In this document: piece after piece, positions 1 to 64,000 of the stretch
How the letters are laid out: each line of letters opens with the position of its first letter
Position numbering within the stretch: the first letter of the stretch is position 1
Source of the DNA: Amphiscolops sp. MND2022
Lineage: Eukaryota
NCBI GenBank assembly: GCA_964187785.1
Contig: OZ076415.1
Location: 1,860,001-1,924,000, forward strand
DNA length: 64,000 nucleotides
Direction: 5' to 3'
Made by a program: the position numbers and the translations under genes
The notes under the pieces: generated by a model
Database searches by the model: none
The model's input: only the letters and a program-made list of their open reading frames with translations
Told to the model about the DNA's origin: nothing

Positions 1-2702
1 GCACTGGGTCTGACAAGGCCTTCCACTGCATGCTCTGTCAGCGTGACGTGTCCATGGAATCTCGGGGGGCAGCTGAGTTCTCCCGGCATTTCTTTGGCAA
101 GCGACACTGGCAGCTCGATGTGGCTTATCGGGTTCGAAATAATATGCCTATTTACAATAGGTTGATGGATCCAATGGTACCCACTGAAAGTCAACTGTCA
201 GAGTATCTTGAGTGGCCTTCAAAAGGCAAGAGTGAGGGATTTAGCTTCCCTGAGGATTTGCTACCTGCCTGCACCCAGTCCAATTCGAGTGTGCCCTTGA
301 TGACAATGGTTAATTGTCTTGTTGAGCTGCTGCGCTCCGAAGGGAGTTACACGTTGCTACGAAGACTGTGGGGAAGTTTCCGGGCCACCTTGGGTCGCGA
401 CAGCCCTCTTTACAGTTTGAATTGGAGTCAGGCCGAGTCATTGGTCAGTTATAGTTTTGCTATATCTTCTTCTCATTTTCGTTCCCTCTCTCGTTCTTTT
501 AGCGGTTAATGTTATCCGTTTGTGTGCATAGTGTTGGATGATGGTCAGTTTGAGTTGTATTTTAGTCGTTGATTTGTCACGCACTATTTCCACGGGCCTT
601 ACGTTTGCTGATCTCTCGCATCTCAGCTTTCCGAGAATACAGCGTATTCTTTGTGGAAGATGGCACGTCACATACATGTTTCGTACAGACGTGGGACGAC
701 CATAGCCTTATGAGTGTTTGCGTCTGGGTGGAGCCTGTGGGGCAAATCGTTCCGAGGGCAGAGTTGGCAGGATTGTCGCGGATTGTCGACAGCACATCAT
801 CGTGCCAGTTGCCTCTGTCGTGTCATGGAGGCAGTCCCACCCTCATGCGCGTTCTCAGCGAGAATCGGGTTGACAATCGGAGTTTCGTTGTGTACCGCGA
901 GTTCAACGCGGACGTGTTCCTGCATTGTTTCCGACTTGCCTACCAGGAGACGTTCGGAGGGCTGGAGGTGACAACTATGGTGGACTTTGTTGTTCTTCGC
1001 TTGCGGTGTGCTTTGCAGGAATCTTGGTTAGAGGATGCGACTGCGTTACGTCGATGTGTTGCTGCAGGACGCGTTGCCTTCGACGATCTTTGTGGTGTTG
1101 TGCGGGATTTGATCTCTGTTTGGCGCTCCGTGCGGAAGTTTATCAAGGACAGTGCTCCACGACATATCAAAACTGAGGCTGGCAGGGTAAGTTGTTTCAA
1201 TTTTCCTATTTGGGACCTTGTTTAGTTGGGTGGCGTTATGTGGTCATATATCCTTTTGTTGTTTTCGGGTTTTTTTTTCTCTTTTTCCCTCTGCTCGCTT
1301 TTTTTTGAATGGGTTGGTAGTAGACTACGGTATTGTAGTTTTGTGCTATTCAAGGTCTTTTTGATTGTTATAGATGCGAGGTACAGACTGGACTGTATAT
1401 TCTGATTGTGTTGGTGAATTGCGCCTGGGCTTGCTGTTACACATTCTGGAGTTGTATCATTGTTCTTTCAAAAAATATTTGTCCGGACGATCAGATTACT
1501 GCTTTCATTTCTATATGGAAGTATGTCAATTTGTATTCTGCTTGCTGTCCCGCGCCCGAAAGATCGCCACTCTCCCGGAGTTGAATAATTGGGAGGAGTA
1601 TATGGATGAGCAGAGAGTCGATGAGTTTGAAAACGTTGCTGTTTCCGACTTTTTGCGTAACCACTCTTTTGGTGTTGTGTTGCAAGCCCGCAAGGATAGT
1701 GAATGCCGATCCTTTCGTGAACAGTGTATCAAGTTTATGGATCGCCTTTTTGACGCAATTCTTGTGCAGCAGCCTTTGACTGGAGAGTTTTCTTGTGGGC
1801 TCTATTCCTTTTGTCCTGAATTGCTGTTGGAGGGCGACGATTATCGGATGTTGGAACTCTTCCGGAAATTGGTGCGTGTGTTGGAATCGAGTGGAAGCGT
1901 CACAGCGTTGGAGTCAAGGACTGCTGTCGAGGAATATTCGACTTTTGTTGTGGATGCCCGAAAACGTCATCTGGGCAGCAGGAGTAGCGCTGAGGATATA
2001 ACTGATGTTAGGCAGCATTTGTTATCAGATTATAGTTTCCTGTCGCGGAAAGCTCTATGCCGCTTGTTCAAGTTGTGCTGCCTTGTTGTTTTGAAACCCC
2101 TTAATGGCTTCCCTGTCATGGATATTGTGCCTACTCATTGCGAGATGCCGGAGTGGGTGGTATCCTCATGCGTGTGTGGGGTGCAGAGTAGTATTTCTTC
2201 TAGCGATTTTAAATTGAGTACTTTCTTCACCAAGTTCACTATGAATGAAGTTCGGGATTCAATTGACGCTGCTCAGTCATTCATGACACAATCGGACTTC
2301 GACCCGTGGGCAGGGATCTGTGGTGGTGGTCGGGCTGCTTTTGTGAAGCGCTATACCGATTTGTTCAACGCTCGGGTGAATCGCAAAAAGGGCGGAATCT
2401 CCCAGCAAGTTAGTGCAAATGATGAATCCAGTCGGGGTGTGCAGCCTGATGGCGACGATGGCGTTTCTGCTGCTGTTCTTTCTGATAGTGCTGCTTCAGC
2501 GGTGTCTGCGCCTCCTGTATCTACATCAAGTGGTTCAGGTTCATTCAGACAAAGCAAGACTCCAATTCATAGTAGTTTAGCTTCATTACTGGGGCGAAAG
2601 AAAGATGCGTCGAAGAGTAGTGGTCAAGTCGTGAAGAAACCCAAGAGGGATTCGAAGAAATCTGCTTCCAAGTGTGGGGGTTCGAATTCGAAGAAAAATT
2701 GA
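1..2702 (+). CDS. 5'-partial spliced gene, join(<1..443,566..1186,1374..2702): BED-like zinc-finger, hAT-transposase-like protein carried antisense in E1
   Basis: Three ORFs join in frame through GT-AG introns (TTG|gtcagt 444, ttttag|TCG 566, AGG|gtaagt 1187, ttatag|ATG 1374). C-x2-C...H-x5-H motif CMLCQRDVSMESRGAAEFSRHFFGKRH. Aligns by eye with the E2 gene at 58256-62723 (shared W-S-x-E junction, FxP, LFKLCCL). Confidence 0.8.
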
Positions 2703-2952
2703 ATGTCCCCAATCGAGACTGCTGTTAAACTTTATTGTAGTGTAGACTTTGTAGTATATTTCGTAGTATTTATTTGTTTTTATGCTTGCATGTTAGTAAC
2801 GAGAAACCTTACGTATATAGTTCGGTTGAAGTCATTCGGATTTTGAAAGAAAAGGAAAAAAAAGGAGAGAACAATTTCCAGGTCGTAGTATGCCTGTAAT
2901 TGAAAATCGTCAGATCGGTTCGGTCTGGACTCCTGATATGATCTTTTCTCTT

Positions 2953-4554
2953 TTAGTGAGTCGTAGTTACAGCGTCGAGTCGTCTGAAGTCAGGATTAGC
3001 ATTAGGTTTAGGATTAGGTCGCAAGTTATATTTTGCTGTTTTTCTTGGGTTATATCCGACGACTGTAGGCGGTGATCTTGGGGGAATAGGTGGACTTTCA
3101 AGGGGTGGGGGGCGGCGTATATATGGGTTATCCCCCGCGTCTGTAGTAAGATTTGAGAAATCCGGGGACGGCGGCGTGTCGTCATTTGTGTCAGCAGTTT
3201 GGTTTCTTGGCATTTGAGACGTCGTGTTTTCGTTATTCGTGGTTGTCACTTCTTGTATTTCTGCGTGTTGGTTATTTCTTGTATCTTTTGATGTTTCGTG
3301 TTCATCAATCTGTTTTCCGAAATCCATTTCCCACGATACCGCATACCACTCGCTGTGTGACACTTTGACGTCTGGATCGGCAAGATATTCGTTTGCTCGT
3401 ACTGTGAGGTCAGGCACGCGTTGTTCTGGCACGTAAGGTCGTATACGAATTCTGTGTAGTGTTTGTGTGTATCGTGTGCCAATTTTTCGTATCGTGTAAT
3501 TGTTATTTGAGAGCACTTTGATTACTATGTACGGTCCCGTCCAGATACAATCTTGAAATGCAAACTTTGTCGATTGATTGTCAGCTTTCGGATTGAGGAT
3601 GTAGCAATAGTCATTTAGTTTGAGCGGAGCCGCCGACGCTTTACGGTCATAATATTTTTTGTATTTGAGGTAAGACAGCATGATGTTGTCTTTCGCTGTC
3701 GCTCGCACTTCGTCAATTTGTTTTTGTAGCTGCTCTGCTATATCTGAATTTGGCGTAGTTTTCCACTTTGGCTTGATGCCTAGTTTTAAATCAAGGACGT
3801 TGTAAGGTATGCGTCCATGGAATACTGTAGATGGTTCGCAGCCTAGGGTTTCGTGATACGTTGTATTATAGTTCATGACTGCGATCTGAACGTATTTGTG
3901 CCACATTGAGCGTCTTTCACCCGTCGATATTTTTAATGCGGTTTTGATTGAGGCGTGTGTTCTTTCTAGGATGCCAATCGTTTGTGCATGCTTTGTGGAT
4001 GCATGGCTAATTCGGATTTCGAGTATTTGCATTATTTCTGCGACGACTTCTGATCTGAATTGTGAGCCTTTATCTGAGAGAATTAAAGTTGGCAGATATG
4101 CATGTCTGGTCATGACGTCGACGATGCATCGTCCGTTTGTTTTTGCAGTGGCATTCTGCGTCGGGTATGCGAATAGGTAACGTGAGAATACATCGATCAT
4201 TGTGACAATGTTCTGGTATCCTGCAGAGTTTGGTAGGTTTGGCAGTATGTCGATTTCGAGTATATCTTCTGGTCCTAATACGTGTTTTGTGTTGTTGATC
4301 ATCTTCGGTCGGATTTGGCTATTGTTGATTCTTTTGTATTTGATGCAATCTTCGCATTGCATTACCCACTGTCTGATTCGTTTTGCTAAGCCAGGGTAGT
4401 AGTACTTTGATCGGCATTCTTGGATCATTTTTGTGATTCCTGGGTGTTTTCCCATTTGTCCATGGATTGCTTTCAGAAGTTCTGTAATCAGGTGTTCGGG
4501 GATTAATATTTGGTTGTGTGTAACTTGACCGCATTCTCCGTAGTATTTGCGCAT
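2953..4554 (-). CDS. pol: E1 integrase (C-terminal part of pol)
   Basis: HGQMGKH...CEDC zinc-binding motif, EIDIL / SDKGSQF / LERT DDE triad, WTGPY (GPY/F) motif, tail YNLRPNPKPN. Confidence 0.95.
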   Translation of the reverse strand: MRKYYGECGQVTHNQILIPEHLITELLKAIHGQMGKHPGITKMIQECRSKYYYPGLAKRIRQWVMQCEDCIKYKRINNSQIRPKMINNTKHVLGPEDILEIDILPNLPNSAGYQNIVTMIDVFSRYLFAYPTQNATAKTNGRCIVDVMTRHAYLPTLILSDKGSQFRSEVVAEIMQILEIRISHASTKHAQTIGILERTHASIKTALKISTGERRSMWHKYVQIAVMNYNTTYHETLGCEPSTVFHGRIPYNVLDLKLGIKPKWKTTPNSDIAEQLQKQIDEVRATAKDNIMLSYLKYKKYYDRKASAAPLKLNDYCYILNPKADNQSTKFAFQDCIWTGPYIVIKVLSNNNYTIRKIGTRYTQTLHRIRIRPYVPEQRVPDLTVRANEYLADPDVKVSHSEWYAVSWEMDFGKQIDEHETSKDTRNNQHAEIQEVTTTNNENTTSQMPRNQTADTNDDTPPSPDFSNLTTDAGDNPYIRRPPPLESPPIPPRSPPTVVGYNPRKTAKYNLRPNPKPNANPDFRRLDAVTTTH

Positions 4555-4787
4555 TAGTACTCCGTCTTTGACAATGAGTCTATTTTCGTGAACTAAGAGG
4601 CGTTTGGCTTTCAGGTCTGTTTGTAAGAGGTGTTTGTCGTATTCTTCACAGATCAGTTTTCTTTTGATTGCTTTGAAAACTAGATCTGAATCTTGTTCAA
4701 CTCTAATGCGTGCATCTTCTTTGATTGCCCCAAAGGTGTATGATGCCTTGTTTATTGGGATTGGGGTTGTTTCTTTTATTGAGAACT

Positions 4788-7154
4788 TTATTTTCGTCGT
4801 CTCCTCGTCTCGTGCGTTTTGTCTTGCTTGTTCTTTTTGTAGGAGGATTTCCTCTTCTGTTTCGATCGTTTCCTCTGGGAGGAAAAAAGTTGTTCTTCAT
4901 CTGCGACGTCTGTCGATTGAAGGTTTACTTGTATTGGTCGGATCGTAATATCGTTTCGGATTTTTAGTTCGACTTTTTCTTTAGGGTTAAGGTCAATTCT
5001 CGATAAGAAATCAGCAGCCGTGTTTTGCGTCCCGGCTACATGCATGATGTGAAAACTGAACTGTAGGACATAGTCACATGCATTCCATAGCGTGGGGGGA
5101 ATCGCTTTTGTTTGGAAGAACCTCGTTACTGATCTGTTGTCTGTCATTACGAGAGTTGGTAGGGTTGTTTCCCACAATATGTGGCTGTATTCTAGGAACG
5201 CGTGGTAGATTGCCAGAAATTCTTTGCAATAGATTGACATCTTCAGTTGTGTTGGTGAAAATACTTTTGATCCAAATGCTACAGGCGCAAAAGTTTTCTT
5301 TTTGGAGTTGAGTTTTTTGTCGTTTTCTTCTTCGATCATTAACGCGTATCCTGAGGCACGAAAGCTAGCATCCGTCATTAGGACGTATTGTCGTCCTGTA
5401 ATTGGTTGTTTGAGGGCTAGTCCACATGCTTCCGCTAATGCTGCGTTGATCGCTTTGTAGTGGTCTAATAGTTCTTCTGTGACTTTGATTTGTTTGTCAG
5501 CTTTCAGTAGTTCGTAGAAACCGAGTAGCTTCTCAGACAACCTCGGGATATAGTTGCGGTAGTAGTTGACAAAGCCTATGTATCTCTGTACTTGTTTCTT
5601 TGATTTCGGGAATCGTACGTTTGCTAAGAATTTCTGGATTTTGTGGTCTTGGGGGGCGATTCCTTGTGGGGTGATCGTTCTTCCAAGGAATTCGACCTTG
5701 GTTACTCCAAAGTGGCATTTGTCAATGGATAGTTTGAGTCCTGCTTGTCTGATGCATTCGAAGACAGCTCGAATGTTCCGTATCAGTTGTGTCACGGAGT
5801 TTGGAGCTATTCCGATGTCATCTACGTATTGCGCGCACTGATCAGCCTTGATTACTTTGTCTAAATATTCTCTCATGAAACTAGAGAATGCTGATAAAGC
5901 TCTACTCAGTCCTTGTGCTAGTCGTTTGTAGGCGAACGTTCTGCTTGCGAAGTTGAACGCTAGCATTTCGATTGATCTCTGGTCTGCCATTTGTAGACAG
6001 TGGTATGCTTGGGAGCAATCTAATTTGCAGAACAGCTTTTTCCCGGCTAAGTGTTGGGCTGCGTCCGACAGGGTACTGACTGGGTGGTTATTGTTGATGT
6101 AATCATCTGAGATTAATGCGTTTATTTTTCGTAGGTCGACGAGTAGTCGCAACTTGCCATTCGGTTTGCGTTGTGCAAAGATTGGGCTTGCATATTTTGA
6201 GAATGGTAGGGTCGTTATTATGCCGTACCTATGCATTAGTGCTAATTCGACTGTTAGATCTTCTTTCAGCTTGATTGGTACCGGCAAGCTTTGTGTGTAA
6301 ATTGGACGCTCGTCTTTCGGAGTTAATTTGACCTTGAAGCTATTGTTGATTCCAATGTCAAGGCGATGGCGGGCAAAGATATCGTTGTATTCGACTATTG
6401 TTTGCTCGAGTTGCTTCCTGTCGTTGCCTTCGATTTGAGAACCTTCCCACTGAAACATGTCGAGGAACTTTTGTCTTGAATCCTGGTCTTTGGTTGGGTC
6501 TAATTCTTCTCTCTGGATTAGTTCACGGATTTCCTTCAGGATCCGTCGTTGGATTGGCGTATGTTCTTCTTCGTTTCCCGGATTCTCAGGTGTGGGAAAC
6601 CAGAAATTTTCCTCACCTTGTTCAGTTTCGTTGGCTTTCATGAGTTCATTGACGTACATGTGGGTGTCATCAGGATCTTCTAGCAATTTGAGTGCGGCGG
6701 CGTCTACTGGTCGTATTTGTTTCGTGTCCTCGGGTTTGAGGATTTGTAGTTCTGCTAGTTTTGTGTGATTCTTTATTGTATGAGGGAAATCCGTTAAGTT
6801 GGCGATTCGGATGTTGAGCCTTTTATTGTGGGCTGTCGCTAGTGCTGGTGCAACAATGATTGTTGCTGCTTCATCAAATTTTGGTAATGGTTGTACCGCA
6901 CCAGTGACGTCATGCATGTTTGTGGTTATTACTATTGCGTTCACTGTTGTTGTTTGTTGGGGCGGTAGGGTTTGATTTCCTTCTGCCATTATTTGGAGCG
7001 GTTTCGGGTTGCATTTTTTCATTTCGTCCGTCATGGCTAGCGTCATTTCGACGTGCGGGAAATTGATGGTACCGTTTGCTGTATCTAGTACCGCCTGGTG
7101 GTTCCTCATGAAATTCAGTCCTATTATTGGGGAGGACGTTTTTGAGAGTATCAC
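4788..7154 (-). CDS. pol: E1 reverse transcriptase + RNase H; frameshifted relative to the flanking PR and IN segments
   Basis: PIFAQRKPNGKLRLLVDLRKIN, KLDCSQAYH, QYVDD, FLGRTI, TDASF, EFLAI, TDNR, NTAADFLSR. Confidence 0.95.
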   Translation of the reverse strand: MILSKTSSPIIGLNFMRNHQAVLDTANGTINFPHVEMTLAMTDEMKKCNPKPLQIMAEGNQTLPPQQTTTVNAIVITTNMHDVTGAVQPLPKFDEAATIIVAPALATAHNKRLNIRIANLTDFPHTIKNHTKLAELQILKPEDTKQIRPVDAAALKLLEDPDDTHMYVNELMKANETEQGEENFWFPTPENPGNEEEHTPIQRRILKEIRELIQREELDPTKDQDSRQKFLDMFQWEGSQIEGNDRKQLEQTIVEYNDIFARHRLDIGINNSFKVKLTPKDERPIYTQSLPVPIKLKEDLTVELALMHRYGIITTLPFSKYASPIFAQRKPNGKLRLLVDLRKINALISDDYINNNHPVSTLSDAAQHLAGKKLFCKLDCSQAYHCLQMADQRSIEMLAFNFASRTFAYKRLAQGLSRALSAFSSFMREYLDKVIKADQCAQYVDDIGIAPNSVTQLIRNIRAVFECIRQAGLKLSIDKCHFGVTKVEFLGRTITPQGIAPQDHKIQKFLANVRFPKSKKQVQRYIGFVNYYRNYIPRLSEKLLGFYELLKADKQIKVTEELLDHYKAINAALAEACGLALKQPITGRQYVLMTDASFRASGYALMIEEENDKKLNSKKKTFAPVAFGSKVFSPTQLKMSIYCKEFLAIYHAFLEYSHILWETTLPTLVMTDNRSVTRFFQTKAIPPTLWNACDYVLQFSFHIMHVAGTQNTAADFLSRIDLNPKEKVELKIRNDITIRPIQVNLQSTDVADEEQLFSSQRKRSKQKRKSSYKKNKQDKTHETRRRRK

Positions 7155-7256
7155 GAAGGTGTCCGTGAATGTATACGTTCCTATGTTGAACTGTATATCG
7201 GCTGTGGCTATCGGTTGCTCCAGTTGAGCATTTGCGCATTCGATTTTGAAAGGAGG

Positions 7257-7868
7257 TTATGGATACTCCTTTATGACACAATTGTCACTGTTCATTTTGA
7301 TTGCATTGTAGTCCGACCAGGACATTGCGTTGATGAACGCACCTGAGTCGACTAGTCCATCCATTGTTATTTCGCCAAATTCAAGTGGTAGGTATAGCAT
7401 CCTTCGCCGTTTTTTGAGTACTATTGTCGAGTGAGGTGGTATGCACCTTTCTCCGTCTTTTTCAGTTACGTATTCTTTGATTGAGTTGAGTGAGACGGGG
7501 AAGTCTTCTAGGGAAAAGGGTTTCTTGGGGGAGTCGTATATGTCCCTCTCTGTTGGCTGTGGCAAAGGCTTGTCATTGGGAGCATTTTCGTTTTGTTTTA
7601 TTTGGGCGGAGGTTGTTTGATCTTTGATGGGATTTGTATGACAGGTATGGTCATCTCTGTAGTCCTGGTCCTGAGTGTAGGTTTTCTTTTCTTCTGGTTG
7701 TGGAATTGGCCTTTTTATGGAAGCGAGAGCTTGTCTTTGCAGCCAATCTACCGTTGGTGTGCCATCACACCCTGTTGTTGAGTCGTTTGTATAGGTGATG
7801 GGGGGATCTGTTGATGAGTACGCCCTCGCGGCTACGGTTTCCCCGAATCGCAGGGGCGGCGTATCTAG
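7257..7868 (-). CDS. pol: E1 pol N-terminus / aspartic protease in the -1 frame after the slippery site
   Basis: The -1 frame is open from 7868 (LDTPPLRFGETV...) into ORF 7257..7565, which contains GLVDSGA. An indel near 7257 breaks the frame before the RT. Confidence 0.8.
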   Translation of the reverse strand, partial: LDTPPLRFGETVAARAYSSTDPPITYTNDSTTGCDGTPTVDWLQRQALASIKRPIPQPEEKKTYTQDQDYRDDHTCHTNPIKDQTTSAQIKQNENAPNDKPLPQPTERDIYDSPKKPFSLEDFPVSLNSIKEYVTEKDGERCIPPHSTIVLKKRRRMLYLPLEFGEITMDGLVDSGAFINAMSWSDYNAIKMNSDNCVIKEYP

Positions 7869-7874
7869 TTTTTT
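7822..7874 (-). promoter_or_regulatory. E1 -1 ribosomal frameshift signal (A AAA AAC plus downstream GC-rich structure)
   Basis: gag ends TCA AAA AAC TAG; heptamer at 7868-7874. CGCCC...GGGCG and CCCC...GGGG pairings start ~6 nt downstream. The -1 frame is open to the protease. Confidence 0.75.
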
Positions 7875-9302
7875 GATTCATCTGCGGCTTGGTTTGTCTG
7901 CTGTTGTGCAGAGTTATCTTGTTTCCTTCCTTGTTGGAAATGTCGTTTAGGTCTCGGGTCGTTTGCCGAGTTAGCTCCGTTCCAACAGTCTTCTGTTTTG
8001 TGGGGTTTTCCACAGGTATCGCATTTGGAGGTGATACCAGTGGTGTTTCTGGTATGGCCATTATGTTTTCTTGTTTGTTGCCATTTGTCTCTCCGCATTT
8101 TGCGGCATTCAGCCTTGAAATGGCCAAATTTATTGCAATAAAAGCAGTACCCTTTTTTAGTGTTTTGGGTAGTGTTTTCAGCTTGTTTGGGCTCAGTCTT
8201 TGTTGGGGCTTGTTCTACTTTATTGAGGGGTACCAGAGTTACATCGTCTGGCGCTCCAAGTCCGTTAAGTCGCATTTCTCTCTCTAGGTGTAGTACAATG
8301 TCATTATAGGGCTTGTCTTCGAGGTACGCCCTATTTAATATTTTCTGCACGTGATCTGGCATTTTCGCGTAGATTGCTTTGTCGATAAATTGTTGAGCTT
8401 GTGAACCGAACGCCTCTTTTGCTGTTTTTTGAAGGACGTCCCAAGAATTCGTGGAGTTTCTGCGTCGAGGGATCGAATTCAAGTGCGTCCCATCCACATC
8501 TGGCTTTTGCCATCGACAAGTAGTCTCCGAAACGACGTTTGAAAACCGCCATAATTTCGTTTAGTGAGTCTTTTTTCGAGTCCTCGATGTTGCGGAACGC
8601 TTGTAGCGCGTCTCCCCTGAGTAAAGAGTGAAAATAGTTAACTTTCTGGATTTCAGTAAGGTGCGGGTACATTTTTATGTTATTCCGGAAAAGGTCTTCG
8701 AATAGCTCAAATTTTTCCGATTTCCCGTCAAAGGTTGGTAGTGATGCCGTTAGGGCTTTTGGCATCGGTATTGTATCGCTGTCGTTCTTTTCTGGTGCGA
8801 ACAGAGTCCTCGCTACTATTGGACGTTCTTTTGACGGTGGTTGGCTTTGGGACCGTGCCTTGGTTCTTTTTGGTTGGTTTGTGGAGTCGGTTAAAACTCC
8901 TGTCACCATGTTACGACATGTGTTGGTGTCGTTTTGAGTAGAATTTATCCTGACTGATTTTGTCGGAGTATAGAAACTCCTAGTTTCGTTTTCTGCCTCT
9001 TCATCGACGTTGTCTCTAGCACTTTCCTTTGTTTCAGGTTTTAGGAGCTTTAACATTTCCTTCTGCGATTCGATGAGGAGGTTCTTAATTTCGGAAGTGA
9101 TTTCCTCCTTTAAAGATGCTCTCAAGCTTTCTAGAAGACTATTTTCGATTCTGGGGGATTTTGGTTTTGAAGGTCCCGCAACCTCAACGTCTTGCTCCGA
9201 AAAACAAGGATTTCCTACTACTGGTGAAACAAAACCTTCACTTACGTTTCTATCGCTCTCCTGTTGATCATTCTTTCTTTTCTGGCTTCTTGTTGTTGAC
9301 AT
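7865..9302 (-). CDS. gag: E1 gag (one frameshift near 8450; ORFs 8331..9377 and 7865..8497). Starts inside the 5' LTR
   Basis: MSTTRSQKRK start; LPTFDGKSEKFELFEDLF capsid-like segment; two zinc knuckles CFYCNKFGHFKAEC and CDTCGKPHKTEDC. Confidence 0.88.
8896..8908 (-). promoter_or_regulatory. E1 primer-binding site (Leu-like)
   Basis: TGGTGACAGGAGT immediately follows ...GTAACA; one mismatch from the Leu-type PBS TGGTGTCAGGAGT. Confidence 0.7.
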
Positions 9303-9580
9303 TTTGATGTAGAAAAGTTTTCTTGAAGAATTGAATTTCCTTTCAGAAGGTTTTCTAGTTAGGCAAGAGTTTAGCAAAATTGAAATTCAACTGAATTTAA
9401 GCAATTGCAAAAGACTGAGTCCCTTAATCATCAAATCCTATCATATTTATACCCTCCCAGCATCATTTGATCACGAACAAAGCCCTAATTTTCCTCGAAC
9501 AATTAGTCATTTCCTGTATTTTCGATGAAAAAATCATTTTGTTCCCAATTTTACGTCGACATTCCGTCAATTTTGAGACA
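8909..9580 (-). repeat. E1 5' LTR, minimal extent (contains TATA box at ~9443-9450 and the first ~130 gag codons)
   Basis: Inner end fixed by CA|PBS. The outer end is only a candidate TGTCTCA at 9580; an alternative TGTCACA lies at 11273. The partner LTR is outside the window. Confidence 0.5.
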
Positions 9581-10424
9581 CGATGTTCTTCGTTTAGTAT
9601 TAGTCATCAAACTTGATCATATCATTTCATCCCGGCGTCCTTTTGCTTCCTCCCAAGCAGGAAGTAGATATTACTTCAGTCTGTCAAACCGGAAATGATT
9701 CCCTGTTTTACTGCTTTGGTTCGCGGGAAATTGACGCTGAGATGACGCTGACGTGAACAACAAATACCTGATTTTGAATTTCCCTTTGATAAAAATGCTA
9801 TGACTAATTCCAAAATAGGAATATTTGAACGATGCTAGGACGATATTTTATGAATTTGGACTCAATCCTTTCCTAGAGATGGGAATGAAAATAATACTTT
9901 GTTAGCAACTTTGTCATGTCGTGTCAAATGCGACAAGATTTATAAAATTAACAGCAACGTTTGTTAAATAACAACACCAACACAACGTAAATAACTGGAC
10001 AGCAACGGATGGACTAATATAGAAAAACATGATCACAATCAAAAGTACAGCGTTCAATGTTGTAGAGTACAAAAATGCAAAATATATGAAAAATACATTT
10101 CTGGTACACAATATGCTTTTAGTTGGAGAGAATAAACTGTGACTTCCTAATTAATCTACTGTGAAATCTTGTAATAAGATGGTTTATGCACGGAAATTCC
10201 CTTATTGTTAAGAATACATGATTGTTACTTAACGTGAGGTTGAAGTTATCCTACATGTGTCAAAACGCATTCTAAATTGGGACCTTAAACCATGGAAAAT
10301 CAACAATACATTCGTTATACAAGTTGCAACAGCCTGCAATTTTCTCTCCTTAGGAAATAACGGCATTTGCGCGATGAAAACTTGACTAAATTCGGCAAAT
10401 TCATTCATTTTATTCAATTTCATA

Positions 10425-10695
10425 AACTTGTCAACGTCATGTTGACGCGTTTTCTTGGTTGAATTTTGAGCTTCAACAACTTGTCAACGTCATGTTGACG
10501 CGTTTTCTTGGCAGAGTAGAGATTTTGACTAGTTTGACGCAATGCTGACGAGTATTTTAGAAATGAGTCTCCCGCTAGCTACCAGAGCAGTGACGTCACA
10601 ATGGCGGTAAATTGGAATGATTTCTACCTATGCTATTAGTATAGGCGGATAATTGGAATGATTTCCTGGTACGCTTATGCGAGGCAGTGACGTCA
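10425..10695. promoter_or_regulatory. Enhancer-like array: 34-bp direct repeat with internal palindrome, plus two TGACGTCA motifs
   Basis: AACTTGTCAACGTCATGTTGACGCGTTTTCTTGG at 10425-10458 and 10478-10511; GCAGTGACGTCA at ~10587 and ~10683; AATTGGAATGATTTC duplicated. Confidence 0.45.
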
Positions 10696-12479
10696 ATTGG
10701 TATGCCTTCAAACTTGTCTGCGTCTTACTGACGACACATATACATGTATTCTTATTTCTTTTGCCGCTTTGTTTACTTAGCGCAGTATTGACGTCCTAAA
10801 CCACTTTAATTTCTGTTCAAAGAGTAATTAAGCTGCCTTTCTAAGAAAAAGGCTTAATCCAGTCGGTGTGCCATCTCAGTGTATTTTCTATTTTAGATCT
10901 GATTAATGTTCTTTTGGGAGATGATTTTGACTACGTTTTCATTTAGATTAGACCATGCTTTCTTTGTTTTAGAATGTAATTCAATTTAGTTTCCAGGTGG
11001 CGAATGTTGCTATTTTGACGTGACAAACACGTCTTACCGGAAATGCGTGAAATCATTTTGGTTCATTTTGTTCTCTGTTTTCATTTCCTGTTGAAGTTTG
11101 CGCGGTTAGATGTATTTTCACGTTTCTAGTCACAGTTTATTTCAAAGATAAAGTTTTAGAGTTACCAGTTAAAATAAGATTTGGGGAATCTCAGATTGCC
11201 TCCGTGTCCTCTCCCGATCTTCAGTCGTCTGCAACCACAAGCCAGACCGGGAGCGGGCTGTGACACAACTTTGACCGCTTTATCCACAGTTTTTGCAAGT
11301 TTTATGCTCAATTAATTCCCGCAAATCTATTGAATTCATGGATGTGTTTCGAATTCAGAAAAGATTAACCGTTTCCGGAATATCATGCTCAAAAAGTAAA
11401 ACGTTCTTTCTCAATTCAGTTTGCGTGAACACTTCAACGTGAAAGTTTGTTGTCGTTATTTCAACGAAAATCTGTCACCTTCAAACTCGGATACAGAACA
11501 TGTTTAGTTTAACTTTGTTACTTCACTCACTACAAATCAATTTGACATCAGTTTCACACTTCAGTCGAATCTCAGCGCCCTTTCTCAGCAATCGTCACAA
11601 ATTCAAAGATATTTTCAATCTCCATTCTGTCTAAAAGCCAATTGAAAATGATTCAAATCGAACTCTCGTCTCGTGTAAACTTATTATGAAACAGCCGATT
11701 GCATTAACATTCTTATCTTTCACGAAGTTTTCAGAGCAAACTGAAGTTTCTTTGGAGATTCTACTGCGAATCGTTGATCGGTTTGATTGAAGCTACAAAC
11801 TCAATGAGATATGATTTATAACCTTTCACTTGTGAAATGGTTCAACATTAAAATGCTAGATGATGGTAAATAACTGATGTATCATGCTTGAAATATATGT
11901 TCTAATTGTATAGAACCCCCCCATCTAAACTTTAGGATATCCATTCGAACATGGGAAAGACCCCTTTAGTAATTCTCATGAACTTTTGCGCACTAGAATG
12001 TATCATTTTTCCTGTAGGTCAGCTACGAATGTTTCCATCATTCTCAAAAGTTTCCCATATTTTCCAAGACATGTCAAAATCAAAAATGTCAGCTCAGTAT
12101 ATAAATCTGTCATCTGAAAGTAATTTACGCGGTTTTTTTGCGTCATCTCTCAAAATTTAGATGACATATTTTTCATGTATGACAGTAGAAAGTTTGGAAC
12201 GTTAAGAAACCGACGTTCAGTTAAACTTTCAATTTCCATCGCTCTGACGTTTCAAATGTGACGTTTTGTTTTACAAAAGTGATTTTTTCTTTCATAAATC
12301 TTGAGAGTTTGTATGTCAGTGGGATTGAAAAATTGACCCATGGACTAACCATAAATTCAATGAAAGTTACGTAATGAAATTAGTACCCCTTAGTCATACA
12401 TTTTCTTCAGAAAGTGTTGTTTCAAACCTTGTTTCCCTACTTACATGTATTGTACCAAGTTAATTTTTCATGATTTTAT

Positions 12480-13200
12480 TAGCCGCAAAGTTTTGCTGGT
12501 TTCATTATGAAGCCGTTCTACATTAAGAGCAGCTGAGACCTCATCAATTTTACTGCGACTTCAATGGAAATAATCTTCAGTCACATTATATGTTTCAAAG
12601 GTGCGTCATATTCCGCTTATTGAATAACGGTGATTACATAAGTTACTTCCTTGGGAAATTTAAGCGTGAAAACAAAGTGATCGTGGCGGTGAAGAAGTGG
12701 AAATGTTTCCAGTTTCCATTGAAATAGTGGAAGTTGTATGGTAATCCTACAAAATGTTTCCAAGTCTGATCCCTGAATTTTCCATGTTTTGTAAAAAATA
12801 GCCTGTATGTTTACATTCAACTGTTAAAAGTTCAAGCAATCTCGACAAACAAATTGTCCTCAATGTGGAAAAACGCATTTTTTGAACTTTAAAAAATGCT
12901 CTTTTTTTAGAAAAACACCCAAAGTGATAGAAAAGCAGCATTTCAAATTGTCAACTTCTATCCGATTTTCAATTCAGTTTTGTATGTGGATGTTTTTTTT
13001 AAATCATTTGACTTCGACTTGTGTCTAACTTTTGGATCGTTATCAATTGAGGAAAATTGAATGTCCGTTTCCTGTTAAAAGACATATAACGATCAAAAAG
13101 CTTTTCTTCGGATTTATTAACGTAACTCGTTTCAAAAATACAACGGGAACAAAAGCTCGAGAAATTTTGTCGTTTTCTATTATCACTTACAGCAAACTTA
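12480..13200 (+). repeat. Unclassified dispersed repeat; inverted homolog at ~19445-19870
   Basis: Blocks such as CTTCAGTCACATTATATGTTTCAAAG, GTGAAAACAAAGTGATCG and AAAAGCTCGAGAAATTTTGTCGTTTTCT recur reverse-complemented, roughly 80% identical by eye. Confidence 0.7.
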
Positions 13201-13842
13201 TTGAATTTTTTTAGTTAACTCCAAAGAAGTAGTTTTTCAAACAAGTGAGGTTTTGAAGTGTTCCCCCTAGTTGAGACTGCTTGAGCTTTTTACATGCTGC
13301 TTGCCTGCATGCAGGGTAACTTTTTATAAAACCTAGAAAATTCAGTAAGCATCCTGCGGTAAATCTTGTAGAATTACACTGCATTCTCTACTACTGCAAT
13401 TAAAATTGAAAAAAGTTCCCTTTCTTTAGTATTCACAAATTAATTTCTCAGCTACTCATCTAAGTTGATCTCCGCTTCTCAAATAGGACGCTGAAGATGA
13501 CGCTAGTTTGTTGTTTACATTGTGAACAAAGTTAATTTGCATTAAAATGGAGGAAAAAGTTTTGACGTTCCAGATGCTTTGATGATTATTTAAAGCAGCT
13601 TGATAAAAGTCGATGAGAACAGGGAAAAATTAACGCATTAAAGTTTCCGCAAGAGATTAAGAAAATCATTGAAAAAGTTGCTGGCATATAAAACGTTCAA
13701 GCAAGTTCAACAAAACAAAGTAAAGTTTATTTCAAAAGGTAGTAAGTCCAAATATCTTTTCACAATGAATTGTTTGAAGCAAGTTTTGTCTGTATTCTAA
13801 TTTTAGAAGTCTAATTTTAGAAAAGTTAGTCTACTGAATTTT

Positions 13843-14198
13843 TAGTCGGCGCTTTTTTCAAGAAAAGAGTCGACTATAGTCATGGCTTTTCGTCAGTGCT
13901 TTTTTTCCGATACACCCGAAGCGACCAAAATAGTTGTACAGAAGATTCTACAAAAATTTAAGAAGACCCCAAATTGTACCTGTTGGCCAAAGGAACTGAA
14001 CCAAAAGTTTTCTCGCGTAACATACAATCATGTCGGAAGAGACCAAAGGATCCGCCCTTTCAGTTTTTTCGGAATTGTGAGACTTTTCTGAAAATGTTTT
14101 TTTCGGGTGCTGTAGAAGAGAATACTTTGACTCTTTGAAATCTTTTTTCTATTTTTTAGCCTTAGTTATGGCGCCGACTTGGGCCGATCCCGGCTTGT
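13843..14198 (+). mobile_element. Non-autonomous Helentron/HINE-like element, copy A
   Basis: 5' ttttAGTCGGCGC; 3' subterminal inverted GCGCCGACT followed by hairpin GCCG-atcc-CGGC and CTTGTT; T-rich flanks. Confidence 0.65.
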
Positions 14199-14400
14199 TT
14201 TAAGACGATTTGAGTTGCAAACATGAGAATGAACGACTAAAAACATTGCCATTGAAGTGATGTTAGTCAAAATAGCTTCAACCAAGAAAAACTTTTCGCC
14301 CTTACTGAATTTCTAACTAGTCAATATATTCAATTATAGCTGAATTCCCGGGTGCAATAATGGTATGAAACTATTATTTCATTAATTAATCCATTGATTT

Positions 14401-14470
14401 TTGACCTAAAGTGGAGAGGTTTTTTCGGAAGGATTCAAACGCCAACGTTAGAGGTTCGATTCCCGGGGAC
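14401..14470 (+). repeat. Degenerate tRNA-related (SINE head-like) sequence
   Basis: B-box GGTTCGATTCC at ~14454-14464; weak A-box; no cloverleaf. Confidence 0.3.
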
Positions 14471-16737
14471 ATCCTGTTTTTTTTTCATTGTCAATAGTTT
14501 CATTATGGTAAAAACGGATGCTGATTTATTCCTGACTTTTAATGTGTCAAGAAACAACTTTAGGACGGAGAATTTCATTCCACGGTCCCCTGAACTAATT
14601 GCAGGAAAAACAGCAAAAAAGAATAAATTTTTAATAAGAATTCAAAGACAAACTATATTCCAGCCTCGTTGTTATTAACATTGAAAGTTGATCCCGGATT
14701 AAGCCGCGTTTTTTCTGCAAGGGATTTCTTGAGACGACTATTTTGCAGAAATAAAACGAATTTGAAATGACTATTTTTCAATTATTTTGCACGTAGTATA
14801 TCGTTAGACATATATTTGGTTACTTATAATCTGCTCAGTTGAAGATAATTAGCTAACTTCTGATCGATTTTCGCTTTTCGTCTCAGGGAGAGATCCTCCG
14901 CACAGTTTCTCCTTGAATTGCGAATTCCCAATAATTTGATAACTTGCAAAAAATTCCCAATAACTTCAAATAACTTGCAAAAAAAGACATTGAAATTTCT
15001 CTGTTGTTTTATCTTGCCTCCTCAAAAAAAATTGCTCCTTTCAACGATGAATTTTTTATCACGATCAATGAGAAATTACTAATGTCACAGAAGTAAAAAG
15101 CTCATTATGGCCTGTTAGTAGAAAATGTTAGAGAAAAATTCATCTGCTCAATTTTTTGATTTTCTTTGACTTTTACATAATTTTGAAACAACCCGGTTTT
15201 TGCCATTGTAAAAGAAACTTACGTGTCTTTCCCGCTTCTTTTGTAATTGAAAGTCAAGATATTACAAACCCCCCTAACCTCCAAAAAAGAATTTAAAAAC
15301 TGTTTTAGCTATAAATTGTTTGAAACTTTCAAGAAGTTTTTCATTCCATTTTGATATTTTTCGGTGAGCTACCGCCAAAACCATCGAATTTCACAAGAAA
15401 GGTGAAAAAACTATAGATTTTTTTTGAAATTCAACTGATGGAGTTTCTCCATTAATAGAAAAACGTCAAATATAGACGACTCAAAAAGTGGCCTCTTGTT
15501 GAAATCGGCGCTCCGAGTATTCTTAGAAAACGCTGGAAATGCTTTTTCTAATTTCAAGGCTTTTTCTTAACTTTTGGGGTTTTCAAATTCATGAAGGAAA
15601 CAAACGAAAGCTTCAGAGAAAAAAGTTTTTTTTCTGAAACTAAGCTTCACAAAATCACATTTATAAAAAAGCATTCCGGCATTAACTGTGAGAGCGGTGA
15701 TATTCCAAGGAGAACGTTTGACGGGAAAAAGTCTCCGAATGAGTTTCACACAATTTTCACGCAGTTGAACTCAACATTCATCTTAGTTCACGTTGCTTTT
15801 TGACAGATAAATCTTCACGCTTCATTTGGAACATTCGCAGTTTGTTGAAGCATGACGTAATTTGCATGTAAAATGATGTTTGTCACTTAGCTGGTACCAA
15901 GAAGTCTCGACAATTGGCAGGAAAGCGTCAAATGTATTCAGCAGTTCAGAAAGGCGTGAAAATTATGTCTCAAATAGAGCAGAAACATCGAACTTGGCAT
16001 ACAAACTTGTATATATTCCAATGAAGGGTGGGTGATATTAGGCCAGAAAGTTTTTCCACAACTCTCATCGAATAGTCATTGTCCGTCTTCTTAAAATGAG
16101 TCTGCGAACCATGTGTATTATCCCCCCAACTGTGAATAGAACTTGGTGATTTCAGTAATCAAAACGTTTTTGATGTTAATTGCAGTGCGAACATACACGA
16201 TGAACTAGAAGCTTACTGGAAGCATGTAAAAAGTTTAAAAAGTTCTGTTTTATTCCTGATATGCATTTTTCCAGTTTTTTTTTGCTTGTTACCTTTCTTC
16301 TCAGTATTGTCGTTTCGTCGATAAAAATTTAAATTTTTTATGGCTGTATTTTGCGTGACACAAATATGGAAAATGAACATTTATCACAACATTAAGTGCG
16401 TGTCTTCATTGCTGAAGATCGATATTTGATAAGGGTTTTCATTATCCTGTCTCATGGGATCTGAGACTTTCCCAATGGGAATAGTTCAATCCTGAAAATT
16501 TTTTGCTCTATTGAAGTGCTGGCTGCATCATTGTTGCATGCTATATCTTCATACAAAAATGAAAGCACGAAATAAAACTAAACTGTAGCGTATCGAATTT
16601 TTGAATCAAAGCTTATACTTCTTCTGCTGTAAGTTGACAGGTACAATGATGAGAACAAAGTAGACTAATTAATTAGGACAGTCTTCTAAGTTTATAGTTC
16701 GTGAGCTGTCGCGCTCTGCTTCAGTCATGTTGGTTTT

Positions 16738-17241
16738 TAGTCGGCGCTTTTCTAGGGAAAAGTGCCCGACTCTTACAGTGGCTAGTTTTTTTTCTTTTTT
16801 TTTCGTCAGACTACAATCTCACTCTGATTGGGCCACTTTTCTTACAATCGAAACTACTAAAACTACTACCATAAGGCCAAGTCCGGTCAGCGGAAATTAG
16901 TGCAAAAGGGTCCCCCTTTCATTTTTTTTACTATTTTAACGTAACCTACAAAACCGGACGAGACTAAAGGGTCCCCCTTTTCGATTTTGTTTTTGACATT
17001 CTGCGATTTTTTTCGAAAATTTTTTATTGTCTGAAAAGAGTCCCCCTTTCGAGTTTTTTTGATATTTTGCAACAGAATATATGTTAATAAAGCCCAAAGG
17101 GTCCCACTTTTACAGTTTTCGGCACTATGCGACATTTTCTGAAAGAAAAAAAAATAAAAATTTCAAGTTTCTTTCAAAAAAAGTCTTTTGCGCTTTTTGA
17201 GCCTTAGATATAGCGCCGACTTTAGACGTTCCCGTCTTGTT
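16738..17241 (+). mobile_element. Helentron/HINE-like element, copy B
   Basis: AGTCGGCGC ... GCGCCGACT; 3' hairpin AGACG-ttcc-CGTCT; internal AAAGGGTCCCC repeats. Confidence 0.65.
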
Positions 17242-17665
17242 GATGGTAGCTTGGTTTGGTGGTAAAGTGAAAAAAAAACAAAAAACACTGAATTCCTCAA
17301 TTAAAAGATACATCAATTTGTTTCTTTAAAAAAGGCCATGTAATTAATAATAAAGAAGCTTCATGCATCAATTACAAAATTAATAAAAAATAATCAAAAC
17401 AGTAATCCCTCCAGCTTTTTTTCCTATGTTCCGGTTTGTTCCATTTTGAGTTATCTTTTTTTTGGAGAGTAGGCAACCCAAATAGTTCATTATCTAGGTA
17501 ATGACCTCCGCATGTAACAGTACCACAAATAAAATTCAATTGCAGCGGAAATATTTTTTGGACAAAACAAAAAAATAATAACACAGAGAACTGTTTTATC
17601 GAACTAGAATATTCTAGAACTATAAAATACCTACTTTACAATGCTAAAAATATCTTTAAAAAACT

Positions 17666-17880
17666 NNNNNNNNNNNNNNNNNNNNNNNNNNNNNNNNNNN
17701 NNNNNNNNNNNNNNNNNNNNNNNNNNNNNNNNNNNNNNNNNNNNNNNNNNNNNNNNNNNNNNNNNNNNNNNNNNNNNNNNNNNNNNNNNNNNNNNNNNNN
17801 NNNNNNNNNNNNNNNNNNNNNNNNNNNNNNNNNNNNNNNNNNNNNNNNNNNNNNNNNNNNNNNNNNNNNNNNNNNNNNNN
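17666..17880. other. Assembly gap (215 N)
   Basis: Run of N. Confidence 1.
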
Positions 17881-18748
17881 TTGGTTGAATTAAATTAGAA
17901 ACTTTTACTAATTATTTTCTAAGCTCTTACTAAGAATTAAAAAAACGAGGTTTTAGTACGACCGACAGCGATTCTGAATTGAGAGCTCCAGAGCAAGTTT
18001 AGAAAAAAATCAAATTAAGAATATTAATAATTAATAATTAAAACCTTGGGATTGTAGTTCTATTGTAAACTCATAATCTCTCAGTCGCACTGGCCACGGT
18101 CCAATAGTTCGATTAGGATTCAGTTCAACCTCGAATTTGTTAATTTCCAGCCATAAACTTCATTCAAATTGAATTCAGATTTGAATGACAGGTTTAAATT
18201 AAGCTTCTGAAAAAGTGAAATCTTCCGGAACAAATACTCACAGATATAGTAACTGCAGTCAGCAATTAGAGTTAACAGTTGGTGCTGACGAAAAATTTGA
18301 GAAAAAAACGCATTCGATCAACTTGGAAGAAAAAATTTTCTGTATAAATGTCGATGATATTATCTCGCTGGAAATTTGTGTTTCCCTAATAACTTTTTGT
18401 TGGCAGCAGTTGTAATTTTTGAGTACTTTTTGCGATTCGAAAACAGCCAGAAATTGAAGTGGGCTGTGGGCCAGTTGTTGAAATGAAAAAAAATCGGTAA
18501 AAAGTCGCCAAGCTCCGAATAAAGCTACAAAAAAGGAGAACCATAGGAGTCGTTTAGGTTTGCAAACGGTGTAAATGCAAAAGCGAATATGAGAAAAATA
18601 AACAAAAATCAACAGATTTTAGTCGTAGGCTGCGAAAAATCAAACAAGAGTCCCAGTGTCATTGCGTTAGTTTCTCGTATGTTCTGCTTATACGCATCTG
18701 GAACACTTTAAAACCTCAATTGTTTGAAACTTCTTTTAACTAAAGTAC

Positions 18749-19432
18749 AACAAGCCGGGACCGGCCCAAGTCGGCGCCATATCCAAGGCTCAAAAATAGC
18801 AAAAAGACTTCCAAGTGTCAAGTATTCGTTTACAGTAGTCGAAACTCGAAAATTTTTCGAAAATTTTTTTTTTGAAAAAATTACATACTAAAAAAATGGA
18901 CCGAGTGGCGCGCCGGGGCTCGCTACCGCGAGCCCCTGGCGCGCTAACGTCTCACAATGCCGAAAAACTGAAAAGGGGGACCCTTTGAGGTTTTTCAACA
19001 TCCATTCTGTCGCAAAACATGAAAAAATTGAAGAAAAAAATTTTTTTATTTTCGGGAGAAAATCTCACAATGCCGAAAAAAACTGAAAGGAGGAACCCTT
19101 TGGGATTTTCCAACATCCATTCTGTCGCAAAACATCAAAAAAAATGCAGGGGGGACCCTTTGCGGAAAAAAAATTTCGAAAAAAAAATCCGAAAAAAATG
19201 TCTCGCAGTGCCGAAAAAAATGAAAGGGGGGACTCTTTGGTCTCGCCCGGTATGATATGTTACGCGGAAAAACAGGTAAATTCATTTTGGTCCAGTTCGC
19301 TAGGCCAAATGGTGCTATTTGACACCATAATATTTTGTAGAACTTTTAAGAACTATTTTGGTCAGTTCGTGTGGATTGAAAAAAAAAAGAGTCACTATAA
19401 TAGTCGCGTTTCACTTCATGAAGCGCCGACTA
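18749..19432 (-). mobile_element. Helentron/HINE-like element, copy C, with internal tandem repeats and a GC hairpin
   Basis: AACAAGCCGGGACCGGCCCAAGTCGGCGCC ... GCGCCGACTAAAA; internal TCTCACAATGCCGAAAAA..GGACCCTTT units; 16-bp stem at 18908-18944. Confidence 0.65.
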
Positions 19433-19444
19433 AAAAGGAGATAA

Positions 19445-19870
19445 GTTTGCTGTAGGTACAATTAGAAAACGACAAAATTTCTCGAGCTTTTGTTACCGCT
19501 GAATTTTTTAAAAGTTATGTTAATAAATCCGAAGTAAAGCAGGCTAATTTTTACAAAACATGTTAAATTCAGGGAGCATACATGGAAACATTTCGTAGGA
19601 TTACAATGCAGCCTCCACTAGTTGAATTGAAACTGAAAACATTTTCACTTCTTCACCGTCGCGATCACTTTGTTTTCACGCGGAAGTTTCTCAAGTAAGT
19701 ACTTTATGTAATCACCGTTAGACAAATAGCACGCTGCATATGACGATACTTTGAAACATATAATGTGACTGAAGTTTGTTTGCATTGAAATTGCGGTAAA
19801 ATTGGTGAAGGTCCCAGCTGTTTTCAGAATTTGAACTGCGTCTTAATGAAACCTGCAAAAGTTGCGGCGC
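19445..19870 (-). repeat. Inverted homolog of the 12480-13200 repeat
   Basis: Reverse-complement matches to 12480-12830 and 13090-13200. Confidence 0.7.
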
Positions 19871-21133
19871 AGAATCTCATACTGCAAAACTTTCCGCCAT
19901 CTTATAGGCAGCTTGATAAAATTGAATCAAATTAGTGAAAGTTTAATGCATAGACGTTTCCTTGAGATTTTTTTTAAAATCATGGAAAATTTGCTTGGTA
20001 ACCTAAAAAAAACTTGTAAAAAGTTCAAGCAGTTCCAAGCAGGGTGAAAGCACGTTCGGAACAAATCGCACAGTTCCGCAAAAACCCAGAGGACCCTCTT
20101 TGGCCTAATTCAGTTCGTAAAAATCAGGAAATAAAAATTAGATCCTAAAAAATCGTTGGCACCCCTGATTATACTCTAGACCTTGAGCTTACTCAAACTG
20201 GGATCATTTGAATTATATTTTTCCAGAAAAAGCGCAACGTTCTACAATACTCCGCGAATGGGCATCCTTTGGTCTACGTTTCACCTCTCCAAACTAAAAG
20301 AAGTTTTTGACATTGCGAAGGAGTCGATTTACTTTCCCAGCGCCCATCACCAAACCCGGAAAAACGTGCTAGGCCAAATAGAAAAAAACTCTTCGCTTTT
20401 CTGCACATAATTTATCTAGTTGTCCGGACATATTTGGTTTTTACGCTCAAAAGTTCTCTAAAACTGAAATTTGTGAGATAGAAAAACTTTTTGCTAATAG
20501 TTGATACTAGTAAAAAAAGTCAGAATTATGGAAAAAAAATCAAAACGCTTGCTTAAATATTTCAACAAAAGGTACCTCTAAGGGGTCAAATAGCTCAACA
20601 TATTGCAATGAGTTATTAGGGCCCTTAGGCATGCGCTATTTGACGCCAAGAAATTATTACTTTTTCTTGTTTTCGAGTTAATAAAAATAGTTAGAAGACA
20701 TATTCACTGATTTAGTATTGACGTTAAACAAAAAATTAATTTATCCCTCGGAGCTACAGAATTTGCCGAGTTTAGCAGGGAAGGTTATTCTTGAAATCCC
20801 AGCTCCAACTGACAATAACTTGGGAAATGATTATTTTGTGATTTCCCGCCGGCAAATTGCCTAATTATGGAAGTTAGCCCATTTTCCAAATTCTATGCAT
20901 TCATAATGATGCAGTAAATCTTAGTTAGTCCTAGTTACCAAGTCGTAAATATGGGTTTTCCTATCCTAGTTTTGTCTTTCCTGGAATTCGAAATTGAACG
21001 CAGAATTGACATCTTTAACAAGCTTCTTACCTAAGTACTCCGGCTGAGAAAGAAGTTTACACAAGGGTACCGCAAAGATAGAAAAGACACTTGATTTCAC
21101 AGAAAAAAAACTAAAATCGCAATCAAGTAACAC

Positions 21134-21327
21134 TGTTGTATCTCTGTTCTAACTCGTTAAAGAATGTAAGAGATCTAAGAATTAACTTGTTTTCACTGAT
21201 GTCTTTTCTATCACTGAGTATAGACATTCATCTGCGCTTAACTGGCAGGACTGGTATTTAATATAACTAAACAAGAAAGCAGACTAATTAGTTTCTAAAG
21301 TTTGTGAGAGTTCGTCTGTCCTTTACA
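21134..21327 (-). repeat. E5 3' LTR
   Basis: Direct repeat of 26881-27074; TG...CA ends; adjacent PPT. Confidence 0.95.
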
Positions 21328-22366
21328 TTCCCCCTTCTTCCACTATTGGCTGATATCTCTGCTAATGGAGATTCCTGCTTTCTGTTGTGGCGGTTGTTGT
21401 TCCTCCACTGGTCCAGTTTGTGGTGGACGGTTGACCGTTCCTGGCTGTTTTGTTTGTCACGGTTGTTGTTTGGCCGTAACGTCAAGATTTTGTTTTGTGA
21501 CCGGTTTACTGGTTGTTGCTCCCCTCCTTCGGTTTGGCTTTTTGTTGATCCGGTGTGGCTTCCGAATTCAGTCTGTTTACGGTGTTTCATGTAATCATGA
21601 CAAATTGGGTTATTATACCTAATAATAGGATTCGTTTTTGTCAGTCTTTTCGATCTGCGTACAGGTTCTTTTTCTTCGGTTCCAATTTCGGTGCTTGAGC
21701 TCAGATTCTTTGCTAGTTCTAACTCAGAGTTTTCCAGGTTCTTTGCTAACAATTTTGTGTTATTATCAGTAAGTACCTTACCGTTTTCGTCTCGGATAAA
21801 AATTTCTTGCTCTGCGCTATTAGCGTCTTCTATTGCACGGTCTATTTCCGTGTCCGTCATGTTTGACGTTGTGATGTCAACGGGCCTGTGTTGTTTCCCG
21901 GCGTAGGTGTGTTGGCTGTATTTGGGCTGGCACGATCTCGAATCAATTTTGGGCGTCCTCGGCCGAGTGTGCTCTTCTTGATGGTTGTGTCTATGGGGAG
22001 CTCTGGCGTCTTTGGGCTGTCTATGTCCATTGGTGGTGTTTCCGATTCGGTGTCCGAGTCGATTACCATTGCCCGCTGATGTTTGGATGGTGATTTGACA
22101 AATCGGCCGTGCGGTCCGCGTGGCCCAATTCCTCTGTTGGTGTTTTCCTGGTTAAAATCAATGACAGGTTTATTTATCATTTTTCGATGTATTACCCTTC
22201 CGTTTGGGGTGGTTACTGTATGATTTGTGTCCGATAAAGCTAGCTCTGGTTTATCGGAATATGCACTTTTTAGTTTATTTCGTTGGTGTTTTTTCTCTAG
22301 AAAAAAGAAAGGACAACTTACTTCTTTTGAGTTTTTCTTCGGCTTCATGGGTAGCTGGTCAGACAC
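21288..22366 (-). CDS. E5 integrase C-terminal tail / 3' ORFs (169 aa and 190 aa, probably frameshifted pol tail); runs through the PPT into the LTR
   Basis: ORFs 21857..22366 and 21288..21860 follow the IN core; low-complexity and basic; contain PVRRSKRL. Confidence 0.55.
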
Positions 22367-22487
22367 ACCGCCAGCTCCACTGAAAGAGTATACCTGTAAG
22401 GTATCTGGTTTAGCTGAAACGGAACGTTTTGTTAGCTTTTCGATTTCATCCAGGTTTAGTAAGTTACTTATTTCCGTGTTCGGTTTT

Positions 22488-23753
22488 CTACCGTAGTGTA
22501 GTTCGAAAGCGGATTTTTTTCAGTCGGGTGTGAGGCGTTTTTCTCATTACGTCTAGAGATATATCTAGGGCTTTTCCGAAACGTTCTCCGGCTTTAATGT
22601 TTGTTAGTAGGTTTTCTTTAAGGGTTCTTACTCCACGCTCTACCAGGCCGGTAGGTATGTGTATATACGGTGTCCCGTATATTAATTTTATGTAGTGTTT
22701 CTTGCAGAAGTCTCTGAAGAGTCGTCCCGTAAACGCAGTGGCCTTATCGGTTCTAATTATTTTCGGTATGCCGTTTAGCCGAATGTATTGGTCGAGAAAT
22801 TTTACTGCCGTTTCACCGTCCGTTGAAGTGCAAAAACTGGCCGCTGGCCATTTACTGTACCGATCCATGGACAATAAGATATAAAATCGACGGTTGTTTT
22901 CCGTCATTGGACCGATGAAATCCAGTTGAATTTCTTCGTTTGGATTATCCAATGGTGGAAGACTATTTATTTCCGTGCTAGGTATGTTAGGTTTTATGTT
23001 CTTGCCGGACATTTTGCAGGGTAGACATGTTTCACATTTCTTTTGAATTGCCTCGGTCATCCGTGGCCACCAGAAGTGTCGTGCTGCAAGGGACATTTTG
23101 TTGATGTCTGGGTGGCCTTTGTGCAGGAGGCTGATGATGGTCGCTCTAAGGTTTTTGGGGACAATGATTTTGTCTTCGATGAAGACCAGACCGAATCGGC
23201 TTGATAGCTTTCTTTTGTGCATTTGGTATTCTTCGGGAATCAACTCATGCTGCTGTCGTTCCAAGCTAACAAGTGTCTTCAGTAATGTTGGATCATTGGT
23301 GGTCTCGGTCAATAATAATTTTAAATATGTTGAAAAATTCTTTTCGGTCTCTCGCACGGCTTGTTCGAGGTCCCAGGTGTTTTCGTTCAGTGCAGCTACT
23401 TTGGGGGCGTGACCCATTTTCACGTATTGCACGCTTTTCACTCCCACATAGCGTGCCCAATTCCATGCTGGTACTTCTAAGATGGACGGGTCTTGGTCCG
23501 TCTCTGACTCAATTTCGCCTTCTTCCATGGGTATTTGGGCGAATTGGTGTTCCGTGTTTGCTATTGCCGATGATGGTCCGGGCTTGTCGTATTGGCTCTG
23601 GTCGTGTTGTTGTTGTTGGACCGGTGCTGGTCGGTCCATCTCCCAAAATGGATCTACTGTCCACTGTTCCGACCGTCTGGTTTGTGGCTGGAAGCCGCCA
23701 CTGTGTTGCCGGCCAATTCTTTGTCTCAGGTCTCCCTGTTGTTGTTCTTGCAT
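22488..23753 (-). CDS. pol: E5 integrase core
   Basis: LHKGH...HFWWP...CETCLPC; QLDFIG, RTDKATAF, GLVERG. Confidence 0.92.
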   Translation of the reverse strand: MQEQQQGDLRQRIGRQHSGGFQPQTRRSEQWTVDPFWEMDRPAPVQQQQHDQSQYDKPGPSSAIANTEHQFAQIPMEEGEIESETDQDPSILEVPAWNWARYVGVKSVQYVKMGHAPKVAALNENTWDLEQAVRETEKNFSTYLKLLLTETTNDPTLLKTLVSLERQQHELIPEEYQMHKRKLSSRFGLVFIEDKIIVPKNLRATIISLLHKGHPDINKMSLAARHFWWPRMTEAIQKKCETCLPCKMSGKNIKPNIPSTEINSLPPLDNPNEEIQLDFIGPMTENNRRFYILLSMDRYSKWPAASFCTSTDGETAVKFLDQYIRLNGIPKIIRTDKATAFTGRLFRDFCKKHYIKLIYGTPYIHIPTGLVERGVRTLKENLLTNIKAGERFGKALDISLDVMRKTPHTRLKKIRFRTTLR

Positions 23754-23787
23754 TATTTGTTGTAATCGCCCCTCGATTACTTTTCTC

Positions 23788-25687
23788 TCATTTCTGAGGA
23801 ATTTTGGTTCGTGGTATTTTTTTCCACTTCCCCCCGGTTAAACGGTAGATGCCGGGCTTTACTATGTTTCTCCACCGTTGAATTAATTCAGTGGTTTCGG
23901 GTGATGAGTCTGCTTCAAGAGTATCAATTGTTCGGGCGTCCATTGTTATTTTTGAATTTGATGAGTTTTGTAGGTGATGAATTTCGCGTGTGGACGGTAA
24001 GTTGTTAAGGCAATCAACGGCGTTTTGTTCACGCGTTTCTCGTGACCGCGGTTCGTTGTTTGTTTTGCGTTCGCTCTCCGTCGTTCCGTTTTCTGATTGG
24101 TTAGTGTGGTTGCTAAGGCAACCATATTTGAAGATGAATTTGTAGTGCGGCAAGATGTTGTTAATTACGTATTCTTCGTCGTATACGTCATCCGTTTGCG
24201 GCTGCGCTGACGGATTTCTGCTCAAGTAATCCGTGAGTGCTAGATGCTTGCCTGCGATATGGTTCACGTTTATTGTGAAATGTGCTAATCGGTCAAGCCA
24301 TCTTGTTAGCCGTGCGCTGTACGTTTTATTGGATCGGTTCCGCTTTATCAGCGGTTCTAGTGCTTGGTGGTCCGTGAGTAATTTAATCGGTTTGCCGTAA
24401 ATATATAGTCGGAAGTGTTCTAGCCCCCAAACTACTGCTAATAATTCGAGTTCGTTAATTGCGTATTTCTTTTCAGTGTCAGATAGAAATCGGCTTGCGA
24501 AACCGATCGGTTTTAATTTTCCGTCCGGTTGTTCTTGCCATAGCGTCGCACCGAGGTCTTTTGTACTGGCGTCGGTTGTTATCACGTTTTGGTAGTCTGA
24601 ATTGTAATGAGCCAGACACGGTATTTCTGTGATCTTTTGTTTTAGATTTTCGAAGGCCCGTGTGTGTTCTTCCGTCCATAACCATTCGGTGTCTTTCTTT
24701 AATAGTTGTCTCAAACTGTACGTCTGTGCTGATAAATTGTCTATGTATTTGGACAGGTATTGGATGGCTCCCAGAAATGATTTGAGTTCTTTCTCGTTGT
24801 TTGGCTGTTTCAAATTTTTTATTGCCATTAGTTTGTCCTGTAACGGTCTGATACCGTTTTGGTCATTTTTGTGGCCAATCCATTCGATTTCCGTTTTAAA
24901 GAATTCGGATTTGCTTTCGCTCAGTCTGTATCCGGCGTTTTCTAGCCTGGTTAAGACATCCACTAGTTCTTTTTTGTGTTGTTCTTTGGAGCCTTTTGTT
25001 ACCACGATTTGTCGTCCAACCATGCTGGGTGTTTGTTTTCCAATGTTTGGTCAGTTTTTTCTTGAAAAATTGTTGGTATGCCCGGTAATCCGTAAAACCC
25101 TTTTAGGAAACGGTAGTAACCGGTAAAGTTTCCACCGGTTACGGCAAATATGCACAGGTTTCGGGCTTCTCTGGATAATAGTTGTTGACCGTATGCGTAA
25201 TTCAAATCGAATTTTGAGATCCATATTTCGTCTGCCGGTCTGCGTCCGCACTTTTCCTGGAGATTCTGGAAATTAATTCCTCCATGTTTGGCATTTGTGC
25301 CTTTCTCTTGATGGTTATCTCATTTAATTTCCTTGAATCTAGGGCGATTTTTACCGATTTATCTTTCTTTACGGTGATGACTAACGGGCTAACAAAGCAA
25401 TTCTCGTCAATGTTGTTTGCTTTTTCGAAATGGCCCTGTTTCATTAATTTGTTTATTTCCTTTTCAACCGATTGCTGTAAGTGAATCGGTATTGGTCTTC
25501 CTTTTTGTTGGATTAGTCTCGCATCTTCTTTTAGTTGTATTTTTACTTCTAATCCTTCCACGGTGAGGTTTTTTTGAAAGAGTTTTTTGAACTTTCTTTT
25601 CAAGGAAGTAATATTTGGGTCTTCCGTGACGTGGCTTATCTGGGGGCCGGTTCTACCGGTGTCCAGTGTGATTCCCAGTTTTTTCAT
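23788..25687 (-). CDS. pol: E5 reverse transcriptase/RNase H (several frameshifts)
   Basis: [63 protein letters not shown]. Confidence 0.88.
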
Positions 25688-26789
25688 CCAGTCCCTTGTT
25701 GAAAAATGATTTTGGTATCAGTGTCACCGGTGATCCGCTGTCTATTATGAATTTGATTGGTCGGTTATTAATCAATGCGGTGAGGGTGAAGAAGTCTGGA
25801 CCGTCTTTGTTCACTTGACGGGTTGAATGGATCTTCTGGTTAATGCAATGGATTGTGTTCGGTGACCAGTCGTCTTCCTCCGCACTACTGGTTTCTTGTT
25901 CCTGTATGCGGTTTATTCTCTTGTTTGTTCTGCAACATTTTGCGTAATGGTCGATCTTTTCGCATTTTGCGCATTTCTTCCCTCTGTCCGGACATTCGTG
26001 CTGTCTCGACCAGTTTGGGGCTCCGCATCTATTGCAGTCCATTTTCTTGAATTTGGTCGGTTTATCCGTTTGTTCTTTATGGCTTTTTGCTTTTCTTTTA
26101 TTGAGATATCTAATCTTCTTTTCTTCTTCCGTTTCTGGTGAGTCGTTTAGTTTCTCATACATATGTTCATGTAGTGCTTCGGTGATTGCTTCCGCTGACA
26201 TGTCGCTTTTTCTGATTTTTTTCTTGAGGTCGTAATCGCCTGTCGATTTTCCAATTACGGAGAGAAATTTTGATGCTAGTAATTCCGCTGCGGTTATTGT
26301 TTCGAATTCGCAGTTTCTTTCAATTGTCAGTATCCGTTTCCAGACATCTGCCGCTGACTTTCCTTCTTCCCGTTTCAGTTCGAAGAAATCGGCTCTACTA
26401 TGGTGAACATTCCGTTCTGGGGTGAAATGTAACCGGAACAATGAGTACAGTTTGTGTAACGGTAATGAGCTTGGTTCTCTTTCTCTAACCGTTTTGGTCA
26501 TTTCCGTGATAGCATTTTGTCCAATTGCCCACAGAAATATATCCTTTATTTCTGCTTCTAATTGATCACGGTATTGTGGCAGTATCTCTTTGCTGTTTGT
26601 CATCATTGATAGATCTAGGTCTTTCGTCATTTTTATATACTGTGTGAACTTCCGCCACCACATGTTTGCACTGGTGTAATCTTGTTTGTCCAATGTAGGA
26701 ATGGTAAGTTTCTGTGTGCAGGTCCGTTCCGTGGTTCTGTTCATTTTGTCGTTTGGTGGCGGTTGTCCGCGTTGGTGCGTTTCCGTCAC
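25653..26789 (-). CDS. gag: E5 gag-protease
   Basis: Knuckle-like CNRCGAPNWSRQHEC and CAKCEKIDHYAKCC; FIIDSGS protease motif. Confidence 0.88.
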   Translation of the reverse strand: MTETHQRGQPPPNDKMNRTTERTCTQKLTIPTLDKQDYTSANMWWRKFTQYIKMTKDLDLSMMTNSKEILPQYRDQLEAEIKDIFLWAIGQNAITEMTKTVREREPSSLPLHKLYSLFRLHFTPERNVHHSRADFFELKREEGKSAADVWKRILTIERNCEFETITAAELLASKFLSVIGKSTGDYDLKKKIRKSDMSAEAITEALHEHMYEKLNDSPETEEEKKIRYLNKRKAKSHKEQTDKPTKFKKMDCNRCGAPNWSRQHECPDRGKKCAKCEKIDHYAKCCRTNKRINRIQEQETSSAEEDDWSPNTIHCINQKIHSTRQVNKDGPDFFTLTALINNRPIKFIIDSGSPVTLIPKSFFNKGLDEKTGNHTGHR

Positions 26790-26880
26790 CGTCCCGTTGG
26801 TGCTTCCATTTATTGGAGAGGTATTTGTGCTGTCGTCTATTAATCTTCAGTAACTTGTGAGGGTTACTTTGACTGCGCCA

Positions 26881-27074
26881 TGTTGTATCTCTGTTCTAAC
26901 TCGTTAAAGAATGTAAGAGATCTAAGAATTAACTTGTTTTCACTGATGTCTTTTCTATCACTGAGTACAGACATTCATCTGCGCTTAACTGGCAGGACTG
27001 GTATTTAATATAACTAAACAAGAAAGCAGACTAATTAGTTTCTAAAGTTTGTGAGAGTTCGTCTGTCCTTTACA
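26881..27074 (-). repeat. E5 shared middle LTR (5' LTR of copy 1, 3' LTR of copy 2)
   Basis: PBS on its left side and PPT on its right side. Confidence 0.93.
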
Positions 27075-29571
27075 TTCCCCCTTCTTCCACTATTGGCTGA
27101 TATCTCTGCTAATGGAGATTCCTGCTTTCTGTTGTGGCGGTTGTTGTTCCTCCACTGGTCCAGTTTGTGGTGGACGGTTGACCGTTCCTGGCTGTTTTGT
27201 TTGTCACGGTTGTTGTTTGGCCGTAACGTCAAGATTTTGTTTTGTGACCGGTTTACTGGTTGTTGCTCCCCTCCTTCGGTTTGGCTTTTTGTTGATCCGG
27301 TGTGGCTTCCGAATTCAGTCTGTTTACGGTGTTTCCTGTAATCATGACAAATTGGGTTATTATACCTAATAATAGGATTCGTTTTTGTCAGTCTTTTCGA
27401 TCTGCGTACAGGTTCTTTTTCTTCGGTTCCAATTTCGGTGCTTGAGCTCAGATTCTTTGCTAGTTCTAACTCAGAGTTTTCCAGGTTCTTTGCTAACAAT
27501 TTTGTGTTATTATCAGTAAGTACCTTACCGTTTTCGTCTCGGATAAAAATTTCTTGCTCTGCGCTATTAGCGTCTTCTATTGCACGGTCTATTTCCGTGT
27601 CCGTCATGTTTGACGTTGTGATGTCAACGGGCCTGTGTTGTTTCCCGGCGTAGGTGTGTTGGCTGTATTTGGGCTGGCACGATCTCGAATCAATTTTGGG
27701 CGTCCTCGGCCGAGTGTGCTCTTCTTGATGGTTGTGTCTATGGGGAGCTCTGGCGTCTTTGGGCTGTCTATGTCCATTTGTGGTGTTTCCGATTCGGTGT
27801 CCGAGTCGATTACCATTGCCCGCTGATGTTTGGATGGTGATTTGACAAATCGGCCGTGCGGTCCGCGTGGCCCAATTCCTCTGTTGGTGTTTTCCTGGTT
27901 AAAATCAATGACAGGTTTATTTATCATTTTTCGATGTATTACCCTTCCGTTTGGGGTGGTTACTGTATGATTTGTGTCCGATAAAGCTAGCTCTGGTTTA
28001 TCGGAATATGCACTTTTTAGTTTATTTCGTTGGTGTTTTTTCTCTAGAAAAAAGAAAGGACAACTTACTTCTTTTGAGTTTTTCTTCGGCTTCATGGGTA
28101 GCTGGTCAGACACACCGCCAGCTCCACTGAAAGAGTATACCTGTAAGGTATCTGGTTTAGCTGAAACGGAACGTTTTGTTAGCTTTTCGATTTCATCCAG
28201 GTTTAGTAAGTTACTTATTTCCGTGTTCGGTTTTCTACCGTAGTGTAGTTCGAAAGCGGATTTTTTTCAGTCGGGTGTGAGGCGTTTTTCTCATTACGTC
28301 TAGAGATATATCTAGGGCTTTTCCGAAACGTTCTCCGGCTTTAATGTTTGTTAGTAGGTTTTCTTTAAGGGTTCTTACTCCACGCTCTACCAGGCCGGTA
28401 GGTATGTGTATATACGGTGTCCCGTATATTAATTTTATGTAGTGTTTCTTGCAGAAGTCTCTGAAGAGTCGTCCCGTAAACGCAGTGGCCTTATCGGTTC
28501 TAATTATTTTCGGTATGCCGTTTAGCCGAATGTAATGGTCGAGAAATTTTACTGCCGTTTCACCGTCCGTTGAAGTGCAAAAACTGGCCGCTGGCCATTT
28601 ACTGTACCGATCCATGGACAATAAGATATAAAATCGACGGTTGTTTTCCGTCATTGGACCGATGAAATCCAGTTGAATTTCTTCGTTTGGATTATCCAAT
28701 GGTGGAAGACTATTTATTTCCGTGCTAGGTATGTTAGGTTTTATGTTCTTGCCGGACATTTTGCAGGGTAGACATGTTTCACATTTCTTTTGAATTGCCT
28801 CGGTCATCCGTGGCCACCAGAAGTGTCGTGCTGCAAGGGACATTTTGTTGATGTCTGGGTGGCCTTTGTGCAGGAGGCTGATGATGGTCGCTCTAAGGTT
28901 TTTGGGGACAATGATTTTGTCTTCGATGAAGACCAGACCGAATCGGCTTGATAGCTTTCTTTTGTGCATTTGGTATTCTTCGGGAATCAACTCATGCTGC
29001 TGTCGTTCCAAGCTAACAAGTGTCTTCAGTAATGTTGGATCATTGGTGGTCTCGGTCAATAATAATTTTAAATATGTTGAAAAATTCTTTTCGGTCTCTC
29101 GCACGGCTTGTTCGAGGTCCCAGGTGTTTTCGTTCAGTGCAGCTACTTTGGGGGCGTGACCCATTTTCACGTATTGCACGCTTTTCACTCCCACATAGCG
29201 TGCCCAATTCCATGCTGGTACTTCTAAGATGGACGGGTCTTGGTCCGTCTCTGACTCAATTTCGCCTTCTACCATGGGTATTTGGGCGAATTGGTGTTCC
29301 GTGTTTGCTATTGCCGATGATGGTCCGGGCTTGTCGTATTGGCTCTGGTCGTGTTGTTGTTGTTGGACCGGTGCTGGTCGGTCCATCTCCCAAAATGGAT
29401 CTACTGTCCACTGTTCCGACCGTCTGGTTTGTGGCTGGAAGCCGCCACTGTGTTGCCGGCCAATTCTTTGTCTCAGGTCTCCCTGTTGTTGTTCTTGCAT
29501 TATTTGTTGTAATCGCCCCTCGATTACTTTTCTCTCATTTCTGAGGAATTTTGGTTCGTGGTATTTTTTTC
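27075..29571 (-). mobile_element. E5 second tandem copy (PPT, 3' ORFs, integrase), 5'-truncated at a T-run
   Basis: Near-identical to 21328-23820; ORFs of 190, 169 and 421 aa repeat with few substitutions. Confidence 0.92.
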
Positions 29572-29761
29572 TTAATCCTCGAATGAAAACAATATTTTAT
29601 AATCTTTTCGTTATGAGTTTAAATTCTTTGCATGCTCCAAATTGTGTGAAAATGACAATAAGCAGAAATTTTGTTTTCTACTTCTTTTAAGGGGAGGGCA
29701 AATTGTCCGAACTGCGTTGTTTTACCGTGGCTGTCGCTCATATAATTCTAAGTTTAAACTG

Positions 29762-30683
29762 CCCGGGTCGACCCTCCATGGATATCTTAGTAAGATCTTG
29801 GCAAGATATTGGCAAGAATTGCAAGATGTCATGATAAGATCTTATCAAGAGAGCCATGTTCCCAAGAAAACTTTTATTGTAAAATCCTATTTGGAAAGAA
29901 AAAACTCTGAAAGGAAGTCAACAAAAATCAACATTTCTGCAGATCTATTTTGTTAGACATTAAAACTTCTGTTAGCAATGTATAAAATTCGACTGAAAAG
30001 ATACTTATTTAGGAAGACGCTGGTTAAATTGCTCTTTCAATTGCAAAACTATCGCCAACATTGGCGTCAGAAAAGCCTCGAGCTTCATCATTACCCAAAT
30101 TAGTGCAATGGCCGCCGTTTCTAGCAGTAATAAGGCTGCTGAAACAGACTCAAAGAAAGCTGGAAATATGATTACTACAAAAATTTGAGGATTTTAAGGT
30201 CTTTCCTTTGTAACTTTCCGATAGTGGGTCTGGACGTTTGAGAGCATATTTCTCCTCCTCTGGAATCGACAGGAGTGTTAAATTACAAGTTTTGGAAAGC
30301 CCTTGAAATGACCTTTCATTTGGTACATTCGCATTTCTGAGTCCTAAACAGGTGAGCAGTTATTAGGAATCTCGTCAAAATTTTGGAAGCCGGACTACGT
30401 TATCGTAATTTTTCACGCATTTTTGAAAAACGAGTAAAAATAGTCGTTGTTGGGTGAAATGAGCCTTTAGATTGAGTCTCGGCTGTTTGTATCGAAGGTA
30501 TAGTGTTTTTTTATAATCTTAAAATTTTGTCCATCGTGATAAGATACGATCTTGGAATAAGTATTATCTTAGTAAGATCTTAATAAGAGTCTTGCCATGG
30601 GATCCATGGTTGCCAAGATGTAGTAAGAATTTGGCAAGATCTTGCCAAGACAGCCAAGATGCTAGTAAGAGGGTCAACCCGGG
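29762..30683. mobile_element. MITE with CCCGGG termini and 2-bp TSD (TG); CMC/EnSpm-like
   Basis: TIR CCCGGGTCGACCCTC / GAGGGTCAACCCGGG; TG on both flanks; subterminal CAAGATCTTG repeats. Confidence 0.75.
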
Positions 30684-30692
30684 TGCCAATTT

Positions 30693-30950
30693 TAGTCGGC
30701 GATTATTGATGCTAAAGTGCAGACCATTACAGTGACTAGTTGTTTTGTTCAGCTTCTTATTGTTTACGTTTTCTGCAGTTCGTGTACATTCATCATAGAT
30801 TTCTTCTCGTCTCAAAATGTGAGCAAGTCTAAAAAGTGTTCGAGCTCATTTTACAACTCTGTAGAGTAGCAAATCAAAGTCCCCTTTGGTGTTTTTCGGC
30901 ACTGTGCGACTTTTTTCGATCAAAAGTTTTTACGTTTCACGAAAGGGACC
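30693..30950 (+). repeat. 5' fragment of the HINE-like family
   Basis: ttttAGTCGGCG start; TTTTCGGCACTGTGCGAC internal unit; no 3' end. Confidence 0.45.
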
Positions 30951-31053
30951 ACCATAAAATTTCGCCCCTAGTTTCAGTAATGGATTTTGTTAGTCGCAAG
31001 AGAAACGCTGATTTTGTTCTATTTTTAATGCCCTGTTTTTCCCTGTGTTCTAG

Positions 31054-34000
31054 GTGATCATTCTTCCCAGTGTGTATTCCACGGCGGCGTTTGCAGTTCC
31101 CTGGGTCGGCACTTTTCTCTGCACTGCCCAGGCTGCCATGAACATGTTCCTCACAAATCTAAAGGCTGCAGTCATCATGCTCTGTGCCATCGACAGGCAT
31201 GCATGCACATACAAAATTCAGACAAGTTATCACTGTTTCAGTAAGGTTCCTTTCAAAAATTTACGACAACATTGAAGCAAATAGAGTTTGGTTGCTATAA
31301 ATTTGAAGCTTCTAAATTTTGTATTGACCTCAATGCCATCGTTATAAGCCCAAATAATGAAAAAAAAACGTTGCGAAAACTTGAAAAAGTGGGAAAAAAA
31401 TGCCCGAAATGTTTTTTTTCCAAATTTCCCAAATTTTAACCCAACACTTTCTATGGAATGGGTTCAAATTGTCAGTTCTTCTCTAGACAGATTTTAACAC
31501 CTAATACACGGGTTTTCGATTCTCATAACTAAATAGTAGACATAAGTAATCAACTTTTGAGATTTTCGCTTTTTTTGTTGAAAGAAACTCAGGTTGTTTT
31601 TTTCTTGGCGTGCATGTATGGTGTCTGTCCTGTTCTGTGCGTTGGTAGGACGTGTTCGATCACGTTCCCCTTCACATACACAAGATTCGCGACCCCCAGA
31701 CTGTTCTGGATTGAGTTCGGCACCATCTGTGTGCTGTGTGCCAGCATGCCCACTTTCCTGTTCGGAGCCCTCAAGTGGATGGCCCAGGGGGACCCAGAGG
31801 TGAGGATGAACTGATCTGCTCTTTTCTGTCCCCCCCCACCACCTGAATTTTTTTTTGGAAAATTAGTGAAAATCTTATAACATAGACTTGAATACAAACC
31901 ACAAAACTTCAATATTAAATTTATTCACAGAGTGACCTTTTAAAATTGAGATACAAACTTTGCTCACACTTTTCTCCTATGTAGTCACGCATTTTTGACG
32001 AAGAAATCAACAGCTTCCTGTTTTGAGTCAGCAATAAACACCCAGTGTAAAATATCTTGAAACTCTTGCCAAGATCTTGGATTTCCCCGCAAATTCCCGT
32101 TACCTCTTGAAACCCTTGATAAGATCTTGAAATATCTTGGACCGTTAAAAAATCTTGAAGAAATCCGGGAGGTGAAAACTGCATGTAGCAAGTCTGTGAT
32201 AATTTATGCATTTCATCAAACACCAACCAGGAGCGTTCGTATGGAACGAATTTTGTTTATAATAAAATTTCATGCGGAAACATGGAAAAATATTGAAGAT
32301 GAAATCAGGGAAACTTTCCAAACGTATTTTGGAGCCAAATTCTTGAATCAGATTGATAACGTTGTAATAACACAAAACAAAGTTTGGTACCAATTGACAT
32401 ATCGTCTGTTTTAGACTGGAACTGTAGTATACTAATACAGTATACTCATTTCAGTTCACAAGCTTAAGAGCATCACTTTTATCAAAATAAAGAAAAGTTA
32501 AGACATTTTCATTCATGATCATCGATTAATATCTTGCTTTTTCCCGTTTATTATTGGGTTTTCCCGGATTTCTTGGCAAGATTCTTGGCATTTCTTGGAT
32601 TTCTTGACAAGATTCTTGTCATTTCTTGGATTTCTTGACAAGATTCTTGGTTTTTCCTGAAAGATTTTTTGTACTAAAACCCTTTTTGTGCGTTTTTTGT
32701 TTCGAAAAAATTAGGCATTTTTCTTGAAGTTCTTGGCAAGAACTTGCAAGGTCGTACATACTCTTGGCGCTCTTGGTAAGAATCTTGTCAAGATTCTTAC
32801 CAAGGGTTTCAAGAATTTGCAAGATTCTTGGCAAGAATTTCAAGATATTTTACACTGGGCACTTAATACGAACATAATTATAGTCAAAATGTGTGAACAA
32901 CTTTTTTTGAACCAGCGAAAACTACTCTAATAGAAGTTAACTTCCTGTTATGAAAGAAGGTTTTACTTTTAATTAAGCTAGTCTATAGTTTTTAAGGAAA
33001 GGTATTTTCAAAAAAATTTGTGGTGGGCTGAACTGATCACACCTGTACACAGGGATGTTCAAAGGCTAAACGGCAAAGCGATCAATCGATTAATCGGCCT
33101 TCGATTAATCGATCGATCGCATGGATGTATTAAAAACAGGAAATTGACCGAAGCAAATCGATCAATCGGCGATTATTGGCTAGTTAAAACTAATACATTT
33201 TAGGGATCTCTTTCACTATGTCTCCCGCCAGTACAGCGAGTTTTCACTGCTGCCGGATATGCACCCAATGATTTTCGTACTTTACCAGCAAAGTTGGAAG
33301 TGCCGCTTTTTCTTAAGGTGAAGACAAACTTCTCGGACAAAAAGACTGTCCAAGATGCCATCAATGCTAAATAATACTGATATTAGGGCTGTGCAATTAA
33401 CCGACCGAACTCGATTAACCGACCGAAGTTGTCAATGATCGGAACCGACCGACTTATTATATAACCGACTTCGGTTATTTTGTTCAACAAATTAGATTGG
33501 AGCTGGAAAGAAAAAAGACAAGTATTTCCTTTTTTAAGTGTAAATGCCCAGTTTTTACTTGGAATATCAGCTACAGCAGTTCTTAGTGAACGACATTGGT
33601 CCGATTCAGGCAACATCACCACGCAAAGAAACTTTCCGCGAACTTGTTTTTTTCGAGAAGTTGCATTAAGTAAATTGTTCAAAACTGAAGTTGGAAATTA
33701 CTGTTTTGTTCACATTTTTTTATAAATAACCGACTGATAACCGATAACCGACCGAGTTTTTAAATAACCGACCGATAACCGACCGAACTCGAAAAAAAAT
33801 GATAATCGCCCAGCCCTAACTGATATTTGGTATCATTTGAGCAAAATTTAGTTTGTTTCCTTTCATTTGTTTTAAAGCTAATAATCGGCGATTAATTGTT
33901 TAATTGATTGATTACGTCATCAAAAATTGATCAATTAATCCTTTCAGAAAAATTGCATTCGATTAATTGCTTATAACTTTTGAACACCCCTGCTTCTACA

Positions 34001-37000
34001 CTTCCTTATATGGTAACAAGGTAACTACACGAAAAATTACAAACAATATTCCTGCACAGGTTAAAGGCGAAAAAAAATGGAGCAAAGGTTACCAGAAAAT
34101 TCAACACACGGAAACTCAACACAGAATGTTTAACAAACTTGCATGGAAAATCTCTCCTATAACTTGCATACAGTGTAATTTGTATACAATAGTGTAAGAT
34201 GATAGATATTGCAAATCAATGTGGAAAATGAATGGAATAGTAACACTTGAAACTTTAGCTATATAGAGTGTATAATTTAATGAAGCATTGGTATTATCAA
34301 GTGTGAACGTAAACAATCCAAAGTCTCAAACTCATTACTTCGATGAGGTAAAATTAGTAATTTTTCACCTGAGATCTCAAATGACTACACGCAGTTTTTT
34401 TATAAGAACACCTTAATAAGAACACGAGGCTGCTCAAATTCGCAAAAAATTAAGAACAGCTTAAGAACAAAACTGAGGCTCAAATTGAAGATTAATTCAC
34501 ATCAACAAAATAGACGACATCGTGACCACCAATTTCTCGTGGACTGATATAATCAATAGTTTGATCTGCATAGTCAATTTTGTATTCTTCAAGCGACTTG
34601 TTGAAGTAACCAATTTTACCCACGTGCCATCCGTTTTCATACAAGGCGCGAATTGACCTTCCAACATTCAATATACAGGCAATGAACTCAAAACAAGAAC
34701 ATTTTGAGAACATATGAGCCTCAAATTGTCAAAAATTTAAGAACAGTTGAGTCTCGATCTCTAGCGACTGTTCTTATAAAAAAATGCGTGTATGAGATGC
34801 CTAAGTGTATTGAACTTCATGTGTTGAATTTTCCGGTGGTGAGTTTTCCTGCTGACCCTGCTGGCATACACAGAACCCGTTTTGTACTGTTACATTCAAA
34901 TTCCTCTCAAGAAGGAGTTTTGCCACTAATTTGTATGTCCGTCCAACTTTTGTATGTTAGTGAAACTATCGGAAAAATTATGTTCCTTACACGGTGGACA
35001 TGTTTTGCATCCCAGTCGTCCTTTTATTGAACCAATATTTTCCTCACAAGGTTTGTTAGGCATCAAAATATAAAACCCAACCAAGGCTGATGCTGATGAA
35101 ATTATTGGCTATTTCACAGCCAATGTTCCAACTCTTTTTGTTCATCAATAAAGGATGTTTAGGTTTCTTAGAATTTCCCTACTGAATTGTCTAAACCTAA
35201 ATGAAAATCGCAGCTGTGACAAAGTTTTTCAAGAGGCAGCTGTATTAGTCAGATCATACAAAAAAAACTAATCAAGCTGAACAAGATTACATAATAACGT
35301 AATACTAAGCTTGCATAAGAAGAAGTCAACACGGCTTCCTTCCTCCAAGACGGAGTCCACGTGTAAGGCTGTGTGCTCATCAGTTTACACTAGCTTACAA
35401 CTGCGATTTTTATAGGTACAAAGAAATTTTAACAAAAAACAAGTTTTTAAAAGAATGAAAGTTCAAAATGTTTAAGGTTTTTTGTGTCGTCGGCATCTGG
35501 TGTCATTCGTTTCGGCATCTGCGGGTTCCACAATCGTTACTCTTTTAGTTGTCGAAGTTCTGCAGCTTGGACAAAACCATGTTGTTAGTGGATGTTTTCT
35601 GAGTGATACACAATCATAATGATACCATGCAATTTTGCAGTTGTTGTTGCAACATTTGATCATTTCCCTGTTGTACGGTTGTTGGCAATAGCAATAAACT
35701 TCGGTGGGTACTGTGGATGACTGTAGGTGATGATGTTTTTTCTTTTCGCGATCAAATGATAATGTGCATGGTTTGAGGCGTTGAATGCTGACGATGATCT
35801 GGTCGTTGTTTTTCTTGATTGTTGCTGTAGATGAGTCTCTGTTGATTTTGATGAGTTCGTGAGGTCCAGTGTAAGGTGCTTCCAAAGGTTGCTTTACTCG
35901 GTCGACGCGCAACCATACAAATTTGCAGTTGTTGAGTGCATCTTGGATGAAGGTCTTTCGTGTTGAATGTTGTCTGATATCTTTTGTGAAAGCTAGCTGT
36001 TCGAGGTTGTCCTGAAGGTTTCTGATGAAGGCGAGAGTGATGGGTGCTGTCTTTTCTGCAACTGTTGTCGGGTATAGTACATCTAGTCCTGTTGTGGCTG
36101 CTAACGGTGAAATGAGATTGATGTCCGGTTTTGACCTCAATCCGAAAAGAACTACGGGTAGTGCTGCTATCCAGTCGGTCTTTGCTGACATTAAAGCTGC
36201 TTTGAGGGTTCTCTGTGGATGATATGAAGTTGTACGGAGTCTGCAAAATCCTAGAGTTTGGGAAAGTTGTGCGAATAATTGACTTTCAAATTGGGTTCCA
36301 CGGTCAGTCGTGATGTACAATGGTACTCCGAAGCGAGAAAACCAGGACGTGAGAAATGCCTGGCAAACTTCTTCGGCTGTGATGGAAATTACTGGGTGGG
36401 CTTCAATCCAATTGGTGCTGCGGTCGATGAAGGTAACAAGGTATCGGAATGGCGAATTGTTGATTGCAGGTAGTGGTCCTACGATATCCATGTGAACGTG
36501 GGTAAAACGGGCGACGGCTTCATTGAGTTGGCGTGTTGGAGGATAAATATGGCGAGTGATTTTCATCTGTTGGCAAGTGAGGCAGTTGTGGCACCATTCT
36601 TTGATAGTGCGTTGAGCATTGGGCCACGTGAAGCGGGCGAGGATCATACGTGACGTTGATTTCCAGTTGATGTGGCAAAGGTTGTGGAATTGGGTGAAGA
36701 TTGGATAACGGCATTGTTCGGGCAGAATAGGGCGCGGAGGAATGCTTTTATCACAGGTGAGAGTCGTGGTTCCGATGTTGATCATCTGTGTTCCATGTTG
36801 GTATTGTTCTGACATCTGTTGTTGAAATGAAGTGTCTTGAAGGCTGGCAATTCTTGGTAGATCATAGGTGTCAATGGAAACTGTTGATGTTGATGCTATG
36901 GTTAATGATGTGTCGTCGGTTGGTGGTCGAGAAAGGCAGTCGGCTACAACATTTGTTGATCCTGAGATATGTTGAATTTCGTCTATGTATTCTGCTAATA

Positions 37001-40000
37001 GAGAAAATTGTCGAGACTGTCGAGGGTTGTTGGTGTTGGTTTGGCTTCGCTGAAAAGATGAGGTGATGGGTTTGTGGTCTGTGAAAACAACGGTATGGCG
37101 TCCTTAATCAGATGTTTGAACTTTAGTGTTGCTGCGAGGATAGCGAGGAGTTCCTTATCAAATGTGCTGTAATTTCTTTCGGCGGCAGTGAGTCGGCGAG
37201 AGAAAAATGCAATAGGGCGGCTGCTGTTGTCTGTTATCTCGTGTAAGGCGGCTCCCAAGGCTGAATCAGAGGCGTCTGTGGTAGGGGAGAGTGTTGAGTT
37301 TTCTGTGAGGTGATGAAGAAGTGTTGCATTTGCGAGTGCGGTCTTCAAAGTGGAGAATGCTTCGCGGTGATCTTCTAACAAGATGAACGGTGTTGGTGCT
37401 GGTTGTTGTTGGCAATTCTTCTTTCGGTGGTACGATTGTTTTGGCTGGGTCTCGTTGAGAAGTTGTTGTAGCGGTTCAACGATATGGGCGTAGTGTGGGA
37501 TATGTTGTCGATAAAATGAGAACATTCCCATATAACGTCGGAGTTCTTTGTAGTCTGTTGGTTCTGGTAGTTCTGAGAGGGTCTGGGTCCTTGCGGTCTG
37601 TGGTATGATTCCTTCTGAGGAGATGGTGTATCCTAAAAAGTCTATTTCGTGCTGTATCCATTGACATTTTTTGAAGTTAATGCGTAGTCCAAACTTCTCG
37701 AGGCGGGCCAAGAGTTCTGTTAGTGCGTTGATGTGATCAACCAAATCGTTGCTGGCGACGAGTATATCATCGGCGTAGGCGAACACATCTGGCAATCCGT
37801 TGGTGACTTCGTTGATGAATCGTTGGAAAGTTTTACCGGCGTTCTTGAGTTCGAAAGGCATGCGAAGAAACTCAAAGAGTCCAAATGGAGTCGTAATGGC
37901 TGTCTTCTCAATGTCGTCGGGGTGCATGGGTATTTGGTGATAAGCTTTGACTAAGTCGAGTTTGCTGAAGACATGTTTGTCGTGAAGTGCGAACGATGAA
38001 AGCTGTGGCAGTGGGTACGAATCGCGAACGGTGATTTGGTTGAGGGCGCGGTAGTCTCCACACGGTCTCCAGTCTCCGGGGTCTTTTTTGGTACCATATG
38101 CAGAGGCGATGCGTATGGGCTTTTCGATGGTCGGATGATTCCTAAGCGTTGCATTTCGTCGAACGATGATTTAGCGATAGATAGCTTTTCAGGGCAAAGT
38201 TTCCGAGGCGTACAAAAATTAGGTTGAGACGAAACGGCGATGCGATGAGTGGTGTTGTGCGTACATGGCGTGTTGAAGTCGGCGTCTCCGAAAATAGATG
38301 AGTGCTGTTCCATTATCTCTCTGAGAGCTGTGTCGGTTATTTGAGACAGGTCCAGAGAAACGGCTAGAACAGGGCTGTGACTTGGCGGTGCGGGTGAATT
38401 GTTGCGTGTTGAAGTGAATTTTGTGACGTTGTCGGTTACTGTTAAGTTGCGGCAGTTGATGTTTATGTCTTTGTCCTTGAGGAAATCTAGTCCTAGAATG
38501 TTGTCGTTGACGTCGGCGATGTAGAACGTGAAATTGTAGTTGCGTCGGAGGCAGGGTATGGCGATTGTGAGCGTCATTTTTCCGTGAACTTTGATACGGT
38601 CTCCGTTTACTGTTCTGAGGTTCGTTGTTGTCGGCGTGGCGTAATCGGCGTTGACGAGCGTTGATTTGATGATTGATACCATTGATCCAGTGTCGGCGAT
38701 GAAACTTGTTTTCTGTGAGTCAATTTTGGCGGCGAGGGGGATGCATATGGGATCCCCAGTCGTTGCCGCGCACACGAGTGGGGCTATTCGTTTCCCTGTG
38801 TGGCGGGTGATTGTGCGCGATATGACGGTTTGTGTGTGGGCTTTGGTCCAGGCCACTTACACCAGGGCTTACAACGTTTGGCGGAGTTAGCGAAAAACAA
38901 GTGAAAGCGGCAAATTTTCGGTCGTTGTCCGGGTGAGAACGGCTGGAAATTGGTGTCGGTTAAGCTGCTTCTTTGCTTTGGCTGCGGCTGGCGTGTATAC
39001 GACGATGACGAGGATTGCTGTGTAGCGTAAACGTGCGTGTTTTCCTGAAATGTGTCCTTTGAGTAGCTGTATATGGTGTCGGCTAGTTTGGCGAATTTGT
39101 CGGGTGGCAGGTCCAAATGTGCGGAAAGTGAGGATCGCGTTGAGATAGGCATGGCTTGCATGAGGCGGTGCTTGATTACATCGTTGTCCATTGTCAGATG
39201 ACATTCTGAAAGCTTGCGCTGGATGCGCAAGAGGCAAACTGAGGGTTTTTGTCCATCCAGTGAAATTGTTCCTAATGCTTCTTCGATGAGTTCCGTTTTT
39301 GACTTCTGGTAGACTTGAGTGATGCTATCTTTGAGGCTGCTGTAGTCTTCAATTTCCATTGGCAGGTTGATTGCGACGTCTTCTGGAATTGCTGCGAGGA
39401 TGTGGTGATATTTGGTGGTGTCGTTGGTAATTCCAGCTAAGACGAACTGGGATTCCATTTGTCGAAACCAAACAGTTGGGTTTGTGCGGTAGAATGGAGG
39501 TGGCTTTATGGTGACTCTGTTGACAGGTGCGTGTTGTGGTTCCGGGTGAGATGATGTTGAAGTTGTAGTGTTGTCTCCGGATCCAATTTCGATGGTGTTC
39601 TGCATTCTGGTGGTATGGATAATTGGTTATGGATATTGTTTCTGCCGAAAATTCTGGTTTTTTATACAATATTCTGGTAATGATATTTGGGTTTCGTTAC
39701 TGTCTCGTCTTCTTCTTGTTGCGTTACTGTATTTTAATTTTTTTTGAGCTCTCCTTTTTTTAGTTCTTTTTCATACACTTTTTTACTGGAAGGAGAAAAC
39801 GAAAGAGGTTTATGGGACAATCATATAAAATTTGTTGAAAGTTTTTCTTCTTTTTTTTTGGGTTGGATTTTGAATCACGTCGGGGTCACCATTTTAGGTT
39901 TCTTAGAATTTCCCTACTGAATTGTCTAAACCTAAATGAAAATCGCAGCTGTGACAAAGTTTTTCAAGAGGCAGCTGTATTAGTCAGATCATACAAAAAA

Positions 40001-43000
40001 AACTAATCAAGCTGAACAAGATTACATAATAACGTAATACTAAGCTTGCATAAGAAGAAGTCAACAGATGCTACCCTGTGCGAAACTTTGTATGCAGTTT
40101 GTTGCATCTTATGAAAGGCCAACTGTAAGAATAATTATTGATTCCGAACCGAAACTCTAATCACATGTAAGTGACTATGATACAACTAGATCGTTCCAAC
40201 ATAAATAGGCAGGTACTTTTACGTCTAAACATATTTAAGTGACACATTTCACTGATTTAATTCTTTATTTTTTTCTGTGACCCTGCCAGAGCGGCATGTG
40301 TTGGCCGACAGCGGACGAGAACATGATGATTTTCTACTACGTGTTTCTCTTCATCAACGCCATCATCCCCGGCGCAGTGGTAGTGTTCTCTTACTCTCTC
40401 ATCATGGGCATTGTGTGCAAACAGAGACACAACATATTCCAACAGGAGAACATGGTCGCCCAGAACGCACAGCAGACTCAGCCACAAGGGCCACAAGGTC
40501 AAGGTCAAACTCACGGTCAAGGTCAGAGGAGTACAGGTCAGTGACATTAACGTTTTACATTGCTTTCGCACGAAGAGAAAAACCTACAATCTTTCTCGGT
40601 GTTGTTTTGGAATTCCAGGCTAGATCCCAATGACTCTTGGATTGCGACCAAGATGCTGAAAGATCCTGTCAAGGTGCTTTGTTTTATACTATTTGGTACG
40701 AATAAAAGAAATACGTTTCATCTTGCTTCTACAACAGCGATCAAGTTGAAAACTTTTCAGAGAAGCTTGTTACTGAAAGCAGTTCTGTCCCAAGTGATTA
40801 GCTAACGTTAAAAGCCTCTTTCCACAAAAGAGTTCTATTTGAGCTTGGAAGATCATGATTCAAATTTTCACAGACTGTTCTTTAAATTCGACAATTGAAA
40901 AACAAACATTTTTAAGAAAACGATGCTTCAAAAACTTCTTCAAAAACTCGGCAGGGTTTTAAATGAGCACGTAAGTTTTTGATGCATCAAGTAAACTGGA
41001 AGTTAGTGAGATACAAATTATGGTCATCAAAATCACCCTGAATTTTGATTATCTGACTGTCAATTGACCCTTCACTTAGCACTGATTTTGAAAACTGGTC
41101 GTGTAATCCCTCCACATTTACCAATGAAAGACCGGGATCAATCGAACGGTATTCAAGGAAAGAGGAAACCTACCATGGAACACTTCTGGAGATAATTTGG
41201 TCTTTGGTTGATGAGGTCGGTCCCAGGCAAGGAACTTGTATCCCAGATGGCTTATCCACTTTTCGTAATGGGAAGCGCACTGCGTTTGTCCTCAAAAATT
41301 TGACCATCTCTGAAACTTCCACTCTACCGTTCTTTAATTCGTTTTTTACACCTCTGCTGGTACTACATGTGCTCATACGATTTAGTATAGTGGATATTCT
41401 GTATTCGCAGAACCATAAGGTCGCAGGTTCGATTCCCGGTAACGGCAAATATTTGCAAATATAGTCCAAATAACCTTGAAATATATTGTATTGAAAGGTC
41501 TTGCTATCTTGTTTATCATTGTTTGTTAATGTTTACAAATATTGGAAACTAAATAATGCTCATTTGTCTGCGAAATGCAATAATTTCACCAATATTTAGT
41601 ATCATTTTGCTCCGATATTGACACGATTTGGTCGATATACTGAAGAAAATATTGAATCCTTTAGTTTTGAACCGAACTTTAGAAACAGCTAAGGTTTTAC
41701 ATAACTGGTAACGTCATTTCCTACTATAATTTCCTTTTTTCCGCCAATTTTGACCAGAGCAACCTATATAGCAATTAAGGAAGAACATCATCCCAAATTA
41801 TGTCCTTCTTATATCAGACAAACTCATTAAAAACAGATTAGATGGGTAATCAATAAGTAGTCTCAAGAAAAAAAAGTAGTCCTTGAGAAGTGTTTTCACA
41901 CTCGTTTTACAAAAGACGTACACAGGATGTAAGAAAAGCAAGGAGACCTTCTCTCAGCATAATGCCTGTTTTTTGGCGCTTTTTTCTAGTTAGAATGCAT
42001 TTTTGGGACTCGAGCGCGGCCGAAATCTCCAAGAAAAAACTCGAGAAAAGTTTAATTTTTTGACACGTTGGGGGTTGTGTCGCTTTTTCACCTTAACGTT
42101 CCTTCAACAGAACTTTTTCCAGCAGTATGTCGAGCGGCCAACATTTTTCTTGCTGAACTTTGCAAATGTTCATACACAAAACTCAGAATCAAAATACTGT
42201 AAACGATTGCACTTCCAAAACTTTCCGCTTTTCGGTCGGCGCTTTTCTTTAGAAAAGAGTCGACTATAGTCATGGCTTTTCGTCAGTGTTTTTTTAAGAC
42301 CACCTGAAATGACCAAAATAGTTCTACAAAAGTTCTACAAAATATTATTGCACCAAATTGCACCATTTGGCCTAACGAACTGAACCAAAAAGAATTTTCC
42401 TGTTTTCCCGCGTAACATACCATACCGGGCGAGACCAAAGGGTCCCCCCTTTCAGTTTTTTTCGGCATTGTGAGACTTTTTTTGCGGAAAAAAAATTTTC
42501 CCCAAAGGGTCCCCCCTTCAATTTTTTGATGTTTCACGACAAAATGGATGTTGAAAACCCCCAAAGGGTCCACCCTTTCAGTTTTTTTTCGGCATTGTGA
42601 GACTTTTTTTCCGAAAATTTTTTCATAAAAGGGTCCCCAACTCACCAATACTTTGACATATTGAAGTCCTTTTGCTATTTTTGAGCCTTAGATATGGCGC
42701 CGACTTGGGCCGACTTGTTTAGACAGTTGGGGCATTCATGTCATTAAAACGTCAGATTCTTTAAAGTTTGAAAAGTTTTTCTAGTTCCATGATTGTCGTG
42801 TTTTGGGAGATTTATAACGACGTAAGCGTTTGAAAATGTTACAAAATTGCATTTTTGAAACCTTTTATCTTTTTTTTTCTGGTGACAACTTTCAGTTGAA
42901 GCATTTTCCAGAAACTGTTCACCATCTTCACGAAAAACTACGGAAATAGATTCAGAGAAGTTGAATTCCGTGGATAAACCGTTGTCGTAGGACGAGAAAC

Positions 43001-46000
43001 TCGAGCTAAGGCATAGTTAAAGTTAGTGAGAAAATGTGTCTCAGAGAATTATTTTCCTTTGTCTGAAAAATTTAGAAATAAAGAAGACCTGTTGAAAGTT
43101 CTGTAGAAATTACTGACGGTACGGTGACATCTCCAGCTTTACTCATAGTCAAATTAGCAACAATTTGGACTCTACGAAGAACCAAATTAAGAAATGCTAA
43201 TTTGCGGTTTTCGCTGAAAAAAGATACCAAAGTAGAACTAAAGGCCGAAGCAAGCTACTGTTCTAATCAACTGTTAACCGTTCAAACGTTCGTTGTCGGG
43301 GGCTCACCGGTCTAGAGGAGCTATCACTCTGTTGACACTTTAATCGGTACAAAGTACCCTCGAAACGACCACCATAGTCCGCAAAGTTAACGACATATAG
43401 CGCTACTTATGACTACAAAAAGGGTAAAACAATTGACGGAACAATATATTATTCAGATATCAACTATCGTTTATTTCGAATATTTCCTGGCGCAATTTCC
43501 GGCATCTTTCTGAAAACTTCTAACATTTTCAAGAGGTAGTCTCTGGAATTTTGACAACATTTTGACTTCATTTGATGAATAAGTCATCGATAGCCACATC
43601 GAAACAATTGGATTCAAGTTTTATACACTTTGACTAATTTTTTTATTCGTTGCAAGTAATTCATTGTCACTCTCACTGAACATGTTAGATTGTCAAAAAC
43701 TAACAAGGCATTAAAGTATTCTGAGGAGAAGAGGGTTAATAAGTTCAATTAAAATAGTACAGAGATAAGTTGTAAGCTTGTATCCAAAGAACTAAGCTGT
43801 ATCATCAACTAAATTTCAAGTTATGTTATCTATATCTGTAGTAGTTTGCATGACATCAGAATAGTAGCAGATACTTGAACTTAATTGAGTTGGCTATGAA
43901 TTGTCCTTTTAATGCCACATTTCCCCCTCTGCGGGTATTAGGGGAACCAGTCGTGGTTGGATGCGTCCTTCTTGATGCGAGGGAAAGGCGTGATCGGGTA
44001 TCTCTTTGGCGTAGTGAAGATGTAGGCATCCCCTAAATTACCAGTCTTATTAGAAATACTCAACTCCGCCTAATTTTACTATCCTTTTTGCTGTTTTTAT
44101 CCGTTCAGATCTGCGCAGTTTTAATCCAGTTTTAGCCTGATTTTTTTTTTCATCTTCGAATTTTGTTTTCGACCCTGGTTTACCCGCTGATTCCTGTTCC
44201 GCTGCGGCGGTATTGGCTTCCTGTCAGCGTATCGGGGTACCTGATTGGTCAGGTTGCGCCGTGTTGGTAGCTATTTCGGTGCTGCACCCGATTGGTGACG
44301 TCAGCGTCGGAGTGTCGGCCCGCAGTTCTTCGATTTTTTGATCTCGGCTTCCAGATCAGTTTCTTCGGAAACGCACTCTACGTCTGAGCCGTCCATGTCC
44401 GCATTTGGAGTAATCGAGTCGGAGTCTCGGCTGGAGGAATCATATATGACCACGCGGTTGTAGCTTGGCTTCTTGCTCAGTGGCATTTTCGGTAGAGTGT
44501 AGCTGGTGCCGGGTGCTTCATCTGCAATATTGTTGTTTGGGTCTCCAGTGTTGAGACGTCGGTGGGTCACAATAATTGCCGTTGCTGAACTTCCCGCATC
44601 TGCGGCACCGGTTGATTGTCTTCTTTTGTTCGTCTGTCTTTTTGGATGTCTGAAATTTCAAAGGTTTGGAGGCTAACGTTTAATGGATTATTTTTCCTTC
44701 CAATGTAGTGACGGTGTGGTCAGTTTGTTTTATCGCTGTTAAGATCTTATTTGTTTTGGAACCGCATTTCATTGAATTAGGTTTGTTTTCTTTTTCGTAA
44801 AATTGATAATTTTCAAACTCTTGACTTACCTAAAGACCTCTCTTCCTAGTGTCGTTGAGCACCAGATAGTCCACCATCTCGCCCTCTGAATCGTTTATTG
44901 TAAAGACCTGCAGCTCCGTTGGTTGTACTGAAATGTAATTGGTTAATGTTCTTTTCCAATTAGATAGTAGGCATTCAAAGTTACCGATTAAATTGGTAAG
45001 TGCGGTGCGTGGTTTACTGCCTAGATGCATCTGGAAAAGTGTCATGTTTAATCTAATGTGTGGCGTCTGTCTAATTGTTTTAGGTTGAACACTATCTTCA
45101 AATATTAGTCCGTCTGCCATATTTGCTCTGGTTATTGATTTAATTGTCCGTAATGTCCGCTCGACTAAGCCGGTGCCGGTATGTAAATTTGGGGTACATC
45201 TTATGCGTTTAATATTTTCGTTATTGCAGAGTTTGTTAAATTCGTTGCTTTTGAAGCAGCTACCGTTGTTGGTTCTGATGCACAGTGGCGTTCCGTTGTC
45301 TGCGAATTTTAAGACAGTCCTTGTGTCCGTATTTTTACAAACTTGTGCGGTGGGCCATTCACTAAAACGGTCAATGGCTACTAAAATTTATACATCGCCG
45401 CGTGTCTTCGATTTGATTGGACCGACGAAGTCCAATTGGATTTCCTGATTCGGTTCGGTTAGAATTTCTAAACTATTTTTCTCCGTCGACGGAATTTGTG
45501 TAACAATGTTCTTACCTGCGGCCCTACAACTCGGGCATGTTTCGGTTTTCTCTTGTATTTCCCGGTGCATACCGGGCCACAGAAAGCTTCGTCCAGTCGA
45601 TCCATCTTGGCTGCAGAGGTATGGCCTTGATGTAACATGGCAATGATCGTGGTCCGCATATTCTCAGGAATTACAATTTAGGGTAAAATAGCAATCCGAA
45701 CCTTGTGAAGAGGTGTAGTCGGTGGGGGCGATACGGATAAAAGATGTTTTCAAGTTGCTGCTTCTCAATTGCTGTTATTGCAATTAGGATTTTGATGGCC
45801 CGGGCTGTCTAATCCACTAATAGTGGCAAATCAAATGCAAAGTCCTTCTCAGCTTTTTTGATAACATTGGCGGTATTTTCAAGTCTTTTCGGGATCGAGT
45901 GTGTTTATCTTGGCCGTTTGTTTTAGTCTTATTGAATTGACTGTTCCATGTTTGCGGAAGTTTCGTAAGACGGTTGTCGGGCATTTGTCTTGTTTGGCTC

Positions 46001-49000
46001 TACTGGTCTGGCTTCCCCCATCAAATTGGTTGTTGTTAACATGATTCGGTATTGTTCTGTTGGAATTCATGTAATGGCGTTGTTCCGAGCGTTTCGCAGT
46101 AATGGAAAAAACGATTGTAAATCTCAATGTTTAATTCCACGATTTTTTGCGGCCATTTTGGGACGGTCGATATTCTTGGATTCGTTCACTTTCTTTACCT
46201 TTTCCCACAATGCGGGTTTTATCTGGCTATTTTTTCTGGTTTTAATTAGGATATGATTCCTTTCGAACCAGGGGCGTTTCGTTTCGGGGGTGAAGCCTCT
46301 CGTTTTATATATAAAGTTGATGTCAATGCCGTTGATTTTGTCCATTTTGCTAGTTGAGGACGGTAAAGTTTTCACTAAGGCGTTTGAATCAGAACTTTTT
46401 GGTAATGATGAAGTTTTGAAGGAATGATTGTTTTGATTTTGTTCACGTATGTTTTTGTCGCCCTGTGATTGGTCAAGAGTTTCTCTCGTGATCGCTTGTT
46501 CGGTGAACCGTCCTATGCTTCCTCGTGTTTGGTTGAATTCGAAGAGGCCGTATATTTGATTAATAACGAATTCCTCTTCGGCTTCCGTTTCGTTTAATCC
46601 GTCCGCTTTGTTTTCTAACTCGGTGAGTTCAGTCGGTACGATCGGATGTCGGTTCAAGTAGTCCGTTAACGGAATGTTTTTACCGGCCGTGTTTTGGACA
46701 TTAACATCAAAATGGCTCCATCTACTCAGCCAACACGTTAATCTTGCACTGTATTGTTTGTGTGCTCGTTTCTGTTTCAGAAATGGTTGATGCGCTTGAT
46801 GGTCTGTTTGTAAATTTACCCTTTTTCCGTATACGTAACACCTGAAGTATTCGAGCCCACATAAAGCCCCCAATATTTCTAATTCAATTATTGCATATTT
46901 TCTTTCGCAATCAGTTAAGAATCTACTTGCAGACTTCACTGGTCTAAATACTTCACCGTCCTTTTTGCCACAGTGTTGCGCCCAACCCCGTGTTACACCC
47001 GTCCGTGGTTATATAATTGTCTCTCTTCGGGTCAAAGTGGGCTAGACATGGGGCTTCCGTGATCTCCTTCTTCAGTTGTTCGAAGTCCTCGTCTATCTCC
47101 GACGTCCAGTCCCATTTGGTGTCTTTCTTTAGAAGTTTCCTCATTCGATCACTGTTCTTTGATAGATTTTTAATAAACTTCGAAAGGTGTTGGATAGAGC
47201 CCAGGAAGGATTTTAATTCTTCAATATTTTTTGGTGCTTCCAGTTTAGTTATTGCTTCTGTTTTGTCTTTGATTGGCTTGACGCCATTCTGATTGATGTA
47301 GTAGCCAAGCCAGGTTAGTTCCTTTTTAAATAGCTCCGTTTTCTTTTCACTTGCCCGGTAACCAGCGTTTTGTAATTTCGAGAGAATTTCGTGCACTTCT
47401 CTATCGTGATCTTCAGTATTACCATTGGTAACGCAGATAATATCGTCCAGCCAGACCAGTGTTTTAAATTCTAGCACTGTGAGCATATGCTCTTGGAATA
47501 CCGTAGGGATATCCGATAGGCCATAGAAACCGCTCTTGAAACGGTAATGTTAGGTAAAGTCACCTCCAATAATCGAGAATACACAATGTTTGGCTGCTTC
47601 TTTAGATAATTTTCCTTGGCCATAGGCGTAGTCCAAGTCAATTTTTGACATTCGAATGTCGCTGTCTCCTTTAGTAAGTTTTGGCAGAACTTTTGCTGAT
47701 CAAGCTTCCATATTTGGCATAGTTGCCTTTTTTATACATGCTTCATCGAGTTTTTTTGAATCTAGGGCTATTTTGACTGATTTGTCTTTTTTGATTGTGA
47801 TATCGGCAGGTAATATAAAGCAATTTTCTGTGGTTTTGTCGGCCTTCTCAAGGTGCCCCTGTTCAATTAATTTTCCTAGTTCCTCGCGATTAATTTTTTG
47901 AAGGTGAATGGGGACCGACCGCCTTTTTGTTGTATGGGTTTGACGTCTTTTTTGAGCTGAATATCGATTGTGAGGTGTTTGATGGTGTGGTTGTTTTTGA
48001 ATAGATCTTCGAACTCGTTTATGATTTTCTCTTGTCTTTCGTCTTCTTCCACGTGGCGTATGACATTTGTTTTCTTGCTGCCTTGCAGTCCGATTTCCAA
48101 TTTGTCAAGCCACTCTAATCCCAATAATGGTTGAGTGTTTTTGCTTTCTGTTATGAGAATGGGTAATGTCTCTTCGCTTTTTCCCGTTTTCACTTCAACG
48201 AGTACTTCGCCCTTAAATTTTATTGGATTTTTGTTCACATCCACGAAGTTTTTTGTTGTTTTCTTTATCTCGGTTACATTGAATATTGGTGGTATAATCG
48301 TCACCGGTGAGCCGGTATCAATGATGAATTCTATTTGTTGGCCTTGGAACAATAGGATTGGTTTGTAGAAATCAACTCGGTTAATGCCGTTGACGGATTG
48401 AAAACGGCCGATTTCCGGCCATGGCTCGGTGTAACTATCCGATGACGTTTCTTCATTTATCTGACTGACGGTTTTGGATTTGCACACCTTGACGAAATGT
48501 CCCATCTTTTTGCAGTTGTTGCATTGAGCTCTCCGTGCCGGACATATATTTTCTAAAGACCAGTTCGGTTTCCCGCGAAAGCAGCAATTCCGGTTTGAAA
48601 ATTTTTTCTTCTCGTTAAATTGTGGTTTTCGTTTCCGTACTTGGTTTGTATGTCCGATCAATTCGGAAGATGTAGAGCTGTTTGTTGAATCTTTTCTGGG
48701 TTTTTTAATTCTTGGTTTCTTGTCTCCGTACTTACGGTTGTAATTGTCGAGTTCTATGGTTTCCAATACCAGTTGTGTTTTCAATGGACCTTTTATGAAT
48801 TTGTTTCGGGCTTTTCTGTTTTTGATGGTGGCCGCGAATTTATATGTGATGATTTCTTCTGCTGTGATGTTGTTAAATTCGCATTTTCTTTCAATATCCA
48901 CCAGTCTTTTCCAGTATTCGTCCAATGTTTCATGGTCATCTTGTTTCATGTTGAAGAATTGTGCTCTGCTGTGAAATACATTTCTTACTGGAAGATAAGT

Positions 49001-52000
49001 TTTCTTGAATAATGTCAGTAGGTCCTGTAAATTGGCATCTTTTATTTCTCGACCCGACTGACCTCTCATGATTTGCCCAAATGACATCGCCCTTTATGTG
49101 GTATACAGTGTGTGGATCCATGTATTCAGTTCCTTCGTCAACGATCTCATTCAGGTGTCGGTTGTATGTCAGATGTATTTACTCTGATATTTACTCCCAC
49201 CACATTTTGGGGTTGATTTTTGTGAGGTCCGTTTCTCTGTCCGATAAAATTGGGATCTTGTACTTGCTTCGTTCCGCTCTTTCGGAAATTGTTTGATTGT
49301 TGTTCGTTCTTATTGATTGTCCCGATGTATTCGGTCCACCTTCCGTTGAATTGGGGTCGGTGTTATTTGCCATGGTGTTTTGTTCAGATTGCTGACTGCG
49401 CCATAAAGTATTCTGAGGAGAAGAGGGTTAATAAGTTCAATTAAAATAGTACAGAGAGAAGTTGTAAGCTTGTATCCAAAGATCTAAGCTGTATCATCAA
49501 CCAAACATCAAGTTACGTTATCTATATATGTAGTTGATTGCATGACATCAGAATAGTAGCAGGTACTTGAACTTAATTGAGTTGGCTATGAACTGTCCTT
49601 TTCATGCCACAGGCATCAACAATCGCCTTTTCGTTACATTTTCGAGTTATTAGTTAGTGAATTGTCAAGCGAAGCCGTCCATCCTGTCGATAAAGGAAAA
49701 AGAAATCTTAGTTTTATCTAATGAAAACTCCCAAATGGCTGTACTTAAGTGTTTTTCCTCCCATGTGGTTTTATCGCCCATTGCAATTAACACAATTTCT
49801 GAAATACAGATGAGTTTTAGGCCGGTATTCAGCTGAAGTCAAAAGGCAGGATGTGTTAAATTTCCTTTTTGATTAGTAAAAATGGTGTATTTGTGGCAAT
49901 TTAGTTCATAAAATACAAATTCAATGTAAAGTTAGAAAGGTAGTTTTCGGCTTTCCTGATGAAGTCTGTGGTTTCGTGCTAAACAGGTTGTTATAAAGAT
50001 TTTTGGGTCCCTTTCTTGTGTTTTAGATTCAAAAAACTATTTGTTCGAGTTTTTGCGACAGTTTTTTGGCCGAATCATTTTGTCTCTCGTGTCGTGTCTG
50101 TTTAAATCATTTTTTCTTCAGATTTCAAATCCTACGTAACCGTAAAAAACTTCATGAAGAAAATAGTTCAAAGTCGTCTTTTAAGGTGTCATAAGTTCAT
50201 CCCGTAATTTTTAAGAGCCACATTATATAATCTTATAAACTCACACTTATATACACTTACAAATTATTCAAGAGCAAGTACAGAACTCAATTCAGTTTGT
50301 CGAAAGTTTCTCCATCTAAATGAGTTCAGACGTTTTTAGTCGGCGCTTTTCTAGAGAAAAGTGCCCGACTCTTACAGTGAGTAGTTTTTTTTTTTTTTTT
50401 TTTTGTTTTTTTCAGTTGACAATCTCACTCTGAGTGGTCCACTTTTCTTACAATTCTTACAATTTTCAAAATCTTACAATTATTACTTAGCAAAATTAAA
50501 ATACTGGCGCAAAAGTAGTTTTTATATCATCTAAGGGTCCCCAAAGGGTATTTTCGGCACTGTGCGACTTTTTTTCGAAAAAATTTTTATTGTTCCAAAA
50601 GGGTCCCCCCTTCGAGTTTTTTCATATTTTGCAACTGAATGTATGTTAATACATCACAAAGGGTCCCCCCTTTCACATTTTTCGGCACTATGCGACTTTT
50701 TTTGAAAGAAATTTTTTTTTCAAAAATTCATGTTTTTTCCAAAAATTTTTTTTTGCGCTTTTTGAGCCTTAGATATGGCGCCGACTTTGGACGTTCTCGT
50801 CTTGTTCTCTTTAAAGCTCAATCGACTGTCAATTCCTTCAATTGGTGAGCAATTTAATTAGACGTCTGACAGACATGTCAATTTTTATTTCCGTCTCAAA
50901 AACGGAGACGTGAAATGCCAGGGGACCGTTCTCCTTTTTTCCCGCACTTTAGAAATGAATGATAAGCGACGAAAATCAATCAAGACAACATTTCTTAAAT
51001 CTTTGAAAAATTGGATACTTTTTTTCTACAGAAATGTAAAAAATGCCAATCATGGTAATTAGCCCCCAAAGAATATTTTCACGTTTCAGTGCGATGAACA
51101 TGGACTGAACTTTTTTCAAAATTCAATGGTCTGATATGTAATGTAAAATGTTTAGATTTCGAGGGCGAATAAAGTTTCTAAGGAATCTTACTCTAACAGA
51201 AAGGTTTATATTTGGTGAATAAGGCGTTTGCTTAATTAACTACATTACAGTGCCAAAAGTGGGTATTTTGAATATTTGCAGTGGATTTCGCTGGACGGCA
51301 GTTTTGGAAAGCGTGCAGCGTAATCCACTAACAAATGCTATTACATTGCAGTCGATTCCACTCTTTTGGCGATTTTTCTGGAGCGAATTTCGCTGCAAAG
51401 CATTGGATTCCACTATCAAATACCTTAAACATTCGGATCTTGCAGTGGATTCCACAAAACACTGCCGTGGATTCCACTGAACGCTGCAGTGGACTCCACC
51501 GATGGCCGCAGTGGAATCCAGTCTAGTAGCTTGGATAGTTTTCTCTCCAAAATGCTTTTCGCCTCCACTTAATTGACCACGAAAAGAAAAATCTAATGAT
51601 CTAATTACTTTTAATGGTGATAGTCAAATCGACTCATCAATCAGTCAAGTATTATTAACCGGGCAAAGATCGCGATCCACGATTCAGCCACTCGTAGGCT
51701 TCATAATTCCATCTTCTTGAGCAGCGAAACAACTGCAACTAAGCCACTGTTCTCAGAGCCAGTATTACTGTTGTAGTATTTCGTAAGAATGAAAAGCAGA
51801 AATGGATTGTGAAGAATGTATTGACGACTAGATAGTGAATGTAAAGGCAGCAGCAAATGAATATCTGAACTTTATCAATGTCAAGCAGTTTTGGCAGGTG
51901 TTAGTAAATAAATCTGTTCTCACTTCTTTGTTTTGTCTAACAGGTTAGCTTTCGATATCAATCTACTTTAATTACACTCTAACGAAGCATGAGAGGATTT

Positions 52001-53371
52001 CAGATCTTGTCTCCGCGGGACTGAATTGGTACCTTTCAAACTCAGTTCTGGTTGTTCAATGAGATTTGATTTCCACCTAAGTGATTTGGTTAGCGCATCG
52101 GTTTTGCGTAATCTCATTGTAATCCGTCTTTCTGTAATTTACGTTACTGGGCTTCGGCAATGCTCTCGTTTTTACATACCCCGCGTTTTTTTCATAAATA
52201 TCCATGAAAGTTCGGACTCCGAAAAATCGTTTCTCACTGTTGTTCAACTTAGTTGTCTCACTTGAAAAACGTTCACATTCCGTGATAGTTCAAGTCATCC
52301 AAGGTTCACAATAAAAAATGCAACCCTTGTTGGCTTCCAAGACATACTTTTGTGTCGGGTGACTATTCATACAACTGAAGTTAGAAAATAGTTCTCAAAC
52401 ATCAGAATTCAGTTATTTGCATTTCAACGATAAATCAGCCAATATATAACACTTCCGACAGGCAGTCCAAACCAGACTCTCAGTTGAGACAAAACAAGTT
52501 TCAAAAAATATTTTGTTCGAAGGTGCTAATTTGGTTAGGTTAGGAGATGATAACTTGGATCATTCCTCCGCCCCTGGACTGAGTTGAGTGACTGTGTGTT
52601 GTAGGTATGGCCCTGTTGTCCCACTTGGGGGCGTGCAAGATGCTGTTTCTGGTGACAGTGCTCTACTTCCTCTCTTTCCTACCGATCGTGATTGCGGATC
52701 ATTTCTTCCAGCAGAAGATCATCCTCTACCACATCTGCAACTACCTGGGTCTGTATACAGTGCCAGACACTGACTGTCGTTTGGGAAACTTCTTGTTCAT
52801 TAGGTCCCTGTTTTCTACTGAAGCCCATGATATGTTTTCATTTGGAAATCATTTTAAAATCTTGCAACAAATCAACTGTAAAACGTAAAATTAGTGTTTT
52901 TTGAAAATAGATGTAAGAAGACACGATTTTAAATTTTAAAAACTCAAAACCATCTCATAGCGACACAGCTTTAATTTAAAACACTTTTCTTCTTATCTTC
53001 AGTTAAACTTTTCAAATGAATCTGAGTTGAAATAACAATGCCAAAATGGATCGAAACACTTTGTACAATGAAGTAGAGACATTTCAGTTTCTCAAAAACT
53101 GTTCACTTTGTCAACAATTTCAAATATTAGTGATTTGTGCTTTTGTGTTGCAGCGTATTTCAACATCACAACCAACTTTCCCATCTACTACAAAATGAAC
53201 AAGACCTTCAAACGAGGCTACGCTACTCACCTGGCCAGACTGAACATTTCCAACTTCTGTCGCTGCTGCTACTTGAAGATGCGAAATTCTGCCACTGCTT
53301 ATGACACCATCTTGTTGCAATCGGGACCTGTTCCCATCTCGAAGGAAGACAAATACGGCCTCGATTGCTAG
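31054..53371 (+). CDS. Class A (rhodopsin-like) GPCR, 5'-partial: join(31054..31196,31649..31799,40290..40536,52605..52748,53154..53371)
   Basis: Exons splice in frame (phases 2,0,1,1). WVGTFLC (ECL1/TM3 Cys); AIDR|[10 protein letters not shown] (DRY...PLxY equivalent); ECL2 Cys (MCWP); TM5 [10 protein letters not shown]; TM6 FLSFLP; TM7 TNFPIYY and helix-8 KTFKR. TM1/TM2 exons not located. The first donor appears to be GC. Confidence 0.85.
32041..32859. mobile_element. MITE with CCC...GGG termini and 2-bp TSD (CA); CMC/EnSpm-like; in GPCR intron
   Basis: TIR CCCAGTGTAAAATATCTTGAAA / TTTCAAGATATTTTACACTGGG; CA on both flanks; many CAAGATTCTTG subterminal repeats. Confidence 0.85.
33050..33992. 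mobile_element. hAT-type non-autonomous element (CAGGG termini) with remnant of the hAT dimerisation domain
   Basis: TIR CAGGGATGTTCAAA / TTTGAACACCCCTG; degenerate 8-bp TSD CCTGTACA/CTTCTACA; ATCGAT subterminal repeats; 33215-33330 reads ..PAS..(R)VFTAAGY...LEVPLFLK across an indel. Confidence 0.7.
33384..33818. mobile_element. hAT MITE (TAGGG termini) nested in the previous element
   Basis: TIR TAGGGCTG / CAGCCCTA; perfect 8-bp TSD ACTGATAT (33376-33383, 33819-33826); TAACCGA subterminal repeats. Confidence 0.9.
34388..34790. mobile_element. TA-flanked MITE (Tc1/mariner-like)
   Basis: TIR CACGCAGTTTTTTTATAAGAACA / TGTTCTTATAAAAAAATGCGTG; TA on both flanks. Confidence 0.75.
35158..35331 (-). 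repeat. E3 3' LTR
   Basis: Identical to 39893-40066. Confidence 0.95.
35472..36815 (-). CDS. pol: E3 integrase with C-terminal ING-type PHD finger; in-frame deletion removes the catalytic Glu region
   Basis: FHNLCH...CHNCLTC; HMDIVG; TTDRGTQF; YHPQ|RTLK lacks the usual xNGxxERxH segment; YTGPH; [45 protein letters not shown]. Confidence 0.92.
   Translation of the reverse strand: MSEQYQHGTQMINIGTTTLTCDKSIPPRPILPEQCRYPIFTQFHNLCHINWKSTSRMILARFTWPNAQRTIKEWCHNCLTCQQMKITRHIYPPTRQLNEAVARFTHVHMDIVGPLPAINNSPFRYLVTFIDRSTNWIEAHPVISITAEEVCQAFLTSWFSRFGVPLYITTDRGTQFESQLFAQLSQTLGFCRLRTTSYHPQRTLKAALMSAKTDWIAALPVVLFGLRSKPDINLISPLAATTGLDVLYPTTVAEKTAPITLAFIRNLQDNLEQLAFTKDIRQHSTRKTFIQDALNNCKFVWLRVDRVKQPLEAPYTGPHELIKINRDSSTATIKKNNDQIIVSIQRLKPCTLSFDREKKKHHHLQSSTVPTEVYCYCQQPYNREMIKCCNNNCKIAWYHYDCVSLRKHPLTTWFCPSCRTSTTKRVTIVEPADAETNDTRCRRHKKP
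36995..38790 (-). CDS. pol: E3 protease-RT-RNase H (1-nt frameshifts near 38080 and 37100)
   Basis: FIADTGS; [13 protein letters not shown]; [18 protein letters not shown]; YADD; TTDASD; ELLAI. Confidence 0.9.
38784..39605 (-). CDS. gag: E3 gag
   Basis: [21 protein letters not shown]...[11 protein letters not shown] gag N-terminus; [14 protein letters not shown] knuckle; ends at G GGA AAC slippery site (38790-38796). Confidence 0.9.
   Translation of the reverse strand: MQNTIEIGSGDNTTTSTSSHPEPQHAPVNRVTIKPPPFYRTNPTVWFRQMESQFVLAGITNDTTKYHHILAAIPEDVAINLPMEIEDYSSLKDSITQVYQKSKTELIEEALGTISLDGQKPSVCLLRIQRKLSECHLTMDNDVIKHRLMQAMPISTRSSLSAHLDLPPDKFAKLADTIYSYSKDTFQENTHVYATQQSSSSSYTRQPQPKQRSSLTDTNFQPFSPGQRPKICRFHLFFANSAKRCKPWCKWPGPKPTHKPSYRAQSPATQGNE
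39893..40066 (-). repeat. E3 5' LTR
   Basis: One nucleotide from the Trp PBS; followed by TSD GATG. Confidence 0.95.
41378..41447 (+). pseudogene. tRNA-derived remnant (His-like) / SINE head
   Basis: TAGTATAGTGG A-box-like segment; GGTTCGATTCC B-box; ends ..AACGGCA like tRNA-His. Acceptor stem does not pair. Confidence 0.45.
42234..42719 (+). mobile_element. Helentron/HINE-like element, copy D (3' hairpin partly deleted)
   Basis: GGTCGGCGC ... GGCGCCGACTTGGGCCGACTTGTT; internal AAAGGGTCCCC units. Confidence 0.65.
43712..49611 (-). mobile_element. E4: full-length but degenerate Ty3/Gypsy element (same lineage as E5); in GPCR intron
   Basis: 208-bp LTRs (43712-43919, 49404-49611) with about 12 mismatches; TSD GGCAT on both sides; PBS TGGCGCAGTCAGC at 49391-49403; PPT AGAGGGGGAAA at 43920-43930. 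Confidence 0.95.
44301..49373 (-). pseudogene. pol: E4 gag-pol, broken by stops and frameshifts
   Basis: Fragments: [14 protein letters not shown] knuckle; FIIDTGS; LVWLDDII; TTDGC; IELEILG; [14 protein letters not shown]. Confidence 0.88.
50337..50806 (+). mobile_element. Helentron/HINE-like element, copy E
   Basis: ttttAGTCGGCGC ... GGCGCCGACTTT; hairpin GACG-ttct-CGTC; CTTGTT. Confidence 0.65.
51245..51526 (+). repeat. Repeat built from CAGTGGATTCCAC units, ending in a hairpin plus CTAG (Helitron-like 3' end)
   Basis: TGGATTCCACTG ... CAGTGGAATCCA inverted pair, then GTCTAGT. Confidence 0.35.
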
Positions 53372-54360
53372 GCGAGCATTGAACTCTTCGAAACGACAGT
53401 CACCACGTCTTTTAAACCACAAAAAGAACCTCTAAAATCCAAGAGAAATTACATGATACAACCATTTTTAAAAAGAAAATAGTCTATCCGGAGTCGAGTA
53501 ACGAGAAGAAGCGACAGCATGGCATCAATTTGTTTAAATGATGATTCACAGAGCCCCAAAACTCCTGTTGTTACTCCTGTCGAAACCACAGCGGCTGAAA
53601 AGTTCAAACAAATCCCAGGGTCTGCCCTGCAACTAATGTCCACTACAGATGTAAACTCGCTACCCTGCTCAACAAAATTGATTCCCCCTTTTTGTCATCA
53701 GCGGCCGTGTGAGAAGGTTTGAAGATATCCGTCACGGAGAAAAAACGATACTTCACACATTCAAACTCGCATTTATAAGAAGGAAGATAGAATAGCACCA
53801 GTTAGAGGGAACCGTCTGTCAAAAAACTTTCTTTTTAAAAACTTTTCAAAAACGTTTTGCTGTCTAGATTCTCCTTAGCTGTTTATGAAGGATTTTTAGT
53901 TGCTCTGAGTTGTTCAACAAAAAATATTTCAAAATTGTACAAACAAACTTGACGTTCTTATTTTGGTGAAACCAAAGGGGCTACCCTAGCTGTTTGTTTG
54001 AACATTTTTTTTGGAATTCAAAAAAGTAAGCCTCCACAATTAATACCCAACATGTTTTTCAGCACAATCAACAGTACTGAATACTGGGTTATCACGACAA
54101 AACCCTTAATCAGAGTGAAATGAAACTACTTTTGTAGATAAACTAGTTTGCAGCTGTTATGACGTATAATGTTCATCAATATGATAGTTAACCATTCCAC
54201 CCGAAAAAGTGTTCCCCTTAGTTTGTTGATCGCAGAGTATTTAGTTTGATCATCTTACTGAATTCACTCTTTCAAGAACTCCAAAGCGATCATCCTTAGA
54301 ACATTGAGTTAAGAAAGACAAAGTCTTCTACTTGAGAGAGCCAGAGAACGAGAAACAAAC

Positions 54361-54806
54361 AACAAGAGGGGAACGACCCAAGTCGGCGCCATATATCTAA
54401 GGCTCAAAATAATCAAGGCACAACTATCGGAAACATTAGGAAAAAAGTATTTTTTTAAAAAAAAGTACAATGCCGAAAAACTCAAAAAGAGGCTATTTAG
54501 GCTCATTAAACGTTTTTGCAAACCGAAAACATCAAAAAAATGCAAGGTACCTTTTGATAGAATTCGAAAATTTTCGAAAAAAGTCACATAGTGCCGAAAA
54601 AATCCAAAGAGGGACCCTTTGGTCTCGACCCTACTTTTGGGAGCATAAAAATTTGTGGTTTAGTGCGAGAATCGAACCCCCGATCTGCTTCTCAGAAAAT
54701 TAGTTGAACAAATGAACAAAAGATTGTAAAAAAGTGGACCATTCAGAGTGAGATTGTTGGCTGAAAAAAAACTACCCACTGTAATAGTCGGGCTTTTTTC
54801 CTTAAG
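54361..54806 (-). mobile_element. HINE-like copy F, interrupted by the E2 LTR
   Basis: AACAAG...CCCAAGTCGGCGCC start. Homology to copies B/E stops at 54806; the terminal AAAAGCGCCGACTAAAA is missing. Confidence 0.65.
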
Positions 54807-55398
54807 TGTCGTAAGCACGAGTATCTGAGGATGTGAATCCGTCCCTCTCACGATTACCTAGTGTCTTACTCTTCAAATTGTTTCTAGAGTCTGAATTACG
54901 CAGAACTTCAGGATATCCTTCCGGTCTCTCAGACGGAACGTTCCATCTCTCTCTGGTCATATGTCCGGACTCGGCCATAAGGGCATTTTGAATCTGAGGA
55001 AGAACTTGATTACTAATTGCCTCACTTATAGCTCTTTGAATCTGCACACTGACGCTGTTCATCATCTCATCCATCTCCCGAGATATACGGGAATTCAACT
55101 CACTCGACAATCTGTTGATCTCGGCGTTAGAACTACCTCTAGCTGAGTTCTGGCCTAGTTCGGCATGTGGACTAGGTCCATCGTTCTCAGAGTTAGATAA
55201 CCTATTTCCACCCTCATTTCCAAATTCGTCGCTAAACGGACTACCAGGTCTTCTGGCCTGGTTGCTATTTAGACTCTCACTTCTTTCATTTCTATTATAA
55301 TGGTTTCCTCCAAGCATTATGTCTAAATTCTCAATATCTGACAACATTTCTGCCTCTCTTGATTTTCTCGCTTTCTTTTGTTTCCTTGTGGTAGGCAT
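54807..55398 (-). CDS. LTR-encoded gag N-terminus of E2 (MPTTRKQKK...); truncated by the LTR end, with a stop in flanking DNA
   Basis: Start resembles E1 MSTTRSQKRK; TATATATAG at ~55525-55533 upstream; ORF leaves the LTR at GAC A|CT TAA. Confidence 0.7.
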
Positions 55399-55616
55399 CG
55401 AAACTAAACCGGGTTGAACAATTCAATTATTAAAACCGGAAAACTGACAAACGTCGTTGTAAAAAATCAATCTTTATCAAAGCAAGGTTATGGAAAAAAG
55501 TGTCTCCCTTTGCAGGAAAGTGACTATATATACTCCTGAAAGATGACACTTGCATTCCACGGATTCTTTGATCAAGATAATATCATGTGGTTATGTCCTC
55601 AACAGGTCATGTGACA
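54807..55616 (-). repeat. E2 3' LTR, minimal extent (may be longer)
   Basis: TGTCACATG...TTACGACA candidate ends; internal TATA box. No PPT was found next to 55616, so the inner boundary is uncertain. Confidence 0.5.
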
Positions 55617-56564
55617 AATACCATTACTGCACCGGGTATTAATACTTCAAAGCAACTATTTTGGGGTGATGTCCCGATTGGGAAAATTCCTAACATTTTA
55701 CAATCACAACTATTCATTCATCAAAAGCGGCGTCAAAATATTTACTAGCGCATCAAATGAAATTTCCGTCTATCAAAGGAACTCGTACTCATTATGAATA
55801 TAAATAACATTGCATACATTCCTTTCTGGCACGTGCCACCACGTGACCTAAATTAGCTTTGCAGCAGTGTGAAGCACCTCATGTTATTAGGCCCAATACG
55901 GCCAATTGACATGTTAATGGTTATATGCGTTGATTAACCGATTAGCCCCAAATACATGTACTGCATCACTTTTCAAAGGAACGTAACAATTCCAATGGCC
56001 GGGAATAGCCGGCTAATTAATGGGCAAGTACTAATGAAATATGGCCTTAAGGGCCTAGCAAAAGGTTGGGTATTAAAATGAAGCATCAGTTAAGAACAAA
56101 GATCTGGCTATTATGAAAACACAAACTCAACAAACATGATTTGTTACATGTCAAATTATCACCTTATTTCAATCTTGAACTAATGGGACGGAACCGGCCA
56201 TTTGACCAGTGTACCAAAAGAGAATATTAAAAGCGCGGCAACTGGCCTTACTCGGCCATTAATTAAATAGCATCAACAAACGAGATTGCATACTGCGATA
56301 TGATTGGTTAAGGTAACGTGCTCAAGTGACGCTGCCGGTACGTTGCCGTACGTCACTTGAACTCGTTTCCTATACTGCCTTACAGTCGCTTGTTTCATTG
56401 TATTTTCTATCACTTTAAATTAGCGCCTTACAACTCCATCAACTCGATTGAAATTTCCAATTGTTAGATTTAACAGACTAATTGTATATAAAATGAGCGT
56501 CATCACTGATCATAATGCACAAAATAACAAAATGGCGTGAAAGTTTGATATCAATTGTAAGTTC

Positions 56565-57347
56565 TTAATAAATAGGTAAGGTTCCGGGTACATATTCTTG
56601 ACCAACCGCCGAAGTAGTTACCGTCGTGCCGTCACAGGCGGCAGCCTGCGACACTGCGGGTGTTATGAAAAGGAAGCATCCCGCATTAAGCCCATTCTCG
56701 TATGCCTCTTTCCTCAACTTCGTGATGTGCTCGGGCTCGTTCCTTGGGGTGGATCGTTCCATATACCATCTGACTCTCTCACTCTTGATTGCGTCTACAG
56801 AGCGGCCGCAAACCATACACCCAGTATATTGGGTCTCGCTGACGTTTTGGTAGGGCACCGAGTTCTGCACGTGATAAGACACATGAAAATCACTTACTGC
56901 GGGCTGGACCAGAGGAGTGTCCTGGCTTGGCCCCCTCTCATGGATTGGTGGAGACATCGGTGATTCTAGCACTGGCAGCAGCGTCTTGCAGAGCTCAATT
57001 CGTGATTTCTCCGCTCTTTTTGACGGGGCATAGCACCTTTCGTGATCAAAGTATTTTGTGTCTAACTTGGGAGTCACATCTTGCCCCGGCTGCCTGGTGC
57101 TTGGTCCTGCGACCATTTCTTCCTCCATGCTGCTAGTCGTCATGACACGTCCGGCAATTAGAATGGGGCTGGACACTACCTGCTTCTCCACCCTTCTGAT
57201 CATTTCGTCCGTGTCCGTCGACCAGTCTGAGTCCAAATCAACTGAGGTTTCCTCATCGCTGCTTATGTAAATGACTGAATCGCCTGATGAGTCTGAGTCC
57301 AGTTCAGCCATCTCGAAGAGCTTTCCAGATTTTGCGTATTTATCCAT
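56565..57347 (-). CDS. Uncharacterised 260-aa accessory ORF in the E2 3' region (acidic N-terminus with SIM-like motif, CxxC)
   Basis: Intact ORF from ATG 57347 (track ORF 56565..57395); SVIYISSDEE; CMVC; AG acceptor-like sites just upstream. Confidence 0.7.
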   Translation of the reverse strand: MDKYAKSGKLFEMAELDSDSSGDSVIYISSDEETSVDLDSDWSTDTDEMIRRVEKQVVSSPILIAGRVMTTSSMEEEMVAGPSTRQPGQDVTPKLDTKYFDHERCYAPSKRAEKSRIELCKTLLPVLESPMSPPIHERGPSQDTPLVQPAVSDFHVSYHVQNSVPYQNVSETQYTGCMVCGRSVDAIKSERVRWYMERSTPRNEPEHITKLRKEAYENGLNAGCFLFITPAVSQAAACDGTTVTTSAVGQEYVPGTLPIY

Positions 57348-58255
57348 GATGAATTTTTTAGCTATTTTGAAGTTTCTGAAGGCAACTAGCTGCAAGTGAG
57401 ATTCAAAGTTGAATGAATTTATAAAACTCTCCTCAGGCCGACTCGGGCCGTTTTCCCGGGGTTTCGTTTCAGCGGCAAAATCTTTGGTTAATCGGTCTGA
57501 TCCGTCGTAAACTTTCCTGAATGGAGTTTCTCAGCGGCGGTTCGCCCTTTGAATATCGGAACGCTGCCCCCCGAGCCCACCCTCTCAAGTAGGTAATAAG
57601 AGAGGTGTTAAGTTGACAATAACAAATAATACCGCTTTCAAGTGGGTAATCAATATCGAGCTTGATAGTAATTAACGGCACGCGTCAGGCGAAGTCTACC
57701 AAATGGCATCAGCCAATCAAATTTGAGCTTCGATAAATTTGAAAAATGAATAATAAAGATGGCGAAAAATAATAATTTGAATAACTAAAATGACGAAAAT
57801 GATAAATCAAAATAATTTAAAATGGCGGAAATAACAATTTGAGTAACTATAATAACGGAAGTCCCAATTAGGATAACAAACGAAATGGAACAAGATGATA
57901 AACTGAAATAGGCTAAACGGCCGTAATCGGCCAATAATTCCATAAGTTGTAAATAATGAAGTAATCTTTGTACATTTCGCTGGCAGACTCCATGTACAGA
58001 ATAAATATGTAAATAATCCCGTAATATTAGTCTGGTAATTCCTTCAGCCACGAACTCCAACTTTCTCTCTTTTAATTGTTACATTATTTGATTCACCTAC
58101 TATTTACTCCTCACTCTTTCCATTATTCTCCTTTGTCTACAACCCTAGTTTTGCATTTATTGGGCTCACTCGTAATTCCATTGCCAGCATCACCTCCACG
58201 CAGGTCCCCGATTTCTTCTTCTTCTTTTGTCCGAATCCAGCTGTTCAATCCAATC
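57348..58255. promoter_or_regulatory. Candidate bidirectional promoter between the 260-aa ORF and the antisense cargo gene
   Basis: Head-to-head genes; AGCCAATCA at ~57710; YY1-like AAGATGGCG / AAAATGGCGG at ~57756 and ~57820. Confidence 0.4.
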
Positions 58256-61200
58256 ATGTCGGACCGACAAGGACTTCCCCCGGAAGAGCAAAGACTTCAG
58301 TGCCAAGAGATCGCTAACACAGGTTGGTTTGAGTAATCATATTTTGAACTAATTAACGTGATCAAGGTTAACTTTGTTCATAAACTGCTTCCTGTTTCCA
58401 TCAAAAGACACGTGATAACACGTCTATTTAAAATTTCAAACACTTCCGGAAGATTTCTAAAGCGGTCAAAATGGACTTTTTCCAAGGAAGCACACCGCCA
58501 AATTTCATTTCTTTCTGTTTAGTTGGCCAGAATGAAGATGAGCCACAAACTTCTTCCAACACTGTTCCGGATCTCTCTGTTGCACTAATTCAAGAGGTTA
58601 GCCCGCCTTCTAATGCTGATCCAGTTCGGCCCCCTGTTCCTTCTCCTCCACCTTTTCCGCCATTGGTTCCTACAACTTCCCGGAATCAAACTGGGGAAAT
58701 GACTCCCCTTTATAGTCCCGACAGTAACACAGATGTTACTTCTTATGCCGATGAGATGGTCCAACGGCTAGAGGATGCACATGCTAGGCGCATAGCTGAA
58801 GCAGACGTCACAATCGATACAGCTCTCAATACGGCCCTCAACTCGCAAGTTCCGGAGAGTAATTTGAATCCCCTCCTCCCAAGGTCAAGTACTCCAACTC
58901 TTGATGCTGAAACAGCTGGGCTGTCCGCCAATCTGTCGCAACTCGAGACTGCTCTTGGCGTTGTCATCGGTACACAGTCTGACTTGCCGATTCTTGTTCC
59001 AGTTCCTTTACAAACAGAATTGCGGGAGCGAAGTGATGGGGATAACGCGTCCTCCACTTGTGACTTTCCTGGGCTGCCCAAAGATAACCCAAAGGTCCAC
59101 TTCTTGACCGATGACCCTACTGAGAGTGAGAAGACTGGTGACGACACAAGTCATGTAGAAGAACCAGCCCTCTACAGCTCTGTCCCTTTTGGATCTGAAT
59201 CCGGAACTGAAGCCGGGGATGAGTCAGGACCAGGACATGACACTGTGGGACCTGGTATGCCTTCCAGCTCTCGGGGACCTGATGACCACCTTCCAGAACT
59301 AACCGGTCGAAGCCGAGCCATCTTGAAGACATACTTTGCTGACACCAAGCCATTCAACCTACCGCTAGGACACACCACTGTGGCTTTTACTGAGGCCCAG
59401 ATGTATCATTTGCTACGAGTCCTGAGTGATGAAACTCTTCGAATGTCCTACTCTACCATGGAGAAGATGGTCGTCGATGCCGTCAGAGGTAAACCTACTG
59501 TTGCACCCTCTAAGACGTCCCACTTCCTCATCAGGAACAGAGCACAAACTCCAGGCAGATGGGATCAGAACGACCAGAGCTCTTCAGAAGCTGAGTACGA
59601 CTCGAGCGCAGACTCCAGGGCCTTAACTCCTACCAGTGCAGGAGATACAGGAGATTCTTCCTTCGAAGGGGAATCGGACAGTGCCACTGAAATGGCTTTG
59701 ATTTCAGCTACCTTGGGGGGCGAATCCCAACTTGTTCGATCTTCTCAAGAAAAGGACAGATTTGCTGCCACATGTACCACAGGTGGTGATGAGACCACAG
59801 GCCCCAGTAGTCAGGAAACTACACTTCTAGAGCTCCAACAGCAAGCCCGAGGGACAAAGGCGAAAGGATCTTCTGGGCGCAAACTCTCCACTAAACCAAG
59901 AAAACTTGCCAGTCGAGGGGTCCCAATGCGGGAAGAATTTTTCGCCAAGATCGGGTGGACCCGATCTTTCATCTCTGGACCCGCTGATCCGGTACACAAT
60001 CCACATATGGTCTGGTGCCATATGTGCAAAAAGAACTTTTCAATTCGGTCCAAGGGCGCTTTCGAAATTTTACGCCACCATCGTACAGAGAGACATCTGC
60101 GACGAGACCAACGTTGGAGGTACGAACACCTCAAGAGTGTGGACCCATCCAGTGGGAAGATACGGCATCGAGTCCGAGGTCGGAATGGGAAAGTACTGAC
60201 CGCAATCGAGCTGGCCAAAGAATTGCCGAAGTTCATTCACACTGAACTTGTAGACGTAGGAGAGAGATTTCCCTTCTACGACGATTTCATGCAAGGGCGA
60301 CCTACTGCCTTAGTCACCTCTGAGTCGCGGGCAAAACTACAGCTGTCCATCATAGGAGACTTCCTACAGACCCAAGGCGACTTCTCGCTGCTGAAGAGTC
60401 TGTGGTCGAGAATCAGTGCCCATACCGACTACCAGGCTAACTTGTGCGATTTCGATTGGTCAGAAGAGCGTATTACGGTAGGTTCTTTTCTGTAAGTTGA
60501 CCAATCGCTTTTGCGTTATCGACCAAGTTACTAAATGTATTTGTCCATTTCAGGCCATCTTCCAACACTTCTTTAACTGCGCTATGAACCACGTGGCAGA
60601 ACAGATTACGGCTGAGCAGTGCTTTGCCATAGAGTTCGAGGACAGGGGCCCTAACCGGTACATGACAGCACGATACTGGGAGGGCCAAAATCTTCACCGG
60701 GTCCTCATCTGCAGGAGCCAACTACCAGCTACTGACCTGACCGGGGAACTGGGATCATTGTCCCGACTGTTGTCTGTCGTTTCCACCAAGGCTGACATAG
60801 TGGCGTGCTCCGGAAGCTCTGTCGATCTTCTTCGCACAATTGATTATTCTCCCCTCTTCTCCCGCGCTGTTCAGAGTTGTTTCCGGTTTGACCAATTGGA
60901 TCTACCCAAGATGATGCATAAGACCAGTTACAGTGTCTTTGGCCACATAGATTTTTTCTCAGTCCTACGTGGTCTGGTTATCTCTCTTGGTGGAGCACAT
61001 TCCGAAGACTGGTACCAACGCAGTCCAGAGCTAGCCCAGGTAAATAACGTTCACCTTCCTAGTGTTGTAATCGTGATCAATCAGGTGTTAACTGGGGGGG
61101 GGGAGGAGCGAATTTCCTTAGTTGTTCGAGTTTAAGTTGCGATTTCCTTCCCAGGCCATATCCAGCTGCAAATTGGAGCTCTCCACTTTACCGACCCTTT

Positions 61201-62723
61201 GCCAGGAACTGATCGAGGAGTGGAAGCCGATAACAAGCTACTTGACGACGCACGTGCCAAAGCAACAAGGTCAAGGAGTCCGTACTCGGGTAAGTAACCA
61301 GATCCTTACAGCCTTTAAATATATGCTGATTAGGAGTTGCTTGAGGTATATAGAAGGATGAGTCCCCATTTCCGTTCAGTGTCTATTATACTAATACAGG
61401 GCCTTATTACAGGTGCAAAGTTTTGAGTGGGGGCTAATTTGTGACGAATTTATTCTTGTCAAGCTGGAACTCTTCTGCCGGATCGTCAGTGACTGTTAGT
61501 GTACCTTTATTATCTTTAGACAGGTTTTCTACTCTAAACTGCACCAATTCCTTTCCTTAGATAACACTAGCTTCATTGTCAACACTCATCATAGACGAGA
61601 CGCCTCATTCTTCCTCTGTGGGGAGGTTTCCAAATTCGTCTACCAGCTGTGCTTCAGATGTTTCACTAGCGATTCGGTTCCTTTGCCAAGTGCCTGGTTT
61701 CTCCTCCTGGGATTCCAAGTGGGTGACGGGACCCTCATGACTGCTGGAGAATTCCTTGTCCGGCTCAATATGACTAACAAGGTTGCCTCTGCTTGCAAGC
61801 GAAAAGCCGAAGGGGTCCATTCTGGAAAACGGTCGGATCGGGCCCTGGTCCAAAAAACAGCCGAGACCATCAAGACTGAGTTCGTCCAGGATGCCATGGC
61901 TTATTTAAAGTACCTAATTAGTGAAGTACTGCGACAAGCTGGGCTCAGTTCCAATATCATCAAGGGGCTGGCTGCATTCGACCCTCACATTATGGTCAAA
62001 CGTCCCACGGAAGTGGCGCTCCGGCATTTCGACATCCTTTTTAGTACGTTTCAGCGCCGTTCTTGGATCAGTGCCTCAGTCGAAGCAGCCTGCAGGGATC
62101 AATATGTTGAACTAATTGACTACCTCCGCGCTAAGTACTCTGGTGGGCTCGAAGTTACTGAAGAGGCTAAGGACCTCATAGATTTCCTGATGAACCTTGA
62201 TTTCCTGCAAACACGAGAGCATCTCCTCCACTTATTCAAGTTGTGCTGCCTTTGCATCACTACAGTGGGTCCTGAATTTCCAGTTGTAAAGGTGGGCAGA
62301 GTTGATACTTCCGGACAACGGGGCCGCTTCATTGATGTCGTTCTCCCCATCCAGAGCTATTTGATCGGGGTTCCTGGCTCTGTAGCGAGGTGTGCGAGTG
62401 AGTCTAACCTCACCAATTTCTCCCTTCTTTCTGCCTCTTTTGGGTCATCTGCTTTTTCGCCTACTTATGACCCTTGGGAGACGGTTGATGTCTTTGGGCG
62501 GACGAAGATATACAAGTCGCTTCTATCCTCTTATCGTTCTGCAGTCTCAGAGCCTTCAGTTGGGTCCGCTCAAGTGGAAGCCAATGATACGTCATCGGTC
62601 CTGGATGATGCGGCATTGAAGGTACCCAGTAGCAGTAAACGTAAACGGACTGAGAAGAGAGCTGCTCGATCCCGTTCCTCATCCGTCCTCAGCGAGTCTA
62701 TGTCCAGTTCCTCTAATGTTTAA
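58256..62723 (+). CDS. Complete spliced gene, join(58256..58322,58523..60477,60554..61039,61155..61289,61413..61494,61561..62723), 1295 aa: disordered N-terminus, BED-like zinc finger, hAT-transposase-like body; antisense in E2
   Basis: All five introns are GT-AG with compatible phases; CDS is 3888 nt with no internal stop. Zinc finger CHMCKKNFSIRSKGAFEILRHHRTERH. Spliced product aligns with the E1 gene (VQSFEWGLICDEFILVKLEL vs MRGTDWTVYSDCVGELRLGL; GLAAFDP vs GLYSFCP; LFKLCCL in both). Confidence 0.85.
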
Positions 62724-62952
62724 GTGTACATATGTATTTATGTACAATTTGAAACTGTATTCTTTGTTGATTTTCTGAGTCTGTATTTGTTTGTTATGAT
62801 TTCATTTCTGCGCCCCTATATTATTCATTTGTTAAGGGGTCTGCTTTGTGTCCCATCATTTATTCAAAAAATTTGCTTCCAAGGGACAAAAAAAACGTTA
62901 AAGAAAAGAAAATAGGTTCGGGGCTTATTTCCTGACCTAAATTCAGTCTTTC

Positions 62953-64000
62953 TTAGTATCTGAAGTCTTCTGAGTAGTTCGGATTAGGGTTTGGCCTGAG
63001 ATTATATTTCCCTCCTCTAGGGCTCAGACTTTCATTTCTAGCGTCGTTTTCGGATATTTCGGGCACGATAATATCATCCCCTCTTTTTGGAGAGTTTTGT
63101 GCATCGTTTTCGTTCATTGAATTTCTTTCTGAAAAAGTTTCATCATTTTCCGGTGCATCTGCCGTATTCGGCAAAGAATTTTTTTGGTTTTTCGGGAAAA
63201 CGGCCGGATTCGGCCAGTCAGATTTGTTATTTTCTGTCACTGCAGTAGGTTCTTTTCTTTCAGTGACGTCATCATTTAATCGTTCATCTCGGCTGTGCGA
63301 CGCACGATCGGTAAGATTTGATTCGTCACTCGTGATTACGTAATCCACTTCATTGTCGCTTGCGTCACTTGCGTTCGCTTCTGCCGTACTCGGCTGTTGG
63401 TCATTCGTCAAGCTAGTCGGAATAGGCTCGCTGCCTCGTGTATCTAGCTGTTCGCCAAAGTTTGTTTCCCACGTTATTACATACAAGTCGTCTTGCGGAA
63501 TTATGATTTCGTCATCCGGCTGTAGACGCTGTTCTCGGAAATTGTCCTCAAGTGGCTGATTTGGAACAAACTTTTTGAGACGAATTCGATGCAAGATCTG
63601 CGTTTTATTTGTATTAAGTCTGCGGACAATGTAATTCTCATTAGGTAAGGTTTTCTGGACTATAAATGGTCCAACCCAACGATAATCCCTGAATGGAATT
63701 TTTGATCCTTGATGATCCGCTTTCGGCTGTAATACAAAACAGTAATCGCCCTCTTTGAGTGGGGCGGCTTTTGCTTTTCGGTCGTAATACTCCTTATATT
63801 TGATATATGACTGCATGATGTTCTGCTTTGTTTTGTCAATAAGGAGTTTGGTCCGGTTCTGGATTTCTTCGGCAAATTCAGTAGTCGGATGGATTGGCTC
63901 ATTTGGATTCATTCCAAGTTTGTGATCCAATATGTTGTATGGGATTCTCCCATGGAACACTCTTGTGGGTTCGCATCCGATACTGGCATGATAACTAGTG
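62953..64000 (-). CDS. pol: E2 integrase C-terminal part (5' end beyond the window)
   Basis: FHGRIPYNILD, YYDRKAKAAPL, WVGPF (GPY/F), YNLRPNPNPN; homologous to E1 IN. Confidence 0.93.
   Translation of the reverse strand, partial: TSYHASIGCEPTRVFHGRIPYNILDHKLGMNPNEPIHPTTEFAEEIQNRTKLLIDKTKQNIMQSYIKYKEYYDRKAKAAPLKEGDYCFVLQPKADHQGSKIPFRDYRWVGPFIVQKTLPNENYIVRRLNTNKTQILHRIRLKKFVPNQPLEDNFREQRLQPDDEIIIPQDDLYVITWETNFGEQLDTRGSEPIPTSLTNDQQPSTAEANASDASDNEVDYVITSDESNLTDRASHSRDERLNDDVTERKEPTAVTENNKSDWPNPAVFPKNQKNSLPNTADAPENDETFSERNSMNENDAQNSPKRGDDIIVPEISENDARNESLSPRGGKYNLRPNPNPNYSEDFRY

What the first reader, a model, noticed from the sequence alone, without database searches (positions are those of the whole stretch)
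1..2702. Second, independent copy of the antisense cargo gene in E1 with a different intron set
Seen: E1 exons <1-443, 566-1186 and 1374-2702 splice in frame. Two intron positions match E2 exactly (after LNWSQAESL / FDWSEERIT, and after TEAGR / GVRTR). E2 has two further introns (61040-61154, 61495-61560) inside regions that are continuous in E1. The proteins are highly diverged but both frames are intact. Inference: the cargo is old, vertically inherited with this Gypsy lineage and under selection, and it has gained or lost introns while inside a retroelement.
Basis: partly seen in the sequence, partly recalled or inferred. Interest (0 to 1): 0.75.

Follow-up and report, generated by a model that had tools for sequence, protein, structure and literature searches.

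The report
Retrotransposon carrying a spliced dead transposase
A large, young family of Gypsy retrotransposons carries, backwards and split by introns, a swappable gene whose predicted fold is that of a hAT DNA transposase that has likely lost its cutting site, so one kind of jumping gene appears to have domesticated another, likely as a DNA-binding helper.

Summary
E1's exons (<1-443, 566-1186, 1374-2702) and E2's four core introns are recovered by a spliced aligner trained on an intron-free sister clade. The cargo lies antisense between integrase and the 3' LTR of ~16 kb Gypsy elements (integrase downstream in 79 of 80 fetched loci; LTR ends with 5-bp target duplications in 34 of 42). A full-length model matches only Hermes hAT transposase (Z 13.6). 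The zinc finger is conserved; no conserved acid sits at the inferred catalytic positions. Cargo dN/dS is 0.03-0.11 between families. Three deep clades agree in cargo, RT and IN trees, but within clades the cargo swaps as a ~4.5 kb cassette between nearly identical backbones (20 of 36 supported cargo splits contradict RT), so simple vertical inheritance is wrong. E1's subgroup lost one intron precisely; a third clade has no core introns but keeps predicted leader introns. Best reading: a captured, catalytically dead hAT transposase kept as a nuclear DNA-binding accessory factor, its introns shielded by antisense orientation. Its function and its splicing are inferred; no RNA data were available.

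The parts
1..443 (+). E1 cargo exon with C2H2 zinc finger and helical DNA-binding-like region; continues left of the window (acceptor about 143 nt before position 1, further predicted leader exons to about -1257)
444..565 (+). E1 intron A, phase 0, GT-AG
566..1186 (+). E1 cargo exon: RNase H-like core and start of insertion domain (domain names inferred from the model of relative P0284)
1187..1373 (+). E1 intron C, phase 0, GT-AG
1374..2702 (+). E1 last cargo exon: insertion domain, C-terminal region, basic low-complexity tail; intron D precisely absent about 27 codons in
2953..7877 (-). E1 pol (RT, RNase H, integrase), broken into several ORFs
7865..9386 (-). E1 gag (zinc knuckle, DUF1759), in two ORFs, starting inside the 5' LTR
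8897..8908 (-). E1 primer-binding-site-like 12-mer shared by all three clades, lying inside gag
8909..11265 (-). E1 5' LTR; 5-bp target duplication at 11266-11270; element 15,860 nt with its other end at L031:5406
54807..56653 (-). E2 3' LTR; 1 mismatch in 1847 nt to the 5' LTR (L033:5287-7133); 5-bp target duplication
56565..57347 (-). E2 ORF-X, 260 aa, sense to gag-pol and divergent from the cargo
58471..60477 (+). E2 cargo long exon (low-complexity leader plus zinc finger); true start uncertain
60554..61039 (+). E2 cargo exon between introns A (60478-60553) and B (61040-61154)
61155..61289 (+). E2 cargo exon between introns B and C (61290-61412)
61413..61494 (+). E2 cargo exon between introns C and D (61495-61560, phase 1)
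61561..62723 (+). E2 last cargo exon
62953..64000 (-). 3' end of E2 pol; unbroken 1738-aa frame running to 68169 in window numbering (L033)

Best explanation
E1 and E2 belong to a multi-family Gypsy LTR lineage that carries, antisense between integrase and the 3' LTR, a GT-AG-interrupted gene whose product is predicted to fold like a hAT transposase, likely lacks the catalytic acids, and likely serves the element as a nuclear DNA-binding accessory factor that would keep it transcribed. Shown: position, orientation, intron map, purifying selection and cassette exchange. Inferred steps: (1) an ancestor took up a hAT transposase gene once, and its catalytic residues were lost while the zinc finger and scaffold were kept. 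(2) The gene is transcribed from an internal promoter between it and ORF-X. Its introns are antisense in the genomic RNA, so they are not spliced out and survive reverse transcription. (3) Rarely, RT would copy the spliced cargo mRNA, which has the right polarity to template plus-strand DNA and is met 3' end first. That would delete introns precisely and preferentially from the 3' part. (4) Template switching in the conserved flanks swaps whole cargo cassettes, which are too diverged to recombine internally. (5) The protein would bind sites shared within a clade (LTR or internal promoter) and act as an activator or anti-silencing factor; this step is the least supported.
For: IN antisense just downstream of the cargo in 79 of 80 fetched loci, RT in 77 of 80. 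LTR pair in 40 of 42 elements, TG..CA ends with 5-bp duplication in 34 of 42, LTR identity 96.8-100%. The full-length model of P0284 (pLDDT 73.8) matches only Hermes at E<=0.001 (best 1.7e-5); VIA-align Z 13.6, rmsd 5.3, 390 aligned, next non-Hermes Z 6.0. ESM Atlas leads were hAT-type families at 0.81-0.84, leads only. Zinc ligands are conserved in at least 95% of 46 break-free copies, while no column of the first or fourth core strand holds a conserved Asp and no conserved Glu follows the last helix. dN/dS 0.03-0.11 in the listed pairs with unsaturated dS of 0.26-2.18. Introns A, C and D share positions across two clades with about 20% identity; D is absent without indel in 12 of 44 clade-1 copies, and those of them in the tree form one nested group. 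11 of 11 clade-0 copies have no core intron, while leader introns were predicted in 6 of 7 examined. Cassette swaps: E2 vs L083 cargo 68% aa with pS 0.80 but RT pS 0.05; L098 vs L104 65% with RT pS 0.04; E1 vs L035 cargo pS 0.01 but RT pS 0.56; identity profiles drop sharply over the cargo only.
Against: DNA binding, nuclear location and any effect on transcription are untested. LTR sequence does not travel with cargo type (L049 vs L053: 82-100% per 500-nt bin outside the cassette, 43-65% inside), which argues against tight, type-specific co-evolution of protein and LTR site. The register of the catalytic positions rests on the model's secondary structure and recalled hAT motifs, not on a residue-level superposition with Hermes; clade 2 has a conserved Glu at the first position. 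The root that makes clade 0 a loss rests on two very distant outgroups, one with odd composition (97/100 for clades 1+0). Loci were found with cargo queries and hand-picked, so cargo-free relatives and free-standing donors could not be seen.
Confidence: 0.5

Rival explanations
1. Same origin, but the protein works after reverse transcription, as a tether or nuclear-import factor that brings the integration complex to chromatin.
For: A transposase scaffold is suited to binding DNA ends and targets (established knowledge). Basic C-terminal tails are visible in E1 and E2. The cargo need not co-vary with the LTR.
Against: IN stays 94-97% identical among most clade-1 elements whose cargo is 52-83% identical to E1's. 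The 34 target duplications show no motif, and flanks are no nearer to the window's small repeat family than more distant DNA (6 of 67 vs 6 of 66).
Confidence: 0.2
2. The protein is a decoy or dominant-negative that binds host transposase-derived repressors or competing hAT transposases, and many cargo types are kept by frequency-dependent conflict.
For: 28 cargo types below 88% identity among 46 break-free copies, riding on near-identical backbones. The whole scaffold, not only the finger, is retained.
Against: Low dN/dS gives no sign of positive selection. Suppressed recombination in a diverged block explains the cassettes without conflict. No host partner was examined.
Confidence: 0.2
3. The cargo is still an enzyme, with an active site shifted or rebuilt from other residues.
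For: Some acidic columns are conserved across clades, such as the invariant Asp at alignment column 489.
Against: These lie in the finger, linker and insertion regions, not on the core strands.
Confidence: 0.06
4. A neutral passenger, or repeated independent insertions of a hAT element into Gypsy elements.
For: Cargo and RT trees disagree within clades.
Against: Fixed position and orientation, shared intron positions, dN/dS far below 1 between families, and the same three deep clades in all trees.
Confidence: 0.04

Closest known systems
Plant Retand / Grande / RIRE2 antisense additional ORFs between pol and 3' LTR (PMC11963269 and PMC7264820, passages read)
   Same: Gypsy element, long pol-to-3' LTR region, conserved antisense gene, proposed nuclear DNA-binding regulatory role; Grande's is transcribed from its own upstream promoter.
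   Different: No TRP28 (PF04195) match here. The word 'intron' does not occur in either main text. The 2020 review says the origin of most such ORFs is unknown and that lack of similarity to other TEs does not support a nested-TE origin; here the fold points to a hAT transposase.
Hermes and other hAT transposases (PDB 4d1q, 8edg; key residues D180, D248, R318, W319, E572 per a passage of PMC6027215)
   Same: Predicted fold over model residues 170-698 vs Hermes 116-609, plus an N-terminal C2H2 finger.
   Different: About 10% identity, no conserved acids at the inferred catalytic positions, long low-complexity leader, and carried inside a retroelement.
Host-domesticated hAT proteins (ZBED, FAM200, GTF2IRD2-like; names from Atlas leads, roles recalled)
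   Same: Transposase scaffold kept under purifying selection, likely as a DNA-binding regulator.
   Different: Domesticated by a high-copy retrotransposon rather than the host, and present as many exchangeable types.
VANC anti-silencing proteins of MuDR elements (passages of PMC13547354); HTLV-1 HBZ antisense gene (passage of PMC11963269)
   Same: Element-encoded accessory regulators; HBZ is antisense and nuclear.
   Different: Analogy of role only; no homology was tested or seen.
Animal Gypsy elements with extra ORFs: planarian Burro, bdelloid ORF3s, Drosophila env and sORF2 (passages of PMC6431247, PMC5408684, PMC13486581)
   Same: Stable accessory genes in Gypsy lineages.
   Different: The passages read describe no antisense, intron-bearing or transposase-derived cargo.

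Membership tests
Ty3/Gypsy LTR retrotransposon | Paired LTRs with TG..CA ends and short target duplication | tested here: met
   E1 and E2 both; 34 of 42 elements
Ty3/Gypsy LTR retrotransposon | gag then pol in the order RT, RNase H, integrase | tested here: met
   Pfam on E1 ORFs; E2 unbroken pol frame
Ty3/Gypsy LTR retrotransposon | Primer-binding site next to the 5' LTR | tested here: met
   Same TGG-starting 12-mer in 33 of 34 listed elements and at 8897-8908 in E1; matching tRNA not identified
hAT transposase (cargo) | RNase H-like core with large helical insertion domain, Hermes fold | tested here: met
   Foldseek E 1.7e-5, VIA Z 13.6, rmsd 5.3, 390 aligned, on a predicted model of relative P0284
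hAT transposase (cargo) | [quoted passage not shown] | tested here: inconclusive
   C-x2-C..H-x5-H conserved, but no Pfam zf-BED match
hAT transposase (cargo) | Catalytic D, D, E triad | tested here: not met
   No conserved Asp on core strands 1 and 4, no conserved Glu after the last helix in 46 copies; register inferred from the model and recalled motifs
hAT DNA transposon (cargo region) | Terminal inverted repeats and 8-bp target duplication around the gene | not tested
   No dedicated search at the cassette borders
Retand-type antisense additional ORF | [quoted passage not shown] | tested here: met
   sampling was by cargo query, so 'most copies' is not established
Retand-type antisense additional ORF | TRP28 (PF04195) domain | tested here: not met
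   No Pfam match in the E1 and E2 exons scanned (the 82-nt E2 exon was not scanned) or 13 relatives

The most novel reading that the evidence does not exclude
A retrotransposon lineage has domesticated a DNA transposase as its own spliced accessory gene and keeps dozens of exchangeable versions as a counter-silencing module, while its own reverse transcriptase edits the gene's introns, giving a replicated natural experiment in RT-mediated intron loss.
Probability: 0.3. Interest if true: 0.88.

Novelty: new variant of a known kind. Interest (0 to 1): 0.73.

Why it matters
The origin and function of antisense extra genes in LTR retrotransposons are stated as open in PMC7264820. Here one such gene can be traced by fold to a hAT transposase: domestication of one transposon class by another. 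The lineage is young (LTRs 96.8-100% identical) and large (six capped searches listed 53-135 matches each), so copies with 0, 2, 3 or 4 core introns and swapped cassettes coexist in one genome. That makes intron loss by reverse transcription and the role of the accessory protein directly testable.

Tried and rejected
No RNA holder was listed for the E2 cargo; this is no evidence on expression. Pfam found no family above cut-off in the cargo. A profile search of solved-structure sequences gave only a chance match. A model of the last exon alone had no Foldseek match at E<=0.001; the full-length model was needed. The wide VIA search could not be run, and no complex was predicted. A search for longer relatives with a diverse alignment found none, weak evidence. 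P0247, a distant relative from the protein collection, had no match in this genome at E<=1e-45. No target-site motif or flank preference was found. No cargo match was found in window 11301-54700, which holds three other LTR elements, or in the element in L032. The ESM Atlas gave only weak leads for ORF-X. The leader exons of E1 and three sisters could not be chained. A search of this genome for ordinary hAT transposases could not be made, so the donor family is unknown. Earlier-findings look-ups returned nothing. Ten paper searches listed no description of this arrangement; subscription journals, Repbase and Dfam were not covered, and no supplements were read. The host organism was not identified.

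Full report
Observation. The window is G000:C7:1860001-1924000 in a 1.07 Gb genome. E1's three exons join in frame across two phase-0 GT-AG introns. As a control I wrote a spliced profile aligner and gave it a profile built only from relatives whose core is one unbroken frame (alignment A2). It returned both E1 introns and E2's first two exactly, and all four E2 introns after clade-specific iteration. E1 and E2 cargo share 19.5% identity; the clade profiles match at E 6e-46. I call the core introns A, B, C and D. C and D fall in the same column and phase in both clades. A is the same counted from the conserved Trp but one codon apart in the MAFFT alignment. B is found only in E2's clade.

The elements. 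With neighbouring DNA, E1 is a 15,860-nt and E2 a 16,327-nt LTR element, each with a 5-bp target duplication. Gag-pol runs on the minus strand in Gypsy order. E2 is young: 1 mismatch in 1847 nt between LTRs and an unbroken 1738-aa pol frame. E1 is decaying: split gag-pol, an aberrant outer end, and a one-base indel in a cargo leader exon relative to two sisters. The layout is 5' LTR, gag, pol, antisense cargo, a small sense ORF-X, 3' LTR.

The family. Six of seven own-genome searches listed 53-135 matches each, capped lists; one listed none. I hand-picked 80 of these places across subfamilies, favouring matches without stops. Integrase lies antisense just downstream of the cargo in 79 of 80, RT in 77 of 80. 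For 40 of them plus E1 and E2 I fetched both ends: an LTR pair in 40 of 42, TG..CA ends with a 5-bp duplication in 34 of 42, and 15.6-16.6 kb in 32 of those 34. Of 82 loci, 46 gave break-free full-length cores, falling into 28 types below 88% identity and three clades.

What the cargo is. Pfam and PDB sequence searches were empty, and a model of the last exon alone matched nothing. The full-length model of P0284 matched only Hermes hAT transposase at E<=0.001, with Z 13.6, rmsd 5.3 and 390 aligned residues against 6.0 for the next protein. ESM Atlas leads agreed but scored under 0.9. Across the 46 copies the zinc ligands are conserved, while core strands 1 and 4 have no conserved Asp and no conserved Glu follows the last helix. 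Hermes needs D180, D248 and E572 (passages of PMC6027215, and PMC2533014). The register is inferred from the model and recalled motifs, so 'catalytically dead' is likely, not shown.

Selection and inheritance. Cargo dN/dS is 0.03-0.11 in the listed pairs with dS 0.26-2.18. It is 0.30-0.77 in three pairs of near-identical copies, as expected from decay after insertion. On 55 of 82 loci (the rest dropped for breaks or truncation), the three clades are each recovered with support of at least 0.999 in cargo, RT and IN trees. Within clades, 20 of 36 supported cargo splits are contradicted by RT and 17 by IN; RT and IN also disagree in 11 of 32 splits, so recombination is general. AU tests on clade-1 RT reject two of three groups taken from the cargo tree. 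Pairwise profiles show elements mostly over 90% identical through ORF-X, gag and pol but 40-70% over a ~4.5 kb cargo block (E2/L083, L099/L104, L049/L053, L064/L070; LTR bins vary more, down to 41% in L099/L104), and the reverse for E1/L035. In L092/L095 and E1/L056 the diverged block extends into the LTR.

Intron history. Among copies spanning the core, clade 1 has A in 41, C in 44 and D in 32 of 44; clade 2 has A in 23, B in 23, C in 25 and D in 25 of 25; clade 0 has none in 11 of 11. The 12 D-less copies, E1 among them, have no indel at the site, and the 8 in the tree form one nested group, so this is a single precise loss. With two distant outgroups, RT joins clades 1 and 0 (97/100), which would make clade 0 a loss of A, C and D; this root is weak. 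Clade 0 keeps three or four predicted leader introns in 6 of 7 copies examined, clade 1 three in 5 of 8, and clade 2 none in 4 of 4 (de novo and less certain). B and the leader introns cannot be polarised. Precise, 3'-biased loss fits copying of the spliced mRNA by RT (inference).

How it likely works. Antisense orientation keeps the introns out of reach of the spliceosome in the genomic RNA, so a conventional spliced gene with its own promoter can ride in a retroelement. The retained finger and scaffold, basic tail and strong constraint point to a nuclear DNA-binding helper. I favour activation or anti-silencing (0.5 for the whole reading), ahead of an integration tether (0.2) or a decoy for host transposase-derived factors (0.2). 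Against strict site co-evolution, LTRs do not follow cargo type. Against targeting, no site or flank preference was seen.

Comparison. Antisense extra ORFs between pol and the 3' LTR are known from plant Retand, Grande and RIRE2, with unknown origin and function (passages of PMC11963269, and PMC7264820). Extra ORFs in animal Gypsy elements are known (passages of PMC6431247, PMC5408684, PMC13486581); PMC9289625 and PMC13547354 were also read as passages. Ten searches of the open library listed no spliced, hAT-derived antisense cargo; closed journals and repeat databases were not covered.

Verdict. A real feature, and a new variant of a known kind. Interest 0.73.

Noticed in passing
window 56565-57347 (-); L031:7586-8281 (-): ORF-X, a 136-354 aa acidic sense ORF running into the 3' LTR, found in all 34 bounded elements. 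Clades 1 and 2 carry a hydrophobic-then-acidic stretch resembling a SUMO-interacting motif (resemblance recalled, untested); clade 2 adds a CxxC.
   Followed up: partly
L031:5406-5475: E1's outer 3' end runs past the normal LTR end through the primer site and ends in a 19-nt inverted copy of the element's other terminus, yet has a 5-bp target duplication; seen in 1 of 34 bounded elements.
   Followed up: partly
window 8334-9386 (-); 68160-69902 in window numbering (L033): gag starts several hundred bases inside the 5' LTR, so the LTR end and primer site lie within coding sequence.
   Followed up: partly
window 8909-11265: Clade-1 LTRs hold 7-8 CRE-like half sites per 2.3-2.5 kb against 6 per 9.7 kb in nearby DNA and 0-2 in the other clades' LTRs.
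   Followed up: no
window 21134-27180 and on to about 29600, 35158-40066, 43712-49611: Other LTR elements without the cargo; the first appears to be followed by a partial tandem repeat.
   Followed up: partly
window 13839-14199, 16733-17242, 18746-19385, 42229-42713, 50332-50806, 54360-54804: A dispersed repeat family of about 500 nt in both orientations; E2 inserted at the edge of one copy.
   Followed up: partly
L109 (G000:C1:52729057-52739056): Two cargo copies about 3.9 kb apart on the same strand, suggesting an internal duplication or nested element.
   Followed up: no
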